Shown here piece after piece: positions 1 to 64,000 of a DNA stretch of 64,000 nt. Below the pieces are notes generated by a model, which worked only from the letters and a program-made list of their open reading frames with translations, was not told where the DNA came from and ran no database searches. The stretch lies in IMG/VR virus record IMGVR_UViG_3300047564_002155, positions 96,001-160,000 of that record, one strand, 5' to 3'. A program made the position numbers and the translations under genes. The DNA comes from a virus. Positions within the stretch are counted from its first letter, which is position 1, and the number at the start of each line of letters is the position of its first letter.

Positions 1-1
1 T

Positions 2-169
2 TATCAATTTGAAACTATTGCAGATTTAGGTCAAGATAGAATAACCAAAGCCGAAATTACTCTACAAGTAAAAGCATACCTATTGCCAGAATTCGCTGGA
101 ATTAAAAACAATACCAGAAAAACATTTTCAGTTGGTAAAATTATATGGAATGAAAGTTACGACCTGTAA
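2..169 (+). CDS. 3' end of upstream gene (partial), possibly tail terminator/sheath stabiliser (gp15-like)
   Basis: Open frame 2 reads YQFETIADLGQDRITKAEITLQVKAYLLPEF...ESYDL* to TAA at 167-169. It lies just upstream of the sheath gene. The function is inferred from position only. Confidence 0.4.
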   Translation, partial: YQFETIADLGQDRITKAEITLQVKAYLLPEFAGIKNNTRKTFSVGKIIWNESYDL

Positions 170-174
170 TTCTA

Positions 175-182
175 TATTTATA
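175..182 (+). promoter_or_regulatory. Putative late-promoter motif TATTTATA
   Basis: TA(T/C)TTAT(A) recurs upstream of structural/late genes at 175, 509, 2918, 3503, 4888, 14717, 43619 and 57846. The 19-nt TTCTATATTTATACTATAT is identical at 170-188 and 4883-4901. Confidence 0.6.
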
Positions 183-203
183 CTATATTAAAGAGATTTT
201 ATT

Positions 204-482
204 ATGGAAAAAACAGTTATATCACTTACCGAAGAAGAAGTAACAAAGATAAATGTGTTACAATCGGGTATCTTACAATCACTTGCTAGATTAGGCGAAA
301 TTGAAATAGAGAAGCTTGAACTTGAGAGTGTTTATAAGTCTTTGAACGAAGAAACCGACCAACTCATAAGTCGTTACAACACTTTAAAAGAAAATGAAGG
401 AAAACTCGCACAAGAATTAAAACAAAAGTATGGCGAGGGTGGGGTAGATTTAGAAAACAATACTTTCGTTCCTAAACAATAA
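204..482 (+). CDS. Small coiled-coil hypothetical protein
   Basis: 92-aa ORF, E/L/K-rich heptads, downstream of a late motif. Confidence 0.7.
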   Translation: MEKTVISLTEEEVTKINVLQSGILQSLARLGEIEIEKLELESVYKSLNEETDQLISRYNTLKENEGKLAQELKQKYGEGGVDLENNTFVPKQ

Positions 483-557
483 TTATTGTGTTTCCCTAAT
501 TTTCTTGGTATTTATTAGTAAGGAAAATTCCAAAAATAGAACATTAGGAGAAAAATA

Positions 558-2903
558 ATGGCTGAAAGAATTGTTAGTCCAGGTGTCTTCACAAGAGAAA
601 AAGACCTCTCATTCTTACCTGCGGGTATTGCTGAGATTGGTGGTGCTCTTATCGGACAAACTATCAAGGGTCCTGCATTCGTTCCAACGAGAGTAGAATC
701 ATTTAACGAGTTTCAACAAAAATTTGGTGGTTTGACCGAAGATTCATATCTTCCTTACACCGCACAATCATACTTACAAGACGCTTCAAACGCAACTATC
801 GTTAGAGTATTGGGTTCCGCTGGTTATACCGCACAACCAATCGCGTTGGTAGTTTCGGGTGCTGCTGGTCAAAAAGTAGCTGCTGTGTTACACCCAACCA
901 CGACTACATTTGGTGGGGATTATGTAGGTTCATCACTTTCGGTTGTAGGTGCAAGTGGATTAAATACCGCTTCATTATTCCTTTTGAATTTAACAGGTAG
1001 TTCTATCCCAGCTAATACAACGGTAAGTGCTTCTTTAAATCCAAGTTCAGAAAATTACTTTACAAAAGCTTACGGATATGCTCCTAAATCTACAAAGGCT
1101 GCATACACCTATATGAATTTTTCTACATTTCAGTCAGCATCTTTTGCAGCTTCAAATTCATCTTCAATAACTTTTGTAACCGCTTCAGTTGATTTAACGA
1201 ACGAATATTCACACGCATCAACTCCGTACATTAAATCACAAAAAGTTGGTGGTGTAGCTACGAACTTATTCAAAGTTCACACCCTTTCACACGGTAATGC
1301 TACAAACTACGAGTTTAAAGTTGGTATCCGTGATATCAAACCCGCTTCTGAAGTTCCAGGTTCTGAATACGGAACATTCACTTTACAAGTTCGTAGAGTA
1401 GATACTGCAAAAGTTCCTTACTCTATTTTTGGAACAAATGTCCAAGACGCAGACACACGACCAAACATCGTAGAAGAGTTTACAGGTCTTAACCTTGACC
1501 CAAATTCACCAAATTACATCGCAAGAGTAATTGGTGACCAATACATTACGGTTGATGCAAATGGTAAATTATCAACAAATGGTGATTATCCCAACGCATC
1601 TGCTCACATCCGTGTTGAAATGGAAGCTGATGTAACAAATGGTGCTATTGACCCATCTTTAGTTCCTTTTGGATTCGGTGCTTTAACAAACCCACTTAAT
1701 AGTTCATATACTTTGCCAGACCCATCTTATGTTGTATCTCAATCTTTAGGTGGTGTAGTAAATACTAAAGTATTCCTTGGATACGATTACGACTTTAGTA
1801 CAACTGACAATTTGAACTTCTTATTACCACTTGGTTCTACAACTGTTGTTGGTTCTGACTTTGATTTGGCTACTTGTCACTCAAATGGTTCTACAATCTC
1901 TTTAACATCTGATGTAGATGCTAAAAAATTCATCGTACCTTTCCAAGGTGGTTTTGATGGTTGGGAACCAAACCGAGTAATTCTTACCGGTAATTCTATT
2001 GTTGCTGGTAACACTCAAGGTTTAGATTGTTCTTCCGCTACCGCTGCTGGTACGGTTGCAGTAAGAAAAGCTATCAACGCAATTTCAAACCCTGATGAAT
2101 TTGACATCAATATGGTTGTTCTTCCGGGTATTTTACATAGATTACACTCATCAGTAACCACATTCGCTAAAGATATGTGTGAAGATAGACAAGATTGTTT
2201 CTATGTAATGGACGCTGGTGAATATGGTAATTCAAACGCTACGGTTGTAAACGCTTTAACTTCGTTTGACTCTAACTATGTTGCTACTTACCATCCTTGG
2301 GTTAAAATCCTTGATACTGACAAAAACAAGCCAGTATGGGTTCCGCCAAGTGTTGTTCTTCCTGGCGTGATTGCTTTCAACGATTCAGTTGCTGCTGAAT
2401 GGTACGCTCCCGCAGGTTTGAATCGTGGTGGTTTGACTGATGTAATTGAAGTTAAGACTCGTTTGACTCACGCTGAAAGAGATACACTTTACGAAGGTCG
2501 TGTAAACCCAATCGCTACATTCCCTGGCCAAGGTGCTACGGTATTCGGTCAAAAGACCTTACAAGCTAGACCATCCGCTTTGGATAGAATTAATGTAAGA
2601 AGATTGTTGATTGCTGTTAAGAAATACATCGCATCTTCTACAAGATACTTGGTATTTGAACAAAACACCGCTGCTACAAGAAACCGCTTCTTGTCAATCG
2701 TAAACCCATACTTGGAATCAATCCAACAAAGAAATGGTCTTTACGCTTTCCGTGTGGTAATGGATGAAACTAATAATACTCCAGATGTAATTGATAGAAA
2801 CATCTTGGTAGGTGAAATTTACTTACAACCTACAAAGACTGCTGAATTTATTGTCTTGGATTTCAACATTCTTCCTACGGGTGCTGCATTCCCTGGAGCA
2901 TAA
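558..2903 (+). CDS. Tail sheath protein (T4 gp18-like)
   Basis: N-terminal SPGVFTREKD. C-terminal sheath motifs WYAPAGLNRG, NPIATFPGQG..VFGQKTLQ, DRINVRRLL, FEQN, LQPTKTAEFI. AGGAG 7 nt upstream. Confidence 0.97.
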   Translation: MAERIVSPGVFTREKDLSFLPAGIAEIGGALIGQTIKGPAFVPTRVESFNEFQQKFGGLTEDSYLPYTAQSYLQDASNATIVRVLGSAGYTAQPIALVVSGAAGQKVAAVLHPTTTTFGGDYVGSSLSVVGASGLNTASLFLLNLTGSSIPANTTVSASLNPSSENYFTKAYGYAPKSTKAAYTYMNFSTFQSASFAASNSSSITFVTASVDLTNEYSHASTPYIKSQKVGGVATNLFKVHTLSHGNATNYEFKVGIRDIKPASEVPGSEYGTFTLQVRRVDTAKVPYSIFGTNVQDADTRPNIVEEFTGLNLDPNSPNYIARVIGDQYITVDANGKLSTNGDYPNASAHIRVEMEADVTNGAIDPSLVPFGFGALTNPLNSSYTLPDPSYVVSQSLGGVVNTKVFLGYDYDFSTTDNLNFLLPLGSTTVVGSDFDLATCHSNGSTISLTSDVDAKKFIVPFQGGFDGWEPNRVILTGNSIVAGNTQGLDCSSATAAGTVAVRKAINAISNPDEFDINMVVLPGILHRLHSSVTTFAKDMCEDRQDCFYVMDAGEYGNSNATVVNALTSFDSNYVATYHPWVKILDTDKNKPVWVPPSVVLPGVIAFNDSVAAEWYAPAGLNRGGLTDVIEVKTRLTHAERDTLYEGRVNPIATFPGQGATVFGQKTLQARPSALDRINVRRLLIAVKKYIASSTRYLVFEQNTAATRNRFLSIVNPYLESIQQRNGLYAFRVVMDETNNTPDVIDRNILVGEIYLQPTKTAEFIVLDFNILPTGAAFPGA

Positions 2904-2946
2904 TTTGAAGAATGATATATTTATAAGAAAGATTAGGAGAATTTAA

Positions 2947-3435
2947 ATGGCAAATTTACTCACACCGCAGGAGATAATGTTTACGAACTTTGAACCTAAA
3001 ATGTCAAACAGGTTCATTATGTATATTGAAGGAATTCCAGCATATCTCATCAAAGCGGCTAACCGCCCTGAAATTCAGAATGGTAAAGTGACTATTGACC
3101 ATATCAACACTCGTAGATATGTAAAAGGTCGTTCTGAATGGCAAGATTTAACCATCAGTTTGTATGACGCAGTTGTTCCATCTGCGGCTCAAGCTGTAAT
3201 GGAGTGGGTTCGTTTGACTCACGAATCGGTAACAGGTCGTGATGGTTATTCAGATTTCTACAAAAAAGACATCGTGTTTAACTCATTAGGTCCGGTTGGT
3301 GATAAAGTTGAAGAATGGACATTGAAAGGTGCTTTTATTCAGACTGCAAAATTTTCTGATATGGATTACACCGGTGAAGATTTGGCTACTGTAGATTTAA
3401 CATTGACTTACGATTACGCTATCTTACAATACTAA
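2947..3435 (+). CDS. Tail tube protein (T4 gp19-like)
   Basis: 162 aa directly after the sheath. Motifs FEPK..NRF, YVKGRSEWQDLTI.LYD, EEWTLKGAF, LTLTYDYA. Confidence 0.93.
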   Translation: MANLLTPQEIMFTNFEPKMSNRFIMYIEGIPAYLIKAANRPEIQNGKVTIDHINTRRYVKGRSEWQDLTISLYDAVVPSAAQAVMEWVRLTHESVTGRDGYSDFYKKDIVFNSLGPVGDKVEEWTLKGAFIQTAKFSDMDYTGEDLATVDLTLTYDYAILQY

Positions 3436-3454
3436 TTTAGGATTGAAAAATGAG

Positions 3455-3482
3455 AAACCCCACTTCGGTGGGGTTTTTTTGT
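3455..3482 (+). terminator. Rho-independent terminator
   Basis: AAACCCCAC-TTCG-GTGGGGTTT stem with a C(UUCG)G tetraloop, followed by a T tract, after the tube gene. Confidence 0.92.
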
Positions 3483-3536
3483 TTTAAAAAGTTTTATTTT
3501 GATATTTATACATAGTTTAATTAAACGGAGACTAAA

Positions 3537-3776
3537 ATGATTAATATCGTTAGAAACAGAGATACCAAAATCGTATATGCTGTTGTAGGTGAGGGTAATT
3601 TGGTTATTACCGAAGGTACTACTACATATGATGGTGATATTTTTACAATTGATTCAGAATTTCCATATACTTGGGAATTTGGATATGAATGTGTTCAAGC
3701 AGAAGTTGAAGTACCTGAAGAATGGCACGGTTCAAAATACATTTTTGATAATGGAACTTGGACACTTGTAGTATAA
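3537..3776 (+). CDS. Hypothetical protein
   Basis: 79-aa ORF with GGAG and a late motif upstream. Confidence 0.65.
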   Translation: MINIVRNRDTKIVYAVVGEGNLVITEGTTTYDGDIFTIDSEFPYTWEFGYECVQAEVEVPEEWHGSKYIFDNGTWTLVV

Positions 3777-3792
3777 TAAAAAAGAATAAGTT

Positions 3793-4659
3793 ATGACTCA
3801 AAATTTAAATGATGACTACTCAAACGAAAATGTAGTTGACCAATTAAGAAAAGAACACGAAATTAAGGAACTAAAAAACTATCAGTTTCCAACTGAAGTT
3901 ATTGAACTACCATCTCGTGGTCTAATATACCCTTCAGACAATCCGCTTTCAAGTGGTAAGGTTGAAATGAAATATATGACTGCAAAAGAAGAAGATATTC
4001 TTACAACACAATCGTATATTAAGGATGGTTCAGTTCTTGACCGATTATTTCAATCACTTATTGTTTCTAATGGTAATGGTCAACCTATTAAGTATGTTGA
4101 TTTGGTTACGGGCGACAAAAACGCAATTATGATTGCTGCTCGTGTATTGGGATATGGTAAAGACTACCAGGTAGAAGTAAACGACCCATTTACAGGCAAA
4201 AAGCAAAAAGAAACTATTGACCTTACTCAATTTGATAACAAACCATACGATGGCTCTGCTCAAGTAGCACCCCATACCAATGAGTTTGAATTTACCTTAC
4301 CTCGTTCTCAAAGAGCCGTAACCTTTATGGCTATGACTGAATCAAAAGAGCGTAGAGTAAAACACCAAGTTGAGGAGTTGAATAAAGCAAATCGTAAATT
4401 GAAGGATGAAACATCACGAGAACTTACGACTCGTTTAAAAACGATGATTCTTTCAGTTGATGGTGAAACTGATAGTAGAGTAATCAGTCAATTTGTAGAT
4501 AATGAATTATTTGCAGTTGACTCAAAAGCATTAAGAAACTATATCAACGAAGTTGTCCCTGATATTGACCTTAATTGGGAATTCATTTCAGAGGAAACGG
4601 GGGAAAGGAGGGAGATGATTCTACCGATGGATGTGACCTTTTTTTGGCCTAACTCCTGA
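3793..4659 (+). CDS. Baseplate hub assembly / tail assembly chaperone (T4 gp26-like)
   Basis: Motifs IELPSRG..Y, MTAKEEDIL, DKNAIMIAARVLGYG and terminal FFWP. Lies between tube and tape measure. Confidence 0.85.
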   Translation: MTQNLNDDYSNENVVDQLRKEHEIKELKNYQFPTEVIELPSRGLIYPSDNPLSSGKVEMKYMTAKEEDILTTQSYIKDGSVLDRLFQSLIVSNGNGQPIKYVDLVTGDKNAIMIAARVLGYGKDYQVEVNDPFTGKKQKETIDLTQFDNKPYDGSAQVAPHTNEFEFTLPRSQRAVTFMAMTESKERRVKHQVEELNKANRKLKDETSRELTTRLKTMILSVDGETDSRVISQFVDNELFAVDSKALRNYINEVVPDIDLNWEFISEETGERREMILPMDVTFFWPNS

Positions 4660-4855
4660 ATATAGAAAACATCTTCATACTCACATTTTTGAATTGATAT
4701 ACCACGGAAATGGTGGATTTAATTTTAATGATGTTTACAATATGCCGGTTTGGGCCAGATTGTTTTATATTGGTAAAATAATTGAGTTTAAACAGCAAGA
4801 AAAGCAAGCTCACGACAAAGAAGCTGCTAAAATTCGTTCAAAAACAAGAAGATAA
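4637..4855 (+). CDS. gp51-like extension without its own good start; probable programmed-frameshift product of the gp26-like gene
   Basis: The +1 frame is open only from 4637 (TGA at 4634-4636) and reads FFGLTPEYRKHLHTHIFELIYHGNGGFNFNDVYNMPVWARLFYI...TRR*. It overlaps the T7 run at 4639-4645. Confidence 0.75.
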   Translation, partial: PFFGLTPEYRKHLHTHIFELIYHGNGGFNFNDVYNMPVWARLFYIGKIIEFKQQEKQAHDKEAAKIRSKTRR

Positions 4856-4856
4856 G

Positions 4857-4884
4857 GAATACCCGACACATTTGTTGGGTATTT
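4857..4884 (+). terminator. Hairpin, probable terminator
   Basis: AATACCCGACA-CATT-TGTTGGGTATT stem (one G-U) immediately after the TAA at 4853-4855. Confidence 0.55.
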
Positions 4885-4917
4885 CTATATTTATACTATA
4901 TGATTAGAGGGAAAACT

Positions 4918-5124
4918 ATGAAATCACAAAAAATAGAAACCATTATTGAATCACTTCACAAAAGAGGTATGACCGAAGGTGGTATCCGTGATTTTTTAAA
5001 AAAGATTCAACTAGCTATCAAGACAAAACAACTTGATAAATTGACCAATGACCCTGAATATCAAAAAATCATAAAGCAATATAACATTAAGCCGGTTGAT
5101 TGGACTAAAAACTACGACTATTGA
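4918..5124 (+). CDS. Hypothetical protein
   Basis: Short ORF after a late motif. The ATG at 4918 is preceded by GAGGG; an alternative start is 4900. Confidence 0.6.
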   Translation: MKSQKIETIIESLHKRGMTEGGIRDFLKKIQLAIKTKQLDKLTNDPEYQKIIKQYNIKPVDWTKNYDY

Positions 5125-5138
5125 GTTTAAAGGTATAA

Positions 5139-7286
5139 ATGGCCAATAAAGATACTCAAGATAGAATAAACGCCTTACGACAAGAGGAACAACTTCAGCG
5201 TAATCTTCAGACTATGCTGAATGACAGACTTACGACCTCTGGTAAGTTAACCAAAGCTCAAGAAGAGCTATCTCAATCTTTATTGCAAACAAGTGACCTT
5301 GAAGATAAGCTTTTAACCATTCAAAACAAAAAGGATGAAATCCTTAAAAAATATAATGGTAATCAAAAAGAATTAGGTAAAAAGTTGTTAGAACAACTTG
5401 AAACTATGGAAGAATACCTAAAAATTGAAAAGAAGCGAAAAGATAAAGCAGATGAAATAAAAGATTTGATAGATGGTACACGAGATAGTCTATTAGAATC
5501 GGTTGGTCTTTCATCTGAAATGTTTAAAAACGGAATCAAGTTTGGTCTTGGTATGATGGTTGCTAAAAAGGCAGCTGATATGGTATCAACCGCATTTGAA
5601 TCTACAGTGGGTCTTGCTAAAGAAATGTATCTCAATATGGGAACTACCGCAGGTGAAGCTGCGAGAGTTGGTGCTGAAGTGACTCAAGCAAGTTTATCTA
5701 TGACCGGACTTTTATATGGGTCTGAAGCGGTTGCCGAAGCTGCAAAGTCAACCGCCGAATACTTTGGAAGCACGCACGTGATTAGTTCAGATATGTTAAA
5801 AAATGTAACTGAATTAGCTGCAATGATGGGTGATGGTGCTGGTGCTGCACAAATGAGCCAGATACTTCAAAGTGCAAGTGGTGATGCTGCAGGAATGACT
5901 GCTGAAATTAAAGAAATTGCCCAAGGTGTGGGTGTTGATGCTTCTGAAGTTTTTAAAGAAATGGGTAAAAATGCTAACTTATTAGTTGGTAAGTCAAAAG
6001 AAGAAATTAAGATACTTGCTAAAAAGACCGCTGAGTTGAAAAAACAAGGTATGTCAATGGATTTAATGAATTCGGTATCAGAAAATATGTTGGATATTGA
6101 GTCTTCGTTAAAAGCCGAAATGAAAGCTCGTGCGTTTGGTATGGATGTAAATACAGCCGCAATGCGTGAAGCTGCTCTTGCATATCAACAAACAGGTGAT
6201 GCTACTGCCTTGAGTAAAGCTTTAGAAGAACAAATCGGAACCGCTGAGGAGTTTGGTAAAATGGGTCCAATGCAGCAAAGAATTTACGCAGATTCTTTGG
6301 GTATGACTGCTGAAGAAATTACTCAAATGTTGACTAAACAAGAAGCCCTAGCTAATCAAATAGAAATACTTGGTGAAGACGGTGCAAACGCATATAACAA
6401 AATAAAAGAAGGCGCTATGGGATTTGGTAGTGCTATGATGGGTGTATTACCCGTTTTAGCTCAATCGGTGGGCCTTATGAAAGGGCTTGGAGTTAAGACC
6501 GAAATATTTGGTGGTATTGGTAAAAAAGGCGGAGCGGCTCCAACCCCAGCACCAGGTGGTGGTGAAAAGAGTGGTGGTATGATGAAGGGTATGACTGATG
6601 CTATATCCAAAATTGATGCTAAAAAATTACTTGCCGGTGGTGCTGCTCTTGTATTAGTTGCAGCTTCAGTATTTGTATTCGCTAAAGCAGTTCAAGAATT
6701 TATGAATGTTTCTTGGGAAGCTGTGGGTATGGCAGTTGTATCTATGTTGGCTCTTGTTGGAGCGCTCGCATTGGTGGGTGCTATAATGATGAGTGGTGTA
6801 GGTGCTGTTGCTATTCTTGCTGGTGCTGCTGCTATGTTGGTAATCGCTGCTGCTTTATTTGTTCTTGGTAAAGCTATCCAAGAAATAGCTACCGGATTTG
6901 GAATGATGGGTGAACTAACCACACAATTAACCGCATTGGTGTTAATTGCTCCGGGTCTGATGGCTTTGGCTGGTATTTTTGGAATGTTGGGTATTGGGTT
7001 AGTAGGTATGAGTGTGGGACTTGCTGCAGTGACTTTATTTCTACCAACTTTATTATTACTCGCAGCTACTTTACCTTTGATTTCATCCGCACTTGGAATG
7101 GGTGGTGGTGATGGTGGTGCTGCTAGTGGTGGTGGAAATGCTAACGACCCATTATTAGAAGAGATTAAAGGTCTCCGAGCAGACATTCAGTCACAACCAA
7201 TAGTTATTAAAGTAAACGACAAGTTAGTCACGGAAATGAGCCGAGCTAATTCTCGTATGGAAACCGTAAGAAGACAACATAGATAA
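5139..7286 (+). CDS. Tail tape measure protein
   Basis: 715 aa, helical and A/E/M/K-rich, with a hydrophobic A/G/L-rich C-terminal region. Follows tube and chaperone. Confidence 0.85.
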   Translation: MANKDTQDRINALRQEEQLQRNLQTMLNDRLTTSGKLTKAQEELSQSLLQTSDLEDKLLTIQNKKDEILKKYNGNQKELGKKLLEQLETMEEYLKIEKKRKDKADEIKDLIDGTRDSLLESVGLSSEMFKNGIKFGLGMMVAKKAADMVSTAFESTVGLAKEMYLNMGTTAGEAARVGAEVTQASLSMTGLLYGSEAVAEAAKSTAEYFGSTHVISSDMLKNVTELAAMMGDGAGAAQMSQILQSASGDAAGMTAEIKEIAQGVGVDASEVFKEMGKNANLLVGKSKEEIKILAKKTAELKKQGMSMDLMNSVSENMLDIESSLKAEMKARAFGMDVNTAAMREAALAYQQTGDATALSKALEEQIGTAEEFGKMGPMQQRIYADSLGMTAEEITQMLTKQEALANQIEILGEDGANAYNKIKEGAMGFGSAMMGVLPVLAQSVGLMKGLGVKTEIFGGIGKKGGAAPTPAPGGGEKSGGMMKGMTDAISKIDAKKLLAGGAALVLVAASVFVFAKAVQEFMNVSWEAVGMAVVSMLALVGALALVGAIMMSGVGAVAILAGAAAMLVIAAALFVLGKAIQEIATGFGMMGELTTQLTALVLIAPGLMALAGIFGMLGIGLVGMSVGLAAVTLFLPTLLLLAATLPLISSALGMGGGDGGAASGGGNANDPLLEEIKGLRADIQSQPIVIKVNDKLVTEMSRANSRMETVRRQHR

Positions 7287-7294
7287 AGGTTGAT

Positions 7295-9865
7295 GTGGCG
7301 TTAATAGATTTAAAATCAGACCTTTCAAAGTGGAGAAAGCCCGTGGAAAAACCTCTGGCTGATAGTCCACGCAAAGAAGTCCCAAAATCAACAAATCAAA
7401 CACCACTTTCAGAACTTATAAATGGAGTTCCAACACCACAACGACCTGGCCAAACCGCAACCAAGTCTGGTGTAACTCCTAAAGCATATAATAATACTGA
7501 AAAGTTCAAAGGTGAAACAAAAACAAAACCTTTAGAACAAACTCAAAAGTTTTTAGGCGAAACAACCCCAACACTAGCATCTCAAGTAGAAAAGTTTAAG
7601 GGTGAAACAAGCCCAACGCTTGCATCTCAAGTGGAAAAATTTAAAGGTGAAACTACACCAACTCTTGCATCACAAGTAGAAAGGTTCAAGGGTGAGACTA
7701 CGCCAAAGTTATATGATAATACCGAAGAGTTCAAAGGTGAAACTACTCCAAAGTTGTATGATAATACTGAAGAATTTAAGGGTGAAACTACACCAACTCT
7801 TGTAAATCAAAATGAAAAGTTTAAAGGTGAAACCACACCAAAGCCATTCACGTTCCAAGAGAGATTTTTAGGTGAAACTGACCCAACTCGTGTAGAACAG
7901 GGTGATAAAGATAAAGGTGAGACTACACCAAGATTATTTACATCCAATAGGTTGCCTGACCTTGAAGACCAAGCAAAGGACTTTGGGGTGGTTGATTTTT
8001 TTACAAACGATAAAGCGGTTGGATTTACTCCAAAAATAAATACCAACTCAAAATTTGTTGGTGTTAATCCTTCAGGAACTATATTTGATACCACAACTTC
8101 AATTCGCTCCCTAAAAGGTAACCCATCTTTGTATAAGATATCCTTACAACTTGATAATGGGTTGCGCAAGAATTACAATGATAGTGTATTAAAAGACACC
8201 TACAATGGTAAAACTAATAAGTCGGGTGGTAATGCTCACGGATTATTAAAAGAAGATTCATTCAATACTTGGATGAGTAAACAGCCATTCATTGTTACAG
8301 GTATTCAAAATGGTAAGGGTAAAGAATTCAATTATGGATTTGGTGGTTTATCATTTATTCGTGGCGGTGCTGTAACCTCAACCACAAGAGCTGCTCTTGA
8401 TGTTGCAAGAATTTCACAATTCCTATTAACTCCTCGTGGTATTGTTTGGGGATTAAAGCAAGTTGGAATGCAGAGAAGTCAAAGGTGGGGTAAGGTTTGG
8501 ACCCCAGCCAATTTATTGGCTACTATTGGTGGACAACATATTGGATTTAGACCCGATAGACAAGGTGTGTATCCAAGTGATGATAGAGGTAGATATCAAC
8601 CATATTTGACTGATATATATAATACTTTCAAATTAACACCAAATCTTGCTGTTTTACCATTACGAGTTGACCTACGAGGTGGATTTGACTCCGTTTATGG
8701 TATTGGTGTAACTACATATAATAGGCAACATAATACATTTTCCGACCCAAATAGACTGGATAACGATGATAAGGCAAACTTTACACAAAAAATAAACCCA
8801 TTTGATGTCAAGTTTCTTCCTACATTTGATTCATATGAAAGAAATTTATCAGAAAATGGTAATCTTGTATCTCAAACCGAAGAACAATCACCAATTCCAA
8901 TTGATGTTAAAAACGAAACAAAAACAAATCTATTAAAGTCGGATGGATTTTATGGTACTCAACCGGATGTTGCTGATTATGAGTTTTTGTCGTATGGTAA
9001 GATTAAGAAAAGAGCTGAAGGTTTTGCAACAACATCACCTACCGATTTTAGAAGTTTGTATGATAAAGGAAACAAAAAAGCACTTTCACAAGACACCGAT
9101 TATGTAAGCGAAAATATTCATTCCATCTATCGTGTACCAAATCCATTGGCTGAAAAAAATCCAAAATATTTGAGTGGTAAAGATTCTACAAAGACATTTT
9201 CCGGTGATACTTCTATTGACCCATTAAACAATACCATATTTAATCAAAGTGGTAGAGTAAATTCTGACCTTGTAACTCTATTCTTTGCATACGATAATAG
9301 AAGTGGAGCTCAAGATAGTTCAAAAATACTTCAGTTCCGTTCAACCATTTCCGGTCTTACTGAAACCTATTCACCATCATATAATCCAATTAAATATCCA
9401 GGTCGTGCTGACCAAGGGTATATGTATGAGTCTTTTGAACGAACACTTACATTCAACTTTAAGGTTTATGCTAACTCACGAAGAGAAATGAAAAATATGT
9501 GGTTAAAAGTGCAAGAACTTGCAAAATTAACCCTACCTGATTATTCAGGTGGACCATACTCCGGACAATTGGTATTTTTCAGATTAGGTGACCTTTGGGG
9601 ACAAGGTGCAAGTGGTATTCCTTCAATTATTACCGCATTGACTTATACTTATAACGATGACCATCCGTGGGATGTAAACTATGATGGTCAATTAGGCGAA
9701 CTTCCAATGGGATTGGATGTAAATATTAGTTTAACTTTACTTCCGGGAACTGCTGCTGGTGGTAGAAGATATGATGTAAATGGACTTGGATTATATTCAT
9801 TTAGTAGTGAATTTGGTTCAACTCCATCACAAGGTTTATCTAAATCTCTTACACCAATTACTTGA
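7295..9865 (+). CDS. Baseplate / tail-tube initiator-like protein with N-terminal 15-aa repeats
   Basis: C-terminal tube-like region (LQFRSTISGLTETYSPSY...YPGRAD..YMYESFERTLTFNFKVY). Follows the tape measure gene. Confidence 0.6.
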   Translation: MALIDLKSDLSKWRKPVEKPLADSPRKEVPKSTNQTPLSELINGVPTPQRPGQTATKSGVTPKAYNNTEKFKGETKTKPLEQTQKFLGETTPTLASQVEKFKGETSPTLASQVEKFKGETTPTLASQVERFKGETTPKLYDNTEEFKGETTPKLYDNTEEFKGETTPTLVNQNEKFKGETTPKPFTFQERFLGETDPTRVEQGDKDKGETTPRLFTSNRLPDLEDQAKDFGVVDFFTNDKAVGFTPKINTNSKFVGVNPSGTIFDTTTSIRSLKGNPSLYKISLQLDNGLRKNYNDSVLKDTYNGKTNKSGGNAHGLLKEDSFNTWMSKQPFIVTGIQNGKGKEFNYGFGGLSFIRGGAVTSTTRAALDVARISQFLLTPRGIVWGLKQVGMQRSQRWGKVWTPANLLATIGGQHIGFRPDRQGVYPSDDRGRYQPYLTDIYNTFKLTPNLAVLPLRVDLRGGFDSVYGIGVTTYNRQHNTFSDPNRLDNDDKANFTQKINPFDVKFLPTFDSYERNLSENGNLVSQTEEQSPIPIDVKNETKTNLLKSDGFYGTQPDVADYEFLSYGKIKKRAEGFATTSPTDFRSLYDKGNKKALSQDTDYVSENIHSIYRVPNPLAEKNPKYLSGKDSTKTFSGDTSIDPLNNTIFNQSGRVNSDLVTLFFAYDNRSGAQDSSKILQFRSTISGLTETYSPSYNPIKYPGRADQGYMYESFERTLTFNFKVYANSRREMKNMWLKVQELAKLTLPDYSGGPYSGQLVFFRLGDLWGQGASGIPSIITALTYTYNDDHPWDVNYDGQLGELPMGLDVNISLTLLPGTAAGGRRYDVNGLGLYSFSSEFGSTPSQGLSKSLTPIT
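7490..7932 (+). repeat. Ten tandem 45-nt (15-aa) coding repeats, consensus KFKGETTPxLxxQxE
   Basis: GET-encoding units recur every 45 nt from 7511 to 7916, with synonymous divergence. Confidence 0.9.
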
Positions 9866-9867
9866 TT

Positions 9868-10167
9868 ATGGAACGATATACTGACATAGAAATTAGAAAA
9901 ACCTCAACAGGTAGAAGGTTTCGTAGGACTGTTCAATATCCTGTGATTGAACCATCATTTGAGGATACATACATCATTGGTATGGAATCGGACCGATTGG
10001 ATAATTTAGCTTGGAAATATTACAAAGATACATCCCTTTGGTGGATTATTGCAAGAGCAAATGGAATTGGTAAGGGTGACTTATCAGTTCCAGTTGGTTC
10101 CCAAATTCGTATTCCTGCAAATCCTTTGGATATCGTAACTAAATTTAACGAACTAAATAGTATATAA
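9868..10167 (+). CDS. LysM-like baseplate wedge protein (gp53-like)
   Basis: DRLDNLAWKYYKDTSLWWIIARANGI...VPVGSQIRIP. Confidence 0.8.
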   Translation: MERYTDIEIRKTSTGRRFRRTVQYPVIEPSFEDTYIIGMESDRLDNLAWKYYKDTSLWWIIARANGIGKGDLSVPVGSQIRIPANPLDIVTKFNELNSI

Positions 10168-10171
10168 AATT

Positions 10172-11944
10172 ATGGGAATTTTAACTCCTGGTGGTTTTGG
10201 AGCGGCCGGAACTCTGGCTGCAAGAGAAGGTTGGATTGCGGGTAATTCCGTTTCAGCTCGTGCTTTAGAGTGGTTACACCAACGAAGGGCATATGGTTCG
10301 GTTAGTTTTACAGGAGCTAATGATGGTTTTACTTGTAAAGCTAAAGCATATACTTTAACATTTGGAACGGGTGATGAAGCTGCTTTAAAAAGAGCCGGTA
10401 GATATGTTCCAAGACCACACTTAACTTCAATCACAACAAAAAACCAAGGTAGCGGTGATATTTCAGACATTGCTATGTGGGATATTTCATTTGAGTATGT
10501 AGTGTATTCAAGTGGTGACTTTAACGCAGCTACTGCTGCTTTTATGATTCCTGGCAACTTTGTAAATGTTAAATTTGGATGGACTAATGGGTTTGGTGAA
10601 GTTTCAATCAATGAAGCTGCCATTTATAACTTCGGGTGGACTTATAATTTAGATGGGTCTTGGACTTGTAATGCAAGTGCTTTGGCTAAAACGGCCATTG
10701 CAGGCGGTTTTATTATCAAACCATCAGCACAAGCACAAACTTCAAAAGACTCTGAAGGTGCTGAAACAAAGTATTACGGAGTAGGTGCAAAATTACAAGC
10801 AAAATGTGATGAAGCTTTGGGTTTGGGTAGAGATGAAAATGGTGCGGTGACGAATGATGGATTGGAAGAAGGTCAAGCACGAGCATCCGGTACTTATGGT
10901 GTAATTAAATTACAAAAAGAAGCTGGTGCTATGGATATGCTACTTTCGTTTGGTAGTGCAAACGAATTAGTTGTTTCATTTGTTCAACTAAAGTTATTGG
11001 TTTCTTTTTTAAACTCAACATCAATGGGTGATGCTGGAAAAATTGTATCAAACGAAGCAACCTTTTTAAACAATTATCTTTTAAAATCAGCCGACCCTGG
11101 AAAAATTCTAATGCCAGGTATTGGTGCTAATTATAAACAAACAGGTGGAACTGTAAATGATTTTAGTGCTATTGGTGGAACTTTTGGTAAAGTGGAAGAT
11201 ATTTGGATTTCAACAGGTTTAATAATTGAAGTTGAAAATAAATTATTAGAGCGTAAAAAAGAAGGTGAAGAGGCTTCTTATACAGTTCACCAATTTATGA
11301 GTCAAATATTAAAAGAGATAGAAACCGAAACGGGTTCCGTTGTGAACTGTTATTTACAATCAGACCCACAATCAAGTGGTATTAAAACCTACACCATAGT
11401 AAACCGACATAATGATATTGGTGGTGGAACTGGAGTTGGATACACATTCAAAACCCTTACACCAAATTCTATTATAAAAGGAATTAGTATGTCATCAAAC
11501 TTGGACGCTGAGATGTCTGCGATTGCATACACCGGCGGTGGTGGTAAGTATCCAAGTAATGCAATTAAGAATGTTTTTAATTGTACTCCAAAAAATCCAA
11601 ATGGTGCTGCTGGTGCTTTAGACAATACTAACCAAGCACTCAAAGAAAAAATTACGCAAATGGGTAATAACTATAACTCAAATGAAGTTTCTGATTTTAG
11701 AAAGGTTTTAAGAAAACACTTTATGAGTAAATTATTTCCATCTGCAAAAAGTATTCCATACGCAATTAACTTGAGCGTAACTTTTGATGGAGTAGATGGT
11801 ATTCAGTTTTTTAACACATTTACGGTAGATAATCTGCCAGGTGGTTTTGGTGATGTGTTTTTTGCAGTAGGTGAGATTGAGCATTCGGTTTCAAGTGGTA
11901 ATTGGGACACGACTATTGTTGGTTATATGATGATTAACACATAA
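10172..11944 (+). CDS. Probable baseplate hub protein
   Basis: 590 aa after the LysM gene. C-terminal LSVTFDGVDGIQFFNTFTVDNLP...FAVGEIEHSVSSGNWDTTI resembles hub (gp27/gpD-like) proteins. Confidence 0.55.
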   Translation: MGILTPGGFGAAGTLAAREGWIAGNSVSARALEWLHQRRAYGSVSFTGANDGFTCKAKAYTLTFGTGDEAALKRAGRYVPRPHLTSITTKNQGSGDISDIAMWDISFEYVVYSSGDFNAATAAFMIPGNFVNVKFGWTNGFGEVSINEAAIYNFGWTYNLDGSWTCNASALAKTAIAGGFIIKPSAQAQTSKDSEGAETKYYGVGAKLQAKCDEALGLGRDENGAVTNDGLEEGQARASGTYGVIKLQKEAGAMDMLLSFGSANELVVSFVQLKLLVSFLNSTSMGDAGKIVSNEATFLNNYLLKSADPGKILMPGIGANYKQTGGTVNDFSAIGGTFGKVEDIWISTGLIIEVENKLLERKKEGEEASYTVHQFMSQILKEIETETGSVVNCYLQSDPQSSGIKTYTIVNRHNDIGGGTGVGYTFKTLTPNSIIKGISMSSNLDAEMSAIAYTGGGGKYPSNAIKNVFNCTPKNPNGAAGALDNTNQALKEKITQMGNNYNSNEVSDFRKVLRKHFMSKLFPSAKSIPYAINLSVTFDGVDGIQFFNTFTVDNLPGGFGDVFFAVGEIEHSVSSGNWDTTIVGYMMINT

Positions 11945-11945
11945 G

Positions 11946-12515
11946 ATGAGTAGACAAAGAATATATTACCCAGAAGGAAAAATCCAAAAAGGATTATACA
12001 CCATCGGAAAACAATGGATGACCGAAGATGGTAAAGAGTATATTGGTGGGTATCATACCTACACCACCGGTGAAGTTTTTACTCAAGCATCTTATATCAA
12101 AGATGTATCAAAAAAACTCATACCATACAAAGATGTAAGTCAACAATCAGTAAAAGAAGTATTTGATTATGACGCTTTGCCAAAAAAGTCAAATCTAGCA
12201 GAACACTTTTTTCCAACTTACTCAAAAGCAACTCCAATTGAAAGTGATTACCTAAAAGGATTTGTAAAACGATACTATGTTAGAAGTATGTTGAATGGTA
12301 TCATTATGGAAACTTCTATAAGAGATTATAGTAAAGTTAGACCGGAAGTATTTGAAAAAACAACAATCACTTGGAAAATAACAGGTCCAATTAATGACTC
12401 CGGCTCCGAGCCCGGAATTGAAGACACGAACCGAAGATTGGTAAATTTGGCTGAAAGAGAAGTCAAAGGGATAACAAACTACATAACAAACTTTACCGAG
12501 TTCAGAAAGATTTAA
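11946..12515 (+). CDS. Hypothetical protein (last gene of the structural block)
   Basis: 189-aa ORF abutting the previous gene. Confidence 0.7.
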   Translation: MSRQRIYYPEGKIQKGLYTIGKQWMTEDGKEYIGGYHTYTTGEVFTQASYIKDVSKKLIPYKDVSQQSVKEVFDYDALPKKSNLAEHFFPTYSKATPIESDYLKGFVKRYYVRSMLNGIIMETSIRDYSKVRPEVFEKTTITWKITGPINDSGSEPGIEDTNRRLVNLAEREVKGITNYITNFTEFRKI

Positions 12516-12535
12516 CAATTTGATAACATTGAGGG

Positions 12536-12566
12536 CTTGTCAGTTCAAATAGTTTTCGTATCTTTG
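12536..12566 (+). promoter_or_regulatory. Bacteroidota-type primary sigma promoter (-33/-7)
   Basis: CTTG-N19-TATCTTTG; tandem TAACA repeats just upstream. Confidence 0.75.
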
Positions 12567-12585
12567 TTAAGTAAGTGATAAACAA

Positions 12586-12867
12586 ATGAAAACTATGAAT
12601 TACGCTGAACTGACCAAGATGTCTCTTGAAGACCTCCGTATGTTGAACAATCGTGTGGTTGAAGTCATCAAGATGAAACGCAAAGAATCTTCTTTGGAAA
12701 AGAAGTTTGAACTCCAAGTTGGAATGCAGGTAAAGGTCAACCACCCTAAACTGATGGGTATGAAGTTGGTAGTTAATGAAATTCGCCGAACCAAGGCGTC
12801 TCTTCGGGTGTTGGATGGTTTTGCTAGTTACAGCGTCCCCATCAATATGATTGAAGTTGTAAAATAA
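12586..12867 (+). CDS. Hypothetical early protein (SH3/KOW-like C-terminus)
   Basis: LQVGMQVKVNHP...VVNEIRRTKA pattern. Confidence 0.65.
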   Translation: MKTMNYAELTKMSLEDLRMLNNRVVEVIKMKRKESSLEKKFELQVGMQVKVNHPKLMGMKLVVNEIRRTKASLRVLDGFASYSVPINMIEVVK

Positions 12868-12873
12868 TTAGAT

Positions 12874-13092
12874 ATGGCTATTGTAAATAAACCCAAAACA
12901 CGAGGTATTGAGATTGACCTCACAGGTCCTCAAGGTAACGCATTCTTCCTTCTTGGAACCGCAAGTAATCTTGCTAAACAATTAGATTTGGATGGTAAAA
13001 AGATTGTAGAAGAAATGAAGAGTGGTAACTACGAAAACCTCCTTCAAGTCTTTGACCGACACTTTGGTTCATTCGTAACCCTTTACCGATAA
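12874..13092 (+). CDS. Conserved-type small phage protein
   Basis: IEIDLTGPQGNAFFLLG...MKSGNYENLL motif. Confidence 0.7.
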   Translation: MAIVNKPKTRGIEIDLTGPQGNAFFLLGTASNLAKQLDLDGKKIVEEMKSGNYENLLQVFDRHFGSFVTLYR

Positions 13093-13093
13093 T

Positions 13094-13456
13094 ATGGAAC
13101 TATCAGAACTTCAAGGTAAAATTGTTAAGGTGGTCGTGCCTGTTAAAGGTAAGTTGTTCTCAATGAATTTGAAAGTATGTCGTGTTAAAGCACGTTCAGT
13201 TCTATTCATTGAAGTAATTAAGCCAGAACGAAAGAACATATTTCGTAAAGCATCTATGAAAATGTTAGATTCGTTTAATGAATCAACAATCACATTCAAA
13301 GATAGCACTTTGCTTGATAAATGGGAATCTTCTTGGGATTCTATTGGTCAACTCACACCATCATACTCTCGCCAAGTTTTTAGTAAGCACTCAAGGGGGT
13401 GGGCGCCAAGACTACCATCAACAACAAACTCATCTGCTGGGTTTCCAATGGTTTAA
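13094..13456 (+). CDS. Hypothetical protein
   Basis: 120-aa ORF, tightly packed. Confidence 0.6.
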   Translation: MELSELQGKIVKVVVPVKGKLFSMNLKVCRVKARSVLFIEVIKPERKNIFRKASMKMLDSFNESTITFKDSTLLDKWESSWDSIGQLTPSYSRQVFSKHSRGWAPRLPSTTNSSAGFPMV

Positions 13457-13488
13457 TTTGGTGATATCAAAATAATTTCGTATATTTG
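13457..13488 (+). promoter_or_regulatory. Bacteroidota-type promoter
   Basis: TTTG-N20-TATATTTG; GTG start 4 nt downstream. Confidence 0.8.
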
Positions 13489-13492
13489 TAGT

Positions 13493-14716
13493 GTGAAAAT
13501 AGTAGACACGCAGGAAGAATTACATAAACATCTCTCTCAACTTTCCGAGAAGGTCGTGGTGTTCCCCATTCTATCAAGTTTGGAGAAACACCCACGGCTT
13601 TCTCGTATATCTGCTATTTTGATTTCTGATGGTGAATTGGATTTGTTTGTAAACTACCACAATATAGAAGCGTCTACAATTTCAGAAAAGATTGACTTTA
13701 ACCCATTCAAAGAGGTATGCGTAGTGGGTTTAAAAGACTTTCTACACCATTACGAGTTCTTACCTAATATGTACGACCTTGAGATGTCGTTATTCCATCA
13801 GGCGTCAAATTTTGAGGTAGATGAGAAACCAATCTATACGGTATTTCGTAGGAGAAAAGCTCCAAGAGGAAACGACCTTATCCCCATTTGGAAACACTAC
13901 GAACAATTTCAAGATTGGAAAAACTTGTGGTCTCAAAATGCGACCTCAAGTAAGTTTGCACAATTATATGTAAAAACATTAGTAAACCTGGAAAAATCAG
14001 GTCTTTATACGGATTCACATATAACGGAATATACACAATACAACACATTGACCACAACTTCAAGACCATCCAATACATTTGGTGGGGTCAACTATGCGGC
14101 TCTACCAAAAGATGGTGATGTTCGTAAGAGGTTCATATCACGATTTGAGGGGGGTAAATTGTATCAACTTGACTTTGATGGATACCACCCACGACTGATT
14201 GGTAAACTGATTGGGGTAGACATTCCATTGGATATAAAAGCACACCAATGGTTGGCTGACCAATATGGGGCAGATATCAAAGACGCAAAAGCTATTACCT
14301 TCCGGCAATTATATGGTGGGGTCCAAGATGAATACAAACATATTCCGTTTTTTAGTAAAACCGCAGAGTATATTGAGACCCTATGGCGTCAGTTTTTGGT
14401 AGATAGGGTAGTTTATACACCAATATTCAAACGAAAGATAGTTTTTTCTGATGATTTAAACAAAAATAAACTATTTAACTACATTCTGCAGTCCGTTGAG
14501 ACTGAAAGGAATATAATTATACTTGATAAATTGTCTAAACTAAAACCCCAGCACTCTTTACCAATACTTTACACATACGACTCAATTTTATTTGATATCC
14601 ACAAAGATGATATAAATTATATTAGTGAAGTAAAATCCATAATGGAAAATGATGGATTCCCTGTTGGTGTTGAAGTAGGTGACAACTATAAAGAAATGGT
14701 TACAACACATATTTGA
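13493..14716 (+). CDS. Atypical short family-A DNA polymerase-like protein
   Basis: TTTSRPSN...VRKRFISR, motif A QLDFDGYHPRL, motif B AKAITFRQLYGG, motif C LYTYDSILFD. Degenerate N-terminal exonuclease-like region. Confidence 0.85.
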   Translation: MKIVDTQEELHKHLSQLSEKVVVFPILSSLEKHPRLSRISAILISDGELDLFVNYHNIEASTISEKIDFNPFKEVCVVGLKDFLHHYEFLPNMYDLEMSLFHQASNFEVDEKPIYTVFRRRKAPRGNDLIPIWKHYEQFQDWKNLWSQNATSSKFAQLYVKTLVNLEKSGLYTDSHITEYTQYNTLTTTSRPSNTFGGVNYAALPKDGDVRKRFISRFEGGKLYQLDFDGYHPRLIGKLIGVDIPLDIKAHQWLADQYGADIKDAKAITFRQLYGGVQDEYKHIPFFSKTAEYIETLWRQFLVDRVVYTPIFKRKIVFSDDLNKNKLFNYILQSVETERNIIILDKLSKLKPQHSLPILYTYDSILFDIHKDDINYISEVKSIMENDGFPVGVEVGDNYKEMVTTHI

Positions 14717-14727
14717 TATTTATACTT

Positions 14728-16353
14728 ATGAAGAAACTCATTGAACGTATTTCCAAAAAATGGTGGAATGAAGTCGGATACGAACTTTACAACAATCCTT
14801 TAAGCGAAAGGTCTGTTGCGGGATTGTATTCAGTTCTATTAGAAGAGTTTGATGAGAAGAGAGCCAAAGAGTTAGTATTGGCTATTTTAGAGGGTGGAAG
14901 TCCAATCCCACCTAAAAAAGAAGAAGACCCTACTGAAAAGGAACTTGACCAATACGATATGTTAACTCAAGCCGAAAAAGATGAGTTAAAGAAAAAAGAA
15001 AAAGACCTTGATGAGGATAGTTGGGTAAAGAATAAAAAGTCGGGTAATGTCTACACGGTTAAAAAACCAAATCCCGAAACCCACGTTACACCAAGTAAGG
15101 GTGAAATTGAAAAGGCCGAAAAAGAAAAGCAAGATAAGCCAGAAGGTGAAGTAAAACCATTCTCATCAGCTACCGCAAAATCGGAACAAGCTAAATTAGC
15201 TAAAATTGATGAACTATTGGCTGGTCAAGATGATAATACTTTACAAAGAGCTGAAGTTCTAAAACAAAATTGGGACCAATTTGTAAATGCAAAAACTCGT
15301 GAAGAACGAGTTCAAGCGGTTCGTGAATTAGCTGACAATAACTTGATTGAAGGTCACGCTGGTGGTAAGAAAATCTATCTATCACCAAACTCAGCCCTAC
15401 CATACAAACACCTAACAGGTGCAAGTGGAACTTCGGTTAGTGAAGAAATGAACAAAATTATCCAAGAAGAGGGTATTGATGTTCCTATGAGGGGTGGTGC
15501 AAAAGACCGAGCGTTGGCTGATATGAGTGGTAAACACAATGAAGCTGGGGTGGTTGCATATCTATTCCCTTCAGATGAAAATAAAAAGGCATATCAATCT
15601 ACTCAAAACACATTGAAAGAATTGGGTGGTGATGAAGCCAAGTTTGACGCAATCAATAAAAAGGCAGCCGAGGTAATGAAATCATCTTTACCGGAGGGCT
15701 CACAAATTACAGGCGCTCAACAAGTCGGTGGTGTTGGTAAAAACGCATTGGCTCAATTAGGTATTGACCCTAAAGTTGACCCAACGGATTTGATTATTCA
15801 GTATAAAGATAAAGATGGAAACGACCAAATTATGAAAGTTTCTGCAAAAACCTATACTGACCCCAAAAATATCACAATGAAGAATTCTGGTGTTAATAAC
15901 GCAGGTGCTACTTATTTGGGTGATATTGGTAAAGACCTTGATGCAAAAGTTGGTGAGTTAAGAAAGAAATATGCTTGGAACGATTCTATGTCTGACCAAG
16001 AAAAAGCTGACCAAAAGAAAAATTTAAAGCAAGCATACCTTGGTGAGTTTTCTTCTAAAATGGAAGAATTGTCTAAAACCAGAGAAGGTCAACAAAAATT
16101 GACTGATATGTGGAAAGATGTTCACGGGTGTGGTAAAAATGTTCACACCCAAGTAATCAACAAAAAAACAGGTGATGTTCAAATGAAGTCGCCCGACCAT
16201 TATTGTAATCCAACTCCACCATTTGGAGTAAAATTTGATGGTGTTAAACTTGTAATCAATATGGGTGGTAAAGATGACTCATTCCTACAAGTAGATATGA
16301 AGACCGAGGATAAGGGCTCGCCCAAGATACTATTTAGACATAGAACAAAATAA
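14728..16353 (+). CDS. Late protein with a putative PD-(D/E)xK nuclease domain
   Basis: KHNEAGVVAYL ... KVDPTDLIIQY ... MKVSAKTY. Acidic/charged N-terminal region. The ATG lies 3 nt after TATTTATA. Confidence 0.5.
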   Translation: MKKLIERISKKWWNEVGYELYNNPLSERSVAGLYSVLLEEFDEKRAKELVLAILEGGSPIPPKKEEDPTEKELDQYDMLTQAEKDELKKKEKDLDEDSWVKNKKSGNVYTVKKPNPETHVTPSKGEIEKAEKEKQDKPEGEVKPFSSATAKSEQAKLAKIDELLAGQDDNTLQRAEVLKQNWDQFVNAKTREERVQAVRELADNNLIEGHAGGKKIYLSPNSALPYKHLTGASGTSVSEEMNKIIQEEGIDVPMRGGAKDRALADMSGKHNEAGVVAYLFPSDENKKAYQSTQNTLKELGGDEAKFDAINKKAAEVMKSSLPEGSQITGAQQVGGVGKNALAQLGIDPKVDPTDLIIQYKDKDGNDQIMKVSAKTYTDPKNITMKNSGVNNAGATYLGDIGKDLDAKVGELRKKYAWNDSMSDQEKADQKKNLKQAYLGEFSSKMEELSKTREGQQKLTDMWKDVHGCGKNVHTQVINKKTGDVQMKSPDHYCNPTPPFGVKFDGVKLVINMGGKDDSFLQVDMKTEDKGSPKILFRHRTK

Positions 16354-16367
16354 TTACGGAGAGATGA

Positions 16368-16757
16368 GTGAGAACCCAATTGTTATGTACCTTCACAAAC
16401 GAAGAATCATTTGAAAATATTGTAGACACTATTCTGAAAACCTATGAGTTATTCAGCAGAAAAATCTTTATCCTAAAATTAGAACCATCAAAAGAATTGG
16501 TAATTAGCTACAATATTATTCCAGCAACCGAAAACTCGTTCTTACCAAATACTATAATGGTTCACCGAAAAAAAGAGTCAAATACAATGTATACCATCAA
16601 TGCGTTAAATAGACTAATTTCAGACCTAAACAAAGGTGTGGTAGATAAGTCTTTTCAAGTTGATTGGGATATTTATAGAAACAGTGTGATACTCACCAAT
16701 GGTGATTCATACAAGGTTTTGAAAACAAGTTTGTTTCGCATCGTAGATGTAAAATAA
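16368..16757 (+). CDS. Hypothetical protein
   Basis: 129 aa, GGAG 6 nt upstream of GTG. Confidence 0.7.
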   Translation: MRTQLLCTFTNEESFENIVDTILKTYELFSRKIFILKLEPSKELVISYNIIPATENSFLPNTIMVHRKKESNTMYTINALNRLISDLNKGVVDKSFQVDWDIYRNSVILTNGDSYKVLKTSLFRIVDVK

Positions 16758-16780
16758 AAAATAAAAAATATTGGAATACA

Positions 16781-16812
16781 TTTGGAATTGTCAGCCAAAT
16801 GTTGTATATTAG
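16781..16812 (+). promoter_or_regulatory. Bacteroidota-type promoter
   Basis: TTTG-N20-TATATTAG upstream of SSB. Confidence 0.65.
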
Positions 16813-16851
16813 TGACAAGTTAATGTTTAACAATTAAAAAATGGTACAATT

Positions 16852-17619
16852 ATGGCTATTGATTTAAACGCAATCCGCAACCGTCTGAATTCTCTTCAGA
16901 CAAAAGTCCAAAAAACGGACAACCTTTGGAAGCCGACTCCCGGCAAACAACAAGTACGAATCCTTCCGTACATCCACAACCCCAATAACCCTTTTATTGA
17001 ACTTTACTTCCACTTTGATTTGGGTGGTAAGAATGTCATCTCTCCGATGTCGTTTGGTGAGGCTGACCCTATTGTAGAGTTTGCTGAAAAGTTGAAGGCA
17101 ACTGGCAATCGTGAGGATTGGAACCTTGCAAAACAACTCACCCCCAAGATGCGAACTTATGTTCCGGTATTGGTTCGTGGTGAAGAGTCTGAAGGTGTTA
17201 AGTTTTGGGGATTTGGTAAGCAAGTTTACCAAGAACTTCTTGGTTTCTTCGCTGACCCTGACTATGGTGATTTGACCGACCCTGTGAATGGTCGTGATGT
17301 TACGGTAGATTTCAAAACCGCAGCTGAAGTTGGTAAGTCTTACCCTGAAACTTCAATCCGTGTTAAACCAAACACAACCCCTATTTCGGAAGATAAGAAC
17401 ATCTTGGAATTGGCAAAAGACCAAATTGATTTGTCAACTATGTTCAAGCGTGTATCTTACGATGAAATGGAGTCTATGCTCCAACAATGGTTGGAAACTG
17501 GTAAAGTAGAAGATGGTCAAGCTGAAACTGCTGATGTTTCACAACCATCAACTCCGGCTCAAACAACCTCTAAAGCTTCTAATGTTAAAGAAGCGTTTGA
17601 TGACCTTTTCAACGACTAA
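16852..17619 (+). CDS. Single-stranded DNA-binding protein (gp32-like)
   Basis: WKP..GKQQVRILPY, GVKFWGFGKQVY, DLTDPVNGRD, acidic tail ending AFDDLFND. Confidence 0.85.
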   Translation: MAIDLNAIRNRLNSLQTKVQKTDNLWKPTPGKQQVRILPYIHNPNNPFIELYFHFDLGGKNVISPMSFGEADPIVEFAEKLKATGNREDWNLAKQLTPKMRTYVPVLVRGEESEGVKFWGFGKQVYQELLGFFADPDYGDLTDPVNGRDVTVDFKTAAEVGKSYPETSIRVKPNTTPISEDKNILELAKDQIDLSTMFKRVSYDEMESMLQQWLETGKVEDGQAETADVSQPSTPAQTTSKASNVKEAFDDLFND

Positions 17620-17622
17620 TTT

Positions 17623-18759
17623 ATGGCTAAAAAAGTAGAATCATCTCGTGATGAACTATCTTCAATTCTAGCTGCTAATCTCAACAAGAAGTTTAAGTCC
17701 GCCCACAAGGTGGCTTTCTTCTTGGATGGGTCAGAACAAACCCCTACCGATTTGGATGAGTGGGTTTCAACTGGCTCACCGATGTTAGACCTCGCCATTG
17801 CAAACCGACCCCACGGCGGTTTGCCGGTGGGTCGCATTACCGAGATTACGGGCTTGGAAGGAAGTGGTAAATCACTACTCGCAGCTCACGCTATTGCAGA
17901 TACTCAAAAGAAGGGTGGACTTGGTGTTTATATTGACACCGAGAACGCACTGAACCAAGAGTTTCTTGAGGCGATTGGAGTTGACATCAAAAAGATGTTG
18001 TATGTTCCATTGGAAACCGTGGAAGACATCTTTGAAGCAATTGATTCTATCATTGAATCAGTCCGTGCCGCCGATGGTGAAAAGAAGAAATTGGTAACTA
18101 TTGTAGTTGACTCCGTTGCCGGGGCTTCTACAAAAGTTGAAATTTCTGCTGACTACGACCAAGCTGGATACGCAACTCAAAAAGCTATTATTATTTCTAA
18201 AGCGATGAGAAAGGTCACGAACTTGATTGGTCGTGAACGAATCTCTCTAATCTTTACAAACCAACTTCGTACTCGTTTGGGTGTATCTTTTGGTGACCCT
18301 TGGACAACAAGTGGTGGTAAGGCAATCGCATTCCACTCATCGTGTCGTATCCGACTCAAACAAATGGGTCAGTTGAAAGCAAAGGTTGGTGGTGTAGACC
18401 AAGTAGTAGGTATTAAGACTCGTGCTCAAGTGATTAAAAATCGTATGGGTCCACCTCTCCGTTCTATTGATTACGATATCTACTTTGATAGTGGTATTGA
18501 CAATTATGGTTCGTGGTTGGAAATGATGAAGACCTACAAACTTGTAAATCAGACAGGCGCTTGGTATACCTATGTAGATACTGAAACTGGCGAAGAAATT
18601 AAGTTCCAAGCCAAGAACTTTGAAGAAATGATGGAGTCACGACCAGAACTGAAAGAGTCAATCTATCAGAAAATTTGTGATACTTACATTATGTCTTACA
18701 AAGAGTCAAGTGCTGAATCAAACATTGATAATATTGAAGTAACCGATTTTGATGATTAG
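17623..18759 (+). CDS. recA: RecA/UvsX recombinase
   Basis: Walker A GLEGSGKS, YIDTENA, IVVDSVA, IFTNQLR, TTSGGKAIAFHSS, IKNRMGPP. Confidence 0.95.
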   Translation: MAKKVESSRDELSSILAANLNKKFKSAHKVAFFLDGSEQTPTDLDEWVSTGSPMLDLAIANRPHGGLPVGRITEITGLEGSGKSLLAAHAIADTQKKGGLGVYIDTENALNQEFLEAIGVDIKKMLYVPLETVEDIFEAIDSIIESVRAADGEKKKLVTIVVDSVAGASTKVEISADYDQAGYATQKAIIISKAMRKVTNLIGRERISLIFTNQLRTRLGVSFGDPWTTSGGKAIAFHSSCRIRLKQMGQLKAKVGGVDQVVGIKTRAQVIKNRMGPPLRSIDYDIYFDSGIDNYGSWLEMMKTYKLVNQTGAWYTYVDTETGEEIKFQAKNFEEMMESRPELKESIYQKICDTYIMSYKESSAESNIDNIEVTDFDD

Positions 18760-19798
18760 TAAATACGCAGAACTCCTTAAAGAAGTTAAGAAAGAACATT
18801 TAGAGGTTAAAGATGAACACCTAAATGATAGAGTGCTTATTGTAGATGGGCTGAATCAGTTTATTCGTGTCTTTGGGGCAGTTCCTGCGTTAAATGACGA
18901 TGGTGAACACTGTGGTGGTATAACAGGTTTCTTGTTATCCACCGCAGCCTCCATCCGAACTCTTAAACCAACTCGTGTAGTTGTTGTATTTGATGGTAAG
19001 GGTGGTTCCCAGCGTAGAAAATCAAAATATAGTGGTTATAAAGAGGGTCGTACTGGTCTTACCAAAATCAACCGATTGGCTGGTTATGAAGACTTGGAAG
19101 ACCAACAACAATCAATGCGATATCAGTTCTCACGACTGATTGAATACCTACAAGTATTGCCGGTATCATTAACATATATTGACCACGTTGAAGCGGATGA
19201 TATCATTGCATATCTTGCAAATCATTATTTCCAAAAAGAAGTAGTAATTGTATCATCCGATAAGGATTTTCTTCAATTGGTAAATCCACGAATTAAAGTG
19301 TGGTCTTCTAATAAAAAGAAAATGTATGATGAGTCATTAGTTAGACAAGAATATGGTGTAATACCACAAAATCTTGTATTTTATCGTGTTCTAACCGGAG
19401 ACGCTTCTGATAATATCAAAGGTGTTAAAGGTGTTGGTGATAAAACCATAGAGTCTAAAATGTCATTCTTAAATAATGGTGAATTAGAGTTAGATGAGTT
19501 TATAAACGAATGTTCTAATGTAGATGAAAAGTTATCAAAAAAATTGATGGATAACATAGATGTTATACGAATGAACTTTGACCTTATGCAGCTACGAGAC
19601 CCTGAAATTGCATCATCTATAAAATCTAATGTTAGAGCCATTATGGATAATGGGACCAATCAATTGGATATGATTGAGTTTAAGAAAATGTTTATGGGTG
19701 ATAAATTATATACCGCTTTTGCTGATGTTGATTCTTGGTTAAGAAATTCTTTTCTAAATTTAGATACCCTCATTAAGAAGCATTTAAATGGTAAATGA
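18752..19798 (+). CDS. 5'-3' exonuclease / flap endonuclease (T4 RNase H / Pol I N-terminal type)
   Basis: LIVDGLN, VVFDGKG, YKEGR, EADDIIA, SSDKDFLQL, LTGDASDNIKGVKGVGDKT. Confidence 0.93.
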   Translation: MISKYAELLKEVKKEHLEVKDEHLNDRVLIVDGLNQFIRVFGAVPALNDDGEHCGGITGFLLSTAASIRTLKPTRVVVVFDGKGGSQRRKSKYSGYKEGRTGLTKINRLAGYEDLEDQQQSMRYQFSRLIEYLQVLPVSLTYIDHVEADDIIAYLANHYFQKEVVIVSSDKDFLQLVNPRIKVWSSNKKKMYDESLVRQEYGVIPQNLVFYRVLTGDASDNIKGVKGVGDKTIESKMSFLNNGELELDEFINECSNVDEKLSKKLMDNIDVIRMNFDLMQLRDPEIASSIKSNVRAIMDNGTNQLDMIEFKKMFMGDKLYTAFADVDSWLRNSFLNLDTLIKKHLNGK

Positions 19799-20330
19799 TT
19801 TTGATACACGAGTTTGGTATGGGTCAATACAATACGGACCATTCTCCGCTACTAATTGGTTTTCAATTGGTGGTGTAGAACACCCATTATTTAAAACTCT
19901 AATATCAAGGATAAAATCTGAAGTATCGGAAGTATATAACTTTGAGTTATACACTATGGGTGGTATTTTAGAAGATTGGATGAGCTGGGATGTTGACTTT
20001 GCTTTAATAGGTGAATACAAACCAGAACTAATTAAAAAGTGTTTTGAGGGTATTGTTGGTATAGCGTTTGATTTACATTTGTATGTGGATTTACAATATC
20101 AAGAAAAATTATGGCGAATTGATGAATTCTCAAAAACAGGTCAACTAAACGAAATACACGAAAACTACGAATTATCAAACTATTTTGTAAGAGATGGTCA
20201 GATTGAAGACCTCAGCCACTATCAATTGGTTGATGGAATCTACAAGCGTAATGTAATATATCCATTTCCAAAACACATTGAAAAATATGCAGAAGGTTAT
20301 GTTTATAAATCACCACTTCGTTTGGTTTAA
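19788..20330 (+). CDS. Putative nucleotidyltransferase-fold protein
   Basis: LYTMGGILEDWMSWDVDFAL ... YVDLQY matches the hG[GS]x9-13DhD...D pattern of the Pol-beta NTase superfamily. Confidence 0.45.
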   Translation: MVNDFDTRVWYGSIQYGPFSATNWFSIGGVEHPLFKTLISRIKSEVSEVYNFELYTMGGILEDWMSWDVDFALIGEYKPELIKKCFEGIVGIAFDLHLYVDLQYQEKLWRIDEFSKTGQLNEIHENYELSNYFVRDGQIEDLSHYQLVDGIYKRNVIYPFPKHIEKYAEGYVYKSPLRLV

Positions 20331-20332
20331 GA

Positions 20333-20364
20333 TTTGGATAATTCAAAATAAAGTCGTATATTAG
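20333..20364 (+). promoter_or_regulatory. Bacteroidota-type promoter
   Basis: TTTG-N20-TATATTAG; ATG 5 nt downstream. Confidence 0.7.
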
Positions 20365-20369
20365 TGTCT

Positions 20370-21728
20370 ATGGAAAAATTCGGAAGTAAATACGGAACCT
20401 CGTTCCAAAATAAAATTATATCGGCGCTGTTAGGTGATAGGAGTTTTTCTCGCCAAGTATTTGACATCCTAAAACCAGAATACTTTGATTCAGAATCATC
20501 GGAGTGGCTGGTTCGTGAGGTTATGTCTTATGTTGAAGAATACGAAAAACTACCAACGCTGGATGTGTTGAAAGTCCGAATCAATACCATAGATAGGGAT
20601 GTTCTAAAAACAACTGTTGTAGACACACTTAAATTTGCGTGGAATCACCTTGAAAGTGATGACTTGGAGTATGTTAAAGAACAAACCCTTGACTTTTGTA
20701 AAAATCAATGTATTAAGAATGCTATCCTTGATTCCGTAGAGTTATTAGAACAAGGTAAGTATGAAGTGATTAAAAAGAAAGTTGATGATGCTATGAAAGC
20801 AGGTCAAGATTCTGATTTAGGTCACGAATACAAAACTATGATTACTGAACGATACGAAGATTCTATCAGAAATGTAGTATCAACGGGATGGCAGGTTATT
20901 GATGAAATTACGCAAGGTGGTTTTGGAAAAGGTGAGTTGGTTTTATTTGCCGCCCCTCCTGGCATCGGTAAGTCGTGGTCTTTAGTTAACATCGGCGTGG
21001 CGGCTATGAAATTAGGTAAGACTGTGGCTCACTACACCCTTGAATTAAATGAAGGGTATGTAGGACAAAGATACGATGCTGTTTTGAGTAAGATTGCAGT
21101 TGCAAATCTGAAATACAATATGGAAGATGTTAAAAAATCAGTTACGAGTGTAAAAGGAGACCTGATTGTAAAACATTACCCAACCAAAACCGCCAGCGTG
21201 ACTTCATTGAAAGCCCATATGGATAAGATGATTTTACAAGGTAAAAAACCTGATGTTGTAATAGTGGACTACGCTGACCTACTTCGTGGACCATCAAATA
21301 AGGAACGACACGAAGAATTAGAGACTATTTTTGAAGACTTGAGGGGTATGGCTGGTGAGTATGAAGTCCCTATCTATACAGCATCTCAAATCAATCGTAG
21401 TGGAGCAGAAGATGACATTATTACAGGCACAAAAATCGCAGGTTCATTCTCCAAAATGATGACTGCTGACTTTGTAGTATCCCTTTCTCGTAAGATTGAA
21501 GACAAACTTGCTGGGACAGGAAGATGGCACGTTATTAAGAATCGTTTTGGTCCTGATGGTATGACTTTCCCATCAAAAGCTAACTTCTCTACGGGCGAAA
21601 TTTCCATCTATAATGAAGATTCCATTTCTGGTCAACAAACCAAAAAAGAGATGAAAGGTGGGGAGAGTTTAGTAAGAAAAGAACTTGCTCAAAAATATAA
21701 AGAAATGAAGGGTGAAATAGATTTTTAA
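20370..21728 (+). CDS. Replicative DnaB-like helicase (gp41-like)
   Basis: Walker A APPGIGKS, YTLEL, VIVDYADLL, TASQINR, IKNRFGPDG. Confidence 0.93.
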   Translation: MEKFGSKYGTSFQNKIISALLGDRSFSRQVFDILKPEYFDSESSEWLVREVMSYVEEYEKLPTLDVLKVRINTIDRDVLKTTVVDTLKFAWNHLESDDLEYVKEQTLDFCKNQCIKNAILDSVELLEQGKYEVIKKKVDDAMKAGQDSDLGHEYKTMITERYEDSIRNVVSTGWQVIDEITQGGFGKGELVLFAAPPGIGKSWSLVNIGVAAMKLGKTVAHYTLELNEGYVGQRYDAVLSKIAVANLKYNMEDVKKSVTSVKGDLIVKHYPTKTASVTSLKAHMDKMILQGKKPDVVIVDYADLLRGPSNKERHEELETIFEDLRGMAGEYEVPIYTASQINRSGAEDDIITGTKIAGSFSKMMTADFVVSLSRKIEDKLAGTGRWHVIKNRFGPDGMTFPSKANFSTGEISIYNEDSISGQQTKKEMKGGESLVRKELAQKYKEMKGEIDF

Positions 21729-21785
21729 CTACTATGTATATTCACCCACACCAAAATATGTCTAACAATTTAACGGAGAAATCGC

Positions 21786-22778
21786 ATGTCACTATTTGAT
21801 GAACGAATCCCATACAAACCCTTTGAGTATCCTGTTTACTATACCGAAGGTTGGCTGAAACAAGCTCAAGCATTCTGGCTACACACCGAAATCCCAATGC
21901 AAGGGGATGTGAAAGATTGGAATGAAAATATGTCAGTTTCCGAAAAAAACTTGGTAGGAAACATTCTTTTAGGATTCGCTCAAACTGAATGTGCTGTCTC
22001 TGATTATTGGACTACAATGGTAACCAATTGGTTTCCAAAGCACGAAATCAAACAAATGGCTATGATGTTTGGTTCACAAGAAACTATTCACGCTACGGCT
22101 TACTCATATTTAAACGAAACTCTTGGTCTTGAAGACTTTGAAGCGTTCCTACACGAGCCCGCTACTGCTGAAAAGTTTGAATTGTTGATTCAGACCAAAG
22201 CAGAGTACAACCACGAAGATTTAAAGTGGAACAAAGACGCACGAGAGGATGTTGCTCGTTCACTTGCAATCTTCTCCGCTTTTGCAGAAGGTGTATCACT
22301 TTACTCATCATTTGCGGTTCTTTACTCATTCCAAATGAGAAATCTTTTGAAGGGTATTGGTCAACAAATGAAGTGGTCGGTTCGTGATGAATCACTACAC
22401 TCAAAAATGGGATGCCAACTTTTCAGACATATGTGTGATGAGTTTCCTGGTCTGAAGGGTGATGTTAGAGATTCAGTTATTGAAGCAGCTGAGCTAATTG
22501 TAAAGTTGGAAGAAAACTTTATTGACAAAATGTTTGAAATGGGTGACCTTGAAAATCTTAACTCAAAAGATTTAAAAAACTTCATCCGTAAGCGTGCTAA
22601 TGAAAAATTAGTGGAGTTGGGATACGAACCTCACTTCAACTACGAAAAGGAATCTGCTGATGAATTAGAGTGGTTCTATCACTTAACAGGTGGTTTGACT
22701 CATACCGACTTCTTTGCACTCCGACCAACCGATTACTCCAAGGCTAACGAGGGTGAAAATTGGGATGATATATTCTAA
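21786..22778 (+). CDS. nrdB: Ribonucleotide reductase class Ia beta subunit
   Basis: ETIHATAYS, AEGVSLYSSF, RDESLH di-iron ligands; TDFF near the C-terminus. Confidence 0.95.
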   Translation: MSLFDERIPYKPFEYPVYYTEGWLKQAQAFWLHTEIPMQGDVKDWNENMSVSEKNLVGNILLGFAQTECAVSDYWTTMVTNWFPKHEIKQMAMMFGSQETIHATAYSYLNETLGLEDFEAFLHEPATAEKFELLIQTKAEYNHEDLKWNKDAREDVARSLAIFSAFAEGVSLYSSFAVLYSFQMRNLLKGIGQQMKWSVRDESLHSKMGCQLFRHMCDEFPGLKGDVRDSVIEAAELIVKLEENFIDKMFEMGDLENLNSKDLKNFIRKRANEKLVELGYEPHFNYEKESADELEWFYHLTGGLTHTDFFALRPTDYSKANEGENWDDIF

Positions 22779-22787
22779 ATAAATTAT

Positions 22788-23096
22788 ATGAAAACATTTG
22801 ATGAACTAATTGAAAACATCACTCAATGGGCTGATGATAAGGGAATCCTATCCCAAGAAAATGCTCCAAAACAATCTATGAAGGTTGTAGAGGAGTTAGG
22901 AGAAACGATGGGAGCAATCCTAAAAAGTAAAGATGAAGAAATTAAAGATGGATTGGGTGATACTTTTGTCACTTTGATTATTCTGTCTAAACAATTAGGA
23001 TACGAACCATCCGAATGTTTAGAAGCTGCGTGGAATGAAATCAAAGACCGAAAAGGTAAAACTCAAAACGGAATTTTTGTAAAAGAGGAAAACTAA
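22788..23096 (+). CDS. MazG-like NTP pyrophosphohydrolase
   Basis: KVVEELGE...EIKDGLGD...AWNEIKDRKGK. Confidence 0.85.
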   Translation: MKTFDELIENITQWADDKGILSQENAPKQSMKVVEELGETMGAILKSKDEEIKDGLGDTFVTLIILSKQLGYEPSECLEAAWNEIKDRKGKTQNGIFVKEEN

Positions 23097-24883
23097 TGGC
23101 TAAGAATTATGGTGAAGAGCTAGGGTGGGAACTTGGTGTAGATTTCCCAATTTGGGGTAATACTGAAATTTATGTTAAAACAATCTCAAAGGGATACTTA
23201 CTCGCAGGAGAAACCCCAAAAGACGCATATTGGAGGGTATCAACCGCTGTTGCACGCAGGTTGGGTAAACCTCATCTTGCTAGCAAGTTTTTTGATTATA
23301 TTTGGCGTGGCTGGCTTAACCTTGCTACTCCTGTACTTTCTAATACTGGCACCGATAGGGGTCTTCCGATATCTTGTTTCGGTATTGATGTCGGTGATTC
23401 AATCCAAGAAATTGGTACGAAAAACCTTGAAATGATGCTACTCGCCAAACACGGTGGCGGTGTTGGTATTGGTGTAAATCAGATTAGAGCGGCTGGTAGT
23501 AAAATCACCGGAAACGGAACATCTGATGGTGTAGTTCCATTTTGTAAAATCTACGACTCAACGATTCTCGCTACAAGCCAAGGGTCAGTTCGTAGGGGAG
23601 CTGCTTCAATCAACCTAAACATTGAACACGGTGATTTTGATGAGTGGATTGAAATTCGTGAACCAAAGGGTGATGTAAACCGCCAGTCTTTGAACCTACA
23701 CCAAGCGGTAATCATCGGTGATAAGTTTATGAGAAAACTTGAAGAGGGTGACGCTGAAGCAAGACGCAAGTGGGGTAAGGTTCTTCAAAAGAGAAAAGCT
23801 ACTGGCGAACCTTATATTATGTTTAAGGGTAATGTAAACAAGAACAACCCCGAAGCATACAAACAAAATGGGTTGAAAGTCTTTATGACTAACATTTGTT
23901 CGGAGATTACACTTCACACGGATGAATCACACTCTTTTGTATGTTGTTTATCATCAGTCAATTTGGCTAAATACGATGAGTGGAAAGACACCGACCTTAT
24001 CTACACCGCAATTTGGTTTTTGGATGGTGTATTGGAAGAATTCATTCAGAGAGCCAAGAATATGAGAGGATTTGAAAATTCTATCCGTTCTGCTGAAAAG
24101 GGCCGTGCTTTAGGACTTGGAGTTCTTGGATGGCATACTTACTTACAACAACGAGGTCTACCATTTGAAGGTCTACAAGGTCAGTTTGAAACTCGTAGAA
24201 TTTTTTCTGGCATTCGTATTGAAGCTGAAAGAGCAAGTAGAGATATGGCTGAAGAATATGGTGAACCACTATGGTGTGTTGGTACGGGTATGAGAAATAC
24301 TCACTTGATGGCTATCGCTCCGACTGTATCAAACTCAAAATTGAGTGGTAATGTATCTGCTGGAATTGAACCTTGGGCTGCAAATGTATTTACGGAACAA
24401 ACCGCTAAAGGAACTTTTATTCGTAGAAACCCTGAATTGGAAAAGGTATTCCGTAAAATTGGTATCAACAATAAAGATACTTGGGATAAAATTTTACAAG
24501 ATGGTGGTTCAGTTCAAGATATTGCTGAATTAGACAATTGGGGATACCTCAATGGTAAGTTAACCAATCGTTCAGATATGACCGAATCTAATTTTCAAAA
24601 TAAAGAAATTGATTGGGTAAAGGATGTATTCAAAACATTCAAAGAAATTAACCAATTAGATTTGGTAAAACAAGCTGGAATTCGCCAACAATATGTGGAC
24701 CAATCGGTTTCTCTAAATCTGGCGTTTCCATCTCAAGCAACTCCAAAGTGGATTAACCAAGTCCATATGGAAGCTTGGAAGCAGGGAATTAAAACCTTGT
24801 ATTATATGAGAACGGAGTCGGTTCTTCGTGGTGATATCGCTATAAAAGCTACCGACCCTGATTGTTTAAGTTGTGATGGATAG
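23096..24883 (+). CDS. nrdA: Ribonucleotide reductase class Ia alpha subunit
   Basis: ATPVLSN, ISCF, GGGVG, TNICSEI, AIAPT, DQSVSLNL, KTLYY, C-terminal CLSCDG. Confidence 0.96.
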   Translation: MAKNYGEELGWELGVDFPIWGNTEIYVKTISKGYLLAGETPKDAYWRVSTAVARRLGKPHLASKFFDYIWRGWLNLATPVLSNTGTDRGLPISCFGIDVGDSIQEIGTKNLEMMLLAKHGGGVGIGVNQIRAAGSKITGNGTSDGVVPFCKIYDSTILATSQGSVRRGAASINLNIEHGDFDEWIEIREPKGDVNRQSLNLHQAVIIGDKFMRKLEEGDAEARRKWGKVLQKRKATGEPYIMFKGNVNKNNPEAYKQNGLKVFMTNICSEITLHTDESHSFVCCLSSVNLAKYDEWKDTDLIYTAIWFLDGVLEEFIQRAKNMRGFENSIRSAEKGRALGLGVLGWHTYLQQRGLPFEGLQGQFETRRIFSGIRIEAERASRDMAEEYGEPLWCVGTGMRNTHLMAIAPTVSNSKLSGNVSAGIEPWAANVFTEQTAKGTFIRRNPELEKVFRKIGINNKDTWDKILQDGGSVQDIAELDNWGYLNGKLTNRSDMTESNFQNKEIDWVKDVFKTFKEINQLDLVKQAGIRQQYVDQSVSLNLAFPSQATPKWINQVHMEAWKQGIKTLYYMRTESVLRGDIAIKATDPDCLSCDG

Positions 24884-24893
24884 AGATATAAAA

Positions 24894-25892
24894 ATGAAAC
24901 ATAAAGTAGAATATGTTTGGTTAGATGGTTATAAGCCAGAACCAAACCTCCGCTCTAAAACAAAGATTGTAGATGGTGCTGGTGGGTTGAAATTAGAAGA
25001 TTTGCCTGAATGGGGATTTGATGGTTCATCAACCCAACAGGCGGAAGGACACTTTTCGGATTGTCTTCTAAAACCTGTAAAGTTGGTGATAGACCCACAA
25101 CGAACCAATGGTTGGATTGTATTGTGTGAAGTTCTGAATCCAGATGGAACACCACACCCATCAAATATGAGAGCACACTTGGAAGACCATCCAAATAATT
25201 GGTATGGGTTTGAGCAAGAATACACTTTTGTAGAAGATGGTAGACCGGTCGGATTCCCCAAAGATGGATACCCTGCACCACAAGGACAATACTATTGTGG
25301 AGTTGGTGGTGGATTGGTATCTGCAAGAAATGTAGTTGAAGAACACTTGGTTGTGTGTTTAGCTGCAGGATTAGATATTACCGGTATCAACGCTGAAGTG
25401 ATGTTGGGGCAATGGGAGTTCCAAGTTATGGGTAAGGGTAATAAGGATGCTTGCGACCAATTGTGGATTGCAAGATACTTTCTACATAGAATTTCCGAAG
25501 ACTATGATTTTAAAGTAGAGTTTCATCCAAAACCAATGGTTGGTGATTGGAATGGTTCCGGTCTACATACTAACTTCTCAACCAAAGAAATGAGAGAAGT
25601 AGGTGGTAAAGAACTATTTGATAATATCTTTTCAGCATTTGAAAGAAACCATATCAAGCACATTGCAAACTATGGTTCATCAAACGAAATGAGATTGACC
25701 GGTAGACACGAAACTCAATCAATTGATAAGTTCAGTTGGGGAGTTTCGGATAGAGGTTCTTCTATCCGAGTTCCACAAGCAACTGCTAAAGAGTGGATTG
25801 GTTACTTGGAAGATAGAAGACCTGCGTCAAACGCTGACCCCTACCGAATCGTAAGGGTTATTGAACAATCTTTGAAAGAGGTAAATTTATGA
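24894..25892 (+). CDS. glnII: Glutamine synthetase type II
   Basis: EYVWLDG, WGFDGSST.QA, GFEQEY, INAEVMLGQWEFQ, HPKP..GDWNGSGLHTNFST, RLTGRHET, YLEDRRPASNADPY. Confidence 0.95.
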   Translation: MKHKVEYVWLDGYKPEPNLRSKTKIVDGAGGLKLEDLPEWGFDGSSTQQAEGHFSDCLLKPVKLVIDPQRTNGWIVLCEVLNPDGTPHPSNMRAHLEDHPNNWYGFEQEYTFVEDGRPVGFPKDGYPAPQGQYYCGVGGGLVSARNVVEEHLVVCLAAGLDITGINAEVMLGQWEFQVMGKGNKDACDQLWIARYFLHRISEDYDFKVEFHPKPMVGDWNGSGLHTNFSTKEMREVGGKELFDNIFSAFERNHIKHIANYGSSNEMRLTGRHETQSIDKFSWGVSDRGSSIRVPQATAKEWIGYLEDRRPASNADPYRIVRVIEQSLKEVNL

Positions 25893-26455
25893 TTATTATT
25901 GATAATTTTATTAAAGACCAAGAGTTTCTAAACAAGATTAGAAACGACAAAACTTTTTTTGATACAAAAGGATATCATTGGTGGGATGGTTGGTGGAGTT
26001 CTCCAGCGGATACTATCAAAAAACAATTGATTGAGTATATTTGGAGAGATAATTGTCCACCGGACCACATCTATGAATTGTATGGGTTTGAGTATTGGAT
26101 TGGAACGTATTCAGCATCCGAAGTTGGTGATGGTAATACTGACAATCTAAATATGCACTTTGATAAAGATGAGTTTTGGTTCAAAGAGACTGGTGAGTTA
26201 CGAGTCCCTATTATGGGTACGGTTTTCTATCCGTGGGAACACGATATTGATGGTGGATACCTTGAAGTATTTTCAAAAGAAGGTGAAGAGCCAGAACGAA
26301 TTGCTGCCGTTCCAAATAGGTTGATTATTTTTCCTGCTGGAAAGTATCCACATAAAGTTACTCAAGTGACTCGTGGAACCAGATACGCAATTGCAATTAA
26401 TTTGTGGGATGTTCTACCGTCTGGAGTTTCCAACGGGCAAATGATGTATGAATGA
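25889..26455 (+). CDS. 2OG-Fe(II) oxygenase
   Basis: HFD ... GGYL ... NRLIIF ... HKVT ... RYAI (HxD...H...R). Confidence 0.85.
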   Translation: MIIIDNFIKDQEFLNKIRNDKTFFDTKGYHWWDGWWSSPADTIKKQLIEYIWRDNCPPDHIYELYGFEYWIGTYSASEVGDGNTDNLNMHFDKDEFWFKETGELRVPIMGTVFYPWEHDIDGGYLEVFSKEGEEPERIAAVPNRLIIFPAGKYPHKVTQVTRGTRYAIAINLWDVLPSGVSNGQMMYE

Positions 26456-26670
26456 TAACATTTAGAATGTCGTTACGAGGAGAATCACACCCACAACATA
26501 AACTAACGGAAGACCAAGTAAAATCTATTCGTAAGTTGTGGGCTATTGGGCATAGAAACATTCGTGTTCTTGCACGAAACAATGGCGTATCATCCGCTAA
26601 CATTCGTAAGATTGTAAAAGGTGAAACTTGGACTCATATTCTTTTTGGTGAATTCAATGACTACCAATGA
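26452..26670 (+). CDS. Small helix-turn-helix protein (homing-endonuclease-type DNA-binding domain, standalone)
   Basis: GESHPQHKLTEDQVKSIR...LARNNGVSSANIRKIVKGETWTH. Confidence 0.7.
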   Translation: MITFRMSLRGESHPQHKLTEDQVKSIRKLWAIGHRNIRVLARNNGVSSANIRKIVKGETWTHILFGEFNDYQ

Positions 26671-27428
26671 AAGTAGAAGGTAAGATATATTTTGACCCAT
26701 CCAAATTTTCAGTAAGACCTATTGCAAAATCAGTTGCAAAGGACATTATTGTAAACAACCATTATAGTGGTATTTGGACAAAAGTATCTTATGCTTTAGG
26801 GCTTTTTTACAAGTCGGAAACGGAACACCAATTTTTTAGTGGAGTCAACGAAGAGTTGGTCGGAGTTGCTACTTATGGAGACCCCATCGGTAGACATTCC
26901 GGCCAATCTATTTCGCCACTACTTGACCGAACTGAAGTCCTTGAACTTACACGACTATTTGTTTTTGATGGCTATGGGTGTAATGTAGAGAGTTGGTTTG
27001 TTAGTCAGACCTTTAAGTGGTTAAGGGAAAACGCCCCACACATTAGAGGGTTGATTTCATACTCTGACCCCAAGGTAGGTCATAAGGGGACGGTTTATAT
27101 GTCTACCAATTGGATTTATCAAGGTAATCGTATTAGACCCAACGACTCGTGGTTATTCAAGTGGGAAGAGGGTGGTGAGTGGACACATTCACGAACATCA
27201 TATGTAAAGTTTGGAACCAATAATCCAAAAAAAATCCAAGAGATGACCGCCGCTCCATTTTGGATAAAAAAGGAACTTCGCAAACATCGGTATGTTTATA
27301 TTTTGGATAATTCAAAAAAAAGTCGTATATTGAAGAACCTAAAATATCCATCATTACCATATCCAACGGAAAACGAGGAGTTCATAGAAGAAATCTACAA
27401 ATTAGACCCAATTGAAAGAGGACAATAA
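26667..27428 (+). CDS. Mom-like GNAT-fold DNA modification protein (copy 1)
   Basis: NHYS, ELTRL, NVESWF, ISYSDP..GHKGTVY.STNW, KHRY. Confidence 0.8.
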   Translation: MKVEGKIYFDPSKFSVRPIAKSVAKDIIVNNHYSGIWTKVSYALGLFYKSETEHQFFSGVNEELVGVATYGDPIGRHSGQSISPLLDRTEVLELTRLFVFDGYGCNVESWFVSQTFKWLRENAPHIRGLISYSDPKVGHKGTVYMSTNWIYQGNRIRPNDSWLFKWEEGGEWTHSRTSYVKFGTNNPKKIQEMTAAPFWIKKELRKHRYVYILDNSKKSRILKNLKYPSLPYPTENEEFIEEIYKLDPIERGQ

Positions 27429-28206
27429 GACATATGTAGACACTTCACGAGTTACCATTCGTGAAATCAACAAAGCCATCGCAAAGGATATGATTGTGAC
27501 CTATCACTATTCCCACGCTTGGACTATGTGTAGATACGCATTGGGTATTTTTTACAAAACCGATGAAAAGGACATTCTTGGAAATGATGAGCAATTGATT
27601 GGAGTTGCTGTGTATGGATTTCCTGTTGGTAGGTCGGCTGTGACCTCTATCATTGATGGGTTGGGTAATGACCAATGTTTGGAGCTAACACGATTGTTCA
27701 TCCACGATGGTTATGGGTCAAATATTGAATCATACGCATTGGGACAAACATTTAAGTGGATGAGGGAACACGCCCCCAACATCAAAATGTTATTGTCGTA
27801 TTCAGACCCATTCCAAGGTCATTTGGGTGGTATCTATCGTGCTACCAATTGGTTATTCCAAGACACCAACAAAATCCAATTGATGCCGAACTATGGTATT
27901 TCATTAGAAGGTGAAAATGGAACTTATATTCACTCACGAACTGTATTTTCAAAGTGGGGCTCGCATAATCTTGAACATTTGAAAACTGAAATTGGTAAGG
28001 ATGGGTATAAAGAGTTCTGGCGTAGAAAAGAAATGTCTAAACTACGATACATTCAGATTCTACCAACAAACAAAGGTGAGAAGAAGAAACTGATGAACTC
28101 ACTTAAACATCCGTGTGAAACTCCACCAAAGGATATCAGCGACATCTTACCAAAGAGTGAACGATACGAAACTTACGAGCCAGAAAATATGGTTAGTTTT
28201 TGGTAG
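27412..28206 (+). CDS. Mom-like GNAT-fold DNA modification protein (copy 2)
   Basis: YHYSH, ELTRL, NIESY, LSYSDP..GHLGGIYRATNW, KLRY. Confidence 0.8.
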   Translation: MKEDNKTYVDTSRVTIREINKAIAKDMIVTYHYSHAWTMCRYALGIFYKTDEKDILGNDEQLIGVAVYGFPVGRSAVTSIIDGLGNDQCLELTRLFIHDGYGSNIESYALGQTFKWMREHAPNIKMLLSYSDPFQGHLGGIYRATNWLFQDTNKIQLMPNYGISLEGENGTYIHSRTVFSKWGSHNLEHLKTEIGKDGYKEFWRRKEMSKLRYIQILPTNKGEKKKLMNSLKHPCETPPKDISDILPKSERYETYEPENMVSFW

Positions 28207-28233
28207 ACTTTGACCAAAAAAATACTAAATAAT

Positions 28234-28264
28234 TTTGGCAGTTCAAAAATATTTCGTATATTTG
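28234..28264 (+). promoter_or_regulatory. Bacteroidota-type promoter
   Basis: TTTG-N19-TATATTTG. Confidence 0.8.
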
Positions 28265-28274
28265 TATAGTAATG

Positions 28275-28317
28275 ATTGAGAAAGTTCTCCGATTCTCAAT
28301 TTAGTAAACAGGAGAGT
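28275..28317 (+). promoter_or_regulatory. Putative H-type pseudoknot in a 5' leader
   Basis: Stem ATTGAGAA/TTCTCAAT (28275-28282/28293-28300); loop GTTCTCC can pair with GGAGAGT (28311-28317). Confidence 0.4.
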
Positions 28318-28336
28318 AATTTTAAAAACCCCCACG

Positions 28337-28831
28337 ATGAGTAATTATCACAAGCGAGTTCCCTTCCACTCCCTAAACGAAGGTCAAATTGAATATCATC
28401 CCATTTTGAGTGGTATTCGGTATCAACAAAACAAAAAAAGTTTTACAACTTACAATGTTAAAAGTAGGTTAGCTGCTGCAATCTACGAGAACAATGGTAA
28501 CTGGGATGTTATGTTATGTCCAGCCGGTGCTAGACCCGATGGTTCAACTAATCATTCTCAAAATCATTCCACGGTAAAGGCTGACGCTCCGTTGTTACTT
28601 CAATATCTTAAAATTAAAGGATTTGACAACAGAAACCGAAATCTTAAATTTAAAGACCTTCCTTTTTCTTTTGAAAAATTTGAAGACGCATTAGCTTGTT
28701 TTCAACTTTATGAAGAAGTGGTTTTAAATACACCACTATTGGATTTGGATAAAGTTAATTTACAATCAAATCCTTGGACAAAACGAGATTTTGAAAATTT
28801 AAAAAATAATCGTATATTTGTTAACCAATAA
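28337..28831 (+). CDS. Hypothetical protein
   Basis: 164-aa ORF downstream of its own promoter. Confidence 0.65.
   Translation: MSNYHKRVPFHSLNEGQIEYHPILSGIRYQQNKKSFTTYNVKSRLAAAIYENNGNWDVMLCPAGARPDGSTNHSQNHSTVKADAPLLLQYLKIKGFDNRNRNLKFKDLPFSFEKFEDALACFQLYEEVVLNTPLLDLDKVNLQSNPWTKRDFENLKNNRIFVNQ
28790..28820 (+). promoter_or_regulatory. Bacteroidota-type promoter inside the 3' end of the preceding gene
   Basis: TTTG-N19-TATATTTG. Confidence 0.65.
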
Positions 28832-28834
28832 AAA

Positions 28835-30631
28835 TTGAAAGATATGAGAAGTTTAAAAGAAGCTTTAGTGTGGGTTGGTGAGAACAAAGCAAAGCCCGCT
28901 ATTTTCGTTAGAACATTGGGTGTTGTTACATTTCAAATGTGTCGTGAGTTGATTGATAGTGGTGCTCTTGATAATGAGGCTAACCGAGATGAGGATTTGG
29001 ACACTCATAAAAAGTATTGGGGTAAACTTCATCACTTGATTCGCTTCGTAAGCGGTATCTCCGAAAAGGGTCAGTTATTGGTGTCTATCTTAAAGGACAA
29101 AGTGGGTGATGTTGGTTTCATTCGTGATAACGGAACATTGTTTTCCTTGTTGTTTGGTAAATACTACGATAGTAGTGTTCTAACAGGTAATGAATGGTTA
29201 ATGATGTGTGAGGACATTATTAAAGATTATGACATCACGAATGAGGATGATAAGTGTGTAATCAATATGATTACTGACTATTTCAACAAGAAGACACCAC
29301 AGGAACTTGATATTAAGTATTCTTTAAAACATTTGATAGATGGCTCTGATGAGTTTCGTGAATTCTTTGACAATAGTCAAATTGCATTTGTTGTTAATTT
29401 ACACACTGTAAAACAATTTGAGAAGGATATGATTAATTGTAACCGACAACCAAATCCGTGGTTGGCTTACAACTACTATATGACTCCTTTGAAACGAACG
29501 GATGAGTACAAAACTTATTTTTGTGGTGACCAACTTTTAGAATATTTTACTAATAAGGTAGGTGCTGATGAATTTACACGAGGTGGGTTGATGTCGGGTC
29601 ATAAAGGATATGCCGAGAAACACAAAGTAGCAAAGATGATACCAATCCTTCAGGCGTACATTGGTTCTCACTATTGTGATACCATTGATGAGTTTAAAAA
29701 GTTTAACGATATGGTCGTTAGTTTTGAAAACGGAACAACCGATGGTAAGGAAACCGAATACTGGCAATCTATGTTTAAGCGTGTCATTTCGGAAGTAAGT
29801 TATGGTGAGTTGACCAAGTGGTACGAAAGTACATATGTGAAGGTGTTTGAATCGGATGATTGGAAGACAATCACCACTACCATTAACAAGATTGTAACCA
29901 ACAATCTAAATGGGAAGCGAATAACGGCTATGGAAGACCTTCACATTAAAAAGTATCATACAGGAATTTTGTTATTCACCTTTGTTTTACACTTCAAACG
30001 AACCAAGAAGTCAGTTGGGATATCAAAGTTAACATCCAAAGTAGTCAATGAGTATTGTAAACTGTTGAATGGTAATGTTGACCACGAAGGTAATCAAATT
30101 AGTGTATGGGAGTATTTTGGAACACAATCTTCGGTTTACTCATCAACGAGTGCCAATGTTAGATTTGAAAAGTTGTTCAAATATGTTTTTAAGAATGTTG
30201 AATCTAACTTGAAAGCTGGCTCTAAAGACCGTGACCATCAATCCGAATATCGTGAGCAGTCACTAAAACGAATTTCAACCTTCCTTGAGTCCGAGGGAAT
30301 GCCTCAACGACTGAAACTATACCCACTATCTACCGATGTGTTGAGTGTTGTAAACTTCAAGACTGGCGAGGGTGTCCAATGGTTACATAAATCACCCAAC
30401 TCAACCGGGGGTGATGCTAAAGATGGGTTTTTGGGTATGACTGATGATAACCTAACGGGTAATCAAAAATACAAGAATTGGAATTGTACACCAAACGAGT
30501 ATTGGGAGATGTTGGTTGAACATAATGAGAAGATGTCTGGCAATTTGAGTCCAATTGAAAAACGGATTGTCGCTTCATCAATTAATACAATTTACCAAAT
30601 CCTTGAAACGGGTTTAAATTTTGGAGCATAA
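28835..30631 (+). CDS. Large hypothetical protein, possibly with a degenerate C-terminal HNH/His-Me finger
   Basis: 598-aa ORF; WLHKSPNSTGGDAKDGFLGMTDDN resembles H..P.S.GG.....N. Confidence 0.5.
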   Translation: MKDMRSLKEALVWVGENKAKPAIFVRTLGVVTFQMCRELIDSGALDNEANRDEDLDTHKKYWGKLHHLIRFVSGISEKGQLLVSILKDKVGDVGFIRDNGTLFSLLFGKYYDSSVLTGNEWLMMCEDIIKDYDITNEDDKCVINMITDYFNKKTPQELDIKYSLKHLIDGSDEFREFFDNSQIAFVVNLHTVKQFEKDMINCNRQPNPWLAYNYYMTPLKRTDEYKTYFCGDQLLEYFTNKVGADEFTRGGLMSGHKGYAEKHKVAKMIPILQAYIGSHYCDTIDEFKKFNDMVVSFENGTTDGKETEYWQSMFKRVISEVSYGELTKWYESTYVKVFESDDWKTITTTINKIVTNNLNGKRITAMEDLHIKKYHTGILLFTFVLHFKRTKKSVGISKLTSKVVNEYCKLLNGNVDHEGNQISVWEYFGTQSSVYSSTSANVRFEKLFKYVFKNVESNLKAGSKDRDHQSEYREQSLKRISTFLESEGMPQRLKLYPLSTDVLSVVNFKTGEGVQWLHKSPNSTGGDAKDGFLGMTDDNLTGNQKYKNWNCTPNEYWEMLVEHNEKMSGNLSPIEKRIVASSINTIYQILETGLNFGA

Positions 30632-30632
30632 T

Positions 30633-31751
30633 ATGAGAGTTTTAGTTATACCAAATTACACCAACTTTGGGGCTGTTAAAGACATCAATAGGGATTCGTT
30701 CCTATTGGTGTTCAAGTCCTTTTTAGATAATACGCAAATTGGTAAAGAGTGGGAGTGGATTCTACCTTATCCTGATTTAGATAATCATCCTGGTATCATC
30801 AACGCATTTGAATACCCGAATGTTCAGTTGGTAAAAATGGATGGATTGGATTCATTTCCACCCAAAATGAGGGTAGATTATCCTCACAAGTTTTTCAATA
30901 GAATCATTGAAAAATACAAAGGTGAATTCAATTTGATTTGGAGTCATTTGCCTGAATGGACTAATGAGTTTAAAGTAACTCGTATCTATAATAAAACTCA
31001 ACCTATTATTGGATATTGTCATTGGTGGGAAATCAAAGATAATGGTGCAAGAGATGATAATTCATTTTGGCGTAATGTCAAGGGTATGTTAGAAATGAAA
31101 GTGTGTGGTGTAAACTCACAATGGGTAAAAGATTTAGTAATCAAACGAGCATCTGAATCATTTCAACCACATATCATTGAGCAATTAGAACAAATTATTC
31201 AACCTTGGTATCTTGGATGTGATTCCGCAACTCCAACATCTACATACGAACCTAAAACTATTTTGTATAATCATAGATGGGGTGTGTATACGGGTTCGGA
31301 ATTCTTTTTTGAGGTAATGGATGAATTATGGAAAACTCGTAAAGATTTCCAAGTGTGGACTACCTTAAAAGAAATGGGTAAACCATATACCAAATATATT
31401 GGTCACGCTGATAGAGATGTATATATGAATCAAATGTCAAAAGCACATTTTGGTGTAGGTACGTTCCAAGGATATTCCGCTTGGTCTATGTCAGCAACTG
31501 ATGGTTTATCTCGTGGAGTTCCATATTTACTACCAAATGATTTTTGTTATCCTGAAATGGTAGGCACTGATTACCCTTTACTTTATAATGGTAAAGAAGA
31601 ATTTAAACAAATGGTTGTAAAACTATTGGATGGTGATATTGAACGACCTGATGTAACTCATATTGCAGAATCCTTGCTTTGGGAACACCAACTAAAAAGT
31701 TGGAATGTAGAAGAAAACTTTGTTAATACCGCACGAAAAGATTTTAATTAA
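30633..31751 (+). CDS. GT-B fold glycosyltransferase adjacent to DNA polymerase
   Basis: IWSHLPE, ILYNHR, WSMSATDGLSRGVPYLLP...YPEM (GT4-like acceptor/donor motifs). Confidence 0.75.
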   Translation: MRVLVIPNYTNFGAVKDINRDSFLLVFKSFLDNTQIGKEWEWILPYPDLDNHPGIINAFEYPNVQLVKMDGLDSFPPKMRVDYPHKFFNRIIEKYKGEFNLIWSHLPEWTNEFKVTRIYNKTQPIIGYCHWWEIKDNGARDDNSFWRNVKGMLEMKVCGVNSQWVKDLVIKRASESFQPHIIEQLEQIIQPWYLGCDSATPTSTYEPKTILYNHRWGVYTGSEFFFEVMDELWKTRKDFQVWTTLKEMGKPYTKYIGHADRDVYMNQMSKAHFGVGTFQGYSAWSMSATDGLSRGVPYLLPNDFCYPEMVGTDYPLLYNGKEEFKQMVVKLLDGDIERPDVTHIAESLLWEHQLKSWNVEENFVNTARKDFN

Positions 31752-34270
31752 TGTATCAAAATGTATACTATGAAAAGGAAAATGGTATCATCCATTGCTG
31801 GGATGACCAAAAAGGTTATTTTACAAGCAAGTACCGTAGATACGCATATGTTAGAGATGGGAATGGTTCTTTTACTTCTATTCACGGAGAGCGTCTTAAA
31901 AAGATAAACTTTTGGAAGCAAGAGGATAATCTTAAACTTTACGAAAGTGATGTAAACGAAATGACTCGTTTTCTGATTGACCAATATGGTGATTCAGATG
32001 AGGTATCTACCGGTCATACTATTCTAACCTTTGATATTGAGGTTGAGATGAATAGTGGTTTGCCGGACATTGATAAAGCAGGTAACGCAATCACTTCAAT
32101 TGCAGGTCACGATTCAGTCACCAACGACTATTTCGTATATGTTGTATCGGACAATTATGTTGACAAAACCATCAAAGGAGCTCAAGTTCGTTCGTTTAAA
32201 ACTGAAGCTGACCTACTTGAATCATTTCTAAACAAATGGCAAGAAATCAACCCAACAATCGTTACGGGTTGGAACATTGACTACTTTGATATTACTTACC
32301 TATACAATCGTTTAAAGAATGTGTTGGGTGAGAGAATGGCTAGTAAACTTTCTCCTATTGGTAAGATTGGATACAACAAATATCGTAATCGTTATATTAT
32401 CGCGGGTGTAAGTTGTTTGGACTACCTTGCTCTTTACAAGAACTTTACCTACCAAGAATTCCCTAACTACCGATTGGATACCATTGCTAATATCGTATTG
32501 GGTAGGGGTAAAATTGAATACAAGGGTAATCTTGACCAATTGTTCCGAGATGATTTGGAAAAGTTCATTGAGTATAACTTGGTGGATGTGGAGTTGGTTG
32601 TTGAAATGGATAGAAAACTTCAGTTCATTGAATTGGCTCAAGCGATTTGTCACGCAGGGCACGTATTTTATGAAGATTTCCTATTCTCATCAAAGTGGTT
32701 GGAAGGTGCTATCCTAACTTTCTTGCGTAGAAGTAATCGTGTAGCGCCAGACAAACCACGAAGAGCGGAAAAGAACGAAGATGGGTCTGATGGTGAGGGT
32801 AAGTTCACAGGTGCATATGTAAAAGAACCCAAACCCGGTCTTTACAAGTGGGTATATGACTTGGACTTGACTTCGCTGTATCCATCTATTATTATGACCT
32901 TGAATGTGTCGCCAGAAACAAAGATTGGTAAACTCAAATCATTCTCTTCGGAAGATTATATGAAGAACAAGATTGAGTCGTATTCAATCGTGGATGATAA
33001 TGGTCGTGAGTTTCCACCGCTAACTCGTGATGAATTTCAAAATCTAATCACGGAATCCAATTATTCAGTATCATCAAATGGTGTATTGTACACGCAAGAT
33101 AGGGTTGGTGTAATACCTGAAATCTTGAATGTTTGGTTTGACAAGCGAGTTGAGTATAAGGACTTAATGAAAAAATATGGTAAAGAGGGTAATAACGAAC
33201 TTTACAAGTTTTACTCTCAACGCCAGTTGGTTCAAAAAATTATGTTGAACTCCCTTTATGGTGTATTGGGTCTACCATCATTCCGATTCTATGATGTGGA
33301 TAACGCAGAAGCTACCACAATTACGGGTCAAACTGTAATCAAGACCACGGAGATGATTGCTAACCAATACTACAAAAGTATCATTGGTAAAGAGGATGAC
33401 TACAATGTATATACCGATACTGACTCCGTATTCTATCAGGCGGCTCCGCTTGTAAAAGCAAGAAACCCACAAATTGATGTGGAGTCTGATGAACAAATGG
33501 TTCCAGCGATTCTATCAGTTGCTCAAGAGGTTCAAGCCCACATCAATAAGGTCTACGACACGATGTCTAAAAAGTTATTCAATGTGGACTTTCACCGATT
33601 TGATATCAAACAAGAAACCATCGCAAAAGGTGGATTTTGGGTATCAAAGAAGAGATACGCACAATGGATTATCAACGACAATACTGTTCCTTGTGATAAG
33701 ATGGATGTTAAGGGATTGGATGTTCGTAGGTCATCATTCCCAACCTACTTTAAGAAGGTGATGGAGACTGTTTTGTTGGATATTCTAAAAGGTGTTGATA
33801 AATCTATAATTGATGATAAACTTATCAAATTCAAAGAAGAGATGTCAGACCAAAACTTTACGGATATTGCAAAGAACTCTGCTGTGAAGGATATGTCCAA
33901 GTATGTAAAGAATCGTAAGGAGTACGCATTGGGTGAATTTGAGAAAGGAACCCCAGCGCACGTTAAAGCTGCTATAACCTATAATAGGTTGTTGAAACAT
34001 TATAACGCTCCTTACAAATATGAACCTATGAAGGATGGTGATAAGATTAAGTGGGTTTACTTAAAAAAGAATCCACTTGGATTGGAAGCTACCGCATTCA
34101 CAGGTCATAACGACCCCCCACAAATCAATCAGTTTATTCAACAATACATTGATGTGGACTTGATTTGGGAAAAGGAGTTGGAGAACAAAATCACCGACTT
34201 CTATGACGCAATGAATTGGGACAAACCAAATCCCAATCTTCTAAAAGCATCGCAATTTTTTGGATTTTGA
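31751..34270 (+). CDS. Family-B replicative DNA polymerase (gp43-like)
   Basis: Exo FDIE, TGWNIDYFD, YNLVD; pol DLDLTSLYPS, KIMLNSLYG, YTDTDS, KKRY. Confidence 0.97.
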   Translation: MYQNVYYEKENGIIHCWDDQKGYFTSKYRRYAYVRDGNGSFTSIHGERLKKINFWKQEDNLKLYESDVNEMTRFLIDQYGDSDEVSTGHTILTFDIEVEMNSGLPDIDKAGNAITSIAGHDSVTNDYFVYVVSDNYVDKTIKGAQVRSFKTEADLLESFLNKWQEINPTIVTGWNIDYFDITYLYNRLKNVLGERMASKLSPIGKIGYNKYRNRYIIAGVSCLDYLALYKNFTYQEFPNYRLDTIANIVLGRGKIEYKGNLDQLFRDDLEKFIEYNLVDVELVVEMDRKLQFIELAQAICHAGHVFYEDFLFSSKWLEGAILTFLRRSNRVAPDKPRRAEKNEDGSDGEGKFTGAYVKEPKPGLYKWVYDLDLTSLYPSIIMTLNVSPETKIGKLKSFSSEDYMKNKIESYSIVDDNGREFPPLTRDEFQNLITESNYSVSSNGVLYTQDRVGVIPEILNVWFDKRVEYKDLMKKYGKEGNNELYKFYSQRQLVQKIMLNSLYGVLGLPSFRFYDVDNAEATTITGQTVIKTTEMIANQYYKSIIGKEDDYNVYTDTDSVFYQAAPLVKARNPQIDVESDEQMVPAILSVAQEVQAHINKVYDTMSKKLFNVDFHRFDIKQETIAKGGFWVSKKRYAQWIINDNTVPCDKMDVKGLDVRRSSFPTYFKKVMETVLLDILKGVDKSIIDDKLIKFKEEMSDQNFTDIAKNSAVKDMSKYVKNRKEYALGEFEKGTPAHVKAAITYNRLLKHYNAPYKYEPMKDGDKIKWVYLKKNPLGLEATAFTGHNDPPQINQFIQQYIDVDLIWEKELENKITDFYDAMNWDKPNPNLLKASQFFGF

Positions 34271-34302
34271 TTTGGATAATTAAAATTAATTTAGTATATT
34301 TG
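34271..34302 (+). promoter_or_regulatory. Bacteroidota-type promoter
   Basis: TTTG-N20-TATATTTG; ATG 4 nt downstream. Confidence 0.8.
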
Positions 34303-34306
34303 TATT

Positions 34307-34510
34307 ATGAATATTGAACAAGCAAAACAAGTATTAAAGGAGAATGGTTACTATGTAGATAATCTCTGGCACACCGATGATGTCCACCAATTTGGTGATA
34401 TTTCAGAGGATGGTGCATATGATGTGTTAAATTCAGTTTTACAAAATGCGTATACCATTGAAAAAATCAATGAAATGCTGCACGATGAATTCTACGAGCG
34501 AACAAATTAA
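34307..34510 (+). CDS. Hypothetical protein
   Basis: 67-aa ORF. Confidence 0.7.
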   Translation: MNIEQAKQVLKENGYYVDNLWHTDDVHQFGDISEDGAYDVLNSVLQNAYTIEKINEMLHDEFYERTN

Positions 34511-35121
34511 TGAGTGTAACCAACTACATAGTAGAATTATGTCCACGAAGTGAGATTGTAAACTTTGTGGAAACTCATCACTATTCAAAAAATATGAATG
34601 GATTACACATTTCATATTGTTTTAAGTTGATGGATGGTGATACTATGATTGGTGCTATGGTTTATGGGTCTTTGGGTATGGTTGGGGTTGCTGAAAAGTA
34701 TACCTCCAACCCATCAAAGATTTTAGAGTTGAAACGACTCGTTTGTATTGATGATACTCCAAAAAATACCGAATCGTATTTTATAGGTTGGACTCTTCGG
34801 TGGTTACAACGAAATACTGATTTGGAAATGATAATCTCATATGCTGATAAAACATTTGGACACGAAGGTGTGGTTTATAAAGCTACAAACTTTGAGTGTA
34901 TGGGTGAAACATCAGCTGGAAGGGTTATTATGTGGAATGGTCGTAGGTATCACGACAAAACTTTAAGAAACAAACACAATGGGAAACTAAAGCCCGTTGC
35001 TATTGAATTGAAAAACGCATTGGATGATGGAAGTGCTCAGTATGTGGAAACTCTTACAAAGAACATTTACATTTACCGATTCAAAAAAAGAAAACAAAAA
35101 ATCCAGCAATGGTTTGGATAA
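34510..35121 (+). CDS. Mom-like GNAT-fold DNA modification protein (copy 3)
   Basis: HHYSK, ELKRL, NTESYF, ISYAD..FGHEGVVYKATNF. Confidence 0.82.
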   Translation: MSVTNYIVELCPRSEIVNFVETHHYSKNMNGLHISYCFKLMDGDTMIGAMVYGSLGMVGVAEKYTSNPSKILELKRLVCIDDTPKNTESYFIGWTLRWLQRNTDLEMIISYADKTFGHEGVVYKATNFECMGETSAGRVIMWNGRRYHDKTLRNKHNGKLKPVAIELKNALDDGSAQYVETLTKNIYIYRFKKRKQKIQQWFG

Positions 35122-35144
35122 TTCAAAATTATTTCGTATATTTG
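35113..35144 (+). promoter_or_regulatory. Bacteroidota-type promoter
   Basis: TTTG-N20-TATATTTG overlapping the stop of the upstream gene. Confidence 0.8.
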
Positions 35145-35166
35145 TCTAAACTAAAAATTAAAAAGT

Positions 35167-35868
35167 ATGAAGAAAAGTTCATTTGAGGGATTTGTCTCTC
35201 GTTATAATCTTGGCGGTGAAGTTGAATCCGTTAAGGTAGTCTCAACTGATGAAGGACTTTCGGTTCGTTTCATCTCTGATGACAAAACCCTTTTGGGTGT
35301 TGTAGAAAGTGAAGATAAGTCATTCCCTAATGGTGAATTTGGTATCTACACTACTTCACAACTAAAAGGTTTGTTGGGTGTTCTTGACGCAAGTGTTGAT
35401 GTAAAATCTAATGAAACTTCATTGGTATTTTCAGACACTAAAACTTCGGTAAACTATGTGTTGGCTGAATTGTCAGTAATTCCAGCAGTTCCAGAACTCA
35501 AGCAACTCCCCAACTTTAATGCTACCATCACTTTGGATGAAGCATTCATTGGGACATTTATCAAATCAAAAGGTGCTTTGAGTGATTCGGATACCTTTAC
35601 CTTTACTTGTACTGGTGAATCAAACGCAGGTAAGATTGTTTTGGGTTATTCTAAAATCAACTCTAACCGAATCTCTATCAATGTAGATTGTGTTTGTGAA
35701 AGTGATGTTCAACCCATTTCATTCTCTGCTAAATACTTGAAGGAAATCTTGAATGCAAATCGTGGTGCTAAAGCATCTTCTATGAAGGTCTCATCACAAG
35801 GTCTTGCTTCAGTTTCTTTTGAACACGAAGGATACAAATCATCTTACTACCTCGTAGAAGTAAAGTAA
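35167..35868 (+). CDS. Sliding clamp (gp45/PCNA-like)
   Basis: 233 aa, EFGIY..SQL..LL, FSAKYLKEIL, KVSSQGL...F......YYLV; located near the clamp loader. Confidence 0.8.
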   Translation: MKKSSFEGFVSRYNLGGEVESVKVVSTDEGLSVRFISDDKTLLGVVESEDKSFPNGEFGIYTTSQLKGLLGVLDASVDVKSNETSLVFSDTKTSVNYVLAELSVIPAVPELKQLPNFNATITLDEAFIGTFIKSKGALSDSDTFTFTCTGESNAGKIVLGYSKINSNRISINVDCVCESDVQPISFSAKYLKEILNANRGAKASSMKVSSQGLASVSFEHEGYKSSYYLVEVK

Positions 35869-37055
35869 TGTTTTGGGATACTGAACCAGCGAAACCTGCG
35901 TTTGACTATGATGTAGAAAAGGGTAAGTTCATTGAAAATATGGACTACCTTTCTTCTATGTCCGTAGAAGAACAAACACTTTACAAAAAGTGGCAGGAGT
36001 GGAACTATGACTTGGCTACCTCTATGAAGAGAAAAGCAGGTCTGGCTCTTCACTATGATGCTCTTTGGATGCCGAAAGACATTCAAAATAAGGAACAAAC
36101 AATCAAAGAAATTGAAGACCTTGAACCTTATGTAGAAATTGTTGATGACCCAAAAGAATCTACTCGCTGGACTGAAATCCGAAAACTAATTCATACGATG
36201 TCTTTTGATGCTAATCCCGGTCGTAATGTAAAGATTTACATTAAGGATAGGGTTAGTGGTAAGATACTTGGAATGATTTCCTTGGCTTCAGATGTCACAT
36301 CATTGGGAGTTCGTGATACCTACATTGGGTGGACCCAAGACAACAAATACAAAGATGGTAAGTTGAATCATACTACTATCGCATCCACAATTGTCTGCAC
36401 CCAACCTTTGGGGTACAATTTCTTGGGTGGTAAGTTGATTGCTTGTATGGCTACATCGGAGGTAGTTCGTAAACATTGGAAAGAGAAATACGGACAAACT
36501 TTGATTGCAGTCGGAACCACTTCTTTGTATGGTATTCACTCTCAATATAATGGTATCCCCCACTTCAAAACCTTGGGAGAATCCGCAGGTAAGGTAGCTA
36601 CAAAGCCAGATGATTCAGTTTACGAACCCTGGCACCATTGGATTAAAGAAAACAAATCCGAAGAGTACGCTATTCAAACTGCTGAAAAAGAAGGTGTAGA
36701 TGGACCTGCTACCGGAGTAAAGCAGAAAGTCATCAATATGATTTTCAAAGAACTTGGGTTGAAAGGTTCTCACTACCAACACGGATTCAAACGAGGTGTG
36801 TATTTCGCACAAATGTATGAGAATGGTAATGAGTTTCTCCGTAATGAGATTACCGAAGACCAACTGATAATGAAGGACAAGTTTGTTCAGAGCGATGAAT
36901 ACACAATGAAGTGGTGGAAACCAAAGGCAATCAAACGATACGAAAAACTACACGAAGAAGGTCGTATCAAACCAGAATCATTATTTTACCTTGATATCAT
37001 TGGTATGTCGTGGGAAGATTGTAAAGAAAAATATCTAAAAGAAGTAGGAAGATGA
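35868..37055 (+). CDS. DUF4338 / DruA-like protein
   Basis: NPGRN, RDTYIGW, QPLGYNFLGGKLIACM, TTSLYG..SQYN. Confidence 0.75.
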   Translation: MFWDTEPAKPAFDYDVEKGKFIENMDYLSSMSVEEQTLYKKWQEWNYDLATSMKRKAGLALHYDALWMPKDIQNKEQTIKEIEDLEPYVEIVDDPKESTRWTEIRKLIHTMSFDANPGRNVKIYIKDRVSGKILGMISLASDVTSLGVRDTYIGWTQDNKYKDGKLNHTTIASTIVCTQPLGYNFLGGKLIACMATSEVVRKHWKEKYGQTLIAVGTTSLYGIHSQYNGIPHFKTLGESAGKVATKPDDSVYEPWHHWIKENKSEEYAIQTAEKEGVDGPATGVKQKVINMIFKELGLKGSHYQHGFKRGVYFAQMYENGNEFLRNEITEDQLIMKDKFVQSDEYTMKWWKPKAIKRYEKLHEEGRIKPESLFYLDIIGMSWEDCKEKYLKEVGR

Positions 37056-37966
37056 GTAATTCATTATGGGTTGAAAAATACCGACCAGATACATTAGAAG
37101 GATATGTAGGAAACGAACACATCCTTGAAAAGGTAAAGATTTACATTCAAAATGAAGATGTCCCACACCTTTTATTGTATGGACAAGCCGGTACGGGTAA
37201 AACCACATTGGCTAAAATCATTACCAATCAGATTGATTGTGATTTGATGTATATTAACGCTTCTGATGAAAACTCCGTAGACGCAGTTCGTGATAAGATT
37301 CGTGGATTCGCATCATCTATGGGTTTTAGAAAGTGGAAGGTTATTATCTTGGATGAGGCTGATTATTTGTCTCAAAACGCCCAAGCGGCTCTTCGTAATT
37401 TGATGGAGACATTTTCAGCATCTACTCGTTTTATTCTAACTTGTAATTTTGTTGAAAAGGTAATTGACCCTATCCAATCTCGTTGCCAAACATTTGCAAT
37501 TACCCCACCATCTAAAAAGGATGTTGCAAAACGATTGAATGATATTCTAACAACCGAAGGTATTGAATTTGAAATGTCAGACCTTGCTGTGCTTGTTAAT
37601 AGTGGATATCCGGACATTCGTAGAGTTCTAAACGCAGCTCAACGACAGGTCATCAACGGCAAATTGGTGATTGACAAACAATCAACTCTTGAAGCAAACT
37701 ACACCGAAAAAGTGGTACAAGAATTGATGTCTAATAATGATGCAAAAACAAAGTTCACCAATGTCAGACAAATTATTGCTGATTCAGGTGTTAAAAGCTT
37801 TGAACCTTTGTATAGAACCCTTTACGATAGAGTAGATGACTATGGGAAAGGTAAAGTCGGACAAACCATCTTAAACATCGCGGATGGTCAGTATAAAGAC
37901 GCTATGGTAGTTGATAAAGAAATCAATGTAATGGCGATGATGTTAAATATTATAACAAGTATCTAA
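37052..37966 (+). CDS. Clamp loader AAA+ subunit (RFC/gp44-like)
   Basis: LWVEKYRP, GQAGTGKTT, INASDE, IILDEAD, AQAALR, IQSRC. Confidence 0.95.
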   Translation: MSNSLWVEKYRPDTLEGYVGNEHILEKVKIYIQNEDVPHLLLYGQAGTGKTTLAKIITNQIDCDLMYINASDENSVDAVRDKIRGFASSMGFRKWKVIILDEADYLSQNAQAALRNLMETFSASTRFILTCNFVEKVIDPIQSRCQTFAITPPSKKDVAKRLNDILTTEGIEFEMSDLAVLVNSGYPDIRRVLNAAQRQVINGKLVIDKQSTLEANYTEKVVQELMSNNDAKTKFTNVRQIIADSGVKSFEPLYRTLYDRVDDYGKGKVGQTILNIADGQYKDAMVVDKEINVMAMMLNIITSI

Positions 37967-37967
37967 A

Positions 37968-38249
37968 ATGGCAAAAGGTAAAGTAATTCCAATGGGTGGT
38001 AAACAACAACCAACTCAACAAGCACCAAAAATCAATGTTGACCCCTTTAAACTCAAAACAGTAACTTGTCCTAATTGTGAAGGTATTTTCTTCACGGAAG
38101 TGACTATGTTTAAAGAAGTTCCAGCGGTAATGTCTCCGAATGGTCAACAATCAATGCTACCAATCCCTGTGGTTGTATGTAATGAATGTGGGACTGTTCA
38201 TCCAAAGTTCACTCCAAAAGAGTTCTTTGAAGGTGGTGAAGAAAAGTAA
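37968..38249 (+). CDS. Zinc-ribbon protein
   Basis: CPNC ... CNECG. Confidence 0.75.
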   Translation: MAKGKVIPMGGKQQPTQQAPKINVDPFKLKTVTCPNCEGIFFTEVTMFKEVPAVMSPNGQQSMLPIPVVVCNECGTVHPKFTPKEFFEGGEEK

Positions 38250-38688
38250 TGATGGTGTAGTAAAAGCCAAAGGGTTATTTGACCACTTGGGTGGTATTAC
38301 TCATCTTAAAACTCCGTGGGAGAGCTTGTCCACGATGGATAAGAAATCCTTTGAAACCTATATGGTTAATCGGTTCTTGTCTATGGGTGTTGATAATGTT
38401 GAAATTGTAAACATTATAAATCAATACACAAACGGACAGCTAACCCCACGAGAGGTTTATAAGTTTTACTTGGATATTCTACCAAAGAAAAAATCATTCA
38501 ACAAGTATATCAAAGGTAAGTCCGAAGACAAGTGGGATAAAAATGTAATCCAGTATTTGTGCAAATACTATGAAGTATCATCCCGTGAAGTTTTGGATTA
38601 CCTTGATATTCTTACCAAGGATGAAATCAAATCAATAATTGTTAAATATGGGATTGACCCAAAAGAAATAGATAAATGGCTAAAATGA
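38233..38688 (+). CDS. Probable clamp loader small subunit (gp62-like)
   Basis: LFDHL..IT, YMVNRFLSM, YKFYLDILPKKK.F.KYIK, YYEVS.RE. The GTG start at 38233 is chosen over 38140. Confidence 0.7.
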   Translation: MVKKSNDGVVKAKGLFDHLGGITHLKTPWESLSTMDKKSFETYMVNRFLSMGVDNVEIVNIINQYTNGQLTPREVYKFYLDILPKKKSFNKYIKGKSEDKWDKNVIQYLCKYYEVSSREVLDYLDILTKDEIKSIIVKYGIDPKEIDKWLK

Positions 38689-39095
38689 TTAAAGAAGCAA
38701 AAACCAAAGTAGAGTGGGTAGCTGAAGAAGAGCGCCCCAACTATGGTGGGGTCAAAGAACAATCTGCAATTGAGTATTGTGAAGAAAACTATCCACAAAC
38801 TACTGAAGAGTTCAAAAATATTTTGGATGAGATGTATCTTACTTTTTGTAAGAAGCAGAGAAACTACGGACCGGGTAATATCTCCGTAGGAACATCACTT
38901 CAAACCCAAGATGAGGTTAGATTGTCTTTGACCGGATTATGGTTCCGTATTAACGATAAAGTTAATCGCTTGAAGCAGATGGTTGTATTGGGTCAGCCAG
39001 ATGAGGTTGGTGAGTCAATCCAAGATACATACGAAGACCTGTCGGTCTATGGTATTATCGCTCAGATTGTTCAGCGTGGAAAGTGGGGAAAATAA
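38676..39095 (+). CDS. DUF1599 / nucleotide-modification-associated domain 1 protein
   Basis: KKQRNYG..NI, RINDKVNRL, ESIQDTYEDLSVYGII. Confidence 0.75.
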   Translation: MAKMIKEAKTKVEWVAEEERPNYGGVKEQSAIEYCEENYPQTTEEFKNILDEMYLTFCKKQRNYGPGNISVGTSLQTQDEVRLSLTGLWFRINDKVNRLKQMVVLGQPDEVGESIQDTYEDLSVYGIIAQIVQRGKWGK

Positions 39096-39480
39096 AAAAC
39101 CCGATTATGTAGTATATTCGGAAGAAGGTGGGTATAACGCCCGCCTTTTACCATATGCTACAAATGTTGGGGCCCCAAGTATAAAAACGGAAGATGTTGA
39201 CCTTTGGAAGCAACGAGGAGTCAACAAAGTAAACAAACAATTAGAAACCAAGTTCAATGAACTCAAAGAAGAGTATCAGAGGTTGGTGGATGAATTTAGG
39301 TGGAATGAATTAGTTTATACCGCTAAATTTAGTTTTGAACCCGTGATAGGTGATACCTATCATCTTTATGTGGGTAATAACGGAAATGTGTTTCTTTCTT
39401 TAATATCACCAAACGAATGGAATAGAGAACATATTGGGTCGTTTAGATTAGATAGTAATCAAAAATGGATAAAATTATGA
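39076..39480 (+). CDS. DUF2452-like protein
   Basis: LPYATNVGAPSI, AKFSFEPVIG..YHLY, FLSLISPNEW; start uncertain. Confidence 0.6.
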   Translation: MESGENKKPDYVVYSEEGGYNARLLPYATNVGAPSIKTEDVDLWKQRGVNKVNKQLETKFNELKEEYQRLVDEFRWNELVYTAKFSFEPVIGDTYHLYVGNNGNVFLSLISPNEWNREHIGSFRLDSNQKWIKL

Positions 39481-39788
39481 AAAATGTTTTTCTGGCAAGT
39501 GTTTTGTTTTTAAGTTCTTGCGCAGTAACTCCGCTTACTAATGTTTCTACCAAAGACTTTTCTTACCAAGGAACGGACATTTACTACAAGGGTGAATTAT
39601 GTGCTCAAATGGGTGCTTTGGAAGTTGCATACGATGATGGTAAAGTTGTCCGTGAGGTCACTTACATCGTAACTGATGAAAAGTTCAACGAAGTGGCTAT
39701 GGGTATTTTAAAGTATGTTCGTGAACGCAGACCAAGTTGGGAAGTTGAAGTTGAGCTAAAAAAAGCTGTAAAAAGTTTGGATAATTAA
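39477..39788 (+). CDS. Putative lipoprotein
   Basis: MKNVFLASVLFLSSC lipobox-like signal. Confidence 0.65.
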   Translation: MKNVFLASVLFLSSCAVTPLTNVSTKDFSYQGTDIYYKGELCAQMGALEVAYDDGKVVREVTYIVTDEKFNEVAMGILKYVRERRPSWEVEVELKKAVKSLDN

Positions 39789-39807
39789 AAACTTTTTCGT
39801 ATATTTG
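39776..39807 (+). promoter_or_regulatory. Bacteroidota-type promoter
   Basis: TTTG-N20-TATATTTG; ATG 5 nt downstream. Confidence 0.8.
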
Positions 39808-39812
39808 TATAG

Positions 39813-40748
39813 ATGAAAAAGTCAAAGACAACACTACTTCAGATTCCTGTTTATGTAGAAAAGCAGGGAGATGTGAAGGTTTCGTACTCACAATATACGA
39901 TGTGGGCTAATTGCCCTAAACAATGGAAGCTGACCTATATGGATGGTAATAAAATTGATGACCCATCCATTCACCTCATCTTCGGAACTTCAATGCACGA
40001 AACCATCCAAACTTGGTTGGATGTTATGTATTCTTCAACTGTGAAGAAAGCCAATGAACTTGACCTACATACTATGTTGAGGGATACGATGGCTAAAGAA
40101 TACAAAAAGACAATGGCTATCTATGGTCAAAAGTTTACCACCAAAGAACAAATGAATGAGTTCTATCAAGATGGTGTTGAAATTATTGACTACTTGAAGA
40201 AGAAACGCTCAATATATTTCTCTACCAAGAAAATCAAATTGGTGGGTATTGAGTTGCCAATTTACTATCCGACAAATAATGAAAATGTGATGATGAAGGG
40301 CTTCCTTGACCTTGTGTTTGAGGATACTGAAAATTCTCGCCTTATCATTGATGATATCAAAACATCTACAAGTGGTTGGAATAAGTGGGCTAAAGCCGAC
40401 AAAACCAAAACCGCTCAGTTGATTTTATATAAGAAGTTTTTCTCCGAACAATATGGATACGACATTGATAGAATTGATGTTCAGTACATTATATTAAAAC
40501 GAAAGTTGAGTGAGAACGCTTACGACAAACGAGTTCAAGTATTTAAGCCCGCTGCTGGTAGTCGGACTCTGAAAGAAATTACAACAAACTTTGATACCTT
40601 TGTATCAGCCGCTTTCAATATGGATGGAACCTACCGACAAGATGGTCCATTTCCCGCCAAAGCCGGTGATAAGAATAAGAATTGTAGATTTTGTCCTTTC
40701 AAAGACCGCTACGATTTGTGTCCTAAATCAGAACGACACGCTGTTTAA
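39813..40748 (+). CDS. PD-(D/E)xK nuclease (RecB/Cas4-like, Fe-S cysteines)
   Basis: SYSQ...CP, FGTSMHE, GFLDLV, DDIKTS, QLILY, CRFCPF.....C. Confidence 0.88.
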   Translation: MKKSKTTLLQIPVYVEKQGDVKVSYSQYTMWANCPKQWKLTYMDGNKIDDPSIHLIFGTSMHETIQTWLDVMYSSTVKKANELDLHTMLRDTMAKEYKKTMAIYGQKFTTKEQMNEFYQDGVEIIDYLKKKRSIYFSTKKIKLVGIELPIYYPTNNENVMMKGFLDLVFEDTENSRLIIDDIKTSTSGWNKWAKADKTKTAQLILYKKFFSEQYGYDIDRIDVQYIILKRKLSENAYDKRVQVFKPAAGSRTLKEITTNFDTFVSAAFNMDGTYRQDGPFPAKAGDKNKNCRFCPFKDRYDLCPKSERHAV

Positions 40749-40763
40749 TCAAAACCCTTAATT

Positions 40764-41327
40764 ATGTTGTATAGCTACAATAAAACCCTGTTGGAATTCA
40801 AAAGAATTGGATTACGAAAGTTAGTTCTTATTTTGAGTGGATTCGCATTTTTAATTGGTAGTATTTCTTATGGAATTGGTAGATACGCTGCTTTTGGAGA
40901 TTTGAGTATCTATGAGAAAAACATACTACTGTTAAACATCAAGGAAACTCCTTTTAATCAAGATGATTTGGTCAAATTGATGAAAGACCTTAATATGAAA
41001 TTTCCACATATTGCATTGGCTCAATCTTATGTAGAAACAGGTCAGTTCAAATCTAAAATCTTCCGAGAAAACAACAACCTATTTGGTATGAAGCAAGCCC
41101 GCCAGAGGGTTAATACTGCAAAAGGAACACAAAATAACCACGCATACTACGATACTTGGGAAGAGTCAGTATACGACTACGCATTTTACCAATGTAGATA
41201 TTTAGGTGGCATTCAAACTGAAGAAGAATATTTTAGATATTTGAATGCTTCTTATGCTGAAGACCCTAATTATGTAAGTAAAGTAAAATCGGTTATTGAA
41301 AAACAAAAGTTGCGAGAGCTATTTTAA
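40764..41327 (+). CDS. Glucosaminidase (GH73-like) peptidoglycan hydrolase with N-terminal TM segment
   Basis: AQSYVETG, NNLFGMK, YDTWEESVYDY, YAEDPNY. Confidence 0.85.
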   Translation: MLYSYNKTLLEFKRIGLRKLVLILSGFAFLIGSISYGIGRYAAFGDLSIYEKNILLLNIKETPFNQDDLVKLMKDLNMKFPHIALAQSYVETGQFKSKIFRENNNLFGMKQARQRVNTAKGTQNNHAYYDTWEESVYDYAFYQCRYLGGIQTEEEYFRYLNASYAEDPNYVSKVKSVIEKQKLRELF

Positions 41328-41791
41328 TGAGAAAATATCAAAATCATTCCCCGAATAGATTGCGTGTAAAGAGCTTATATAATAGAAGAGAAGGTATGAA
41401 GGTCGCATTGATAGGTGATGCTAGATATGAAAATCGTGGTGAAATCAAAGACCTTATATTCAAACTAAAACAAAAATTTGGAGACCAACTATCAATTATC
41501 AGTCGTGGTAACAAAGATGGTATTGAAAAATGGGTTCGCAAATTTTGCATAGAATTGGATGTAAAGTATATTGAGTATAACCTTGCATCTACACCAATGA
41601 ACCTATACAGTGGAATGTCCGAAGAATACTATGACAAACCACACCACCCCACCCAAAAATTACACCAATACGACTTGATTGCTCAAAACGCAGACAAGAT
41701 TATGTATTTTGGTCAAATTGATATTAAAGAGTGGAAACACTTTGAAAAAAGAGTATATTGGAACGATAAAAAAGTCACATTCGTACAATGA
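41327..41791 (+). CDS. SLOG-family (DprA/YspA-like) protein
   Basis: MKVALIGDARY ... IISRGNKDGIEKWVRKF; start may be 41396. Confidence 0.55.
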   Translation: MRKYQNHSPNRLRVKSLYNRREGMKVALIGDARYENRGEIKDLIFKLKQKFGDQLSIISRGNKDGIEKWVRKFCIELDVKYIEYNLASTPMNLYSGMSEEYYDKPHHPTQKLHQYDLIAQNADKIMYFGQIDIKEWKHFEKRVYWNDKKVTFVQ

Positions 41792-43608
41792 TTATATTAG
41801 GAATACACACAGGACACGATGCGTCTCTATCACTAATGCGTGATGGTAAAATTGTATCAGCTATTGCAGTAGAAAGATTATCTCGTAGAAAAAAAGATGA
41901 TTTTATTAGTCGTGAAGTATTTGATACTTTTTTAGAAAAAAATGGTATATCAATTGAAGAGGTTGATGTTATTACGATGGGGTTTTGGCATAAACAATCA
42001 ATTCCATTTATGAATATTTACTCACCACTTGATACCAAGTATCCATTAAGCACCTATGGAACATATGAGCTTGAAAGTAGAATATTAAGTGGAGTTGACC
42101 CAAATCATACACCACAATTAATTGATGGTTTGGGTTGGACTTTACCAATATACATTGACCGTATAACCCCACCATATGGAAGTGGAACGAGTCCACACAT
42201 TGGATATGCTAGACTGTGGGTTTTGATTGATGGGGTTGATAAAGTATTTCAAGGTTACTTTGTAGACCATCATACCGCACATTCTGCATACGCTTTTTAC
42301 CTATCACCATTTAAAGAGTCTATGATTTTTACAGCTGATGCTAGTATAAGTGACCATATGGCTTGTAGTTCTATGCAATTTGGATGGGGTAATCAAATAA
42401 ATCGGTTTAAGAATCCACAATATATGTATGGAAACTTTTACGATGTTGCTACGGAATGGTGTGGTATTGGACCTGGTGTATTAAAAGCGGGTGTTTTAAT
42501 GGGGTTGGCTGCGTATGGTCAAGTTAGTCCAAAAACCAAAAAAAATTGGAAAAAATGGACCAAACCTATGAGAAAAAGAACTGAAGAGTTTGATAATCTT
42601 TACATTGATTGGTTATGGTCTCAAATTAGTGGTAGATTTCCAAAAATTTGGTATCCACGCGAAGTTAACAAATACGAAGATACTTTTTACACAAGACCAC
42701 ATCAGTATGTTTATACCAAAGAAGAGTCCGAGTCAAAAGAGGTAATGGGTGTTGCGGCTGATATTCAATATATGGCTGAGCGTTCATTGGTAAAATATTC
42801 ACAAGACCTTTACCAAGAAAGTAAAGAGTTCAATAAAAACTTATGTGCGGCTGGTGGTATATTTTTGAATTGTAATGCAAACTATAAAATTATTACCGAA
42901 AGTGGATTTGAAAACTTCTTTTTAGCACCGGCTTGTGGTGATGATGGTATATCAATTGGTTCATCTTTATACGCTTATCATCATATTTTATTGAACGATA
43001 AGATAGAACACAAAAATTCGGAAATTATGTATCTTGGGTTTGATTATGATTATCAACCATCAAGTAAATACACCGAAGTTGATTTGGATTTGGATGTCAT
43101 TGCTAATTCAGTTGCAGATGGTAAAATTGTTTGTTGGTTCCAAGGTCGTTCTGAATTTGGACCACGAGCCTTGGGTAATCGCTCATTCATTACCGACCCA
43201 CGAAGAAAGGAAATGAAAGACATCCTAAATTCAAGGGTTAAGTTCCGTGAGTGGTATAGACCATTTGCTCCTGTGATTTTGAATGAATACAAAGAAGAAT
43301 GGTTCCAAATGGATTTTGAATCGCCATTTATGCTATTTACAGTTCCTTGTAAAAAACCACAAGAAATCCCATCCGCAGTTCATATTGACAATACAGGTCG
43401 TGTTCAGACTCTTCGTAGGGAAGACAATGAAAGATTTTACGATTTGATAGACAAGTTTAGACAAATCACGGGTGTTCCTATTGTGATGAATACCTCGTTA
43501 AATATCAAGGGTGAACCTATTGTTGAAACGCCGGAAGATGCTATGAAATTGTTTGAAGAATCCGATGTTGATGTGTTAGTAATCAACAACAAAATGTATT
43601 TTAAATAA
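41788..43608 (+). CDS. Carbamoyltransferase (NodU/CmcH family)
   Basis: ILGIHTGHDAS, ERLSRRK, HHTAH, MGLAAYG, AGGIFLNC, GRSEFGPRALGNRS, KFREWYRPFAP, NTSLN. Confidence 0.95.
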   Translation: MIILGIHTGHDASLSLMRDGKIVSAIAVERLSRRKKDDFISREVFDTFLEKNGISIEEVDVITMGFWHKQSIPFMNIYSPLDTKYPLSTYGTYELESRILSGVDPNHTPQLIDGLGWTLPIYIDRITPPYGSGTSPHIGYARLWVLIDGVDKVFQGYFVDHHTAHSAYAFYLSPFKESMIFTADASISDHMACSSMQFGWGNQINRFKNPQYMYGNFYDVATEWCGIGPGVLKAGVLMGLAAYGQVSPKTKKNWKKWTKPMRKRTEEFDNLYIDWLWSQISGRFPKIWYPREVNKYEDTFYTRPHQYVYTKEESESKEVMGVAADIQYMAERSLVKYSQDLYQESKEFNKNLCAAGGIFLNCNANYKIITESGFENFFLAPACGDDGISIGSSLYAYHHILLNDKIEHKNSEIMYLGFDYDYQPSSKYTEVDLDLDVIANSVADGKIVCWFQGRSEFGPRALGNRSFITDPRRKEMKDILNSRVKFREWYRPFAPVILNEYKEEWFQMDFESPFMLFTVPCKKPQEIPSAVHIDNTGRVQTLRREDNERFYDLIDKFRQITGVPIVMNTSLNIKGEPIVETPEDAMKLFEESDVDVLVINNKMYFK

Positions 43609-43641
43609 CCAACTTTAATACTTATACCAAAGAGTTACGAT

Positions 43642-45066
43642 ATGGAATTACAATTACCAAAGCTACGAAAAGTAGACCCTAATAAACCAAAGAAAAAGAA
43701 GATTTTACTTCTATCGGATGACCTCCGATTGCATAGTGGAATCGCAACGCAGAGTAAAGAAATGGTCCTATCAACCCTACACAAATATGATTGGGTTCAG
43801 TTAGGTGCTGCTTTAAAACACCCCGATGAAGGTAAAGTGTTTGATGTATCAGCTGATGCTGCTAAAGAAAGTGGTGTTGAAGACGCGTACTTGAAGATTT
43901 ACGCATCTACGGGCTATGGAAGTCCTGATGTGTTAAGAAACCTAATTAACATTGAAAAGCCGGATGCAATTCTACACTTTACCGACCCTCGTTTTTGGGG
44001 ATGGTTATACAATATGGAACACGAAGTTCGGCAGTTTGTTCCTATTATGTATTACAATATTTGGGATTCATTGCCAGACCCAATGTGGAATGCTCCGTTC
44101 TACGCAAGTTGTGATTTGTTAATGTCCATCTCAAAACAAACATATGGTATCAACAAACGAGTGTTGGAAAAGTATGAAATGGCTAAAGAAGATTGGGCTT
44201 ACAAATACATCCCACACGGAGTATCAAAATTGTTTAAACCACTACCAAGTGATGATTTAAACTTGGTAAAGTTCAAAGAAAAGTATGGTCTTGACAAGTA
44301 TGACTTTGTAGTTCTTTGGAACAATAGAAACATTCGTAGAAAAGTGCCAGGTGATATGATTCTTGCATTTAACGAGTTTGCAGAACGATATCAAGACAAA
44401 AAGCTTCTATTGTTTATGCACACTCAACCCGTTGATGATAATGGAACGGATATTCCAGATGTAATCAAACACAATGGTAAGTTTGGTGAATACAAGTTCA
44501 CCGATGCAAGATTCTCAACCGAAGAACTTAACCTATTTTACAATTCAGGTGATGTGATTCTAAACATCGCATCCAACGAAGGATTTGGTCTTGCGTCTTG
44601 TGAAGCTCTACGAGCTGGAACTCCAATTGTTGTAAATGTTACCGGCGGCCTCCAAGACCAATGTGGATTTGAATTGGATGGTAAACCGCTAACTGCAGAA
44701 GATTATGTAAAAATTGGTTCACTTCACAATCGTAGAGATTGGAATTCGCTTCAAAGTAATGGTAGATTAGTGTGGGGTGAGTGGGTATTTCCTGTATGGC
44801 CATCTAACCTATCTCTTCAAGGTTCTCCCGCAACTCCATACATTTTTGATGACCGAGTTGATTACTACGAAGTAGCAGACCAACTTGATTGGTCCTTCAG
44901 AGAGGGTAGAGAAGCTCTTGTTGAATATGGTGAGATTGGTAGTCAATGGATTCAATCAGACGCAGGTATGTCTATGGAATCTATGGGTGGTAGATTTGTT
45001 GAAGCTATTGAAGGATGTTTCCAAAATTGGACTCCTCGTAAACGATTTGAAATTTATAAAGCATGA
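43642..45066 (+). CDS. Glycosyltransferase (GT4-like)
   Basis: LLLSDD...SG, YIPHG, NNRNIRRK, NEGFGL...EAL.AGTP...TGG. Confidence 0.9.
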   Translation: MELQLPKLRKVDPNKPKKKKILLLSDDLRLHSGIATQSKEMVLSTLHKYDWVQLGAALKHPDEGKVFDVSADAAKESGVEDAYLKIYASTGYGSPDVLRNLINIEKPDAILHFTDPRFWGWLYNMEHEVRQFVPIMYYNIWDSLPDPMWNAPFYASCDLLMSISKQTYGINKRVLEKYEMAKEDWAYKYIPHGVSKLFKPLPSDDLNLVKFKEKYGLDKYDFVVLWNNRNIRRKVPGDMILAFNEFAERYQDKKLLLFMHTQPVDDNGTDIPDVIKHNGKFGEYKFTDARFSTEELNLFYNSGDVILNIASNEGFGLASCEALRAGTPIVVNVTGGLQDQCGFELDGKPLTAEDYVKIGSLHNRRDWNSLQSNGRLVWGEWVFPVWPSNLSLQGSPATPYIFDDRVDYYEVADQLDWSFREGREALVEYGEIGSQWIQSDAGMSMESMGGRFVEAIEGCFQNWTPRKRFEIYKA

Positions 45067-46337
45067 AAAAGTTATGTGTAGTTAGTTGCCCTATCGCAAC
45101 ACGCAGTGGTTATGGTTCTCGTTCAAGAGATTTTGTTCGTTCACTAATCCAAGTAAAGGGTGAGGAGTGGGATATTCGTATCCTACCACAACGATGGGGT
45201 AATACACCTCAAACAGCTCTTACTGATGCAGACCAAGATTTGACCTCACGATTTGTGACCAAGTTGGAAACCAAGCCCGATGTGTGGATTCAAATCACCA
45301 TTCCAAGTGAGTTCCAATCCGTTGGTCACTACAACATTGGTGTATCTGCAGTGATTGAAACCAACCAAGCCAGCCCAGCATTCATTGAAGGATGTAATCG
45401 TATGGATTTGAATCTTGTATCATCCAATCACTCCGCAACTACATTAAGTGTTAGTTACGACAAAATGGATGATAAGACCAAACAAAAAATTGGTGAGTTG
45501 AAACTTACCAAACCCGTTGAGGTTTTGTTTGAGGGATTCCACGAAGACATTTATGATAACAAAAAACCAATTCATAGTTCAGTAAATCAAGTGATGTCAG
45601 ATATCAAAGAAGATTTCGCATTTCTATTTGTAGGTCATTGGTTACAAGGAAACTCTGGTGAAGACCGAAAGAATGTTAGTGGACTTGTTTATACATTCCT
45701 TGAATCTTTCAAAAACAAGTCAAAGAAGCCAGCACTTATTTTGAAAACATCACTTGTAGCTCCGGGCATTACAAATGTTCACGAAGTTCGTAAACGAATT
45801 GAGATGATTAAAAACCAAGTAGACTCAAAGAATCTGCCAAATGTTTACATTCTTGATGGTGAACTTTCGGATGAAGAAATGAACTCACTATACAACCATC
45901 CAAAAGTAAAAGCGCACGTATCTTTTACAAAAGGTGAGGGTTTTGGTAGACCTCTATTAGAAGCTTGTGTGAGTGGTAAACCAATTATCGCATCAAAGTG
46001 GAGTGGTCATTTGGATTTTCTACACAATGATTACAATTTCTTGATTGGTGGTGATGTTAAACAAGTTCATCCATCATCGGCTAACGATTGGATTATGAAA
46101 GAAGCCAGTTGGTTTACTATAAATTATTCAGACGCGGGTGCTCATCTAAAATGGATTTACGATAATTATAATAAAGCAGAAGAGAGGTCTCGTAAGAATC
46201 GTAAGTATGTAAAGGATAATTTCACCATTGAAAAAATGACTCAATTGCTTGGTGATATTCTACAAAAGTATGACGCCGGAAAAGGACCCCAACAAGTTAC
46301 ACTTCAACTACCTAAATTGAAGAAATTAGATGCCTGA
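45063..46337 (+). CDS. Glycosyltransferase (GT4-like)
   Basis: TRSGYG, FLFVGHW, DRKN, GEGFGRPLLEA...GKPIIAS.WSG. Confidence 0.9.
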   Translation: MKKLCVVSCPIATRSGYGSRSRDFVRSLIQVKGEEWDIRILPQRWGNTPQTALTDADQDLTSRFVTKLETKPDVWIQITIPSEFQSVGHYNIGVSAVIETNQASPAFIEGCNRMDLNLVSSNHSATTLSVSYDKMDDKTKQKIGELKLTKPVEVLFEGFHEDIYDNKKPIHSSVNQVMSDIKEDFAFLFVGHWLQGNSGEDRKNVSGLVYTFLESFKNKSKKPALILKTSLVAPGITNVHEVRKRIEMIKNQVDSKNLPNVYILDGELSDEEMNSLYNHPKVKAHVSFTKGEGFGRPLLEACVSGKPIIASKWSGHLDFLHNDYNFLIGGDVKQVHPSSANDWIMKEASWFTINYSDAGAHLKWIYDNYNKAEERSRKNRKYVKDNFTIEKMTQLLGDILQKYDAGKGPQQVTLQLPKLKKLDA

Positions 46338-46803
46338 TTTTAAAAACCAACATCGGAATAAGATGACTGACCCTACACGACTCCAAAAGTCAAACTTGGA
46401 GAGAGGTATGGTTGCAAAAATTGATTACACCAAAACTAATGGTGAAACGGGTGATTATTTCGTGTTTGTTTTACAACCAAAGTTTAAGGAATACTTACAT
46501 TGTATAGACCTTGATAAGGTCAGTCCAATTGTATTTTCAAAACTGGCGGAAGACTATCCGGAGATTATGGCGGAATCAACTCGTGTTCGTAAATTGGACT
46601 TAACTAAACTACGAATAGATGAGTCATCCAAAGCATTCTATATGGGTGAAATCAAAAGAAAAAAACTACAAGAAGGTTACCGAACTTTAATTTACAAGAA
46701 TGTGGGTCCGATAATGGTATTCAATTACAACTATGGTGTAAACGATAAAGTTGCTGCGGCAAATAAAAGAAGACAAGAAGAACAAGTTCAAAAAGATGAT
46801 TGA
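46330..46803 (+). CDS. Hypothetical protein (weak resemblance to DNA end-protector gp2)
   Basis: 157-aa ORF; FVFVL....YLHCIDL ... GYRTL. Confidence 0.45.
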   Translation: MPDFKNQHRNKMTDPTRLQKSNLERGMVAKIDYTKTNGETGDYFVFVLQPKFKEYLHCIDLDKVSPIVFSKLAEDYPEIMAESTRVRKLDLTKLRIDESSKAFYMGEIKRKKLQEGYRTLIYKNVGPIMVFNYNYGVNDKVAAANKRRQEEQVQKDD

Positions 46804-46805
46804 TT

Positions 46806-47423
46806 ATGAAAATTAGTTACGCAGTTACGGTTTGTAATGAGTTTATTGAAATACAACGATTACTAACATTTCTTATTGACCGAAAACAACCACAAGATGA
46901 AATTGTGGTTTTCTATGATACAAACCACGGAACACCAGAAGTGGAACGATACCTAACAATATTGGGTAGTAGTATCCGAAGAATCGGTTATCACTTTGAT
47001 GGTCACTTTGGACATATGAAGAACGCATTAACCGAAGCTTGTTTGGGAGATTACATTTTTCAGATTGATGCAGATGAAATTCCCAATGAAGTTCTTATGG
47101 ACAACATTCACCCAATCTTGGAAGAAAATGATGTGGATGTAATTCTCGTACCACGAGTAAATACAGTAGAAGGTTTGACCCAAGAACACATTCAAAAATG
47201 GGGATGGCGATTAAATGAAAAGGGTTGGGTAAATTTTCCAGACCCTCAATGGCGAATCTACAAGAACAATGGAGTCATTCGTTGGGAAAACAAGGTTCAC
47301 GAAAAACTCGTTGGATATGAAACTATTTCAAACCTACCTTGGACCGAAGAACTTTCCTTATATCATCCAAAGGGAATAGAAAGACAAGAACGACAAAACG
47401 ATTATTACGAAACCCTATCGTGA
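46806..47423 (+). CDS. Glycosyltransferase family 2
   Basis: ISYAVTVCNE, YIFQIDADE, NFPDPQWRI, KVHE. Confidence 0.9.
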   Translation: MKISYAVTVCNEFIEIQRLLTFLIDRKQPQDEIVVFYDTNHGTPEVERYLTILGSSIRRIGYHFDGHFGHMKNALTEACLGDYIFQIDADEIPNEVLMDNIHPILEENDVDVILVPRVNTVEGLTQEHIQKWGWRLNEKGWVNFPDPQWRIYKNNGVIRWENKVHEKLVGYETISNLPWTEELSLYHPKGIERQERQNDYYETLS

Positions 47424-47475
47424 TGGGTGTTTTGGAAACGAATCGTGTGTCATAAAGAAAATTTTACAATTATCT

Positions 47476-48309
47476 ATGTTTGATATAAAGCCATTTCGCG
47501 AAGAAGTTTTGGATATCCTAAAGCAGAGCGGTAATCATTACAATACAAAAACCATAACCTTAAATAGAGTTGGTAAGGAATTCTCGTATCATAGATGGTT
47601 ACATCCATATCAAGGTGATTGGGAAGTTGAGTATCTCTTTACGGAAGAAATCTTACAAAACCTTTCAAAAATTATCTTACCCCATTCCACCGTCATTGAT
47701 GTTGGAGCCCAAGTAGGAAATATGTCCATTGCGTATTCCTTGTTCGCAGACAAAGTTATTTCGTTTGAACCAAACCCTGCTACCTTTGAAGTTTTGGAAA
47801 AAAACTCAAAGTTAAATCCAAATATCCACCCATACAATTATGCGGTTTCGGATGAAGAAGGTGAACTTACTTTTCACTATTCCGATATGGGATTTTGTAA
47901 TGGTGGATTTGCTACTCGTACACACTTTGGAGTTGGTGTAACCGGTCACAAAATTCCAATTGATGTTTATGGTGTAAATCTACCAAAATTTATTGAAGAT
48001 GAAAATATTGATTTGGGTGTGGTATCTTTAATAAAAGTAGACGCAGAGGGTCACGATAAAGACATTTTAAAAACTTTAAAACCAATTATTGAAGTTCATC
48101 ATCCTTATTTGATTACGGAAATTTATAATGGATTGGATGTTCAAGAAACACAAGAGTTATTAGATGTTATTCATTCCTATGGTTATAAAATTTATGATGA
48201 AGAATTCAATAAATGTAACCTTGAAAATTTAGGTAAAGAAATCAAGTCAGCAGTAGATATCACTCCGGGCTCTGGTCATAATTTGTTTTGTATTTATGAT
48301 TCCAAATAA
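47476..48309 (+). CDS. FkbM-family methyltransferase
   Basis: VIDVGAQVG, SFEPNP, LIKVDAEGHD. Confidence 0.9.
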   Translation: MFDIKPFREEVLDILKQSGNHYNTKTITLNRVGKEFSYHRWLHPYQGDWEVEYLFTEEILQNLSKIILPHSTVIDVGAQVGNMSIAYSLFADKVISFEPNPATFEVLEKNSKLNPNIHPYNYAVSDEEGELTFHYSDMGFCNGGFATRTHFGVGVTGHKIPIDVYGVNLPKFIEDENIDLGVVSLIKVDAEGHDKDILKTLKPIIEVHHPYLITEIYNGLDVQETQELLDVIHSYGYKIYDEEFNKCNLENLGKEIKSAVDITPGSGHNLFCIYDSK

Positions 48310-49048
48310 ATTACACTATGTTCATTTGAGTGCTGGTGGTAGGGAATGGAAACTACATCATTATTTGTCAGTTAAATCTGCATATATTCGTGGTGGGTTT
48401 GATTCTATTACCATTTGGATGGATACTGAACCAAGTGGAGATTGGTGGGATTTAACAAAACCTATGGTGAAATTAGAGTTTGTAGAACCACCTGTTGAAA
48501 TTTTCGGAAAACCCATCATACAACAAGCACACAAATCAGATGTAATTAGACTACAAGTTCTTTTGGATGAGGGTGGTGTGTATGCTGACACGGATACTAT
48601 TTTTGTAAAACCATATACCGACTTACTAAACAACAAAGTGGTTATGGGTCAACAAGGAGTAGATGGTTCTGAAGGATTGTGTCCGGCTATAATTCTTTCC
48701 GAACCAAATTCAACTTTTCTTACACGGTGGTTGATGGGATTTGAATATTCTTTTGGTGGAGGGCCTCCGGGCTCACCAACTTGGTGTACTCATTCAGTTG
48801 CATATCCCCTTTGGTTATCGCGTCAGATTGCGGATGAAATAACAATTTTAAATCATCAAGCTTTTTTCTGGCCGTTATATCACCAAGACCACATAGAAGC
48901 CCTTTTTGAAAGAAACCTTGAGTTTGAAAACGCGTACTCACATCATCTTTGGGAAAGTAGTGGTAAAAAATATTTAGATGAATTAACCATAGATAAAATT
49001 AAAACACAAAACACATCATTTCATATGATGGTTAGAAATTTGGTATGA
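48296..49048 (+). CDS. DxD glycosyltransferase (GT32/OCH1-like)
   Basis: MIPNKLHYV, HKSDVIRL...EGGVYADTD, HHLW. Confidence 0.88.
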   Translation: MIPNKLHYVHLSAGGREWKLHHYLSVKSAYIRGGFDSITIWMDTEPSGDWWDLTKPMVKLEFVEPPVEIFGKPIIQQAHKSDVIRLQVLLDEGGVYADTDTIFVKPYTDLLNNKVVMGQQGVDGSEGLCPAIILSEPNSTFLTRWLMGFEYSFGGGPPGSPTWCTHSVAYPLWLSRQIADEITILNHQAFFWPLYHQDHIEALFERNLEFENAYSHHLWESSGKKYLDELTIDKIKTQNTSFHMMVRNLV

Positions 49049-50247
49049 ATATAGTTTTATACGCGGGTGACCAAAAATACTATAAGACCCTACTACCCAT
49101 AGCTTTAGAGGTAAAACGTAGAGGTCACGATTTTTTATTTTTATATAGCGAAGAAACTCAATTAAAATACCCACACGAAAAAGAATACTTTTCTTATGAT
49201 GGTAGTTTTTCTGAAAATAAAGAATCTGTTGTATCACAAACTTTGGGTGTTGAGATACCATTTAAACCAGACATTTTAATTTTAGCCAGAGAGCGCTGGC
49301 AACCTGAACAATCAATTATTTACGAATTCAAAGAAAAATTTGGGTGTAAGATAGGATTAATTGAGGTTAGCAGCCATCTTATAAACAACATAGAAAATAG
49401 ACTTGAAATGTTGTCAAGAATGAACTATCCACAAAATATGATTGATTACTACTTTGAACACAGCGAGTTTGCAAAAGAAAGAAGAATTGATTGTATGAAT
49501 GAGAGCTATCGTGACAAAATAAAGGTAGTTGGCAATCCAAGATTCTCAAACATAAAACTAAATGGGTCTTTGGAAAAATACAATATTGATTTGGACAAAA
49601 AACAAATATTGTTTTGGGGTGTAATTAATACAACACGAGATATTTCCTTTCAGGCGTTAAAAACTTTGGTTGAAAAAACAAAATATACACATCAAGTGTT
49701 TTATAAATGTTATCCGGGAGAACCAACAAACCCAAAATTTATTAATCAATTTAATCCATTTGTAGTGGATGGGGTTCAGATAGTGTATGATGAAAGCGAT
49801 GTATTTGATATTGCTAATTTGTGTGATATACACATTGGTCAAATGAGCAGTGTATTTAATTTTGGATTTTATTTCAATAAAACAATTGTTAATTTGGACA
49901 GCGTGTGTGACGCATCTAACAAAATGAATGATATTAATACGTTCATAAATGAAACAGGAAATGGAGTAGAAGATTCCGCTAAGTTTTGGATGAATATATG
50001 GAAAATACCAACCATTGAAGACTTTAAAAAGTTTGTTGATGTTGATAGATTGCAAAAATTTAATCAAACCAATTTGATAGTTATGGACATAGTTAAACAA
50101 AACACGATTGATTTTGATTGGAATTGTGAATTTTTATCAAAACCAAAAAAAGATTACCGTGATTTAATTAAACTATTTGATGAATATGAACTTGATGGTA
50201 ACACATCAATTAGAATTTTAGATTTTTTAGAAAATGAAACTAACTGA
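49045..50247 (+). CDS. GT-B fold transferase (surface-polysaccharide / glycerophosphotransferase-like)
   Basis: VVGNPRF, YKCYPGE, CDIHIGQMSS, DGNTSIRI. Confidence 0.55.
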   Translation: MNIVLYAGDQKYYKTLLPIALEVKRRGHDFLFLYSEETQLKYPHEKEYFSYDGSFSENKESVVSQTLGVEIPFKPDILILARERWQPEQSIIYEFKEKFGCKIGLIEVSSHLINNIENRLEMLSRMNYPQNMIDYYFEHSEFAKERRIDCMNESYRDKIKVVGNPRFSNIKLNGSLEKYNIDLDKKQILFWGVINTTRDISFQALKTLVEKTKYTHQVFYKCYPGEPTNPKFINQFNPFVVDGVQIVYDESDVFDIANLCDIHIGQMSSVFNFGFYFNKTIVNLDSVCDASNKMNDINTFINETGNGVEDSAKFWMNIWKIPTIEDFKKFVDVDRLQKFNQTNLIVMDIVKQNTIDFDWNCEFLSKPKKDYRDLIKLFDEYELDGNTSIRILDFLENETN

Positions 50248-50809
50248 AGAAATATTTAATTCGTTAAGTGGTAAAGCTACCAACGGATTTAATGATGTAA
50301 AAACGTATCTTGAAATTGGTGTTAGAGAAGGTAATACGTTCTCTTTAAGAGTACCCGTTGTGAGTCAGAAATGTGTTGCGATTGATTGCTGGGATTTGTA
50401 CGAAACGCCATCTCAAAACGATATGAATCGTAATCGTGAAGAAGCAAAATATCAATATGAAAATTTAAATAAAAAGTTTTCTGATAATAATAAGGTAGAA
50501 GTTATTAGAGCATTCTCAAATGATTCTGAAATTATTTCACAATTTGGAGATGGTTACTTTGATTTAATTTTTATTGATGGAGACCATTCATATGAGGGTG
50601 TAAAGGAAGACCTCAATAACTGGTGGTCAAAATGTAATACTTTGTTTTGTGGTCACGATTATATGTTAACTGATACGATTTGGGGTGGTGTAAAATGCGG
50701 TGTAAAGCAGGCGGTTGATGAGTTTGTTAATGAAAAAAAAGAAGACATCAAAATGTTTAGGGTACATACCGAATCTACAAACCCAACTTGGTTTATTTGG
50801 AAAAAATGA
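50234..50809 (+). CDS. Class I SAM-dependent methyltransferase
   Basis: YLEIGVREG, DLIFIDGDHSYEGV..D, CGHDY. Confidence 0.9.
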   Translation: MKLTEEIFNSLSGKATNGFNDVKTYLEIGVREGNTFSLRVPVVSQKCVAIDCWDLYETPSQNDMNRNREEAKYQYENLNKKFSDNNKVEVIRAFSNDSEIISQFGDGYFDLIFIDGDHSYEGVKEDLNNWWSKCNTLFCGHDYMLTDTIWGGVKCGVKQAVDEFVNEKKEDIKMFRVHTESTNPTWFIWKK

Positions 50810-51099
50810 ATATCTACGTTGATATAGATGAAACCATTTGTTTTTATGATGGTGAAAGAAATTACGAAAATGCAATACCAAATTTGGAAAATATAAAAAA
50901 AATTCGTATATTGTATGACCAAGGACATACTATAACATATTGGAGTGCTAGAGGTAGTGTTACTGGAATAAATTGGTATGATATAACTAAAAAACAATTA
51001 GATGATTGGGGATGTAAATACCACAATTTAAGTGTGGGTGAAAAACCAGCATATGATTTATTAATATGTGATAAAACAAAACGAATAGAAGAACTTTAA
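50806..51099 (+). CDS. HAD-superfamily phosphatase (capsule-biosynthesis type)
   Basis: YVDIDETIC, WSARG, KP.YD..ICDK. Confidence 0.85.
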   Translation: MNIYVDIDETICFYDGERNYENAIPNLENIKKIRILYDQGHTITYWSARGSVTGINWYDITKKQLDDWGCKYHNLSVGEKPAYDLLICDKTKRIEEL

Positions 51100-51420
51100 A
51101 TGGAACAAACATACATCACTAAAATAAAAGATGAAAGTTGTCTAGCCGAAGGTCATCTTAAACATATTGATATTCAGTATCTAACCGAAGGTGAAGAGGT
51201 AATAGAAATCTATTCAAAAGATGAAGTTGAGCTGGTTCAAGAATATGATATTGAAAAAGATTACGCATTATATAAACCTATAAAAGAGGGAAGAAAAGTA
51301 ATACTAAAACCTTATGAATTTTTAATATTATATCCAAACGACTTACATATACCAGGACTTGCGTCTGGCAATCCGCAAGAAGTAAAAAAAGTAGTAATTA
51401 AAATACCCTACAACAAATGA
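51100..51420 (+). CDS. YhcH/YjgK/YiaL (NanQ-like) protein
   Basis: EGHLKHIDIQYL..GEE.I, YDIEKD, F.ILYPNDLHIP, KKVVIK. Confidence 0.85.
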   Translation: MEQTYITKIKDESCLAEGHLKHIDIQYLTEGEEVIEIYSKDEVELVQEYDIEKDYALYKPIKEGRKVILKPYEFLILYPNDLHIPGLASGNPQEVKKVVIKIPYNK

Positions 51421-52268
51421 AAAAAACATATATTATAGCAGAAATTGGTATCAACCACAATGGTGACCTTGATATCGCAAAGCGACTTATTGATATTGCA
51501 GCCTTATCGGGATGTGATGCTGTGAAGTTTCAAAAAAGAAATCCGGATGTTTGTGTTCCTGAACATCAAAAGGGAATTATGAGAGAAACCCCCTGGGGAA
51601 CTATGACATATCTTGATTACAAATACCGAGTTGAATTTGGTAAGGAAGAGTATGACCAAATAGATGAGTATTGTAAACAAAAAGGAATCGCCTGGTCAGC
51701 ATCGCCTTGGGATATGGATTCTCTTGAATTCTTAAATCAATATGATATTCCATTTATCAAAGTACCATCTGCAATGTTGACTAATGATGAATTGTTAGAG
51801 GGTTGTGTTGCTACGGGTAAAAAAGTTATATTTTCAACTGGTATGTCAACCCAAGAAGAAATTAATCACGCTGTGGAAGTTCTTCGTAATGCAAAGGTAA
51901 AGTATAATAACCAATATGAAATTGGATTACTACACTGCAACTCTACCTACCCAGCTCCAGTTAATGAGTTAAATTTGTCTGGCATCAAAACACTATCAGA
52001 AATGTATTCTGATTTTGAAATTGGATATTCCGGTCACGAATTTAGGTTAGGTACTTCGGTTGCTGCTGTTTATTTGGGGGCAAGTATTATTGAAAGACAC
52101 ATTACACTTGACCGAACAATGTGGGGTACTGACCATATGGCTTCGGTAGAACCTCAAGGTCTAATTAAACTGATAAAAGGAATCCGTGAACTTGAAGAAG
52201 CATATGGCGATGGTATCATCAGAGTAACCGACTCTGAAATGCCAGTTCGTAGTAAATTAAGGGGATAA
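51417..52268 (+). CDS. neuB: N-acetylneuraminate/nonulosonate synthase (NeuB family, lacking SAF domain)
   Basis: IIAEIGINHNG, DAVKFQKR, FSTGM, LHCNSTYP, GYSGHE, IERHITLD. Confidence 0.95.
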   Translation: MKKTYIIAEIGINHNGDLDIAKRLIDIAALSGCDAVKFQKRNPDVCVPEHQKGIMRETPWGTMTYLDYKYRVEFGKEEYDQIDEYCKQKGIAWSASPWDMDSLEFLNQYDIPFIKVPSAMLTNDELLEGCVATGKKVIFSTGMSTQEEINHAVEVLRNAKVKYNNQYEIGLLHCNSTYPAPVNELNLSGIKTLSEMYSDFEIGYSGHEFRLGTSVAAVYLGASIIERHITLDRTMWGTDHMASVEPQGLIKLIKGIRELEEAYGDGIIRVTDSEMPVRSKLRG

Positions 52269-53062
52269 TGTATACATCATACTTTGATTATATAGAAAAA
52301 TCAAAAATACATCAAACTGAATTTGATGTAACTAAATTTACATTAGATTTAAATGGTACAAATTTAGGTATAGAAGTACCTGACAACTATAATACTTTAG
52401 TTTCAAATATATCAAAAAATGTATTAGAAAAAATAAACAATGGTGATGTAATAGATGATAACCTTTTAGTTAAAATAAACAATATGTTGGATGTTCCTGA
52501 AGTAATAGAATTGGGAGAACATTTTGCTAAAGAACTATCAAATAAATTATACGGAACTGAAGTTGTTGTTGAACACCTACACACATATAAAAACAAAATA
52601 ACGGACCATCAAGAACAATCTTCTTGGTTATGGCACTATGATAATTGCGCAGTGGGTCAGATAAAAATTATGGTTTATCTTACACCAACTACACGAAAAA
52701 ATGGAGCGTTTTTAACATTGGTTTTTTCAGATTCATTTTTTGCATTAGATAGTACAAAAACATCACCAACATCAATATCACCACCATTGTATGAAGATAG
52801 TAGAATTCCTTTATCAGAGATAGAAGAATTAAAAGCCCAAGGGTTTTTTGAATATTATGTAGAGGGTGACTTGGGAACTTTTATTGTTTTTAGTCAAAAT
52901 ATTGCACATAAAGCAACAATTCCAATTGAAGAACCTGAAAGAATTTGTATGATATATAATTTTAGACCATATCATAAAAAATTAAACAACCACATTAGTA
53001 AAGAAGTAACCAAAGATTGGAATTTCAATGGTAATGTAAAAATATACAATTACGAATTATGA
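52268..53062 (+). CDS. 2OG-Fe(II) dioxygenase (PhyH-like)
   Basis: WHYD, IKIMVYL, NGAF, HKA, ER. Confidence 0.75.
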   Translation: MYTSYFDYIEKSKIHQTEFDVTKFTLDLNGTNLGIEVPDNYNTLVSNISKNVLEKINNGDVIDDNLLVKINNMLDVPEVIELGEHFAKELSNKLYGTEVVVEHLHTYKNKITDHQEQSSWLWHYDNCAVGQIKIMVYLTPTTRKNGAFLTLVFSDSFFALDSTKTSPTSISPPLYEDSRIPLSEIEELKAQGFFEYYVEGDLGTFIVFSQNIAHKATIPIEEPERICMIYNFRPYHKKLNNHISKEVTKDWNFNGNVKIYNYEL

Positions 53063-53613
53063 GAAAAATATTTATAGATTGTGGATACAATATGGGAGAG
53101 GTAACTTCTGATTTTAGAAATAAATTAGGAGATTCTTTTGAATATTACGCATTTGAAGCGAATCCTTACTTGTATGAAAAATACAAAAACAAACATAATT
53201 TTTTATCACTTGAAAATAAAGCTGTTTGGGTTTTTGATGGTGAGATTCCATTTTATGTTGTTGTTGTTGACCGAGCTGGTAATGATAACAAATATACCGG
53301 AGCTTCTACTTTGATAAAAGAAAAATCAAATTGGAATATGTCTATACATCAACGTGAGGAGGAAGTTATAGTAGAATGTTTTGATTTTTCAAGGTTCCTA
53401 TCAGAGAATTTTGAAAAAACAGACTACATAATTGTAAAAATGGACATAGAGGGTGCTGAATATGAAATACTTAATAAACTCGTAGAAACAAACACAGCAG
53501 ACTTTATGAATGAATTGTATGTAGAGTTTCACGATGAGAAGGTGGGATTATCAAAAGATAAAATAATTTCCGATTTAACGAATTTAAATGTAAAGGTACA
53601 CAAATGGCACTAA
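53059..53613 (+). CDS. FkbM-family methyltransferase
   Basis: FIDCGYNMG, AFEANP, VKMDIEGAEY, VEFH. Confidence 0.9.
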   Translation: MRKIFIDCGYNMGEVTSDFRNKLGDSFEYYAFEANPYLYEKYKNKHNFLSLENKAVWVFDGEIPFYVVVVDRAGNDNKYTGASTLIKEKSNWNMSIHQREEEVIVECFDFSRFLSENFEKTDYIIVKMDIEGAEYEILNKLVETNTADFMNELYVEFHDEKVGLSKDKIISDLTNLNVKVHKWH

Positions 53614-53954
53614 AATGGGATGATGGTGATTCTCTAAACGAGTTCATAAAAAATAACAAAGAAAATTTAGTAAATTTTGATACTAAAACAATAAAAACAA
53701 CCAATACCGATAAGGTTACAATATGTGAAATGACTCGTAGGATAGTTGATACTTTGGTTATTAATGACATTCACGAATCACATCCTGAAGTATTTGAGGA
53801 ATTGATGTCCCGTATAAAGTATGTATATATTTCGGCTAAAAAAATGCAAAATAGAATATCGGAGTTACGCGGAAGTTCTGATGATTTATGGGAGCAGATA
53901 GATGCCGATTATGACATATCAAATAGAATTGAACGTATTCAAAAAATAAAATGA
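53604..53954 (+). CDS. Hypothetical protein
   Basis: 116-aa ORF with overlapping start and stop. Confidence 0.6.
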   Translation: MALKWDDGDSLNEFIKNNKENLVNFDTKTIKTTNTDKVTICEMTRRIVDTLVINDIHESHPEVFEELMSRIKYVYISAKKMQNRISELRGSSDDLWEQIDADYDISNRIERIQKIK

Positions 53955-54634
53955 AATCAATATCGGATATTGTAGTTATTCTACAAGCAAGAATGAACTC
54001 CCAGCGAGTTCCTAAAAAAATGTTAAAACCATTTTTGGATTCAAACTTATTTGAAATCGCTATTAACAAACTTTTAAACTCAAAGGTAATACCAAAGGAA
54101 AACATATACGTTTCCGTATTTGAAGATGAGTTAAAGGATATAGCTAAAAAGTATGGTTTAAACATATACAATAGAAGTAAAGAATCTGCTAATAATGACA
54201 ACTCACTTCAAAAAATTTATGAATGGCATGATAAGTTACCATTCAAATACGTTATAAAAGTTAACGCATGTTCACCTTTGCTTAAAATAGAAACAATTGA
54301 TGGGTTTATTACTCAATTTATAAATCAGTCAGAAGATAATTTGTTTGGAGTTATTCCTATGAAAGATTATTTTTGGAATAAAGATGGTATGTTAGTTACA
54401 CCTTGGCCAGATGGTCAAACAATTATGAACACTAAAGCGGTAGAGATAACATATAAAGCAGCTCACGTTTTATACGCTTCTTGTTTAGATTTGATATCAC
54501 AAAATAGATTTATGGGTGATTTTCAAAAAGAGGGTGGGATAAAATTATATCCAATGGATGAGTTAGAATGTTTTGATATTGATTATGAGTGGCAATTTAA
54601 TCTAGCTCAAATTTTATATGAAAAATTTTCATAA
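53951..54634 (+). CDS. neuA: CMP-nonulosonate synthetase (NeuA family cytidylyltransferase)
   Basis: LQARMNSQRVPKKML, NACSPLL, FDIDYEWQF. Confidence 0.88.
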   Translation: MKSISDIVVILQARMNSQRVPKKMLKPFLDSNLFEIAINKLLNSKVIPKENIYVSVFEDELKDIAKKYGLNIYNRSKESANNDNSLQKIYEWHDKLPFKYVIKVNACSPLLKIETIDGFITQFINQSEDNLFGVIPMKDYFWNKDGMLVTPWPDGQTIMNTKAVEITYKAAHVLYASCLDLISQNRFMGDFQKEGGIKLYPMDELECFDIDYEWQFNLAQILYEKFS

Positions 54635-55331
54635 TATAATATATTCAAACGGAAAAATTAATTTACCTATGTTTAAATTTATAAAAGGTAATACTGATTT
54701 ATTATCGGAAAATATATCTGATAAAAAAGTTCTCGTTCTTGGTTCAGGACCATCGGCTCGTGATATTGATTGGTCAAGTTATGATTGGGATGTTTTGGTA
54801 ACTACAAGTTTTTTTTATTTAAATGACTATGTTGTATCAAAAAAACCAGTACATATAACCTTATCGGATTTAGTTGATTTAACCGACCCAAGACTTATTA
54901 ATTTTTTAGATGAGAATCCACGATGTACAATTGGATTTGAGCCAAAAGTTCATCCATTTTACGAAGGAATTGAATTTCAAAACTTTTATAAAAAATACGA
55001 ATCCAGAATGATACTTTACAATGTTTTGGGTGGTAAAGAAGGTGTTGCTGGTCGTGTTTGTTGGTTAGTTCTTGCCTGTGAACCGAAAATGTTGTATATT
55101 TGTGGTATAGATGGTATAAGTAAAGATAGAGAAAAAGACCCACAAAACTATTTTAGAGACCACATTGGTACTGCGGACCCGTATCCATATGATACTTATT
55201 GGAAATCTTTTCAAGAGTTTGGAAATAATATTTATAGATTAGGTAGAGAACTAAACGTGGATATTAAAAATCTTGGTAAAGGAAAACCCTATAATATGAT
55301 TACTAATTTGAGTGAAGAGTATGAATTATAA
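54618..55331 (+). CDS. Putative sialyl/nonulosonyl-transferase (CstII/Maf-like)
   Basis: KKVLVLGSGPSARDID ... LYICGIDG; follows neuA. Confidence 0.65.
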   Translation: MKNFHNIIYSNGKINLPMFKFIKGNTDLLSENISDKKVLVLGSGPSARDIDWSSYDWDVLVTTSFFYLNDYVVSKKPVHITLSDLVDLTDPRLINFLDENPRCTIGFEPKVHPFYEGIEFQNFYKKYESRMILYNVLGGKEGVAGRVCWLVLACEPKMLYICGIDGISKDREKDPQNYFRDHIGTADPYPYDTYWKSFQEFGNNIYRLGRELNVDIKNLGKGKPYNMITNLSEEYEL

Positions 55332-56211
55332 AGAACTAACATATGAAACCGCAGTACGCGGTGATTTTGGTAATAAAATCGCAGATGAGTGGTCAAGGTG
55401 GAAATCTTATGAAAGAAAACGAAAAGAACAATTTGACTTTCCACTTGATGAATCAGCACTAAAGATTACAAACGAAGTACACAAAAATGGATACGTTGTA
55501 GTAAAGAATTTTTTTGACAAAGACCTTTTGCAAAAACTAAACAAGGAAACGCAAAATTATATATTGGAAGGTAAGTTTCAAAAATCAATGGCCGGTGGCG
55601 GGGTTGGTCGTGAAATTGAAATACGAAACTCTAATTTATGGACAACCATTGACCAACCTCTTTTGAATGTTGAGTCTCTTTGGGATGTTGCGTTTCACGA
55701 TGATTTGGTTGTATTAGCAGCTAATTATTTCGGATGTCTGCCATATTTTGGTACCTGTAATTTAAGAAAAAGTTTTGTAAATGACTTAAAAGAAGACCAC
55801 ACGCAAATATATCACCAAGACCCAAATAGTCCTCAATTTATCAAAATGTTTTTGTATTTAAACGATGTAGATGATATGGGTGGTCCTTTTTGTATTGTGG
55901 AAGGAAGTCATAGAAATAAGTTTGAAGGTTGTTATGATAAATACCGATGGGATACTGATGAAATTAACTTAATATATGGTGAGGATAAGGTAAAATATCT
56001 TACGGCTAATGTTGGGGATTTGATTATTGCAAACACCACAGCGTTTCATAAAGGTACAAAACCATATTCTTCCGATAGAACAATGATTACATTGGATTGG
56101 GTTTTACATCCAGAATTTTTTAGTAATCCCGAATTCAAGATAAAACAAGAAAAATTTGATAAACTTCCAGATTGGAAAAAACCTGTAATGGATTATCTAA
56201 TTAAAGTATGA
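55321..56211 (+). CDS. Phytanoyl-CoA dioxygenase-like 2OG-Fe(II) enzyme
   Basis: NGYVVVKNF, YHQD, KMFLYLNDV...GPF..VEGSH, GDLII, FHKG, DR. Confidence 0.85.
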   Translation: MNYKELTYETAVRGDFGNKIADEWSRWKSYERKRKEQFDFPLDESALKITNEVHKNGYVVVKNFFDKDLLQKLNKETQNYILEGKFQKSMAGGGVGREIEIRNSNLWTTIDQPLLNVESLWDVAFHDDLVVLAANYFGCLPYFGTCNLRKSFVNDLKEDHTQIYHQDPNSPQFIKMFLYLNDVDDMGGPFCIVEGSHRNKFEGCYDKYRWDTDEINLIYGEDKVKYLTANVGDLIIANTTAFHKGTKPYSSDRTMITLDWVLHPEFFSNPEFKIKQEKFDKLPDWKKPVMDYLIKV

Positions 56212-57374
56212 ATAAAATAACATTTTGTATTCCAAGTAAATCAAATTTGAGATACTTGAAAACAGCAATTCCATCTATTAGAAAAAATGCATATCGTAAA
56301 GACCACGATATTATTGTGTTTGTAGATTCGGATGAAGATGGTACAATTGAGTGGTTAAAAGAAAACGCTGAATCTTTGGGTGTAAAATACTATGTAAATC
56401 CTAATTTGGGTAGTTCATTATATGGTATTGGTAAAGCTTATGATTATTGTATTGATAAATCAGAAACAAATATTGTAATGATTTTTCACGCAGATATGAT
56501 GTTGGGTAAGGATGCAGACTTACACGCTTTTAAACACCTAAAACCATTATCGGTTGTGTGTTCTACTCGTATTGAACCACCACTACACCCAAACGCAGGT
56601 GAAAAAATACTTGAAGATTTTGGGTTGTGGCCGGAAGAGTTTAAAGGTCAAGAATTTGATTCATATGTTGATTCTTTAATCATTCAAAACAAAAACAAAA
56701 CTACTGAAGGTGTATTTGCTCCGTGGATGGTTTACAAAGAAGACATTCAGTCAATAGGAGGTCACGACCCAATTATGCATTCGTGTAGAGAAGATTCCGA
56801 TTTGTTTAATAGATTTGTATTAAATGGTTACACATTAGTTCAGTCTTGGGACTCATTAGTGTATCATCTAACCGGCAGAGGTGCTGGTTCATTTGGAGGT
56901 GATGAAAAAAGACACGAGCAATGGAAACTTGATATGAACAATTCTACAAAAGAATTTATTCGTAAATGGGGATGTGGTGTAAAACACGATAAAATGATGA
57001 AACCGATAGTTCCACACAAATACGATATAGAATTCAAAGTCACAAACTGTCAAACCCAACACCTTCAATTATTAGAACCTTGGTGTGATAAAATGAGTGT
57101 GGATTGTTCCCAAGATGTAATCAATCAATACATTCAGTCTGAACAGCCGAACACAAAATTTGATTTGACTAAAAGGTTCAATGTGAATGGAAAATCAGAC
57201 ATTGTGGTGGAATTTGACGCATTACGACTGAATAATCAGTCATTTCAATTCATCCAAAATCTATCTGAAATTTTTGATTTTAACAACTTTGATAGTGGTG
57301 AGTACGAATTTGACATATTTAAAGTAAAGGTCAACCGTGTAAAACACTATGAAATGAGTCTTGTAAAACTATGA
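56208..57374 (+). CDS. Glycosyltransferase family 2
   Basis: ITFCIP, DSDEDGT, FHADM, IGGHD, REDSDLFNR, VYH. Confidence 0.9.
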   Translation: MNKITFCIPSKSNLRYLKTAIPSIRKNAYRKDHDIIVFVDSDEDGTIEWLKENAESLGVKYYVNPNLGSSLYGIGKAYDYCIDKSETNIVMIFHADMMLGKDADLHAFKHLKPLSVVCSTRIEPPLHPNAGEKILEDFGLWPEEFKGQEFDSYVDSLIIQNKNKTTEGVFAPWMVYKEDIQSIGGHDPIMHSCREDSDLFNRFVLNGYTLVQSWDSLVYHLTGRGAGSFGGDEKRHEQWKLDMNNSTKEFIRKWGCGVKHDKMMKPIVPHKYDIEFKVTNCQTQHLQLLEPWCDKMSVDCSQDVINQYIQSEQPNTKFDLTKRFNVNGKSDIVVEFDALRLNNQSFQFIQNLSEIFDFNNFDSGEYEFDIFKVKVNRVKHYEMSLVKL

Positions 57375-57610
57375 TGTATTACATATTGTTAAAAGAGGAT
57401 GATGTTAAAAATCCAAACTTTTCTCCGAATGTGTTGGGTGAGGTTTCGTTCAAAAACTTTTGGGCAGAGGATGGTTTCCGAGCTCTTCAACAAATGATAC
57501 AAAAGTATCCTGATAACCTTGATGAGGTAGTTATCAAAGACCAAAATAATAAATCTTATTCCATAGAACAATTCTTGGATAAACTTAATGGTTTACGAAT
57601 TATTCAGTAA
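57371..57610 (+). CDS. Hypothetical protein
   Basis: 79-aa ORF, ATGA overlap with the previous gene. Confidence 0.65.
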   Translation: MMYYILLKEDDVKNPNFSPNVLGEVSFKNFWAEDGFRALQQMIQKYPDNLDEVVIKDQNNKSYSIEQFLDKLNGLRIIQ

Positions 57611-57611
57611 A

Positions 57612-57773
57612 ATGGCAAAAATCAACATTCACCAATTAGACCGTTACACAACGGAATTTAAATCATACGAAAAAATCAATAAAAAAAATGGAAAGAATAA
57701 AAGCCAAGATGGCGAAGACCTTTTCCAATCATCGGGGAAGTCTCGTAGAAGAAGAGAGAGTAACGATTATTAA
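57612..57773 (+). CDS. Small basic hypothetical protein
   Basis: MAKINIHQLD...RRRRESNDY*; starts 1 nt after the previous stop. Confidence 0.5.
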   Translation: MAKINIHQLDRYTTEFKSYEKINKKNGKNKSQDGEDLFQSSGKSRRRRESNDY

Positions 57774-57855
57774 ATCAACTGACACCCACCATCATATTTT
57801 AGACCCATTTGATATTTTGTGGATAGTTCCACGAGAATTTATCCATACTTATTAA
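57688..57855 (+). CDS. Small hypothetical protein (SH3-like), not in the ORF track
   Basis: 55 aa, MERIKAKMAKTFSNHRGSLVEEERVTIIKSTDTHHHILDPFDILWIVPREFIHTY*, after an A-rich stretch. Confidence 0.45.
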   Translation: MERIKAKMAKTFSNHRGSLVEEERVTIIKSTDTHHHILDPFDILWIVPREFIHTY

Positions 57856-57901
57856 GGTAGGGATAAATCTATCCTTTTGGTTTTTAAAATAGGAGTTTAA
57901 A

Positions 57902-58747
57902 ATGGCTGTTTACAAAAGAGGTGATAATAACGAATTCATCAAAGAAATCCAAAAAGCATTGGGTGTTGACCCAATTGGTAATTTTGGACCAAAAACCGAA
58001 GATGCTGTAAAAGCATTTCAAAAGAAACACGGACTTACCGCTGATGGTATTGTTGGTGAATCCACATTAGTTAAATTGGGTCTCAAAGCTCCAGCAGCTC
58101 CTGCTGCTAAGCCCGCTGCTAAACCTGCAGCAGCCGCTCCTGCAAAACCAAGTGCTGCTGCAAAATACAATAAAGAATCTATTGAAAAAGCAGTAAAAGC
58201 AAAAGGATACAAGTGGTTTGAAGGTAAAGACCTTGAACTTAATATCGTAGGTGTTCGTAATTCAGATACAGGTACAAAAGTAACCAATGCTTTTGATGAT
58301 AGAATTACCGTATCATACAAAGAAAATGGTGTTTGGGTTTACAATGAATGGATGAATACTACCGACCCTGGTACTAAAGGTGTTAAAGAATATCACAACG
58401 CAGCTGGTGTTGCAAGATTGGTTCCTGGTCAGTATGTTGACTCACACGCGTTGGGTCTACACCAAGGTAAGTATGAAGCCCTAAAACAATTTGGTAAGGT
58501 AAAAGTTTATCGTGATGCAAATCGTGATATGAACTATGATGAAACCAAAATCCAAGAAGGTGTATTTGGTATTAACATCCACAAAGCAGGTGCTGATTCT
58601 ACATTTGTAGAAAACTGGTCTGAAGGATGTCAAGTATTCAAAAGAGCGGCTGACTTTGAACAATTTATGACAATTGCAAGAAAAGCAGCGGCTGCTGGAA
58701 ATAAGAAGTTTACTTATACTTTGATTGAATCAAAAGATATCGTTTAA
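57902..58747 (+). CDS. Endolysin-like protein: peptidoglycan-binding domain + PAAK linker + YkuD-like catalytic domain
   Basis: IQKALG...GNFGPKTEDAVKAFQKKHGLTADGIVG; C-terminal GINIHKAG...WSEGCQV; AGGAG and a late motif upstream. Confidence 0.8.
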   Translation: MAVYKRGDNNEFIKEIQKALGVDPIGNFGPKTEDAVKAFQKKHGLTADGIVGESTLVKLGLKAPAAPAAKPAAKPAAAAPAKPSAAAKYNKESIEKAVKAKGYKWFEGKDLELNIVGVRNSDTGTKVTNAFDDRITVSYKENGVWVYNEWMNTTDPGTKGVKEYHNAAGVARLVPGQYVDSHALGLHQGKYEALKQFGKVKVYRDANRDMNYDETKIQEGVFGINIHKAGADSTFVENWSEGCQVFKRAADFEQFMTIARKAAAAGNKKFTYTLIESKDIV

Positions 58748-58809
58748 GATAGTTATTTAAAAGAGTTTTTTAAGAAGTTTCGGGTCAACAACTAATAGGA
58801 CTTGAAACT

Positions 58810-60729
58810 ATGAAAAAATTATTATTCCTTTTATTAGGGATTTTATCAATTGGTGCTGTAGCACAAAATGGTAAGACCGAGATATTAGTGGCTCCAAACT
58901 CAAACAGCCCATATATCTTGGTTGATACCTTGTTTACCCTTGAAGATACATCTGTAACTACGGATATTTACATTCACTTTGCAAATCCAACCGCAAGTAA
59001 TGTAAAGGCAGTTCAGTTCAGATTGTTCTATGACAATACGAAGTTCTCAAATGTTCAGGTATTTTGGGGGCCAACCGCTCTTTCTATATCAGACAAGTAT
59101 GGTTCCTTCTTCAAAAGTGGTGACTATGTGAATATTATTGGAACTTACACCGGAAACAATCAAAACTTTGATTGGTCTGATGGTGCTATGTTCAAAGTAA
59201 GATTAACGCATGGTTCGGCATATCAAGGTGTGGTAAACTCAATGGCTACTACCGGTACAACTTCATACTCAAACCTTGCTACTACTGGAAATGGTACGGA
59301 TGTTACTTTGGGATTATTCAATTATGGTGGCGCTTTCCAAATGCAACCAATCACATTCCCAATCAGAGTTAAAAACGCAGATGGTTCTGCAGCACAAGGT
59401 GTTTGGTTTTCAGCATCAAAAAGATTAAAGTCAACTCCGCAAGCAACTTGGCAACCAATTACATCTGACTCAACAAACGCATTGGGTTTAGTATCATTTA
59501 CACATCCACTTGATACCTCATATTGGAATTTAAAGATTACTGCTCAAACCGACACTATGGGTGATGGTGGTGCTATTTCAATTACGGATGCATACAAATT
59601 GGCAAACCACGCTTCAATGCAAGATACTTTGAGTGGTATTGAATGGTATGAAGGTGATATCAACCAATCACAAACAGCAACAATTTCTGACGCATTTGCT
59701 GTGTTTAATAGATTGGCTCTTCAGTCTACGGATTGGGATGGTTTATTCACCGGCGTAAACAACGTATCGGTATTATGGCCAAATGAGTACACTACTGCTG
59801 TATCAGCAACCGGTATTCCAGACTGGACTACTTCGCCAAGAAGATATCAAATTGATACTATTGTAAACTCACTTGACTCAATTAACCCATACATTTATGT
59901 AGTGGGTGACGCGACAACTACGGGCTATAACAACCCTGCGGTTATTATGGCAAAAATTGCAAACCCAGGCACCGGAACTGATTACATACTTGACCCAGCA
60001 GTTTATATGGTCAATAGAGATGACACGGTTCAATTCCGTATTCCTAAATTGGTAATTGCAAATAATCAAATGGAAGTTCCTGTGACTATGTTCACATTTG
60101 GTAATAAGATTGGTGCTGCTCAAATGGGTATTGAGTTTGATACTACAATCTTCCAATTTAGTTCTATCAAAGTTGGTGATGATGTATCAAAATGGACATC
60201 ATTAATTTCGGTAGAAAAGGGTAGAGTATTCTTCGCAGGACACGAAGACAAAATGAACCCATCGTTGGTTGAAACAATGACCAATCAATTTACATTTGTA
60301 TTTAATGTTATCAATCCAATTGGATGGCAGACTTCACCTTTGAGAATCTTTGATAAATCTGCTGGTAATGAAAAGGCAGAAGACCTGTCAGTTAAACCAT
60401 CACCAAACGATGGTTCGGTAGTGAATAGAAACTCAATGAACCCTGACCTTGCTGAATTGATGACCGGATTCAAAGTGTATCCAAACCCTGTTACCGACCT
60501 TACCGATGGTTGGTTAGTAATTGAACACTTTAACGAATATAGAAATTCTGACTTTACTGGTGTAATTTACAACATTAGTGGTCAAGTATCACAAGTTTAC
60601 CAAACAAAGATTACCAACATTGGTTTCCAAGTACACGGAATAAATGTTAAGGACCTACCGAATGGAGTATACTTTGTTAAGTTAGTTACGGCGGATAGAG
60701 AAAAAGTTGTGAAAATTGTTAAATATTAA
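58810..60729 (+). CDS. Secreted T9SS-cargo-like protein with cohesin- and dockerin-like segments
   Basis: Signal MKKLLFLLLGILSIGAVA|Q. Cohesin-like VKAVQFRLFYD and IGAAQMGIEFD. Dockerin-like GAISITDA...GDINQSQTATISDA. CTD FKVYPNP...IYNISGQ...LPNGVYFVKL...KIVK. Confidence 0.85.
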   Translation: MKKLLFLLLGILSIGAVAQNGKTEILVAPNSNSPYILVDTLFTLEDTSVTTDIYIHFANPTASNVKAVQFRLFYDNTKFSNVQVFWGPTALSISDKYGSFFKSGDYVNIIGTYTGNNQNFDWSDGAMFKVRLTHGSAYQGVVNSMATTGTTSYSNLATTGNGTDVTLGLFNYGGAFQMQPITFPIRVKNADGSAAQGVWFSASKRLKSTPQATWQPITSDSTNALGLVSFTHPLDTSYWNLKITAQTDTMGDGGAISITDAYKLANHASMQDTLSGIEWYEGDINQSQTATISDAFAVFNRLALQSTDWDGLFTGVNNVSVLWPNEYTTAVSATGIPDWTTSPRRYQIDTIVNSLDSINPYIYVVGDATTTGYNNPAVIMAKIANPGTGTDYILDPAVYMVNRDDTVQFRIPKLVIANNQMEVPVTMFTFGNKIGAAQMGIEFDTTIFQFSSIKVGDDVSKWTSLISVEKGRVFFAGHEDKMNPSLVETMTNQFTFVFNVINPIGWQTSPLRIFDKSAGNEKAEDLSVKPSPNDGSVVNRNSMNPDLAELMTGFKVYPNPVTDLTDGWLVIEHFNEYRNSDFTGVIYNISGQVSQVYQTKITNIGFQVHGINVKDLPNGVYFVKLVTADREKVVKIVKY

Positions 60730-60743
60730 TAAAAAGGAAGAAT

Positions 60744-60992
60744 ATGGCATTTGTAGACATCTTCAAAGACAAAAACGATTTTAATGAAAAAACAATCGTG
60801 GGATTTCTGTCATTTTCAGTTATGGCTATCTTCGCCGGCGCTGATGTTGTAACAGGTATTATGGGTCAAGAGTTAATCATCTCTGACACTATTTTTAATT
60901 CATTCGTAATGATTACTTTGGGTGCTTTTGGTATTGCTGAAGCTGGAAAGATTTTCGGTGGCAAGAAAAAAGATGAAGAAGAATTAGGTTAA
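60744..60992 (+). CDS. Small two-TM membrane protein (holin-like)
   Basis: Two hydrophobic helices and a charged C-terminus. Confidence 0.55.
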   Translation: MAFVDIFKDKNDFNEKTIVGFLSFSVMAIFAGADVVTGIMGQELIISDTIFNSFVMITLGAFGIAEAGKIFGGKKKDEEELG

Positions 60993-61009
60993 TTTAAAAT
61001 AAGGAAGAA

Positions 61010-61405
61010 GTGATGTCAGAAGAACAACAAGAAGGCGGACTATCGGGTCTTAAAAAGACCATCCTTGGAGTAGCTGGAACTGCTGTTACAGGTTTTGGAA
61101 TCTGGGCAAGTACAAACATCAATAAGATTTTTGGTGTAGAGGAAGAGTCGGATGTAAAAACTGAACAAGTTCAACAGGTTCAACAACAACCTGCTGCAGC
61201 TCCCGTGGTTATTAACCTTGAAAATAACAACACTCAACAGCAAAGTTCTGGCGGTGGTACTCATACAAGAGAAATCATCAGAGAAGTTCCTGCTCAACAA
61301 CCTGCAGCAGCTCCCGCTCCTGTGGTTGAAAAGAAGGAAACTCCTGCTGAAAGAATCGCAAGACTAAAAGCTGAAAAAGAAGCTAAAAACGCGGGTGGTC
61401 AATGA
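61010..61405 (+). CDS. Single-TM protein with Q/P-rich low-complexity tail
   Basis: TILGVAGTAVTGFGIWA followed by QQQPAAAP repeats. Confidence 0.7.
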   Translation: MMSEEQQEGGLSGLKKTILGVAGTAVTGFGIWASTNINKIFGVEEESDVKTEQVQQVQQQPAAAPVVINLENNNTQQQSSGGGTHTREIIREVPAQQPAAAPAPVVEKKETPAERIARLKAEKEAKNAGGQ

Positions 61406-62142
61406 GAACTCGTAAAGATGTAATTTTAGAGTATATCTTTGCACCATTAGGTGTGATTATGGTGGTGGGTGGCTTACTTTTTGTAGGAACAATGGCTACT
61501 TCGTGTAAGTCATCTATTTCTACGGAAGCATACAAAGCGGAGTTTGAACAAGCACAACCATTAAATACACTACCGGCTTATACTGGTGAAAAGCAAGTGG
61601 TTCAACTTGCTACTCTTAATGTTAACAAAGAACTTTGGGATATGTTCCCTGAACTTCGTGACAAAAGAGTTGGTATGGGTGTATCAAATCGTATTGTAGA
61701 GAACTTTGAAACAACTGGTAGGTTTACTTATGCTGAAGAAAAAGAAGCAATTGTAAACCAAATGTTGGATACTTGGGAAAAAGACTTACAAGGTCTTGGT
61801 GATGGTAAAACAAAATTAAATGTTGGTTCTGTGGTATTGCCAAAGTATATTGTGTATGCTGAAATCTATGACTTTTCGGTATCTTACGCTGAAACTTACG
61901 ACAAGGGTAAATTGAATAAAACCAACACTACAATTATTGGTATCCAAATCCGTATGGTAAATGTGGATAATTCTCAATACATTGTAGCATCAGGTCAAGG
62001 AACATCTACTCAAGTTGGTGAGGGTTACTTCAAAAACCCAACTATGGGGTTTGATAACTCTACCGTAGGTATCTCTACACAACGCGCTTTGGAGGTTGCT
62101 ACTATGAACCTCATCAAGCGTATGGAACAAAATGGATGGTAA
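61402..62142 (+). CDS. CsgG-like outer-membrane lipoprotein
   Basis: Hydrophobic stretch + ATSC lipobox; GMGVSNRIVE..ETTGRFT..E; YIVYAEIYDF; IGIQIRMVNVDNSQYIVASGQG. Confidence 0.7.
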   Translation: MRTRKDVILEYIFAPLGVIMVVGGLLFVGTMATSCKSSISTEAYKAEFEQAQPLNTLPAYTGEKQVVQLATLNVNKELWDMFPELRDKRVGMGVSNRIVENFETTGRFTYAEEKEAIVNQMLDTWEKDLQGLGDGKTKLNVGSVVLPKYIVYAEIYDFSVSYAETYDKGKLNKTNTTIIGIQIRMVNVDNSQYIVASGQGTSTQVGEGYFKNPTMGFDNSTVGISTQRALEVATMNLIKRMEQNGW

Positions 62143-63583
62143 ACATTGGATAACTCTCCTATTTCTCGTATTGGGGTTTGGTGTAGCTGCACAAACATAT
62201 CAGTATAGCTACACCGACCCTTGTACAGGGATATTAAACACAGTTACAATTACACAACAAACGGGTTCGGTTACATTATTTTACGCCGGACAATATCAAA
62301 CTTTTACAGCGGCTCAATTACAAGCCGGAGCATATGAAGCTTGGATAGCTCAAATCAATGCTCAGTTTCCACCTGGTTCAAATCCTTGTGCTGGGAATGG
62401 TGGTCAAAACGCAAATAATTCCAACGTGAGTATTGGAACCAATTCAGCAACAAATATTACAAACATCATAGGTATAGCTACTTCAGTTAGTGGTTCTGCT
62501 TCGGGCGCTGCCGGAAATATTGGCGGTGGTATGGGTGGTGGTGATATGGGCGGTGGTGGTTCAAGTGGTGGTGACCCCGGTGAAAACGGAGCCGGTGGGT
62601 CATCTTCATCAAGTGGTGGCTCCGGTGGTGGTTCAAAACCACCTACCGGTGGAAGTGGTTCATCAAGTGGTGGTGGCTCTACCAGCGGTAGTGGTTCTAC
62701 TGGCGGTGGAAGTGGTTCGGGTGGTGGTCAACCATCCGGTGGAGGTCAACCCGCGTCTGGTCAAGGTGAGGGTGGTGGTGGTTCCGTTCCATCATCCGGT
62801 GGTGGTGGTGAAAGTGGTGGTGGAACCGAGCAAGGTGCTGTGGGTGAGAGTTCTACAACAACCGCAAGTGGTGGTGAATCCGAATCATCTTCATCCGAAG
62901 GTGGTGGTGGAGGTGGCGGTAGTCGTCAAAAATCAAAACAAGAGCGTATTGCAAGAGGTGCTTTAATTGGGGCTGGTGATATTGTTGTGATTAGAAACTC
63001 CGCTAATATCCAAGATACGGGTAAAGATAACCTAAAAGTAAACCTATCACTAACGCACGTTAATACAAAACAAAACTTTATTAAAGGTATGGCATTAAAC
63101 TATCAGACAGGTGAGAATGTAGCTAATGTGACTTTGTATGGTAGTTTTAAATCAAAAGGTTATATGGGTGTCTTTTCAAACTCATTTATGACCAATTTTC
63201 AAACCGATTGGTTCAATACAGGTTCATTCTTAAATGCTCAAAAAACAGGTCCTGCGACCTGGTTGCTTGGTTTAAACTATACATTTGGTTCGTTGGGTAA
63301 AAGTGATTTCCAAAACTTTTCTCTTGTTGGCGGAACCTTTACAAATTTTAAAGGTGGTAAATCATTTAGTTCTAATGTAATGATGTTAGGTATTTATAGT
63401 CCCTATGTGTTTTATTACGAAGGTCAATGGTATAAATCAGGAGTTATATTAGTTCCTATGATGAATATGGATTTTAAATTAACTGATAAGTTTAAATGGA
63501 GCATTTCATTTAGTGGTGCTTATCAGCTTAATGCTGAAATTTTAAATTACCAAGTAATGACCGGAACAAAGATGTTGTTATGA
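62132..63583 (+). CDS. Secreted protein with Gly/Ser-rich linker and probable C-terminal outer-membrane beta-barrel
   Basis: Signal ...GFGVAA|Q; small Cys-pair N-domain (YTDPC..NPC); ~150-aa G/S tract; C-terminal amphipathic beta strands. Confidence 0.7.
   Translation: MDGKHWITLLFLVLGFGVAAQTYQYSYTDPCTGILNTVTITQQTGSVTLFYAGQYQTFTAAQLQAGAYEAWIAQINAQFPPGSNPCAGNGGQNANNSNVSIGTNSATNITNIIGIATSVSGSASGAAGNIGGGMGGGDMGGGGSSGGDPGENGAGGSSSSSGGSGGGSKPPTGGSGSSSGGGSTSGSGSTGGGSGSGGGQPSGGGQPASGQGEGGGGSVPSSGGGGESGGGTEQGAVGESSTTTASGGESESSSSEGGGGGGGSRQKSKQERIARGALIGAGDIVVIRNSANIQDTGKDNLKVNLSLTHVNTKQNFIKGMALNYQTGENVANVTLYGSFKSKGYMGVFSNSFMTNFQTDWFNTGSFLNAQKTGPATWLLGLNYTFGSLGKSDFQNFSLVGGTFTNFKGGKSFSSNVMMLGIYSPYVFYYEGQWYKSGVILVPMMNMDFKLTDKFKWSISFSGAYQLNAEILNYQVMTGTKMLL
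62490..62925 (+). repeat. Low-complexity GGT/TCA-rich coding tract (Gly/Ser linker)
   Basis: Runs of GGTGGT with AGT/TCA/TCC codons. Confidence 0.85.
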
Positions 63584-64000
63584 GATGGTTTATTTTTATT
63601 CTTATTTTTATACTCACAGTATCAATTGAGGGGTATTCTCAAACCTTTACTCATTCGGGAACTATTAGAACTGAAGGTAACATAGTTGTTCCAGGAGTAA
63701 CAGTTAAACTTTATAAAAGAACTACTCCTGTAATAACAGGATTCACAAACCAGCAGAACTACAACGGACACTCTTACTATCGGTCAACAAGTTCTGCCTT
63801 CTGGTCAGCAGCCAAAGCTGCTTGTGAGAATATGGGTGGACATTTAGTAACAGTAACTTCAGCAGCTGAAAATAGCTTCATCTTCAATCTATGGCCATCT
63901 GGCTGGATTGGACTAACAGACGAAGTAACGGAAGGACAGTGGAGATGGGTTACAGGAGAAACTTATTCATACTCATCTTGGAATAGCGGTGAACCAAACA
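63580..64000 (+). CDS. Secreted C-type lectin domain protein (partial, runs off the window)
   Basis: MRWFIFILIFILTVSIEGYS|Q...YNGHSYY...W.AAKAAC..MGGHLVTV.SAAEN.FI...WIGLTD...EGQWRWVTGE..SYSSWNSGEPN. Confidence 0.88.
   Translation, partial: MRWFIFILIFILTVSIEGYSQTFTHSGTIRTEGNIVVPGVTVKLYKRTTPVITGFTNQQNYNGHSYYRSTSSAFWSAAKAACENMGGHLVTVTSAAENSFIFNLWPSGWIGLTDEVTEGQWRWVTGETYSYSSWNSGEPN

Follow-up and report, generated by a model that had tools for sequence, protein, structure and literature searches.

The closest described relatives of the protein reported here are the divPolA1 polymerases, described from 14 genomes, which combine a truncated thumb and an inactivated exonuclease with a conserved palm, have replication genes downstream and occur alongside a regular DNA polymerase (Yutin et al. 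2024, PMC11348598). All three catalytic Asp residues of the exonuclease are replaced across the family, and divPolA1 persists where the regular polymerase is exchanged for one of another family (A, B or C) (Yutin et al. 2024, PMC11348598). That description does not mention the steric gate, and our search of the literature found no follow-up paper on divPolA1. The steric-gate residue, position A2, is a highly conserved motif position in 19 PolA subfamilies (Czernecki et al. 2023). Some primases also derive from PolA and have a small protein encoded downstream as partner (PMC7581432; bioRxiv 10.1101/2022.12.02.518924). Here we describe a 407-aa phage protein that we assign to divPolA1 and that is probably an accessory DNA polymerase with the Klenow fold, one that extends primers distributively and without proofreading.

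A divPolA1-type polymerase gene

The window, by which we mean the whole 64-kb stretch of DNA analysed, belongs to a genome record of 168,128 bp and contains the gene under study:

13493-14716, plus strand: divPolA1-type minimal family-A DNA polymerase gene, 407 aa (homology, profile, predicted fold)

The initial annotation had recognised a family-A-like protein of 407 aa here, and the protein is real: the ORF begins with GTG, the first possible start past an in-frame stop at 13454, and translation of 14171-14194, 14288-14317 and 14570-14596 returned the motif strings DFDGYHPR, KAITFRQLYG and YTYDS. A megablast of window positions 10000-22000 against a phage collection gave no match. At the protein level, the founding divPolA1 of Flavobacterium phage immuto is 39% identical over 230 aa (BLASTP, E = 7e-40), and its tblastn match carries the annotation 'DNA polymerase family A'. 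This identity spans the palm and fingers, with the motifs DFDGYH.R and YTYD[S/A] in common. In both phages the thumb is truncated and the exonuclease dead, genes for SSB, recombinase, 5'-3' exonuclease, DnaB and RNR lie downstream, and the genome, of about 170 kb, encodes a regular polymerase as well. Every divPolA1 feature was found in the 407-aa protein, namely homology to immuto, a catalytic palm, a truncated thumb, an Exo I strand without acids and a replication context, and on the strength of the immuto homology and the agreement with the published description we regard it as a member of this already published family. It differs from divPolA1 at large in belonging to the most reduced clade, the family median being 443 aa.

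Pfam gave only noise with the 407-aa protein, with no match to DNA_pol_A (PF00476), and a six-frame PF00476 search of its genome also gave no match. We attribute the miss to sequence divergence. The same model is matched by 46 of 70 family representatives, which match no other Pfam family, and by the immuto homologue. PHROGs returned a single weak 'DNA polymerase' match (E = 1.8e-4), and phmmer against PDB sequences returned only Klenow motif C (E = 0.44). For this protein, then, it is the family profile and the structure, not PF00476, that establish membership in family A.

Gene neighbourhood and replisome partners

Gene order is conserved across 80 loci: g590 - g189 - polymerase - (variable) - g129 - SSB - UvsX - FEN - DnaB - RNR. 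The SSB, UvsX, FEN, DnaB and RNR genes lie 3' of the polymerase in the window also, where the following partners were assigned:

16368-16757, plus strand: 129-aa protein, no family match (present in 74/80 related loci)
16852-17619, plus strand: gp32-like ssDNA-binding protein (phrog_1192, E = 3e-20; syntenic in 64/80 loci)
17623-18759, plus strand: UvsX/RecA-like recombinase (phrog_97, E = 3.1e-73)
18749-19798, plus strand: 5'-3' flap exonuclease, FEN / T4 RNase H type (PF02739, E = 2.3e-32; PF01367, E = 3.2e-10)
20364-21728, plus strand: DnaB-like replicative helicase (phrog_19, E = 1e-81; PF03796)
31751-34270, plus strand: 'regular' family-B DNA polymerase with exonuclease domain (phrog_262, E = 1.6e-191; PF00136, PF03104)
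35167-35868, plus strand: sliding-clamp-like processivity factor (phrog_223, E = 8.9e-10)
37052-37966, plus strand: large subunit of the clamp loader, which spans 37052-38688 (phrog_168, E = 4e-81)
38140-38688, plus strand: small subunit of the clamp loader (phrog_225, E = 7.1e-23)

The gp45 clamp model of Pfam (PF09116) has no match anywhere in the genome, and it is PHROGs that gives 35167-35868 as a processivity factor. With PolB, clamp, clamp loader, helicase and SSB all in the window, the polymerase is indeed a second one beside a complete PolB replisome, as had been proposed. The gene for the 129-aa protein always directly precedes that for SSB, and in relatives whose locus is most compact it also directly follows the polymerase gene. 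Searches of Pfam, PHROGs and PDB sequences gave no match for the 129-aa protein or for a 546-aa neighbour, and neither had an informative match in the Atlas. Complex prediction for the polymerase with the 129-aa protein returned no answer (score 0.00), which speaks neither for nor against binding.

The initial annotation had also remarked on the lack of a primase in the window. This stands for the 64 kb, which contain no DnaG-type primase, but it does not extend to the genome: a whole-genome search found one outside the window (G000:C1:45089-46024; phrog_47, E = 4.7e-33), and each of the three relatives with a completeness of 90% or more has an orthologue. PolB was detected in 9 of 21 related records, including every record longer than 60 kb except one.

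A 92%-complete relative (G004) gave no PolA, PolB or PolC. We rejected divPolA1 as its sole polymerase because its contig breaks off about 1 kb past the Mom genes, at the place that PolB occupies in the window genome. We likewise did not accept contigs of about 45 kb that carry the polymerase gene as small single-polymerase phages, their CheckV completeness being only 19-29%.

Predicted fold

With a diverse alignment, AlphaFold modelled the 407-aa protein at pLDDT 96.5 and pTM 0.93. An earlier model built from 28 close homologues was poor (pLDDT 60.5), so the diverse alignment was needed. The model overlays Pol I large fragments across about 380 of its 407 residues, with Z scores of 27-28 over 340-387 residues against Mycobacterium smegmatis Pol1, the Bst large fragment and KlenTaq, in all of which proofreading is inactive; of 23.5 against Klenow (rmsd 2.8 Å, 393 residues); and of 20-25 over 368-394 residues against eleven DNA PolA representatives. 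The T7, mitochondrial and N4 RNA polymerases align over about 233 residues only, at Z 9-13.5. Two regions of the model depart from an active, full-length Klenow fragment:

13493-13990, plus strand: DnaQ/RNase D-like 3'-5' exonuclease fold, about residues 1-165, predicted inactive (structure match, no Exo I Asp-x-Glu)
14003-14041, plus strand: thumb remnant, residues 171-183, short beta strands (anchor spacing, model)

Residues 1 to about 165 match RNase D, Rrp6, the WRN exonuclease and the epsilon subunit at Z 8-11.7, and the Exo I strand, VVVFPILSS, which is the one exonuclease strand mapped, contains neither Asp nor Glu. At the thumb site the conserved E-x-x-G and Y-x-x-Y-N anchors are separated by 14 residues, against a family median of 28 and a Klenow thumb of roughly 110 residues as counted from the profile alignment. 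The model thus predicts an intact palm and fingers, an exonuclease domain reduced to a dead remnant and a thumb reduced to a short hairpin. The likeness to the Bst large fragment, KlenTaq and M. smegmatis Pol1 extends over the whole fold, vestigial exonuclease domain included, up to the C-terminus, although the phage protein is about 170-190 residues shorter than these enzymes and essentially thumbless.

The same architecture bears on whether divPolA1 might be the main replicative polymerase of its lineage, with the swappable family A, B or C polymerase having some other role. The genes around divPolA1 are better conserved, and more replication-like, than those around the regular polymerases (Yutin et al. 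2024), and in 80 of 80 loci divPolA1 heads the helicase-SSB module. However, an enzyme that lacks both thumb and proofreading is ill suited to copying some 170 kb of genome, no clamp-binding extension was found on what is an ordinary PolA C-terminus, and it is PolB that adjoins the clamp and clamp loader genes. We therefore consider a main replicase extremely improbable. That divPolA1 stays while the regular polymerase is swapped could, nevertheless, reflect a replicative role more central than that of an accessory enzyme.

The nucleotide pocket and sugar selection

Klenow numbering was assigned by aligning a profile of 127 diverse homologues to Klenow (E = 6.7e-12); the same 127 sequences, whose mean column identity is only about 31%, supply the conservation counts. 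Motifs TGR, A, B, 6 and C are all present in Klenow order, and this alignment places the following elements in the 407-aa protein:

14051-14074, plus strand: TGR motif, TTTSRPSN, with R191 = Klenow R668
14171-14194, plus strand: motif A, DFDGYHPR, with catalytic D227 = D705, Y231 = I709 and H232 = steric-gate E710
14288-14317, plus strand: motif B (O-helix), KAITFRQLYG, with K266 = K758, F270 = F762 and Y274 = Y766
14468-14506, plus strand: helix Q region, KLFNYILQSVETE, with N329 = N845, Q333 = Q849 and E336 = Klenow A852
14570-14596, plus strand: motif C, YTYDSILFD, with Y362 = H881, catalytic D363 = D882 and S364 = E883

The claim that His occupies the steric gate while both catalytic Asp residues are retained is upheld by this alignment, in which the stretch from the motif A Asp to the His is ungapped. 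Glu is replaced at the gate in 127 of 127 homologues; the 407-aa protein and 126 of the 127 relatives have His there, and the preceding position (Klenow I709) is Tyr or Phe in 120. R191, D227, K266 and D363 are invariant, and F270 (123/127), Y274 (125/127), N329 (122/127) and Q333 (126/127) are nearly so. The YD[S/A] form of motif C is likewise common to the family: Y362 and D363 are kept in 127/127, and the S364 position holds 109 Ser, 16 Ala and 2 Gly. The equivalent of R754, four residues before K266, is I262, and the Glu at E336 is invariant and family-specific. Like the bacterial enzymes named above, the phage protein has the catalytic Asp pair, the O-helix Lys/Phe/Tyr, the TGR Arg and the helix Q Asn/Gln; it differs from them in having His for the Glu gate, Ile/Tyr for R754, YDS for HDE and the added E336.

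By these alignments the pocket has been rebuilt family-wide: His stands in for Glu710, Tyr or Phe for Ile709, Tyr or Ile for Arg754, Tyr for His881 and Ser or Ala for Glu883, and at A852 there is an invariant Glu that may pair with the gate His. The gate His sets this family apart from other family-A polymerases. Because four Pol I residues (E710, R754, H881 and E883) are changed, activity, substrate or rate could be substantially unlike those of Pol I. Aromatic steric gates occur in other polymerase families, and by analogy we read the Tyr231-His232 pair as a substitute steric gate and not an opened one.

Taken to an extreme, the changes at R754, H881 and E883, together with the lack of a thumb for holding DNA, might mean a catalytically weak or inactive scaffold that has kept the fold and has a mainly structural role in the replisome or the recombination machinery. 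We give this little credence, since there is little or no variation in the metal-binding Asp pair, the O-helix Lys/Phe/Tyr and the TGR Arg in a family this diverged, which is the pattern expected from selection for catalysis.

From the altered gate, the initial annotation had moved on to relaxed sugar selection and a primase-like role, in which loss of the Glu admits ribonucleotides and the enzyme makes RNA or mixed primers, or starts de novo like CcPol-MP of SCCmec elements. E710 is absent from all 127 family members, and Klenow E710A is cited within PMC10201439 as losing rNTP discrimination (Astatke 1998). CcPol-MP and the PolA-SSB primases of SCCmec and Firmicutes mobile elements share with our locus a layout in which the gene for a truncated family-A polymerase precedes one for a small protein, with a helicase gene nearby, and N-terminal domains are eroded in both (Bebel et al. 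2020, PMC7581432; Rice 2022 preprint). The conserved 129-aa protein of the most compact loci has the corresponding position directly 3' of the polymerase, and absence of the thumb could make space for an initiating nucleotide. The small partner of CcPol has an OB-fold; in sequence searches the phage 129-aa protein matched neither that fold nor any other known family or solved structure. However, CcPol itself retains E710 and F762. Moreover, the DnaG-type primase in the phage's own genome, and in every near-complete relative, weakens a primase-like reading.

The gate residues themselves are also a poor match to ribonucleotide entry. T7-type single-subunit RNA polymerases have Gly at the steric-gate position, whereas the phage protein has a bulky His232 there, after Tyr231, and the Tyr or Phe that precedes the His across the family adds further bulk. 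These RNA polymerases do share with the phage protein the palm and fingers core and a Ser after the motif C Asp, and the initial annotation had pointed to the HDS of T7 RNA polymerase. HDS proves not to be specific to RNA polymerases: the ordinary DNA PolA of Roseobacter phage CRP-3 (705 aa) reads VHDS in motif C and has Glu at the gate. RNA polymerases fit the model far worse than DNA polymerases, which are its nearest structures. Residues that read the minor groove of the primer-template are retained (R191 = R668, N329 = N845, Q333 = Q849), Q333 being the Gln of DNA polymerases at the position of His784 in T7 RNA polymerase; the phage protein also lacks the promoter-binding N-terminal domain and the specificity loop of T7 RNA polymerase. 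With a DnaG-type primase at hand, a DNA PolA-like fold and the minor-groove residues kept, the step from the gate His to relaxed sugar selection is not supported, and we think such an activity decidedly unlikely.

The pocket may also be considered in light of the three Mom-family, the glutamine-synthetase-like, the carbamoyltransferase and the two glycosyltransferase genes that surround PolB in the window. The phage probably makes hypermodified bases, and the polymerase might be specialised to copy or build with them, as family-A polymerases for non-canonical bases are known (e.g. DpoZ and those of phages with T-modified genomes) and lost proofreading and a lost thumb are typical of lesion-tolerant polymerases. 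The altered residues, however, lie around the sugar and triphosphate and not at the base edge, and the polymerase gene is grouped with recombination and replication genes, not with modification genes. As Mom-family genes are missing from a 100%-complete divPolA1 phage (G005), the polymerase is not tied to Mom modification. Overall, specialisation for modified DNA seems to us very unlikely.

More broadly, the rebuilt pocket might confer a substrate range unique among natural family-A DNA polymerases, taking in ribonucleotides, sugar- or base-modified nucleotides or RNA-primer extension, for a dedicated step in a large group of aquatic phages. We think this rather unlikely; if true, thumbless enzymes of about 400 aa would perform primer extension or hand-off, or unusual-nucleotide synthesis, in abundant aquatic phages.

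Candidate roles

We favour, with reasonable confidence, an accessory DNA polymerase. The enzyme would extend a primer on a DNA template, with a preference for dNTPs, and would do so without proofreading and distributively, its intrinsic processivity being low. Bulk genome replication would be carried out by the PolB-clamp-clamp loader machine, with primers coming from the separate DnaG-type primase. What divPolA1 does for the phage we infer purely from its gene neighbourhood, where it may be an accessory enzyme of the replication and recombination module. One candidate job is short-patch gap filling after the neighbouring flap nuclease, encoded by a separate gene in contrast to the bacterial Pol I arrangement, removes primers, as if Pol I had been split into genes; another is DNA synthesis in UvsX-driven recombination. 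It is a puzzle of phage biology that a phage with a full T4-type replisome nonetheless keeps a second, thumbless polymerase heading its recombination module.

As a counterpoint to an accessory role, T4-type phages complete Okazaki maturation without a comparable enzyme.

Abundance of the family and a putative promoter

The polymerase has 2337 relatives in a 90%-clustered library, and compared with the 14 published genomes divPolA1 is now seen on at least 594 viral contigs of IMG/VR and in 1103 clusters at 50% identity. In view of these numbers, the 407-aa ORF is a genuine and strongly constrained gene, and the metagenome counts indicate that divPolA1 is common in large aquatic phages. Its members are among the smallest natural family-A polymerases and might offer a compact scaffold for polymerase engineering. 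The replacement of the steric-gate Glu throughout the family is new relative to the published description and, together with the three other pocket changes, makes sugar selectivity a concrete question that is cheap to address.

Directly upstream of the polymerase gene lies one further element:

13457-13488, plus strand: putative promoter-like element, TTTG-N20-TATATTTG, Bacteroidota-type -33/-7 (motif match)

The element stops 4 nt 5' of the GTG start. Across the window, TTTG-N17-21-TAnnTTTG occurs 13 times where 3.7 would be expected, a count that 0 of 100 shuffles reached, and near-identical copies lie 5' of other replication and modification genes. Going by these motif matches, the polymerase gene appears to have its own promoter, of a class common to other replication genes.

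A reduced member of a known polymerase family

Translation recovers the two motif strings quoted in the initial annotation, DFDGYHPR and YDS, within an open reading frame whose GTG start is the earliest one available downstream of the in-frame stop at 13454.

13493-14716 (+): polymerase ORF, 407 codons
14171-14194: motif A, DFDGYHPR (translation)
14288-14317: motif B, KAITFRQLYG (translation)
14570-14596: motif C, YTYDSILFD (translation)

The source virus record is 168,128 bp long and rated 94% complete, with the window covering its bases 96001-160000. A chance ORF is excluded, since the product has 2337 relatives in a 90%-clustered protein library (1103 clusters at 50% identity), many of them on 160-176 kb contigs, and at least 594 IMG/VR contigs encode one. 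It belongs to the family's most reduced clade, its 407 aa comparing with a family-wide median of 443.

The protein is 39% identical over 230 residues (E = 7e-40) to the Flavobacterium phage immuto protein that founded the divPolA1 group. The paper naming that group describes a palm that keeps its catalytic residues, a shortened thumb, and an exonuclease in which none of the three catalytic Asp survives. It also reports replication genes conserved downstream and, in the same genomes, a 'regular' polymerase belonging to family A, B or C; it does not link divPolA1 to the steric gate, ribonucleotides or priming (Yutin et al. 2024, PMC11348598). We found no later paper using the name. In the 2023 family-A reclassification the gate, there position A2, is among the motif positions marked as highly conserved in the 19 clusters, none of which is described as a thumbless ~400-aa enzyme (Czernecki et al. 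2023). The window gene adds a particularly reduced member to the known divPolA1 family. What is new here is that the pocket signature is quantified family-wide, that the family proves far larger in metagenomes, and that a DnaG-type primase constantly co-occurs with divPolA1.

Fold and domain anatomy

Family-A membership of the window protein is visible only by profile and structure: Pfam gave no detection and PHROGs a single weak 'DNA polymerase' match. A profile built from 127 diverse relatives (mean column identity 31%) matched the Klenow fragment at E = 6.7e-12, gap-free across motif A. Pfam DNA_pol_A was reached by 46 of 70 family representatives and by the cultured Flavobacterium phage homologue, and no other Pfam family was matched by any of these. 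An AlphaFold model from the diverse alignment (pLDDT 96.5, pTM 0.93) superposes on M. smegmatis Pol1, the Bst large fragment and KlenTaq with Z of 27-28 over 340-387 of 407 residues, and on Klenow with Z 23.5 (rmsd 2.8 A, 393 residues). All 50 top Foldseek matches are DNA polymerases. For single-subunit RNA polymerases the overlay is limited to ~233 residues (Z 13.5 for the yeast mitochondrial enzyme, 12.2 for T7 and 9.2 for N4).

By model comparison, residues 1 to ~165 form a DnaQ/RNase D exonuclease fold (Z 8-11.7 to RNase D, Rrp6, WRN exonuclease and the epsilon subunit), and VVVFPILSS forms the strand where the Exo I Asp-x-Glu would be expected. The thumb is nearly gone: 14 residues separate the E-x-x-G and Y-x-x-Y-N anchors, against a family median of 28 and roughly 110 in Klenow, and the model has short strands only at this site.

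The nucleotide pocket

Window-protein positions, Klenow equivalents in the profile alignment, and residue counts among the 127 relatives
R191: R668, TGR motif
R211: R682
D227: D705, catalytic
Y231: I709; Tyr 92, Phe 28
H232: E710, steric gate; His 126, Phe 1
H251: H734
262: R754; Tyr 77, Ile 22, Val 8, Leu 6, Arg 5
262 or 263: R754/R755; basic residue at one or other in 33, including the window protein (K263)
K266: K758, motif B
F270: F762, motif B
Y274: Y766, motif B
N329: N845, helix Q
Q333: Q849, helix Q
336: A852; Glu 127
Y362-D363-S364: H881-D882-E883, motif C; Tyr 127; Asp 127; Ser 109, Ala 16, Gly 2

Judged from these alignments, the rebuilt nucleotide pocket is the defining trait of the family. 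The gate His (126/127) and YDS (Tyr-Asp 127/127, Ser 109/127) hold across homologues, and the Pol I minor-groove and dNTP-sensing residues R668, R682, K758, F762, Y766, N845 and Q849 are all retained. Beyond the metagenomic set, the signature occurs in three records: immuto (DFDGYHLR and YTYDA), Microcystis phage Mel-JY01 and an uncultured 484-kb phage.

In reverse transcriptases and in polymerase families B and Y, a Tyr or Phe serves as the 2' gate; Taq Ile614 (Klenow I709) lines the sugar pocket, and the T7 RNA polymerase gate residue is Gly. By analogy with these enzymes, the Tyr-His pair would seem to replace the gate instead of opening it. Glu336, which is invariant and sits one helical turn past Gln333, could orient the gate His.

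The initial annotation was right about the altered residues, but its interpretation is only partly supported. It proposed relaxed sugar selection or priming, which our results do not support and which we consider unlikely. The gate Glu is truly gone, and PolA-based primases such as CcPol-MP exist (PMC7581432), but CcPol retains E710 and F762. The fold neighbours of our model are DNA polymerases, 'HDS' occurs in an ordinary Glu-gated DNA PolA (Roseobacter phage CRP-3), and the phage encodes a primase.

Replication genes and proposed role

31751-34270: PolB
35167-35868: clamp-like factor
G000:C1:45089-46024 (own genome record, outside the window): DnaG-type primase (phrog_47, E = 4.7e-33; weak DNAG_N and Toprim_2 matches)
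G000:C1:44201-47428 (locus L004, ~50 kb upstream of the window): phage endonuclease I (PF05367, E = 4.6e-56), the primase and a Mre11/Rad50-like nuclease-ATPase in a row

Both clamp-loader subunits are also encoded in the window. The polymerase is indeed a second one alongside a PolB system. The window lacks a DnaG-type gene, as first noted, but the rest of the genome supplies one, with orthologues in all three relatives at least 90% complete and in one 73%-complete relative.

Across 80 related viral loci the order is g590 - g189 - polymerase - (variable insert) - g129 - gp32-like SSB - UvsX - flap nuclease - DnaB-like helicase - ribonucleotide reductase, g590, g189 and g129 being neighbouring genes; immuto and Mel-JY01 share it. 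PolB was detected in 9 of the 21 related records. Those lacking it are fragments rated 19-29% complete, plus a 92%-complete contig, that of the 176-kb divPolA1 phage G004, which stops right at the expected PolB site. Pfam models detected no PolA, PolB or PolC in G004, probably because its contig breaks off just past the Mom genes, before the expected PolB.

We suggest, with somewhat better than even confidence, that the protein is a non-proofreading accessory DNA polymerase with a Tyr-His gate. Template-directed primer extension would be its activity, since the conserved residues are those of such polymerases. Loss of the exonuclease residues would preclude proofreading, and with the thumb lost, a weak hold on duplex DNA and short stretches of synthesis are expected, barring a partner that confers processivity. 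An enzyme without thumb or proofreading fits poorly as main replicase, a role we regard as most improbable, and the invariant catalytic residues make an inactive scaffold very unlikely. An accessory role is simplest because the phage already encodes a primase and a clamp-loaded PolB: the polymerase may fill gaps behind the flap nuclease, as a Pol I split into two genes, or alternatively perform synthesis linked to UvsX recombination.

Two neighbouring genes are described here in their own right.

14713-16353: 546-aa ORF, TTG start overlapping the polymerase stop codon, long Lys/Glu-rich stretch, no family match
16368-16757: g129, 129 aa, directly upstream of the gp32-like SSB gene in 74/80 loci

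The 546-aa ORF occurs in only 9 of the 80 loci and so occupies a variable insertion slot, 0 to ~7 kb in relatives, between the polymerase gene and g129. The g129 protein begins M-x-T-Q-L-L-C-T-F, has invariant L5, F9, N49, R67, Y75, N78, N81 and W100, and matched nothing in Pfam, PHROG or PDB sequences; its position corresponds to that of the T4 helicase loader gene 59, a likeness in gene placement.

Probable modification genes and promoter-like elements

Probable DNA-modification and anti-defence genes are packed densely around PolB (24873-28206, 34510-37055, 41788-46337).

24873-25892: glutamine-synthetase-like protein
26667-27428, 27412-28206, 34510-35121: three Mom-family proteins
35868-37055: DruA-domain protein
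41788-43608: Nol-like carbamoyltransferase
43642-46337: two glycosyltransferases

This set suggests that the phage DNA is hypermodified. Mom genes occur in 6 of 9 related records. Between the glutamine-synthetase-like and Mom genes lies a 188-aa protein (25889-26455) with weak 2OG-Fe(II) oxygenase and endonuclease V PHROG matches (E ~3e-7). The wealth of Mom-family, carbamoyltransferase and glycosyltransferase genes would suit a polymerase dedicated to modified DNA, but we consider this reading unlikely: Mom genes are absent from a 100%-complete divPolA1 phage, and the altered residues face sugar and phosphates.

Ahead of the polymerase gene stands a promoter-like element of its own, TTTG-N20-TATATTTG, whose end is 4 nt short of the start codon.

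13457-13488, 28234-28264, 28790-28820, 34271-34302, 35113-35144, 39776-39807: repeated promoter-like element

The repeat, roughly TTTGG(A/T)TAATT-AAAA-TTTCGTATATTTG, fits the Bacteroidota -33 TTTG / -7 TAnnTTTG pattern, of which the window contains 13 matches where 3.7 would be expected; near-identical copies stand ahead of further genes for replication and modification. Two copies end just 4-6 nt ahead of start codons (at 13493 and at 39813), a hint of transcripts with no leader or a very short one and of a Bacteroidota host.

Follow-up and report, generated by a model that had tools for sequence, protein, structure and literature searches.

What is the function of several Mom genes lying among the replication genes of a T4-like phage, and do their products work alongside the replication machinery? 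The DNA analysed here (the window, 64,000 nucleotides) is part of the 168-kb record of an uncultured phage from water, which has approximately 184 genes. An earlier note on this DNA had described several Mom genes among replication genes, and this observation is confirmed. The modifier set comprises three Mom-family genes (Mom1, Mom2 and Mom3) and one gene of the DruA/DUF4338 family, whose product has a Mom-shaped GNAT core. A search across the whole 168-kb record returned three Mom matches in total and no further copy, and the genome has one DruA/DUF4338 copy. We lean towards the reading that the phage bears parallel, probably clamp-tethered, aminoacyl-tRNA-dependent DNA modifiers of the Mom type, which would counter host restriction.

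The Mom-family and DruA-like proteins

The genes of the set, together with the small gene that precedes them, are:

26452-26670, + strand: s72, a 72-aa helix-turn-helix (HTH) protein; its stop overlaps the Mom1 start
26667-27428, + strand: Mom1, Mom-family GNAT, 253 aa; PF25680 147.9 bits; no terminal aromatic tag
27412-28206, + strand: Mom2, Mom-family GNAT, 264 aa; PF25680 157.3 bits; TTG start
34510-35121, + strand: Mom3, Mom-family GNAT, 203 aa; PF25680 117.3 bits; phrog_1384 185.5 bits
35868-37055, + strand: DruA/DUF4338-family protein; PF14236 87.6 bits, cut-off 27

The three + strand Mom ORFs match the Pfam Mom family (PF25680, gathering score 27.1 bits) with E-values of 1e-34 to 1e-46 and all three match phrog_1384. 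With these scores, and with the residues important for Mu activity retained, the three paralogues that had been proposed are real. Mom1 is 43% identical to Mom2 and 30% identical to Mom3. The motifs HYS, EL.RL, N.ES and SY.D..GH.G..Y..TN, said to be common to the paralogues, are indeed invariant columns in the three-way alignment. Mu Mom (PDB 8bv8) is the best PDB sequence match for all three proteins and the sole one for Mom2 and Mom3; for Mom1 the E-value is 8e-11 and the alignment reaches residue 231.

When Mu Mom, Mom1-3 and two other phage Moms are compared, H58, Y59, E108, R111, N121, E123, S124, D149, Y159 and H183 (Mu numbering) are invariant. In Mu Mom, R111 and S124 are essential, while D149, H58, Y59 and Y159 are important (PMC13219725). 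In place of R151, which is also essential in Mu, Mom1, Mom2 and Mom3 have K, F and T, respectively. As the Polaribacter and Synechococcus phage Moms differ from Mu at this position too, R151 is perhaps a trait of the Mu subgroup. Residue W48, through which Mu Mom dimerises, is not conserved; it aligns with S, A and R. An insertion between the last strands of Mu Mom (residues 175-209) is required for activity and has been proposed to bind DNA (PMC13219725). All three Moms align through this insertion, with G179, H183, K191 and Y217 invariant. In addition, each paralogue family has conserved positions of its own, which are kept across orthologues that are 57-98% identical.

The DUF4338-like gene had been placed between the clamp and the clamp loader, and it lies exactly there, with the clamp gene (35167-35868) on one side and the large clamp-loader gene (37052-37966) on the other. 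Its GNAT core spans approximately residues 80-330 and the model has a pLDDT of 93.5. The earlier note's view that this gene is related to Mom is borne out by structure: in an exhaustive search of 48,161 chains, the best match of the model is Mu Mom (8bv8_B; Z 10.7, rmsd 4.3, 174 residues aligned), which is ahead of generic GNATs (Z of 9.7 or less) by about 1 Z unit. The margin is small, with generic acetyltransferases close behind Mu Mom. Foldseek with the same model returned weak acetyltransferase rows only. A profile comparison of the DruA-like family with the Mom families was not significant and the forced alignment was out of register. The conserved residues of the DruA-like protein are unlike those of Mom, so its chemistry may differ; it would be a fourth enzyme with a Mom-like GNAT core.

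These features also bear on a very improbable alternative, in which at least one of the four GNATs has charged tRNA or a protein, and not DNA, as its substrate, with a host takeover or toxin-like function. Other GNATs that use or modify charged tRNA target tRNA, peptides or lipids, and both the separate conserved residues of the DruA-like protein and the proximity of generic acetyltransferases in the fold search fit such a role. Against it, the three Moms are full-length family members that keep the insertion required for Mu activity and proposed to bind DNA, and the genes are situated among DNA replication genes.

Synteny in relatives and the Mom3 cassette

Approximately 100 related IMG/VR contigs share a common core, which consists of the 72-aa HTH gene followed by (Mom1)-Mom2, plus the DruA-like gene. 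The system as a whole has two to four Mom paralogues. Among 50,697 cultured-phage records, each record that matches Mom has exactly one Mom place. The genes of the modifier region are tightly packed.

In relatives, s72 is found directly 5' of Mom1 and, in those that lack Mom1, directly 5' of Mom2. It has weak PHROG matches to the DNA-binding tails of HNH endonucleases, its model consists of three helices (pLDDT 76) with weak Foldseek rows to HTH proteins only, and 35 columns are invariant among 13 orthologues. The s72 protein would be a DNA-binding regulator or a targeting factor. Mom2 overlaps Mom1 by 17 nt and follows it within 1 kb in 86 of 86 cases among the relatives. The earlier note had suggested that this tandem pair may form a heterodimer. 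An obligate one is unlikely because Mom2 occurs without Mom1 in about ten relatives. Mom1, however, is never found without Mom2, and as it also has no tag, it may act as the working partner of Mom2.

Of the related loci with Mom2, 49 are at least 18 kb long, and all 49 have the DruA-like gene. Its position shifts between relatives and in one subclade it directly follows Mom2. Related DruA-like proteins are abundant in metagenomes (2,931 at an E-value of 1e-5 or better). Pelagibacter phages have a DruA-like gene without any Mom, so the DruA-Mom link may reflect shared ancestry within one clade.

Mom3 has a different history. It stands behind a small ORF, and promoter-like repeats flank the two genes:

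34268-34303, + strand: promoter-like repeat, copy 1, 36 nt (TTTG ... TAtaTTTG), upstream of the s67-Mom3 cassette
34307-34510, + strand: s67, a 67-aa ORF at the front of the Mom3 cassette
35110-35145, + strand: promoter-like repeat, copy 2, upstream of the clamp gene

The two copies form a direct repeat that is 86% identical, and the motif is enriched in the window (13 observed, 3.7 expected). Mom3 is missing from most relatives, and where it is absent PolB is followed after 42-64 nt by gp45. The s67 ORF has no match in family searches; it is seen in the closest relatives only and is missing from some relatives that bear Mom3. Phylogeny of the paralogues, which had been proposed as a check, gives the Mom2 clade support of 100/100 and places Mom3 inside a clade of other-phage Moms (100/99), those of Geobacillus, Corynebacterium, Klebsiella and Synechococcus phages, to which it is 50-56% identical. 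Mom3 is a separate acquisition from a different lineage, inserted as a promoter-flanked cassette. It follows that the embedding of the system in the replisome genes, as first described, is not fixed, since Mom3 is an inserted cassette and other relatives have the DruA-like gene behind Mom2.

This mobility fits a reading that we consider credible but unlikely, namely that the Moms are independent, redundant anti-restriction enzymes with no link to replication, that they lie among replisome genes solely because the intergenic promoters of that region are favoured insertion sites, and that the aromatic ends described below are incidental. Here, the Mom3 cassette between duplicated promoter copies, the varying insertion sites of the extra Moms among relatives and the changing position of the DruA-like gene are all as expected. 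The same is true of Mu Mom, which acts on dsDNA after replication and without any clamp. The evidence on the other side comes from the protein ends.

Backbone genes, terminal aromatic tags and the sliding clamp

The replication genes around the modifiers are:

31751-34270, + strand: PolB, family B DNA polymerase (gp43-like), 48.5% identical to the PolB of Microcystis phage Mel-JY01
35167-35868, + strand: sliding clamp (gp45-like); phrog_223, DNA polymerase processivity factor, E 9e-10
37052-37966, + strand: clamp loader gp44-like; phrog_168, phrog_225 and PF16790 cover the loader genes
37968-38249, + strand: small Zn-ribbon-like ORF within the clamp loader genes
38140-38688, + strand: clamp loader gp62-like
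38676-39095, + strand: DUF1599-like gene; PF07659 23.2 bits, E 8.7e-5, below the cut-off of 25

Mel-JY01 has the same arrangement, with the clamp gene flanked by PolB and the clamp loader and with the clamp loader genes in the same order. The loader genes are context and are outside the modification set. A DUF1599/Nmad1-like gene had been reported after the loader subunits; its position stands but the family match is weak. In Mel-JY01, a 49%-identical orthologue occupies the same place and neither Mom nor DruA was found. The gene is therefore a backbone gene and is ruled out as a part of the modification system.

The C-terminus of PolB is KASQFFGF, and every orthologue tail listed ends in FF[GSA]F. 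The T4 gp43 tail EKASLDFLFG binds gp45 (PMC6212786), and by resemblance the PolB tail is of the T4-like, clamp-binding type. Similar residues are found on the modifiers. In Mom2, a variable linker leads to a terminal FW that all the listed orthologue tails share, with F263 and W264 invariant. Mom3 carries a 12-aa basic C-terminal extension whose final residues are WFG. The Moms of Darwin, RaK2 and DSL-LC03, three of its four nearest relatives, end before this extension, and none of the four has the WFG tail. The DruA-like protein has an N-terminal tag, M(x)FWDT, in every orthologue N-terminus listed. These tags, including that of PolB, are almost unique in the genome: out of about 184 genes, a C-terminal aromatic pair is confined to PolB, Mom2 and Mom3. 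The tags of the three modifiers are only two or three residues long.

These observations argue against independent Moms with incidental aromatic ends, as the tags are invariant across deep divergence beside variable linkers, are restricted to PolB and the modifiers, and in Mom3 the tail was gained relative to its closest relatives. We favour instead the reading in which the terminal tags of Mom2, Mom3 and the DruA-like protein probably attach these enzymes to the phage's sliding clamp, and docking there would bring them to freshly replicated phage DNA. The link to replication suggested in the earlier note is thus plausible, and it is the resemblance of the tags to the polymerase's clamp-binding tail, instead of gene position, that makes it so.

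Reaction type and relation to known systems

It was not until 2026 that Mom's mechanism was solved, for the single phage Mu enzyme (PMC13219725). Mu Mom had been cited as replication-linked but is not known to act in that way; in that study, a single enzyme transfers glycyl from Gly-tRNA(Gly) to dsDNA after replication (PMC13219725). By analogy, Mom1, Mom2 and Mom3 would each most likely use a charged tRNA as the donor of an aminoacyl group, glycine in the case of Mu, and attach it to the N6 of adenine in double-stranded DNA. The paralogues are probably distinct in sequence context or donor. According to PMC13219725, sequence does not reveal the donor or the target. The probable purpose of the modifiers is to shield the phage's own DNA from host restriction.

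The earlier note had also raised a multi-step base modification. Here, the aminoacyl group would be added by one Mom and built into a complex adduct by the remaining Moms together with the DruA-like GNAT, the neighbouring 2OG oxygenase and a GT-B-like protein (30621-31751). The oxygenase is encoded directly 5' of s72 in several relatives, the GT-B-like gene lies between PolB and Mom2 or the DruA-like gene in most relatives, and the tight packing of the genes would suit a pathway. Such a pathway is nevertheless quite improbable. A single Mom suffices in Mu (PMC13219725), so that no multi-step pathway is needed, and the three Moms share the same catalytic set, which indicates the same type of reaction. 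None of the oxygenase, the GT-like gene, Mom1 and Mom3 is present in all relatives, and the DruA-like gene occurs without Mom in Pelagibacter phages. Moreover, the glycosyltransferase assignment comes from language-model features alone, as 30621-31751 has no match in Pfam, NCBIfam or a profile search of PDB sequences. Glutamine synthetase (GlnII type) was considered as an amidating partner and discarded, as no copy turned up in any of the related loci compared.

Parallel modifiers of the Mom type thus remain the preferred reading, and they resemble the Mu system in several respects: the HMM family, the GNAT core with its late insertion, residues H58, Y59, R111, S124, D149 and Y159, and a small regulatory-type gene that overlaps the 5' end (PF25680; PDB 8bv8; PMC13219725). 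In Mu this gene is com, a translational regulator, whereas here it encodes an HTH protein. Compared with the one copy of Mom in Mu, the three copies in this phage come from at least two lineages, and they do not keep R151 and W48 of Mu. The C-terminal aromatic tags of Mom2 and Mom3 are absent from Mu Mom. Finally, mom is a late gene of a transposable phage, while here, in a T4-like phage, the genes have early or middle replication genes as neighbours. A search of the window for the T4 late promoter TATAAATA gave zero + strand sites.

The DruA-like protein shares its Pfam family (DUF4338, PF14236) and GNAT-type core with DruA of type I Druantia. Unlike in Druantia, there are no other Druantia genes (DruB-DruE) nearby, the neighbours being phage clamp and clamp-loader genes; the protein has an N-terminal FW tag and its homologues occur in Pelagibacter and Synechococcus myophages. 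Of the known clients of the T4/RB69 gp45 clamp (gp43 tail, ligase loop; PMC6212786), the gp43 tail is close to that of PolB, and the modifiers likewise have short terminal aromatic peptides on flexible ends. Their tags (FW, WFG and N-terminal FW) are, however, much shorter, and clamp binding is predicted from sequence.

The searchable open literature yielded no account of arrays of Mom paralogues, of an association between Mom and DruA or of Mom proteins with clamp-type tags. What is new here is the HTH-(Mom1)-Mom2 core, in which Mom1 is tied to the presence of Mom2, together with the Mom3 cassette between its promoter copies and the count of tags across the genome. A bolder reading, which we regard as doubtful, is that aquatic T4-like phages of a widespread clade deploy a battery of aminoacyl-tRNA-dependent DNA modifiers that are tethered to the clamp and coupled to replication, with Mom paralogues that produce different amino-acid-derived adducts or act in different sequence contexts, and with the DruA-like protein as a new class of nucleic-acid-modifying GNAT. 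If true, this class would also point to a biochemical role for DruA in Druantia defence. A natural multi-Mom system offers a route to what sets donor and target specificity in the Mom family, and lets one ask whether a sliding clamp guides DNA modifiers to a phage's own new DNA. Similarly, a Mom-shaped DruA relative provides a route to the role of the DruA domain in Druantia and in many transposons.

In favour of modification by the Mom-type enzymes, searches of the genome for other modification genes returned neither a methyltransferase of the Dam, N6/N4 or C5 type nor a ThyA-like gene. Beside DruA or Mom, ARAGORN found no tRNA-like element in any locus, and Rfam gave no match at all in the window. 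The phage does encode 10 tRNAs, including tRNA-Gly(GCC), which are distant from the modifier genes.

The phage and its candidate modification genes

The three Mom-family GNATs and the DruA-like protein encoded here most likely form a battery of parallel Mom-type modifiers, in which a core pair with its HTH gene is joined by a third copy that can be swapped and by a DruA relative shaped like Mom. The IMG/VR virus record that carries them spans 168,128 bases, with an estimated completeness of 94%, and the window corresponds to its bases 96001-160000. The + strand encodes nearly all of the genes. The DNA polymerase (PolB), of family B, is closest among cultured phages to that of Microcystis phage Mel-JY01 (48.5% identity); the polymerases of T4-like cyanophages and vibriophages come next, at approximately 30%, which makes this phage a distant, uncultured member of the T4-like group. 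A protein search with the DruA-like protein returned 2,931 relatives, so the clade is abundant.

The gene order starts with the large subunit of ribonucleotide reductase, a glutamine synthetase, a 2OG oxygenase, the HTH gene s72, Mom1 and Mom2. These are followed by three ORFs without family matches, PolB, a 67-residue ORF, Mom3, the clamp and the DruA-like gene, and then by the clamp loader large subunit, a small ORF, the clamp loader small subunit and a DUF1599-like gene.

Genes of the region, in window coordinates
24873-25892, GlnII-type glutamine synthetase, near full-length (NF041605, 412 bits), right after the ribonucleotide reductase gene
25889-26455, 2OG-Fe(II) oxygenase (PF13640), directly upstream of HTH-Mom1-Mom2
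26452-26670, + strand, s72, a 72-residue HTH ORF
26667-27428, + strand, Mom1
27412-28206, + strand, Mom2
28337-28831, 164-residue ORF between Mom2 and PolB
28835-30631, 598-residue ORF between Mom2 and PolB, present in only a few relatives
30621-31751, ORF before PolB with a GT-B (GT4-like) glycosyltransferase look, by Atlas language-model features alone
31751-34270, PolB (gp43-like)
34307-34510, 67-residue ORF
34510-35121, + strand, Mom3
35167-35868, clamp (gp45-like)
35868-37055, + strand, DruA-like protein (DruA/DUF4338)
37052-38688, clamp loader genes
38676-39095, + strand, DUF1599-like gene

Searches of the genome for DNA methyltransferases (Dam-type, N6/N4 and C5) and for a ThyA-like hydroxymethylase found nothing recognisable, and the Mom/DruA set is therefore its sole recognisable DNA-modification machinery. 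No further Mom or DruA/DUF4338 copy was found in the whole genome. Outside the window, and far from the mom genes, lies a cluster of 10 tRNA genes (genome C1:11511-13229); its tRNA-Gly(GCC) and its Ala, Ser and Thr tRNAs could serve Mom-type enzymes as donors.

The Mom pair and the Mom3 cassette

Mu Mom, a dimeric GNAT that carries an HTH-like insertion, alone moves glycine from Gly-tRNA(Gly) to the N6 of adenine in double-stranded DNA, and the adduct afterwards rearranges to N6-carbamoylmethyl-adenine (Silva et al. 2026, PMC13219725). Residues R111, S124 and R151 are essential, and D149, H58, Y59, Y159, W48 and W181 are important; paralogues and DUF4338 are absent from the main text of that paper (PMC13219725). 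An earlier note on this DNA took a replication-linked action of Mu Mom as established. It is not, as the glycine transfer shown is post-replicative (PMC13219725).

All three Mom ORFs score far above the Pfam Mom threshold, with PHROGs in agreement, and the motifs listed in the earlier note are invariant columns in the alignment of the three; its observation is confirmed. In a PDB sequence search, Mu Mom (8bv8) is the top match of each and the sole match for Mom2 and Mom3. When the three are aligned with Mu Mom and two other phage Moms, the invariant positions include H58, Y59, S60, E108, L109, R111, N121, E123, S124, D149, Y159, N163 and H183. The dimer residue W48 is not conserved. The position of R151 is occupied by K in Mom1, F in Mom2 and T in Mom3, and because the two outgroup phage Moms differ there too, this residue may be particular to Mu.

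Among 50,697 records of cultured phages, those matching Mom hold exactly one copy each (313/313 and 321/321). For the uncultured relatives, IMG/VR was scanned with the DruA-like protein (142 stretches) and with Mom2 (76 stretches), and the window genes were mapped onto these loci. Here, s72 is immediately 5' of Mom1-Mom2 in nearly all loci, and Mom2 follows Mom1 within 1 kb in 86/86 cases. The tandem arrangement had been read as a possible heterodimer. In its strict form this is less likely, since approximately 10 loci from several lineages have Mom2 without Mom1, s72 there abutting Mom2. Each family (65 Mom1 and 72 Mom2 orthologues) keeps the core motifs plus private conserved positions, the pattern to be expected if two enzymes are retained for separate tasks. 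In the maximum-likelihood tree, support is 100/100 for the Mom2 clade and 83/97 for the Mom1 clade, with no settled branching order of Mom1 versus Mom2. The C-terminal tail of s72 and its orthologues differs by lineage and is always aromatic-rich (FGEFNDYQ, KWPYE, NEFWSGSL).

Mom3 groups in the same tree with Moms of Corynebacterium, Geobacillus, Klebsiella and Synechococcus phages (100/99), and was therefore acquired separately. Outside the closest relatives, it occurs in one other lineage only. Extra Moms of other relatives occupy varied sites: one tandem triple, one inside the clamp-loader operon and two upstream. These extra paralogues are very divergent and lie, in related IMG/VR loci, at L036:1482-3718, L136:14543-15241, L144:5307-5906 and L151:2517-3329.

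Judged from its flanking sequence, Mom3 is a cassette. Together with the 67-residue ORF it is bounded by two 36-nt promoter-like copies that are 86% identical, and Mom3-less relatives have only 42-64 nt from PolB to the clamp gene, most with one promoter-like element. Promoter-bounded mobile cassettes have been described in T4-type phages, and the Mom3 cassette resembles these. Its structure explains the presence of a modifier gene within the replisome block, and functional coupling is not required.

The longer conserved form of the promoter-like element is found just upstream of six + strand genes:

13457, 28234, 28790, 34271, 35113 and 39776, + strand, TTTGG .. AAAA .. TTTCGTATATTTG

Its short form, TTTG-N17-21-TAnnTTTG, is a motif of the kind known from Bacteroidota promoters and occurs 13 times in the window versus 3.7 expected. 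The resemblance to the Bacteroidota promoter consensus hints at the host.

The DruA-like protein and the neighbouring genes

The DUF4338-like gene described in the earlier note is borne out by one ORF that matches DruA/DUF4338 in Pfam, with PHROGs agreeing, and that stands between clamp and clamp loader. In relatives it occupies this same interval or lies directly 3' of Mom2, and it is present in 49/49 Mom2-carrying loci of at least 18 kb.

A confident structural model (pLDDT 93.5, pTM 0.90) was built on aligned sequences of 40 diverse relatives, collected by a library-wide search. Foldseek gave weak rows only, all of them acetyltransferases. In an exhaustive structural search, Mu Mom came first (Z 10.7, rmsd 4.3 over 174 residues, model 80-327), with ordinary GNATs behind it by a margin of approximately 1 Z unit (Z at most 9.7, approximately 135-165 residues). 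The safe statement from the model is that the protein is a GNAT whose nearest solved structure is Mom; DUF4338 has already been called a GNAT (Aravind-group paper, PMC10853773). Between its last two strands, residues 249-303 form a series of helices that would be at the same topological place as the insertion of Mom. The profile comparison of the DruA-like family with Mom was not significant, and the residues invariant among the 40 relatives, including K189, Y227, R309 and the TTS motif at 217-219, have no obvious mapping onto those of Mom.

Pelagibacter phages Mosig and HTVC008M have a DruA-like homologue and no Mom, and DruA-like genes are also present in many Synechococcus myophages, which argues that the protein must be able to function on its own. 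A multi-step modification pathway, one of the two readings that the earlier note drew from three divergent Mom copies plus a related gene, is less likely than modifiers working in parallel.

The DUF1599-like gene had been counted as a member of the system. Its match is below the Pfam threshold, and membership is ruled out by its orthologue in Mel-JY01, a phage with neither Mom nor DruA, where a gene 49% identical to it occupies the same position. Other neighbours were also rejected: the glutamine synthetase was not found in any of the related loci that were compared, and only some relatives have the 2OG oxygenase upstream of s72. In Pelagibacter phages, 2OG oxygenases are likewise close to the DUF4338 gene. 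The ORF at 30621-31751, likewise left out of the set, is kept by most relatives as one of two very divergent forms (approximately 30% and 52-96% identity) and is absent from some. Pfam, NCBIfam and PDB profiles gave no support for the glycosyltransferase assignment; such an enzyme could act on DNA or on fibres. The 598- and 164-residue ORFs have no match in Pfam, NCBIfam or PHROGs, and Atlas gave nothing for the former.

Terminal aromatic tags

Protein ends were compared across orthologues, and terminal F/W residues were counted over the approximately 184 genes of the genome. The T4 gp43 tail, EKASLDFLFG, is a known gp45-binding element (PMC6212786). PolB ends in KASQFFGF, with FF[GSA]F in every orthologue tail listed. 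Mom2 has a C-terminal FW in every orthologue tail listed, behind a freely varying linker, and Mom3 has a terminal WFG on a 12-residue basic extension that is absent from the nearest Mom3 relatives in other phage groups. The DruA-like protein carries its aromatic residues at the other end, M(x)FWDT being present in every orthologue N-terminus listed; this stretch is probably flexible, as model confidence there is low. Mom1 has no tag. Genome-wide, only Mom2, PolB and Mom3 have two F/W in the last four positions; at the start, such a pair is confined to the DruA-like protein and one membrane-type leader.

These tags, as a sequence pattern, are the best support for the coupling to the fork proposed in the earlier note, whose interpretation is borne out in part. 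At least three of the modifiers would probably be docked to the sliding clamp. The tag count is new here, as are the dependence of Mom1 on Mom2, the promoter-flanked cassette and the exclusion of the DUF1599-like gene. In addition, the extra Mom between the clamp-loader genes of the related locus L136 begins MEFWKG.

Follow-up and report, generated by a model that had tools for sequence, protein, structure and literature searches.

A conserved phage gene block beside the endolysin encodes exported cohesin, lectin-type and CsgG-fold proteins and may act as an envelope module in infected Bacteroidota cells

What does a large freshwater phage with Flavobacterium-type hosts gain from a block of genes for exported proteins directly 3' of its endolysin gene? 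The block was analyzed in a window of 64,000 nucleotides (positions 96,001 to 160,000 of IMG/VR record IMGVR_UViG_3300047564_002155), which also encodes a tail sheath, RNR, DnaB and DNA polymerase. The initial annotation had placed the block in a Bacteroidota phage, and both the phage genes in the window and the presence of the same module, in the same order, in the cultured Flavobacterium myophage immuto bear this out. It had also delimited the block as six tightly packed or overlapping genes at 58810-64000. The six ORFs (g1-g6, all on the plus strand, at the coordinates first reported) were verified together with the short gaps (endolysin-g1, 62 nt; g1-g2, 14 nt; g2-g3, 17 nt) and overlaps (g3/g4, 4 nt; g4/g5, 11 nt; g5/g6, 4 nt). 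The end at 64000 did not stand, since g6 continues beyond the window and is followed by g7 and g8, so that the block consists of eight genes (Table 1). Every block protein carries an export signal in its translation, in agreement with the claim that these are predicted exported proteins and not parts of the virion. The Sec signals followed by Gln were recovered in the three proteins named (g1, ..GAVA/QNG; g5, ..GVAA/QTY; g6, ..EGYS/QTF).

Table 1 Features of the block and its upstream neighbour (window coordinates unless marked L002; a slash marks the end of a signal peptide)
Feature	Coordinates	Strand	Evidence
Endolysin (context, not core): PG_binding_1, Pro/Ala linker, catalytic domain	57902..58747	+	Pfam, PHROGs
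g1, 639 aa, scaffoldin-like T9SS cargo	58810..60729	+	profile matches, family profile
g1 aa 25-170, possible first cohesin-like domain (weak evidence)	58882..59319	+	family profile
g1 aa 176-311, chassis: transthyretin-like beta-sandwich and dockerin-like Ca-loop/helix repeat pair	59335..59742	+	alignment
g1 aa 402-545, cohesin domain	60013..60444	+	PF00963
g1 aa 556-638, T9SS type A C-terminal sorting domain (CTD)	60475..60723	+	PF18962, TIGR04183
g2, 82 aa, holin-like: two TMDs and Lys/Asp/Glu-rich tail	60744..60992	+	sequence
g3, 131 aa, inner-membrane protein, core part	61010..61405	+	sequence
g4, 246 aa, CsgG-fold lipoprotein (lipobox ..ATSC, Cys35)	61402..62142	+	Pfam in relatives, AF2, Foldseek, VIA
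g5, 483 aa, tethered outer-membrane beta-barrel	62132..63583	+	AF2, Foldseek, VIA
g5 aa 21-86, after Sec signal (VAA/Q): small domain with two conserved Cys	62192-62389	+	
g5 aa 87-276, Gly/Ser tether, 190 aa	62390-62959	+	
g5 aa 277-483, outer-membrane beta-barrel	62960-63580	+	low-confidence AF2 model
g6, 330 aa, C-type lectin	63580..64000, crossing window end to L002:7573	+	Lectin_C
g7, 379 aa, head of no assigned type and chassis	L002:7575-8714, beyond window		
g8, 132 aa, short CsgG-like paralog of g4	L002:8711-9109, beyond window		HHalign

All domain calls of the initial annotation held. The g1 protein consists, in order, of a Sec signal (AVA/Q), an N-terminal cohesin-like domain, a transthyretin-like beta-sandwich, a dockerin-like double repeat, a spacer, a cohesin and a type A CTD. 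The T9SS-type CTD was matched above the curated cut-off by TIGR04183 (type A; 3.9e-10, 39.6 bits against a cut-off of 23) and also by Pfam Por_Secre_tail (PF18962; 3.4e-10, aa 556-637), and the g1 family profile matched the CTD chain 8glj_D at 9.7e-7. The CTD is kept in 33 of 35 g1 relatives, which argues that the scaffold is exported. It is the only anchor of g1, and type A CTD cargo in Flavobacterium is often released rather than anchored.

The cohesin of g1 scored 29.5 bits with PF00963 (cut-off 24.1) and was matched in 30 of the 35 relatives (best 1.9e-12); its profile matched 6kg8_A at 3.6e-4, and 4ums and 3ul4 as well. For the possible first cohesin, family profile positions 51-157 matched a chain of 143 aa in 5nrk/5nrm, which are cohesin-dockerin entries (E 0.011); from its length we take this chain to be the cohesin. 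An FxxxYD-type motif of this domain aligns with the C-terminal cohesin, with a non-significant HHalign score. In the chassis, the transthyretin-like matches had E-values of 0.02-0.1. Dockerin_1 was matched at the same place in 9/35 relatives (best E 7.8e-5) and a PDB dockerin chain cluster at profile positions 251-306 (E 0.4-0.8), while the window's own dockerin-like segments, that of g1 included, fall below the Pfam threshold. In immuto, two separate proteins correspond to g1, namely gp014 (aa 1-374) and gp015 (cohesin and CTD).

The dockerin-like chassis is common to g1, g6, g7 and immuto gp014, and its family consensus includes a DxNxDGxIxxxD-type loop. In g6, a Sec signal (GYS/Q) and a C-type lectin domain (aa 74-168) precede a beta-sandwich and dockerin-like chassis (aa 172-330). 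The lectin assignment was confirmed on the full protein (Lectin_C 8.6e-17). Both EPN and WND are strictly conserved in 22 relatives, whose profile matched animal CTLDs at 6e-39; g6 itself lacks three of the four cysteines of the canonical disulfides. GlcNAc-like sugars could fit an EPN-type site. Both g6 and g7 have Sec signals only and no CTD. The slot after g5 is variable, and its chassis bears exchangeable glycan-binding heads (Lectin_C, Lectin_C with Laminin_G_3, or PA14). The g1 chassis and a separate chassis gene occurred together in 48/48 loci and were both absent from 11, with two exceptions. In a closely related lake strain g6 is missing, and the breakpoint coincides exactly with the signal-peptide junction to g7, pointing to cassette exchange.

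The remaining core proteins are assigned to the membranes. In the g3 protein an acidic N-terminus leads into a single TMD rich in Gly, Thr and Ala (aa ~17-35), after which come a linker rich in Gln, Pro and Ala and a charged helix at the C-terminus. This protein occupies the same place in 70 of 80 loci, always after g1, and its N-terminus is 62 % identical to immuto gp016. No direct Pfam match was obtained for the window's g4, and PF03783 was matched in 28/56 of its relatives. CsgG was the best match of the g4 AF2 model (pLDDT 85; Foldseek 1.7e-9, VIA Z 14.2), followed in VIA by PelC, LptE and CT253 (Z 10-11) and TraT (8.7), and its protein-language features were closest to CsgG/LpoB clusters (score 0.94). 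Of the CsgG-like pore proposed initially, the fold is thus retained. The pore is not supported, as the distal half of the long g4 hairpin is polar across the family and a membrane-spanning CsgG barrel is therefore doubtful. In other systems, PelC and LptE among them, lipoproteins of this fold form a ring or plug next to a barrel. The shorter g8 was aligned with g4 by HHalign (98.2 %, E 4.8e-14). The beta-barrel of g5 was likewise recovered, in a low-confidence AF2 model (pLDDT 51 overall, 55-78 in the barrel part; about 12-13 strands), and its top structural matches by Foldseek and VIA were all outer-membrane barrels (Z 12-16). A [YF]x[YF]x[DN]PC motif was found in 57/66 g5 relatives, among which the tether ranges from 0 to 361 aa.

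Of 80 related loci, 31 have a homolog of the endolysin (Pfam PG_binding_1 9.3e-14; phrog_3000 and several endolysin PHROGs) inside or adjoining the module. The position of the module after the endolysin is not incidental, and the module is probably transcribed together with lysis genes. One gene counted in the module by the initial annotation, g2 (phrog_38409; hydrophobic segments aa 17-41 and 44-62), probably does not belong to its core. It is holin-like and its place shifts among loci, where it precedes g1, separates g3 from g4, or follows g8 beside the endolysin. It is probably a holin, a mobile lysis gene lodged in the module.

Reading beyond 64 kb revealed g7 and g8, and a synteny survey found the module order kept in 80/80 loci examined, always with a cohesin protein and usually with lectin-type proteins. 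These loci are drawn from >555 IMG/VR contigs that encode a g4 relative. Could the block nevertheless result from chimeric assembly, or from the recent acquisition of a whole host operon? Its G+C (0.39-0.42) is slightly above that of the 10 kb before it (0.30-0.33), partly because of the Gly/Ser tether. Against such an origin, the order g1-g3-g4-g5-variable-g8 is constant in loci whose g4 identity ranges from 33 to 96 %, and phage genes flank the block on either side. In addition, one 4,850-nt contig from an independent lake metagenome spans 58609-63458 (endolysin end through g5) at 99.4 % identity. The module was not found in the bacterial chromosomes sampled; the single match among 185,579 species genomes was on a MAG contig of 254 kb that is phage-like, and a sample of 300 other Bacteroidota genomes yielded no member of the g5 family. 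Artefact and recent capture are thus largely refuted, and we regard either as extremely improbable.

We tentatively propose, as a reading with somewhat less than an even chance of being correct, that the block is a conserved phage-specific envelope module through which several phage proteins reach the envelope of an infected Bacteroidota host. The module probably mounts exchangeable sugar-binding proteins there, and their surface display through a predicted cohesin-dockerin pairing is plausible. After Sec export, g1 would pass through the host T9SS by its type A CTD and act as a scaffoldin on or at the cell surface. Its cohesin would bind the dockerin-like chassis of the variable-slot proteins (the C-type lectin here; PA14, LamG or unassigned heads elsewhere) and perhaps the dockerin of further g1 molecules as well, and the outcome would be a multivalent glycan-binding assembly. 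The phage's own outer-membrane parts would be g4, g8 and g5. With the inner-membrane g3 they most likely supply passage or an anchor for the CTD-less partners, and could do so in the manner of a CsgG-type channel or of a lipoprotein paired with a barrel (PelC/PelB, LptE/LptD). A candidate purpose is the masking of surface glycan receptors (superinfection exclusion, or shielding of progeny from debris); another is the tethering of infected cells to neighbouring hosts.

The close association with genes for holin and endolysin could instead mean a role in lysis. Here g3, as an inner-membrane anchor with a long linker in the periplasm, together with g4/g8 and g5 would serve the last step of lysis or its timing, by spanin-like disruption or permeabilisation of the outer membrane or as a regulator of the kind proposed for phage CsgG pores by Buchholz et al. 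(PMC9004378), with the cohesin-lectin proteins as an accessory or sensor. Holin-like g2 or an endolysin lies inside the module or within 1.5 kb of it in 47/80 loci. In some loci the endolysin lies between g4 and g5 or g2 between g3 and g4, and in further loci other small two-TMD proteins fill the g3-g4 slot. The overlapping g3/g4 pair also has the topology of spanins, an inner-membrane anchor and an outer-membrane lipoprotein. However, g4 is a globular protein, whereas o-spanins are small and proline-rich, and its lipobox is absent in many relatives, including immuto gp017. The cohesin and lectin-type companions have no obvious lysis role, and no lysis gene was detected at the module in 33/80 loci, all immuto-type ones among them (the immuto endolysin is 8 kb distant). 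We consider a lysis device unlikely, though worth keeping in view.

Two further readings place the sugar-binding proteins elsewhere. T9SS-secreted g1 and the lectins, freed at lysis or exported, might form a soluble multivalent glycan binder that acts outside the cell rather than bound to it, where it would aggregate host cells, attach to polysaccharide particles or coat debris. This agrees with the CTD as the sole anchor of g1 and with the idea of 'sibling capture' put forward for curli clusters of phages (PMC7029224). With a clear cohesin, perhaps a second one, and a dockerin-like repeat, g1 could build networks, and the lysis linkage would free periplasmic partners. Yet it leaves the conserved outer-membrane proteins g4, g5 and g8, and g3, with no role, and we judge it quite unlikely. 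Alternatively, the lectin-type proteins might stay in the periplasm, where the g1 cohesin would hold them before or instead of g1 export and where their ligands would be peptidoglycan or periplasmic glycans, with g4/g8 as LpoB/LptE-like periplasmic lipoproteins. The Sec-only g6 and g7, the sugars that an EPN-type site could accept and the polar g4 hairpin are consistent with this, as is the CsgG/LpoB fold, which is often periplasmic and non-pore, with relatives fused to caspase or kinase domains. The widely kept CTD argues for scaffold export instead, and the strain-level swapping of heads resembles adaptation to variable surface glycans, so that we hold a periplasmic complex to be very unlikely.

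The envelope module proposed here can be compared with several known systems; a published description of its architecture was not found in the literature. Like phage lysis cassettes (holin, endolysin, two-component spanin), it is interleaved with holin-like and endolysin genes, and g3/g4 recall a two-component spanin. Unlike them, it is also found apart from lysis genes, and g4 matches no o-spanin in size or fold. With PelC/PelB and LptE/LptD it shares the fold of g4 (Z about 10-11) and the adjacency of g4 to a barrel gene. However, CsgG is the better structural match, and those barrels have no N-terminal domain on a long Gly/Ser tether.

Phage csgG/csgF clusters have been published for pelagimyophages and the OM43 phage Melnitz, with cell aggregation ('sibling capture') and lysis regulation as the suggested functions (PMC7029224, PMC9004378). 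They likewise place a CsgG-fold protein in a small operon of exported proteins, and both suggestions fit the module. The module differs in its host phylum, its two CsgG-fold paralogs and its polar distal hairpin; homologs of CsgF, CsgE, CsgA and CsgB were not detected, and the published clusters have none of its partners (T9SS cohesin protein, lectins, tethered barrel).

As in T9SS type A cargo (gingipains, F. johnsoniae secreted enzymes), g1 combines a Sec signal followed by Gln with a CTD above cut-off, and the lectin adhesin RemA is a functional analogue, with a glycan-binding surface assembly as output. In contrast, the cargo gene is viral here, and the lectin, having no CTD, would ride on the CTD scaffold or exit separately. 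Finally, the module departs from cellulosome-type and non-cellulosomal cohesin-dockerin assemblies in being phage-encoded, in carrying lectin-type binders rather than enzymes as cargo and in an anchoring that would use a T9SS CTD instead of SLH or sortase. Its dockerin-like part has diverged and is joined to a transthyretin-like sandwich, and the pairing is predicted. It resembles these assemblies in its cohesin protein with a cell-surface targeting signal and in its several proteins that join a Ca-loop/helix dockerin-like module to exchangeable heads, and g1, which carries both module types in one protein, resembles an adaptor scaffoldin.

The source record is an IMG/VR virus of 168,128 bp with a CheckV completeness of 94%, of which the window spans bases 96001-160000. 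The window encodes a tail sheath, a ribonucleotide reductase, a DnaB helicase and a family B-type DNA polymerase; it therefore belongs to a large tailed phage. The closest cultured relative of the gene block after the endolysin (g1 to g8) is the 160-kb Flavobacterium phage vB_FspM_immuto (immuto below). We infer that the host is a member of the Bacteroidota, as this relative grows on Flavobacterium sp. LMO8. All module genes are on the plus strand and are tightly packed or overlapping. The initial annotation had described exported, packed genes after the endolysin, and this observation was confirmed by the translations, the domain matches and an independent contig. Its view that the proteins are not virion parts also holds: an export signal is present on every protein, and a virion role was rejected on that ground.

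Genes of the envelope module and the preceding endolysin. Plain coordinates are window positions; L002 is the fetched DNA, which includes 8 kb past the window end.
Gene	Position	Strand	Description
endolysin	57902-58747	+	context
g1	58810-60729	+	scaffoldin-like T9SS cargo (predicted)
g2	60744-60992	+	holin-like, two TMDs
g3	61010-61405	+	
g4	61402-62142	+	CsgG-fold (predicted)
g5	62132-63583	+	tethered OM barrel (predicted)
g6	63580 to L002:7573	+	330 aa, C-type lectin + chassis (predicted)
g7	L002:7575-8714	+	379 aa
g8	L002:8711-9109	+	132 aa, short g4 paralog

Metagenomes of freshwater, lake, estuary and drinking water, produced by several independent studies, contain near-identical DNA, and an independent lake run yielded a single 4,850-nt contig over 58609-63458 with 99.4% identity. 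The arrangement is therefore real, and an assembly chimera, named in the initial annotation as a refuting case, is contradicted. RNA library X15 contained contigs 94-96% identical across the endolysin, g1, g4 and the start of g5, which are not evidence of expression because DNA carry-over is possible. A promoter and terminator scan, with a consensus that does not cover Bacteroidota promoters, gave counts close to those of shuffled sequences, and PADLOC returned zero matches among nine proteins.

Relatives of g4 formed 188 clusters in the full HMMER scan and are encoded by more than 555 IMG/VR contigs. Eighty loci (g4 identity 33-79%) were examined, and g4 was present in 80, g5 in 77, g1 in 76, g3 and g8 in 70 each and a g6/g7-type gene in 58. 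The gene order g1-g3-g4-g5-variable-g8 was kept across them. When one genome per species was scanned for the pattern (185,579 species), a single relative was detected, in a Bacteroidetes MAG where a 254-kb contig carries the whole module amid phage-like genes; the g5 family was not detected in a sample of 300 other Bacteroidota genomes. These surveys make the module look phage-specific, and old rather than freshly captured from a host, which speaks against the recent host capture that had been raised as a second refuting case. A distant variant occurs in seven loci (L041-L046 and L072), with a g1-like protein of 940-986 aa (weak cohesin and CTD matches); its g5 (328 aa) lacks the Gly/Ser tether, its g8 is longer (170-180 aa) and matches the g4 profile directly, g3 was not detected, and there is no chassis protein.

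The C-terminal domain (CTD) of g1 (aa 556-638) scored 39.6 bits against TIGR04183 (cut-off 23) and 40.5 bits against PF18962 (cut-off 27), and a Sec signal (MKK, hydrophobic core, AVA/Q) was recognized by eye. Type A T9SS cargo is defined by a C-terminal sorting domain of about 75-80 aa above the curated cut-off together with an N-terminal Sec signal. Such cargo is exported via the host T9SS and its CTD is cleaved by PorU. The cohesin of g1 reached 29.5 bits with PF00963 (gathering threshold 24.1) and covered only model positions 15-76; coverage is near full in the orthologs of loci L005 (16-137) and L039 (5-137). Cohesins of this family bind dockerins in a Ca-dependent way. In an alignment of 35 diverse g1 family members from viral contigs (A6), the CTD model was found in 33, Cohesin in 30 (best 1.9e-12) and Dockerin_1 in nine at E<=0.01 (best 7.8e-5). 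Dockerin (PF00404) matched none of the window's own proteins at E<=0.1. A type I dockerin of this family is built from two segments in tandem, about 22 residues long, each with a Ca-binding loop and a helix; the alignment shows two loop/helix segments in g1 and a single clear one in g6.

Against the PDB, the g1 family profile matched a T9SS CTD (9.7e-7), clostridial cohesins at positions 402-543 (3.6e-4), transthyretin-like proteins at 187-248 and, marginally, a cohesin-type domain at 51-157 (E 0.011), while dockerin chains clustered at 251-306 (E 0.4-0.8, each insignificant alone). Phmmer of g1 against PDB sequences gave a weak cohesin match only, and HHalign of its N-terminal domain with the C-terminal cohesin (five sequences only) was not significant. 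Because of the A6 domain counts and the family-profile matches, we read g1 as a signal, a possible cohesin, a beta-sandwich, a dockerin-like repeat, a spacer, a cohesin and a CTD. In immuto the g1 protein is divided into gp014 and gp015, the latter with signal, cohesin and CTD only. The immuto GenBank record goes no further than the product names 'cohesin domain-containing protein' and 'lectin C-type domain-containing protein'. In one related contig (L048:14060-16252), about 1.8 kb downstream of its g8, a 731-aa protein represents a second kind of phage-encoded T9SS cargo: it carries the type B signal (CHU_C, 2.8e-17) together with an SprB repeat and a PKD-like domain.

g4 itself does not match PF03783 (CsgG), nor did a six-frame search across the full phage sequence give a match at E<=1, and the link to this family is transitive only (28 of 56 aligned relatives pass, best 1.9e-25). 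Phmmer against PDB sequences gave no match for g4. The AF2 model (pLDDT 85) matched CsgG best, with a Foldseek value of 1.7e-9 over about 230 columns and, by VIA, Z 14.2 and an rmsd of 4.7-6.1 A over 165-188 residues; PelC, LptE and CT253 followed 3 Z units lower (Z 10-11) and TraT at 8.7. On this model g4 is assigned the CsgG protomer fold. A lipobox-like motif (ATSC in g4) is present in only 35 of 68 relatives, and the immuto counterpart of g4, gp017, starts with an ordinary signal peptide. In the CsgG pore, an oligomeric ring, the hairpins together build a transmembrane barrel with a constriction loop. The g4 model predicts long hairpin strands at aa 149-187; across the family (56 relatives) the proximal hairpin halves alternate hydrophobic and polar residues and the distal half (aa 162-178) is polar. 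The initial interpretation is partly supported. The component identities and export signals are borne out, and conservation and cassette behaviour (see below) were added by the present analysis; a membrane-spanning CsgG barrel is doubtful because the distal hairpin half is polar across the family. Among bacterial g4 relatives in the representative-protein library, five are fused to a caspase (Peptidase_C14; P0169, P0208, P0215, P0227 and P0253), and a Ser/Thr protein kinase domain is fused to relatives P0185 and P0190. Proteins with this CsgG/LpoB-like domain are thus not channels in every case.

A shortened paralog of g4 is encoded by g8 (HHalign, probability 98.2%, E 4.8e-14). The curli (type VIII) secretion partners CsgF, CsgE, CsgA and CsgB, whose genes neighbour csgG in that system, gave no match in Pfam, NCBIfam or PHROG searches of g1 to g9 at E<=0.1, g9 being the next gene after the module. 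The g5 protein has a signal peptide and a small conserved two-Cys domain, then a Gly/Ser tether whose length ranges from 0 to 361 aa in its relatives, and at the C-terminus a domain of about 12-13 strands (aa 277-481). Although the model of this domain is of low confidence, its top Foldseek and VIA matches were all outer-membrane barrels of 12-16 strands (Z 12-16; CymA, CdiB, EspP, OmpG, NalP and PorV by VIA). An outer-membrane beta-barrel is thus supported as the predicted fold class, at a model confidence that does not permit assignment to a single family.

g6 and g7 occupy a variable slot after g5. The C-terminal 160 aa of g6 resemble the g7 C-terminus (E 1e-6, nine-protein database) and, more weakly, the middle of g1, and all three segments align with immuto gp014. 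This shared chassis reads as a transthyretin-like sandwich followed by loop-helix segments; the g6 family consensus loop, YDVNNDGKITVSD, is by sequence of the dockerin/EF-hand Ca-loop type. A chassis profile searched against the PDB gave only weak transthyretin-like matches and no dockerin. Where both sides were covered, the g1 chassis and a separate chassis gene occurred together in 48 loci and were both missing in 11, with two exceptions, the loci being interrelated and not independent. With the chassis as sole query, it turned up joined to heads of several kinds, namely Lectin_C (about 330 aa), its combination with Laminin_G_3 (about 555 aa), PA14 (380-570 aa) and some without a Pfam match, and more distant loci added an Ig_7 plus lectin combination. 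Laminin_G_3 (ConA-like lectin) was also observed outside the module, in a 286-aa protein without signal peptide at L002:13537-14397 (1.9e-17).

We consider the g6 lectin a true C-type lectin domain (CTLD) by sequence because it matched PF00059 Lectin_C at 8.6e-17 (62.3 bits, cut-off 22.6), its profile matched animal CTLDs in the PDB at 6e-39, and the EPN and WND motifs (E138-P-N140, E145 and W156-N-D158) are invariant in 22 relatives. The canonical two-disulfide pattern of four Cys is absent: the lectin domain contains one Cys (C82), and the other three positions, as we take them to be in the canonical motif, are Tyr, Leu/Pro and Leu/Glu. In a lake strain (run X5), a 10.5-kb contig with flanks about 99% identical departs from the window at 63644, directly after the g6 signal peptide, and continues into the start of mature g7 (ITLTPIGTQ). 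Close strains therefore differ in having or lacking g6, with the signal-peptide junction as the exchange point. The slot behaves like a receptor-matching cassette.

In the g2 protein, hydrophobic segments span aa 17-41 and 44-62 and the tail is charged (KKKDEEELG), in agreement with a class II-like holin (small, two TMDs, charged C-terminal tail, gene beside the endolysin). This is a likeness without family assignment, as no annotated holin family was matched and g2 falls in phrog_38409 (function unknown). The position of g2 is mobile: here it separates g1 from g3, in other loci it precedes g1 or lies in the g3-g4 interval, and in L005/L022-type loci it comes after g8, immediately upstream of the endolysin. 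Some lineages have the endolysin itself in the g4-g5 or the g2-g4 interval, different small two-TMD proteins occupy the g3-g4 slot in other loci, and in 47 of the 80 loci the module encloses a g2-like or endolysin gene or has one no more than 1.5 kb away. At immuto-type modules no lysis gene was detected; the endolysin of immuto lies 8 kb off. From these traits and the interleaving, g2 is most likely the holin and the module is co-located with lysis genes, with which it is probably co-expressed.

Several further features were observed around these genes. A second two-TMD family in the g3-g4 slot (126-209 aa, motif ..RWxITA..WKE(M/L)LL(I/L)LLGAF..) was found in L051-L056, L060, L077, L092, L047, L076, L080, L084 and L085, sometimes alongside a g2-type protein and a 50-aa one-TMD protein. 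Pro/Ala-rich linkers are present in the endolysin (58090-58160, PAAKPAA..) and g3 (61160-61330, PAAAPAP..); they gave the sole cross-match between endolysin and module proteins (E 0.003 in a tiny database), which is probably low-complexity likeness only. Immediately upstream of the endolysin is a long run of glycan-related genes (41788-57374), including a Nol-like carbamoyltransferase (41788-43608, phrog_1601, 1.3e-121), and its adjacency to the module is not kept in immuto. After g8 and outside the module, L002:9121-9939 (record 162120-162938) encodes a C45/Ntn-hydrolase-like protein with a sub-threshold match to the C45 family autoproteolytic acyltransferase/hydrolase (NF040521, 1.6e-9, under the cut-off); it is downstream of the module in only a few related loci.

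We tentatively favour surface display, at slightly less than an even chance. g1 would reach the cell surface by Sec and then T9SS, with its cohesin binding the chassis that each slot protein carries; passage or anchoring would come from the barrel and the CsgG-fold proteins. The co-location with lysis genes makes a lysis-related role of g3, g4, g5 and g8 the main rival. A two-component spanin consists of an i-spanin with a TMD and periplasmic coiled coil and a small proline-rich outer-membrane lipoprotein, encoded by adjacent, overlapping or embedded genes of the lysis cassette; the g3/g4 overlap, the topology and the interleaved lysis genes resemble this arrangement, whereas g4 is a 246-aa protein of predicted CsgG fold whose lipobox is not conserved. 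We judge a lysis device unlikely. The proteins may also form a glycan-binding complex that is released, which is somewhat less likely again, or one held in the periplasm, which we consider improbable. An artefact or a recent capture, with the lake contig and the genome surveys against it, is scarcely credible.

Surface display also admits a more far-reaching form, which we regard as speculative and unlikely: the phage's own outer-membrane secretion and display machine, in which a CsgG-fold ring and the tethered barrel would export or anchor dockerin-tagged lectins, plugged into a cohesin scaffold via the hijacked host T9SS. Through such a 'viral cellulosome of lectins', coupled to the holin-endolysin clock, surface glycans would be read or masked, and lysis timing, superinfection exclusion or capture of neighbouring hosts would then depend on the glycans around the infected cell. 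If surface display is true, a common group of large aquatic Bacteroidota phages remodels the surface of the infected cell. Because the module is frequent and its slot behaves like a receptor-matching cassette, it could matter for superinfection exclusion and for how cells aggregate and particles form in natural waters. The cultured pair of immuto and Flavobacterium sp. LMO8 makes the module directly testable.

Searches of the literature available to us found no phage cohesin-dockerin-T9SS system. The parts are of known kinds (cohesin-dockerin assemblies, phage CsgG clusters and T9SS cargo), in a combination that we did not find described. Clusters of csgG and csgF, of unknown function, are present in pelagimyophages (PMC7029224) and in the OM43 phage Melnitz (PMC9004378), and the roles proposed for them are 'sibling capture' (PMC7029224) and lysis regulation (PMC9004378). 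The present module differs from these clusters in its partners and in the lack of detected CsgF, CsgE, CsgA and CsgB, and it touches on what CsgG genes do in phages.
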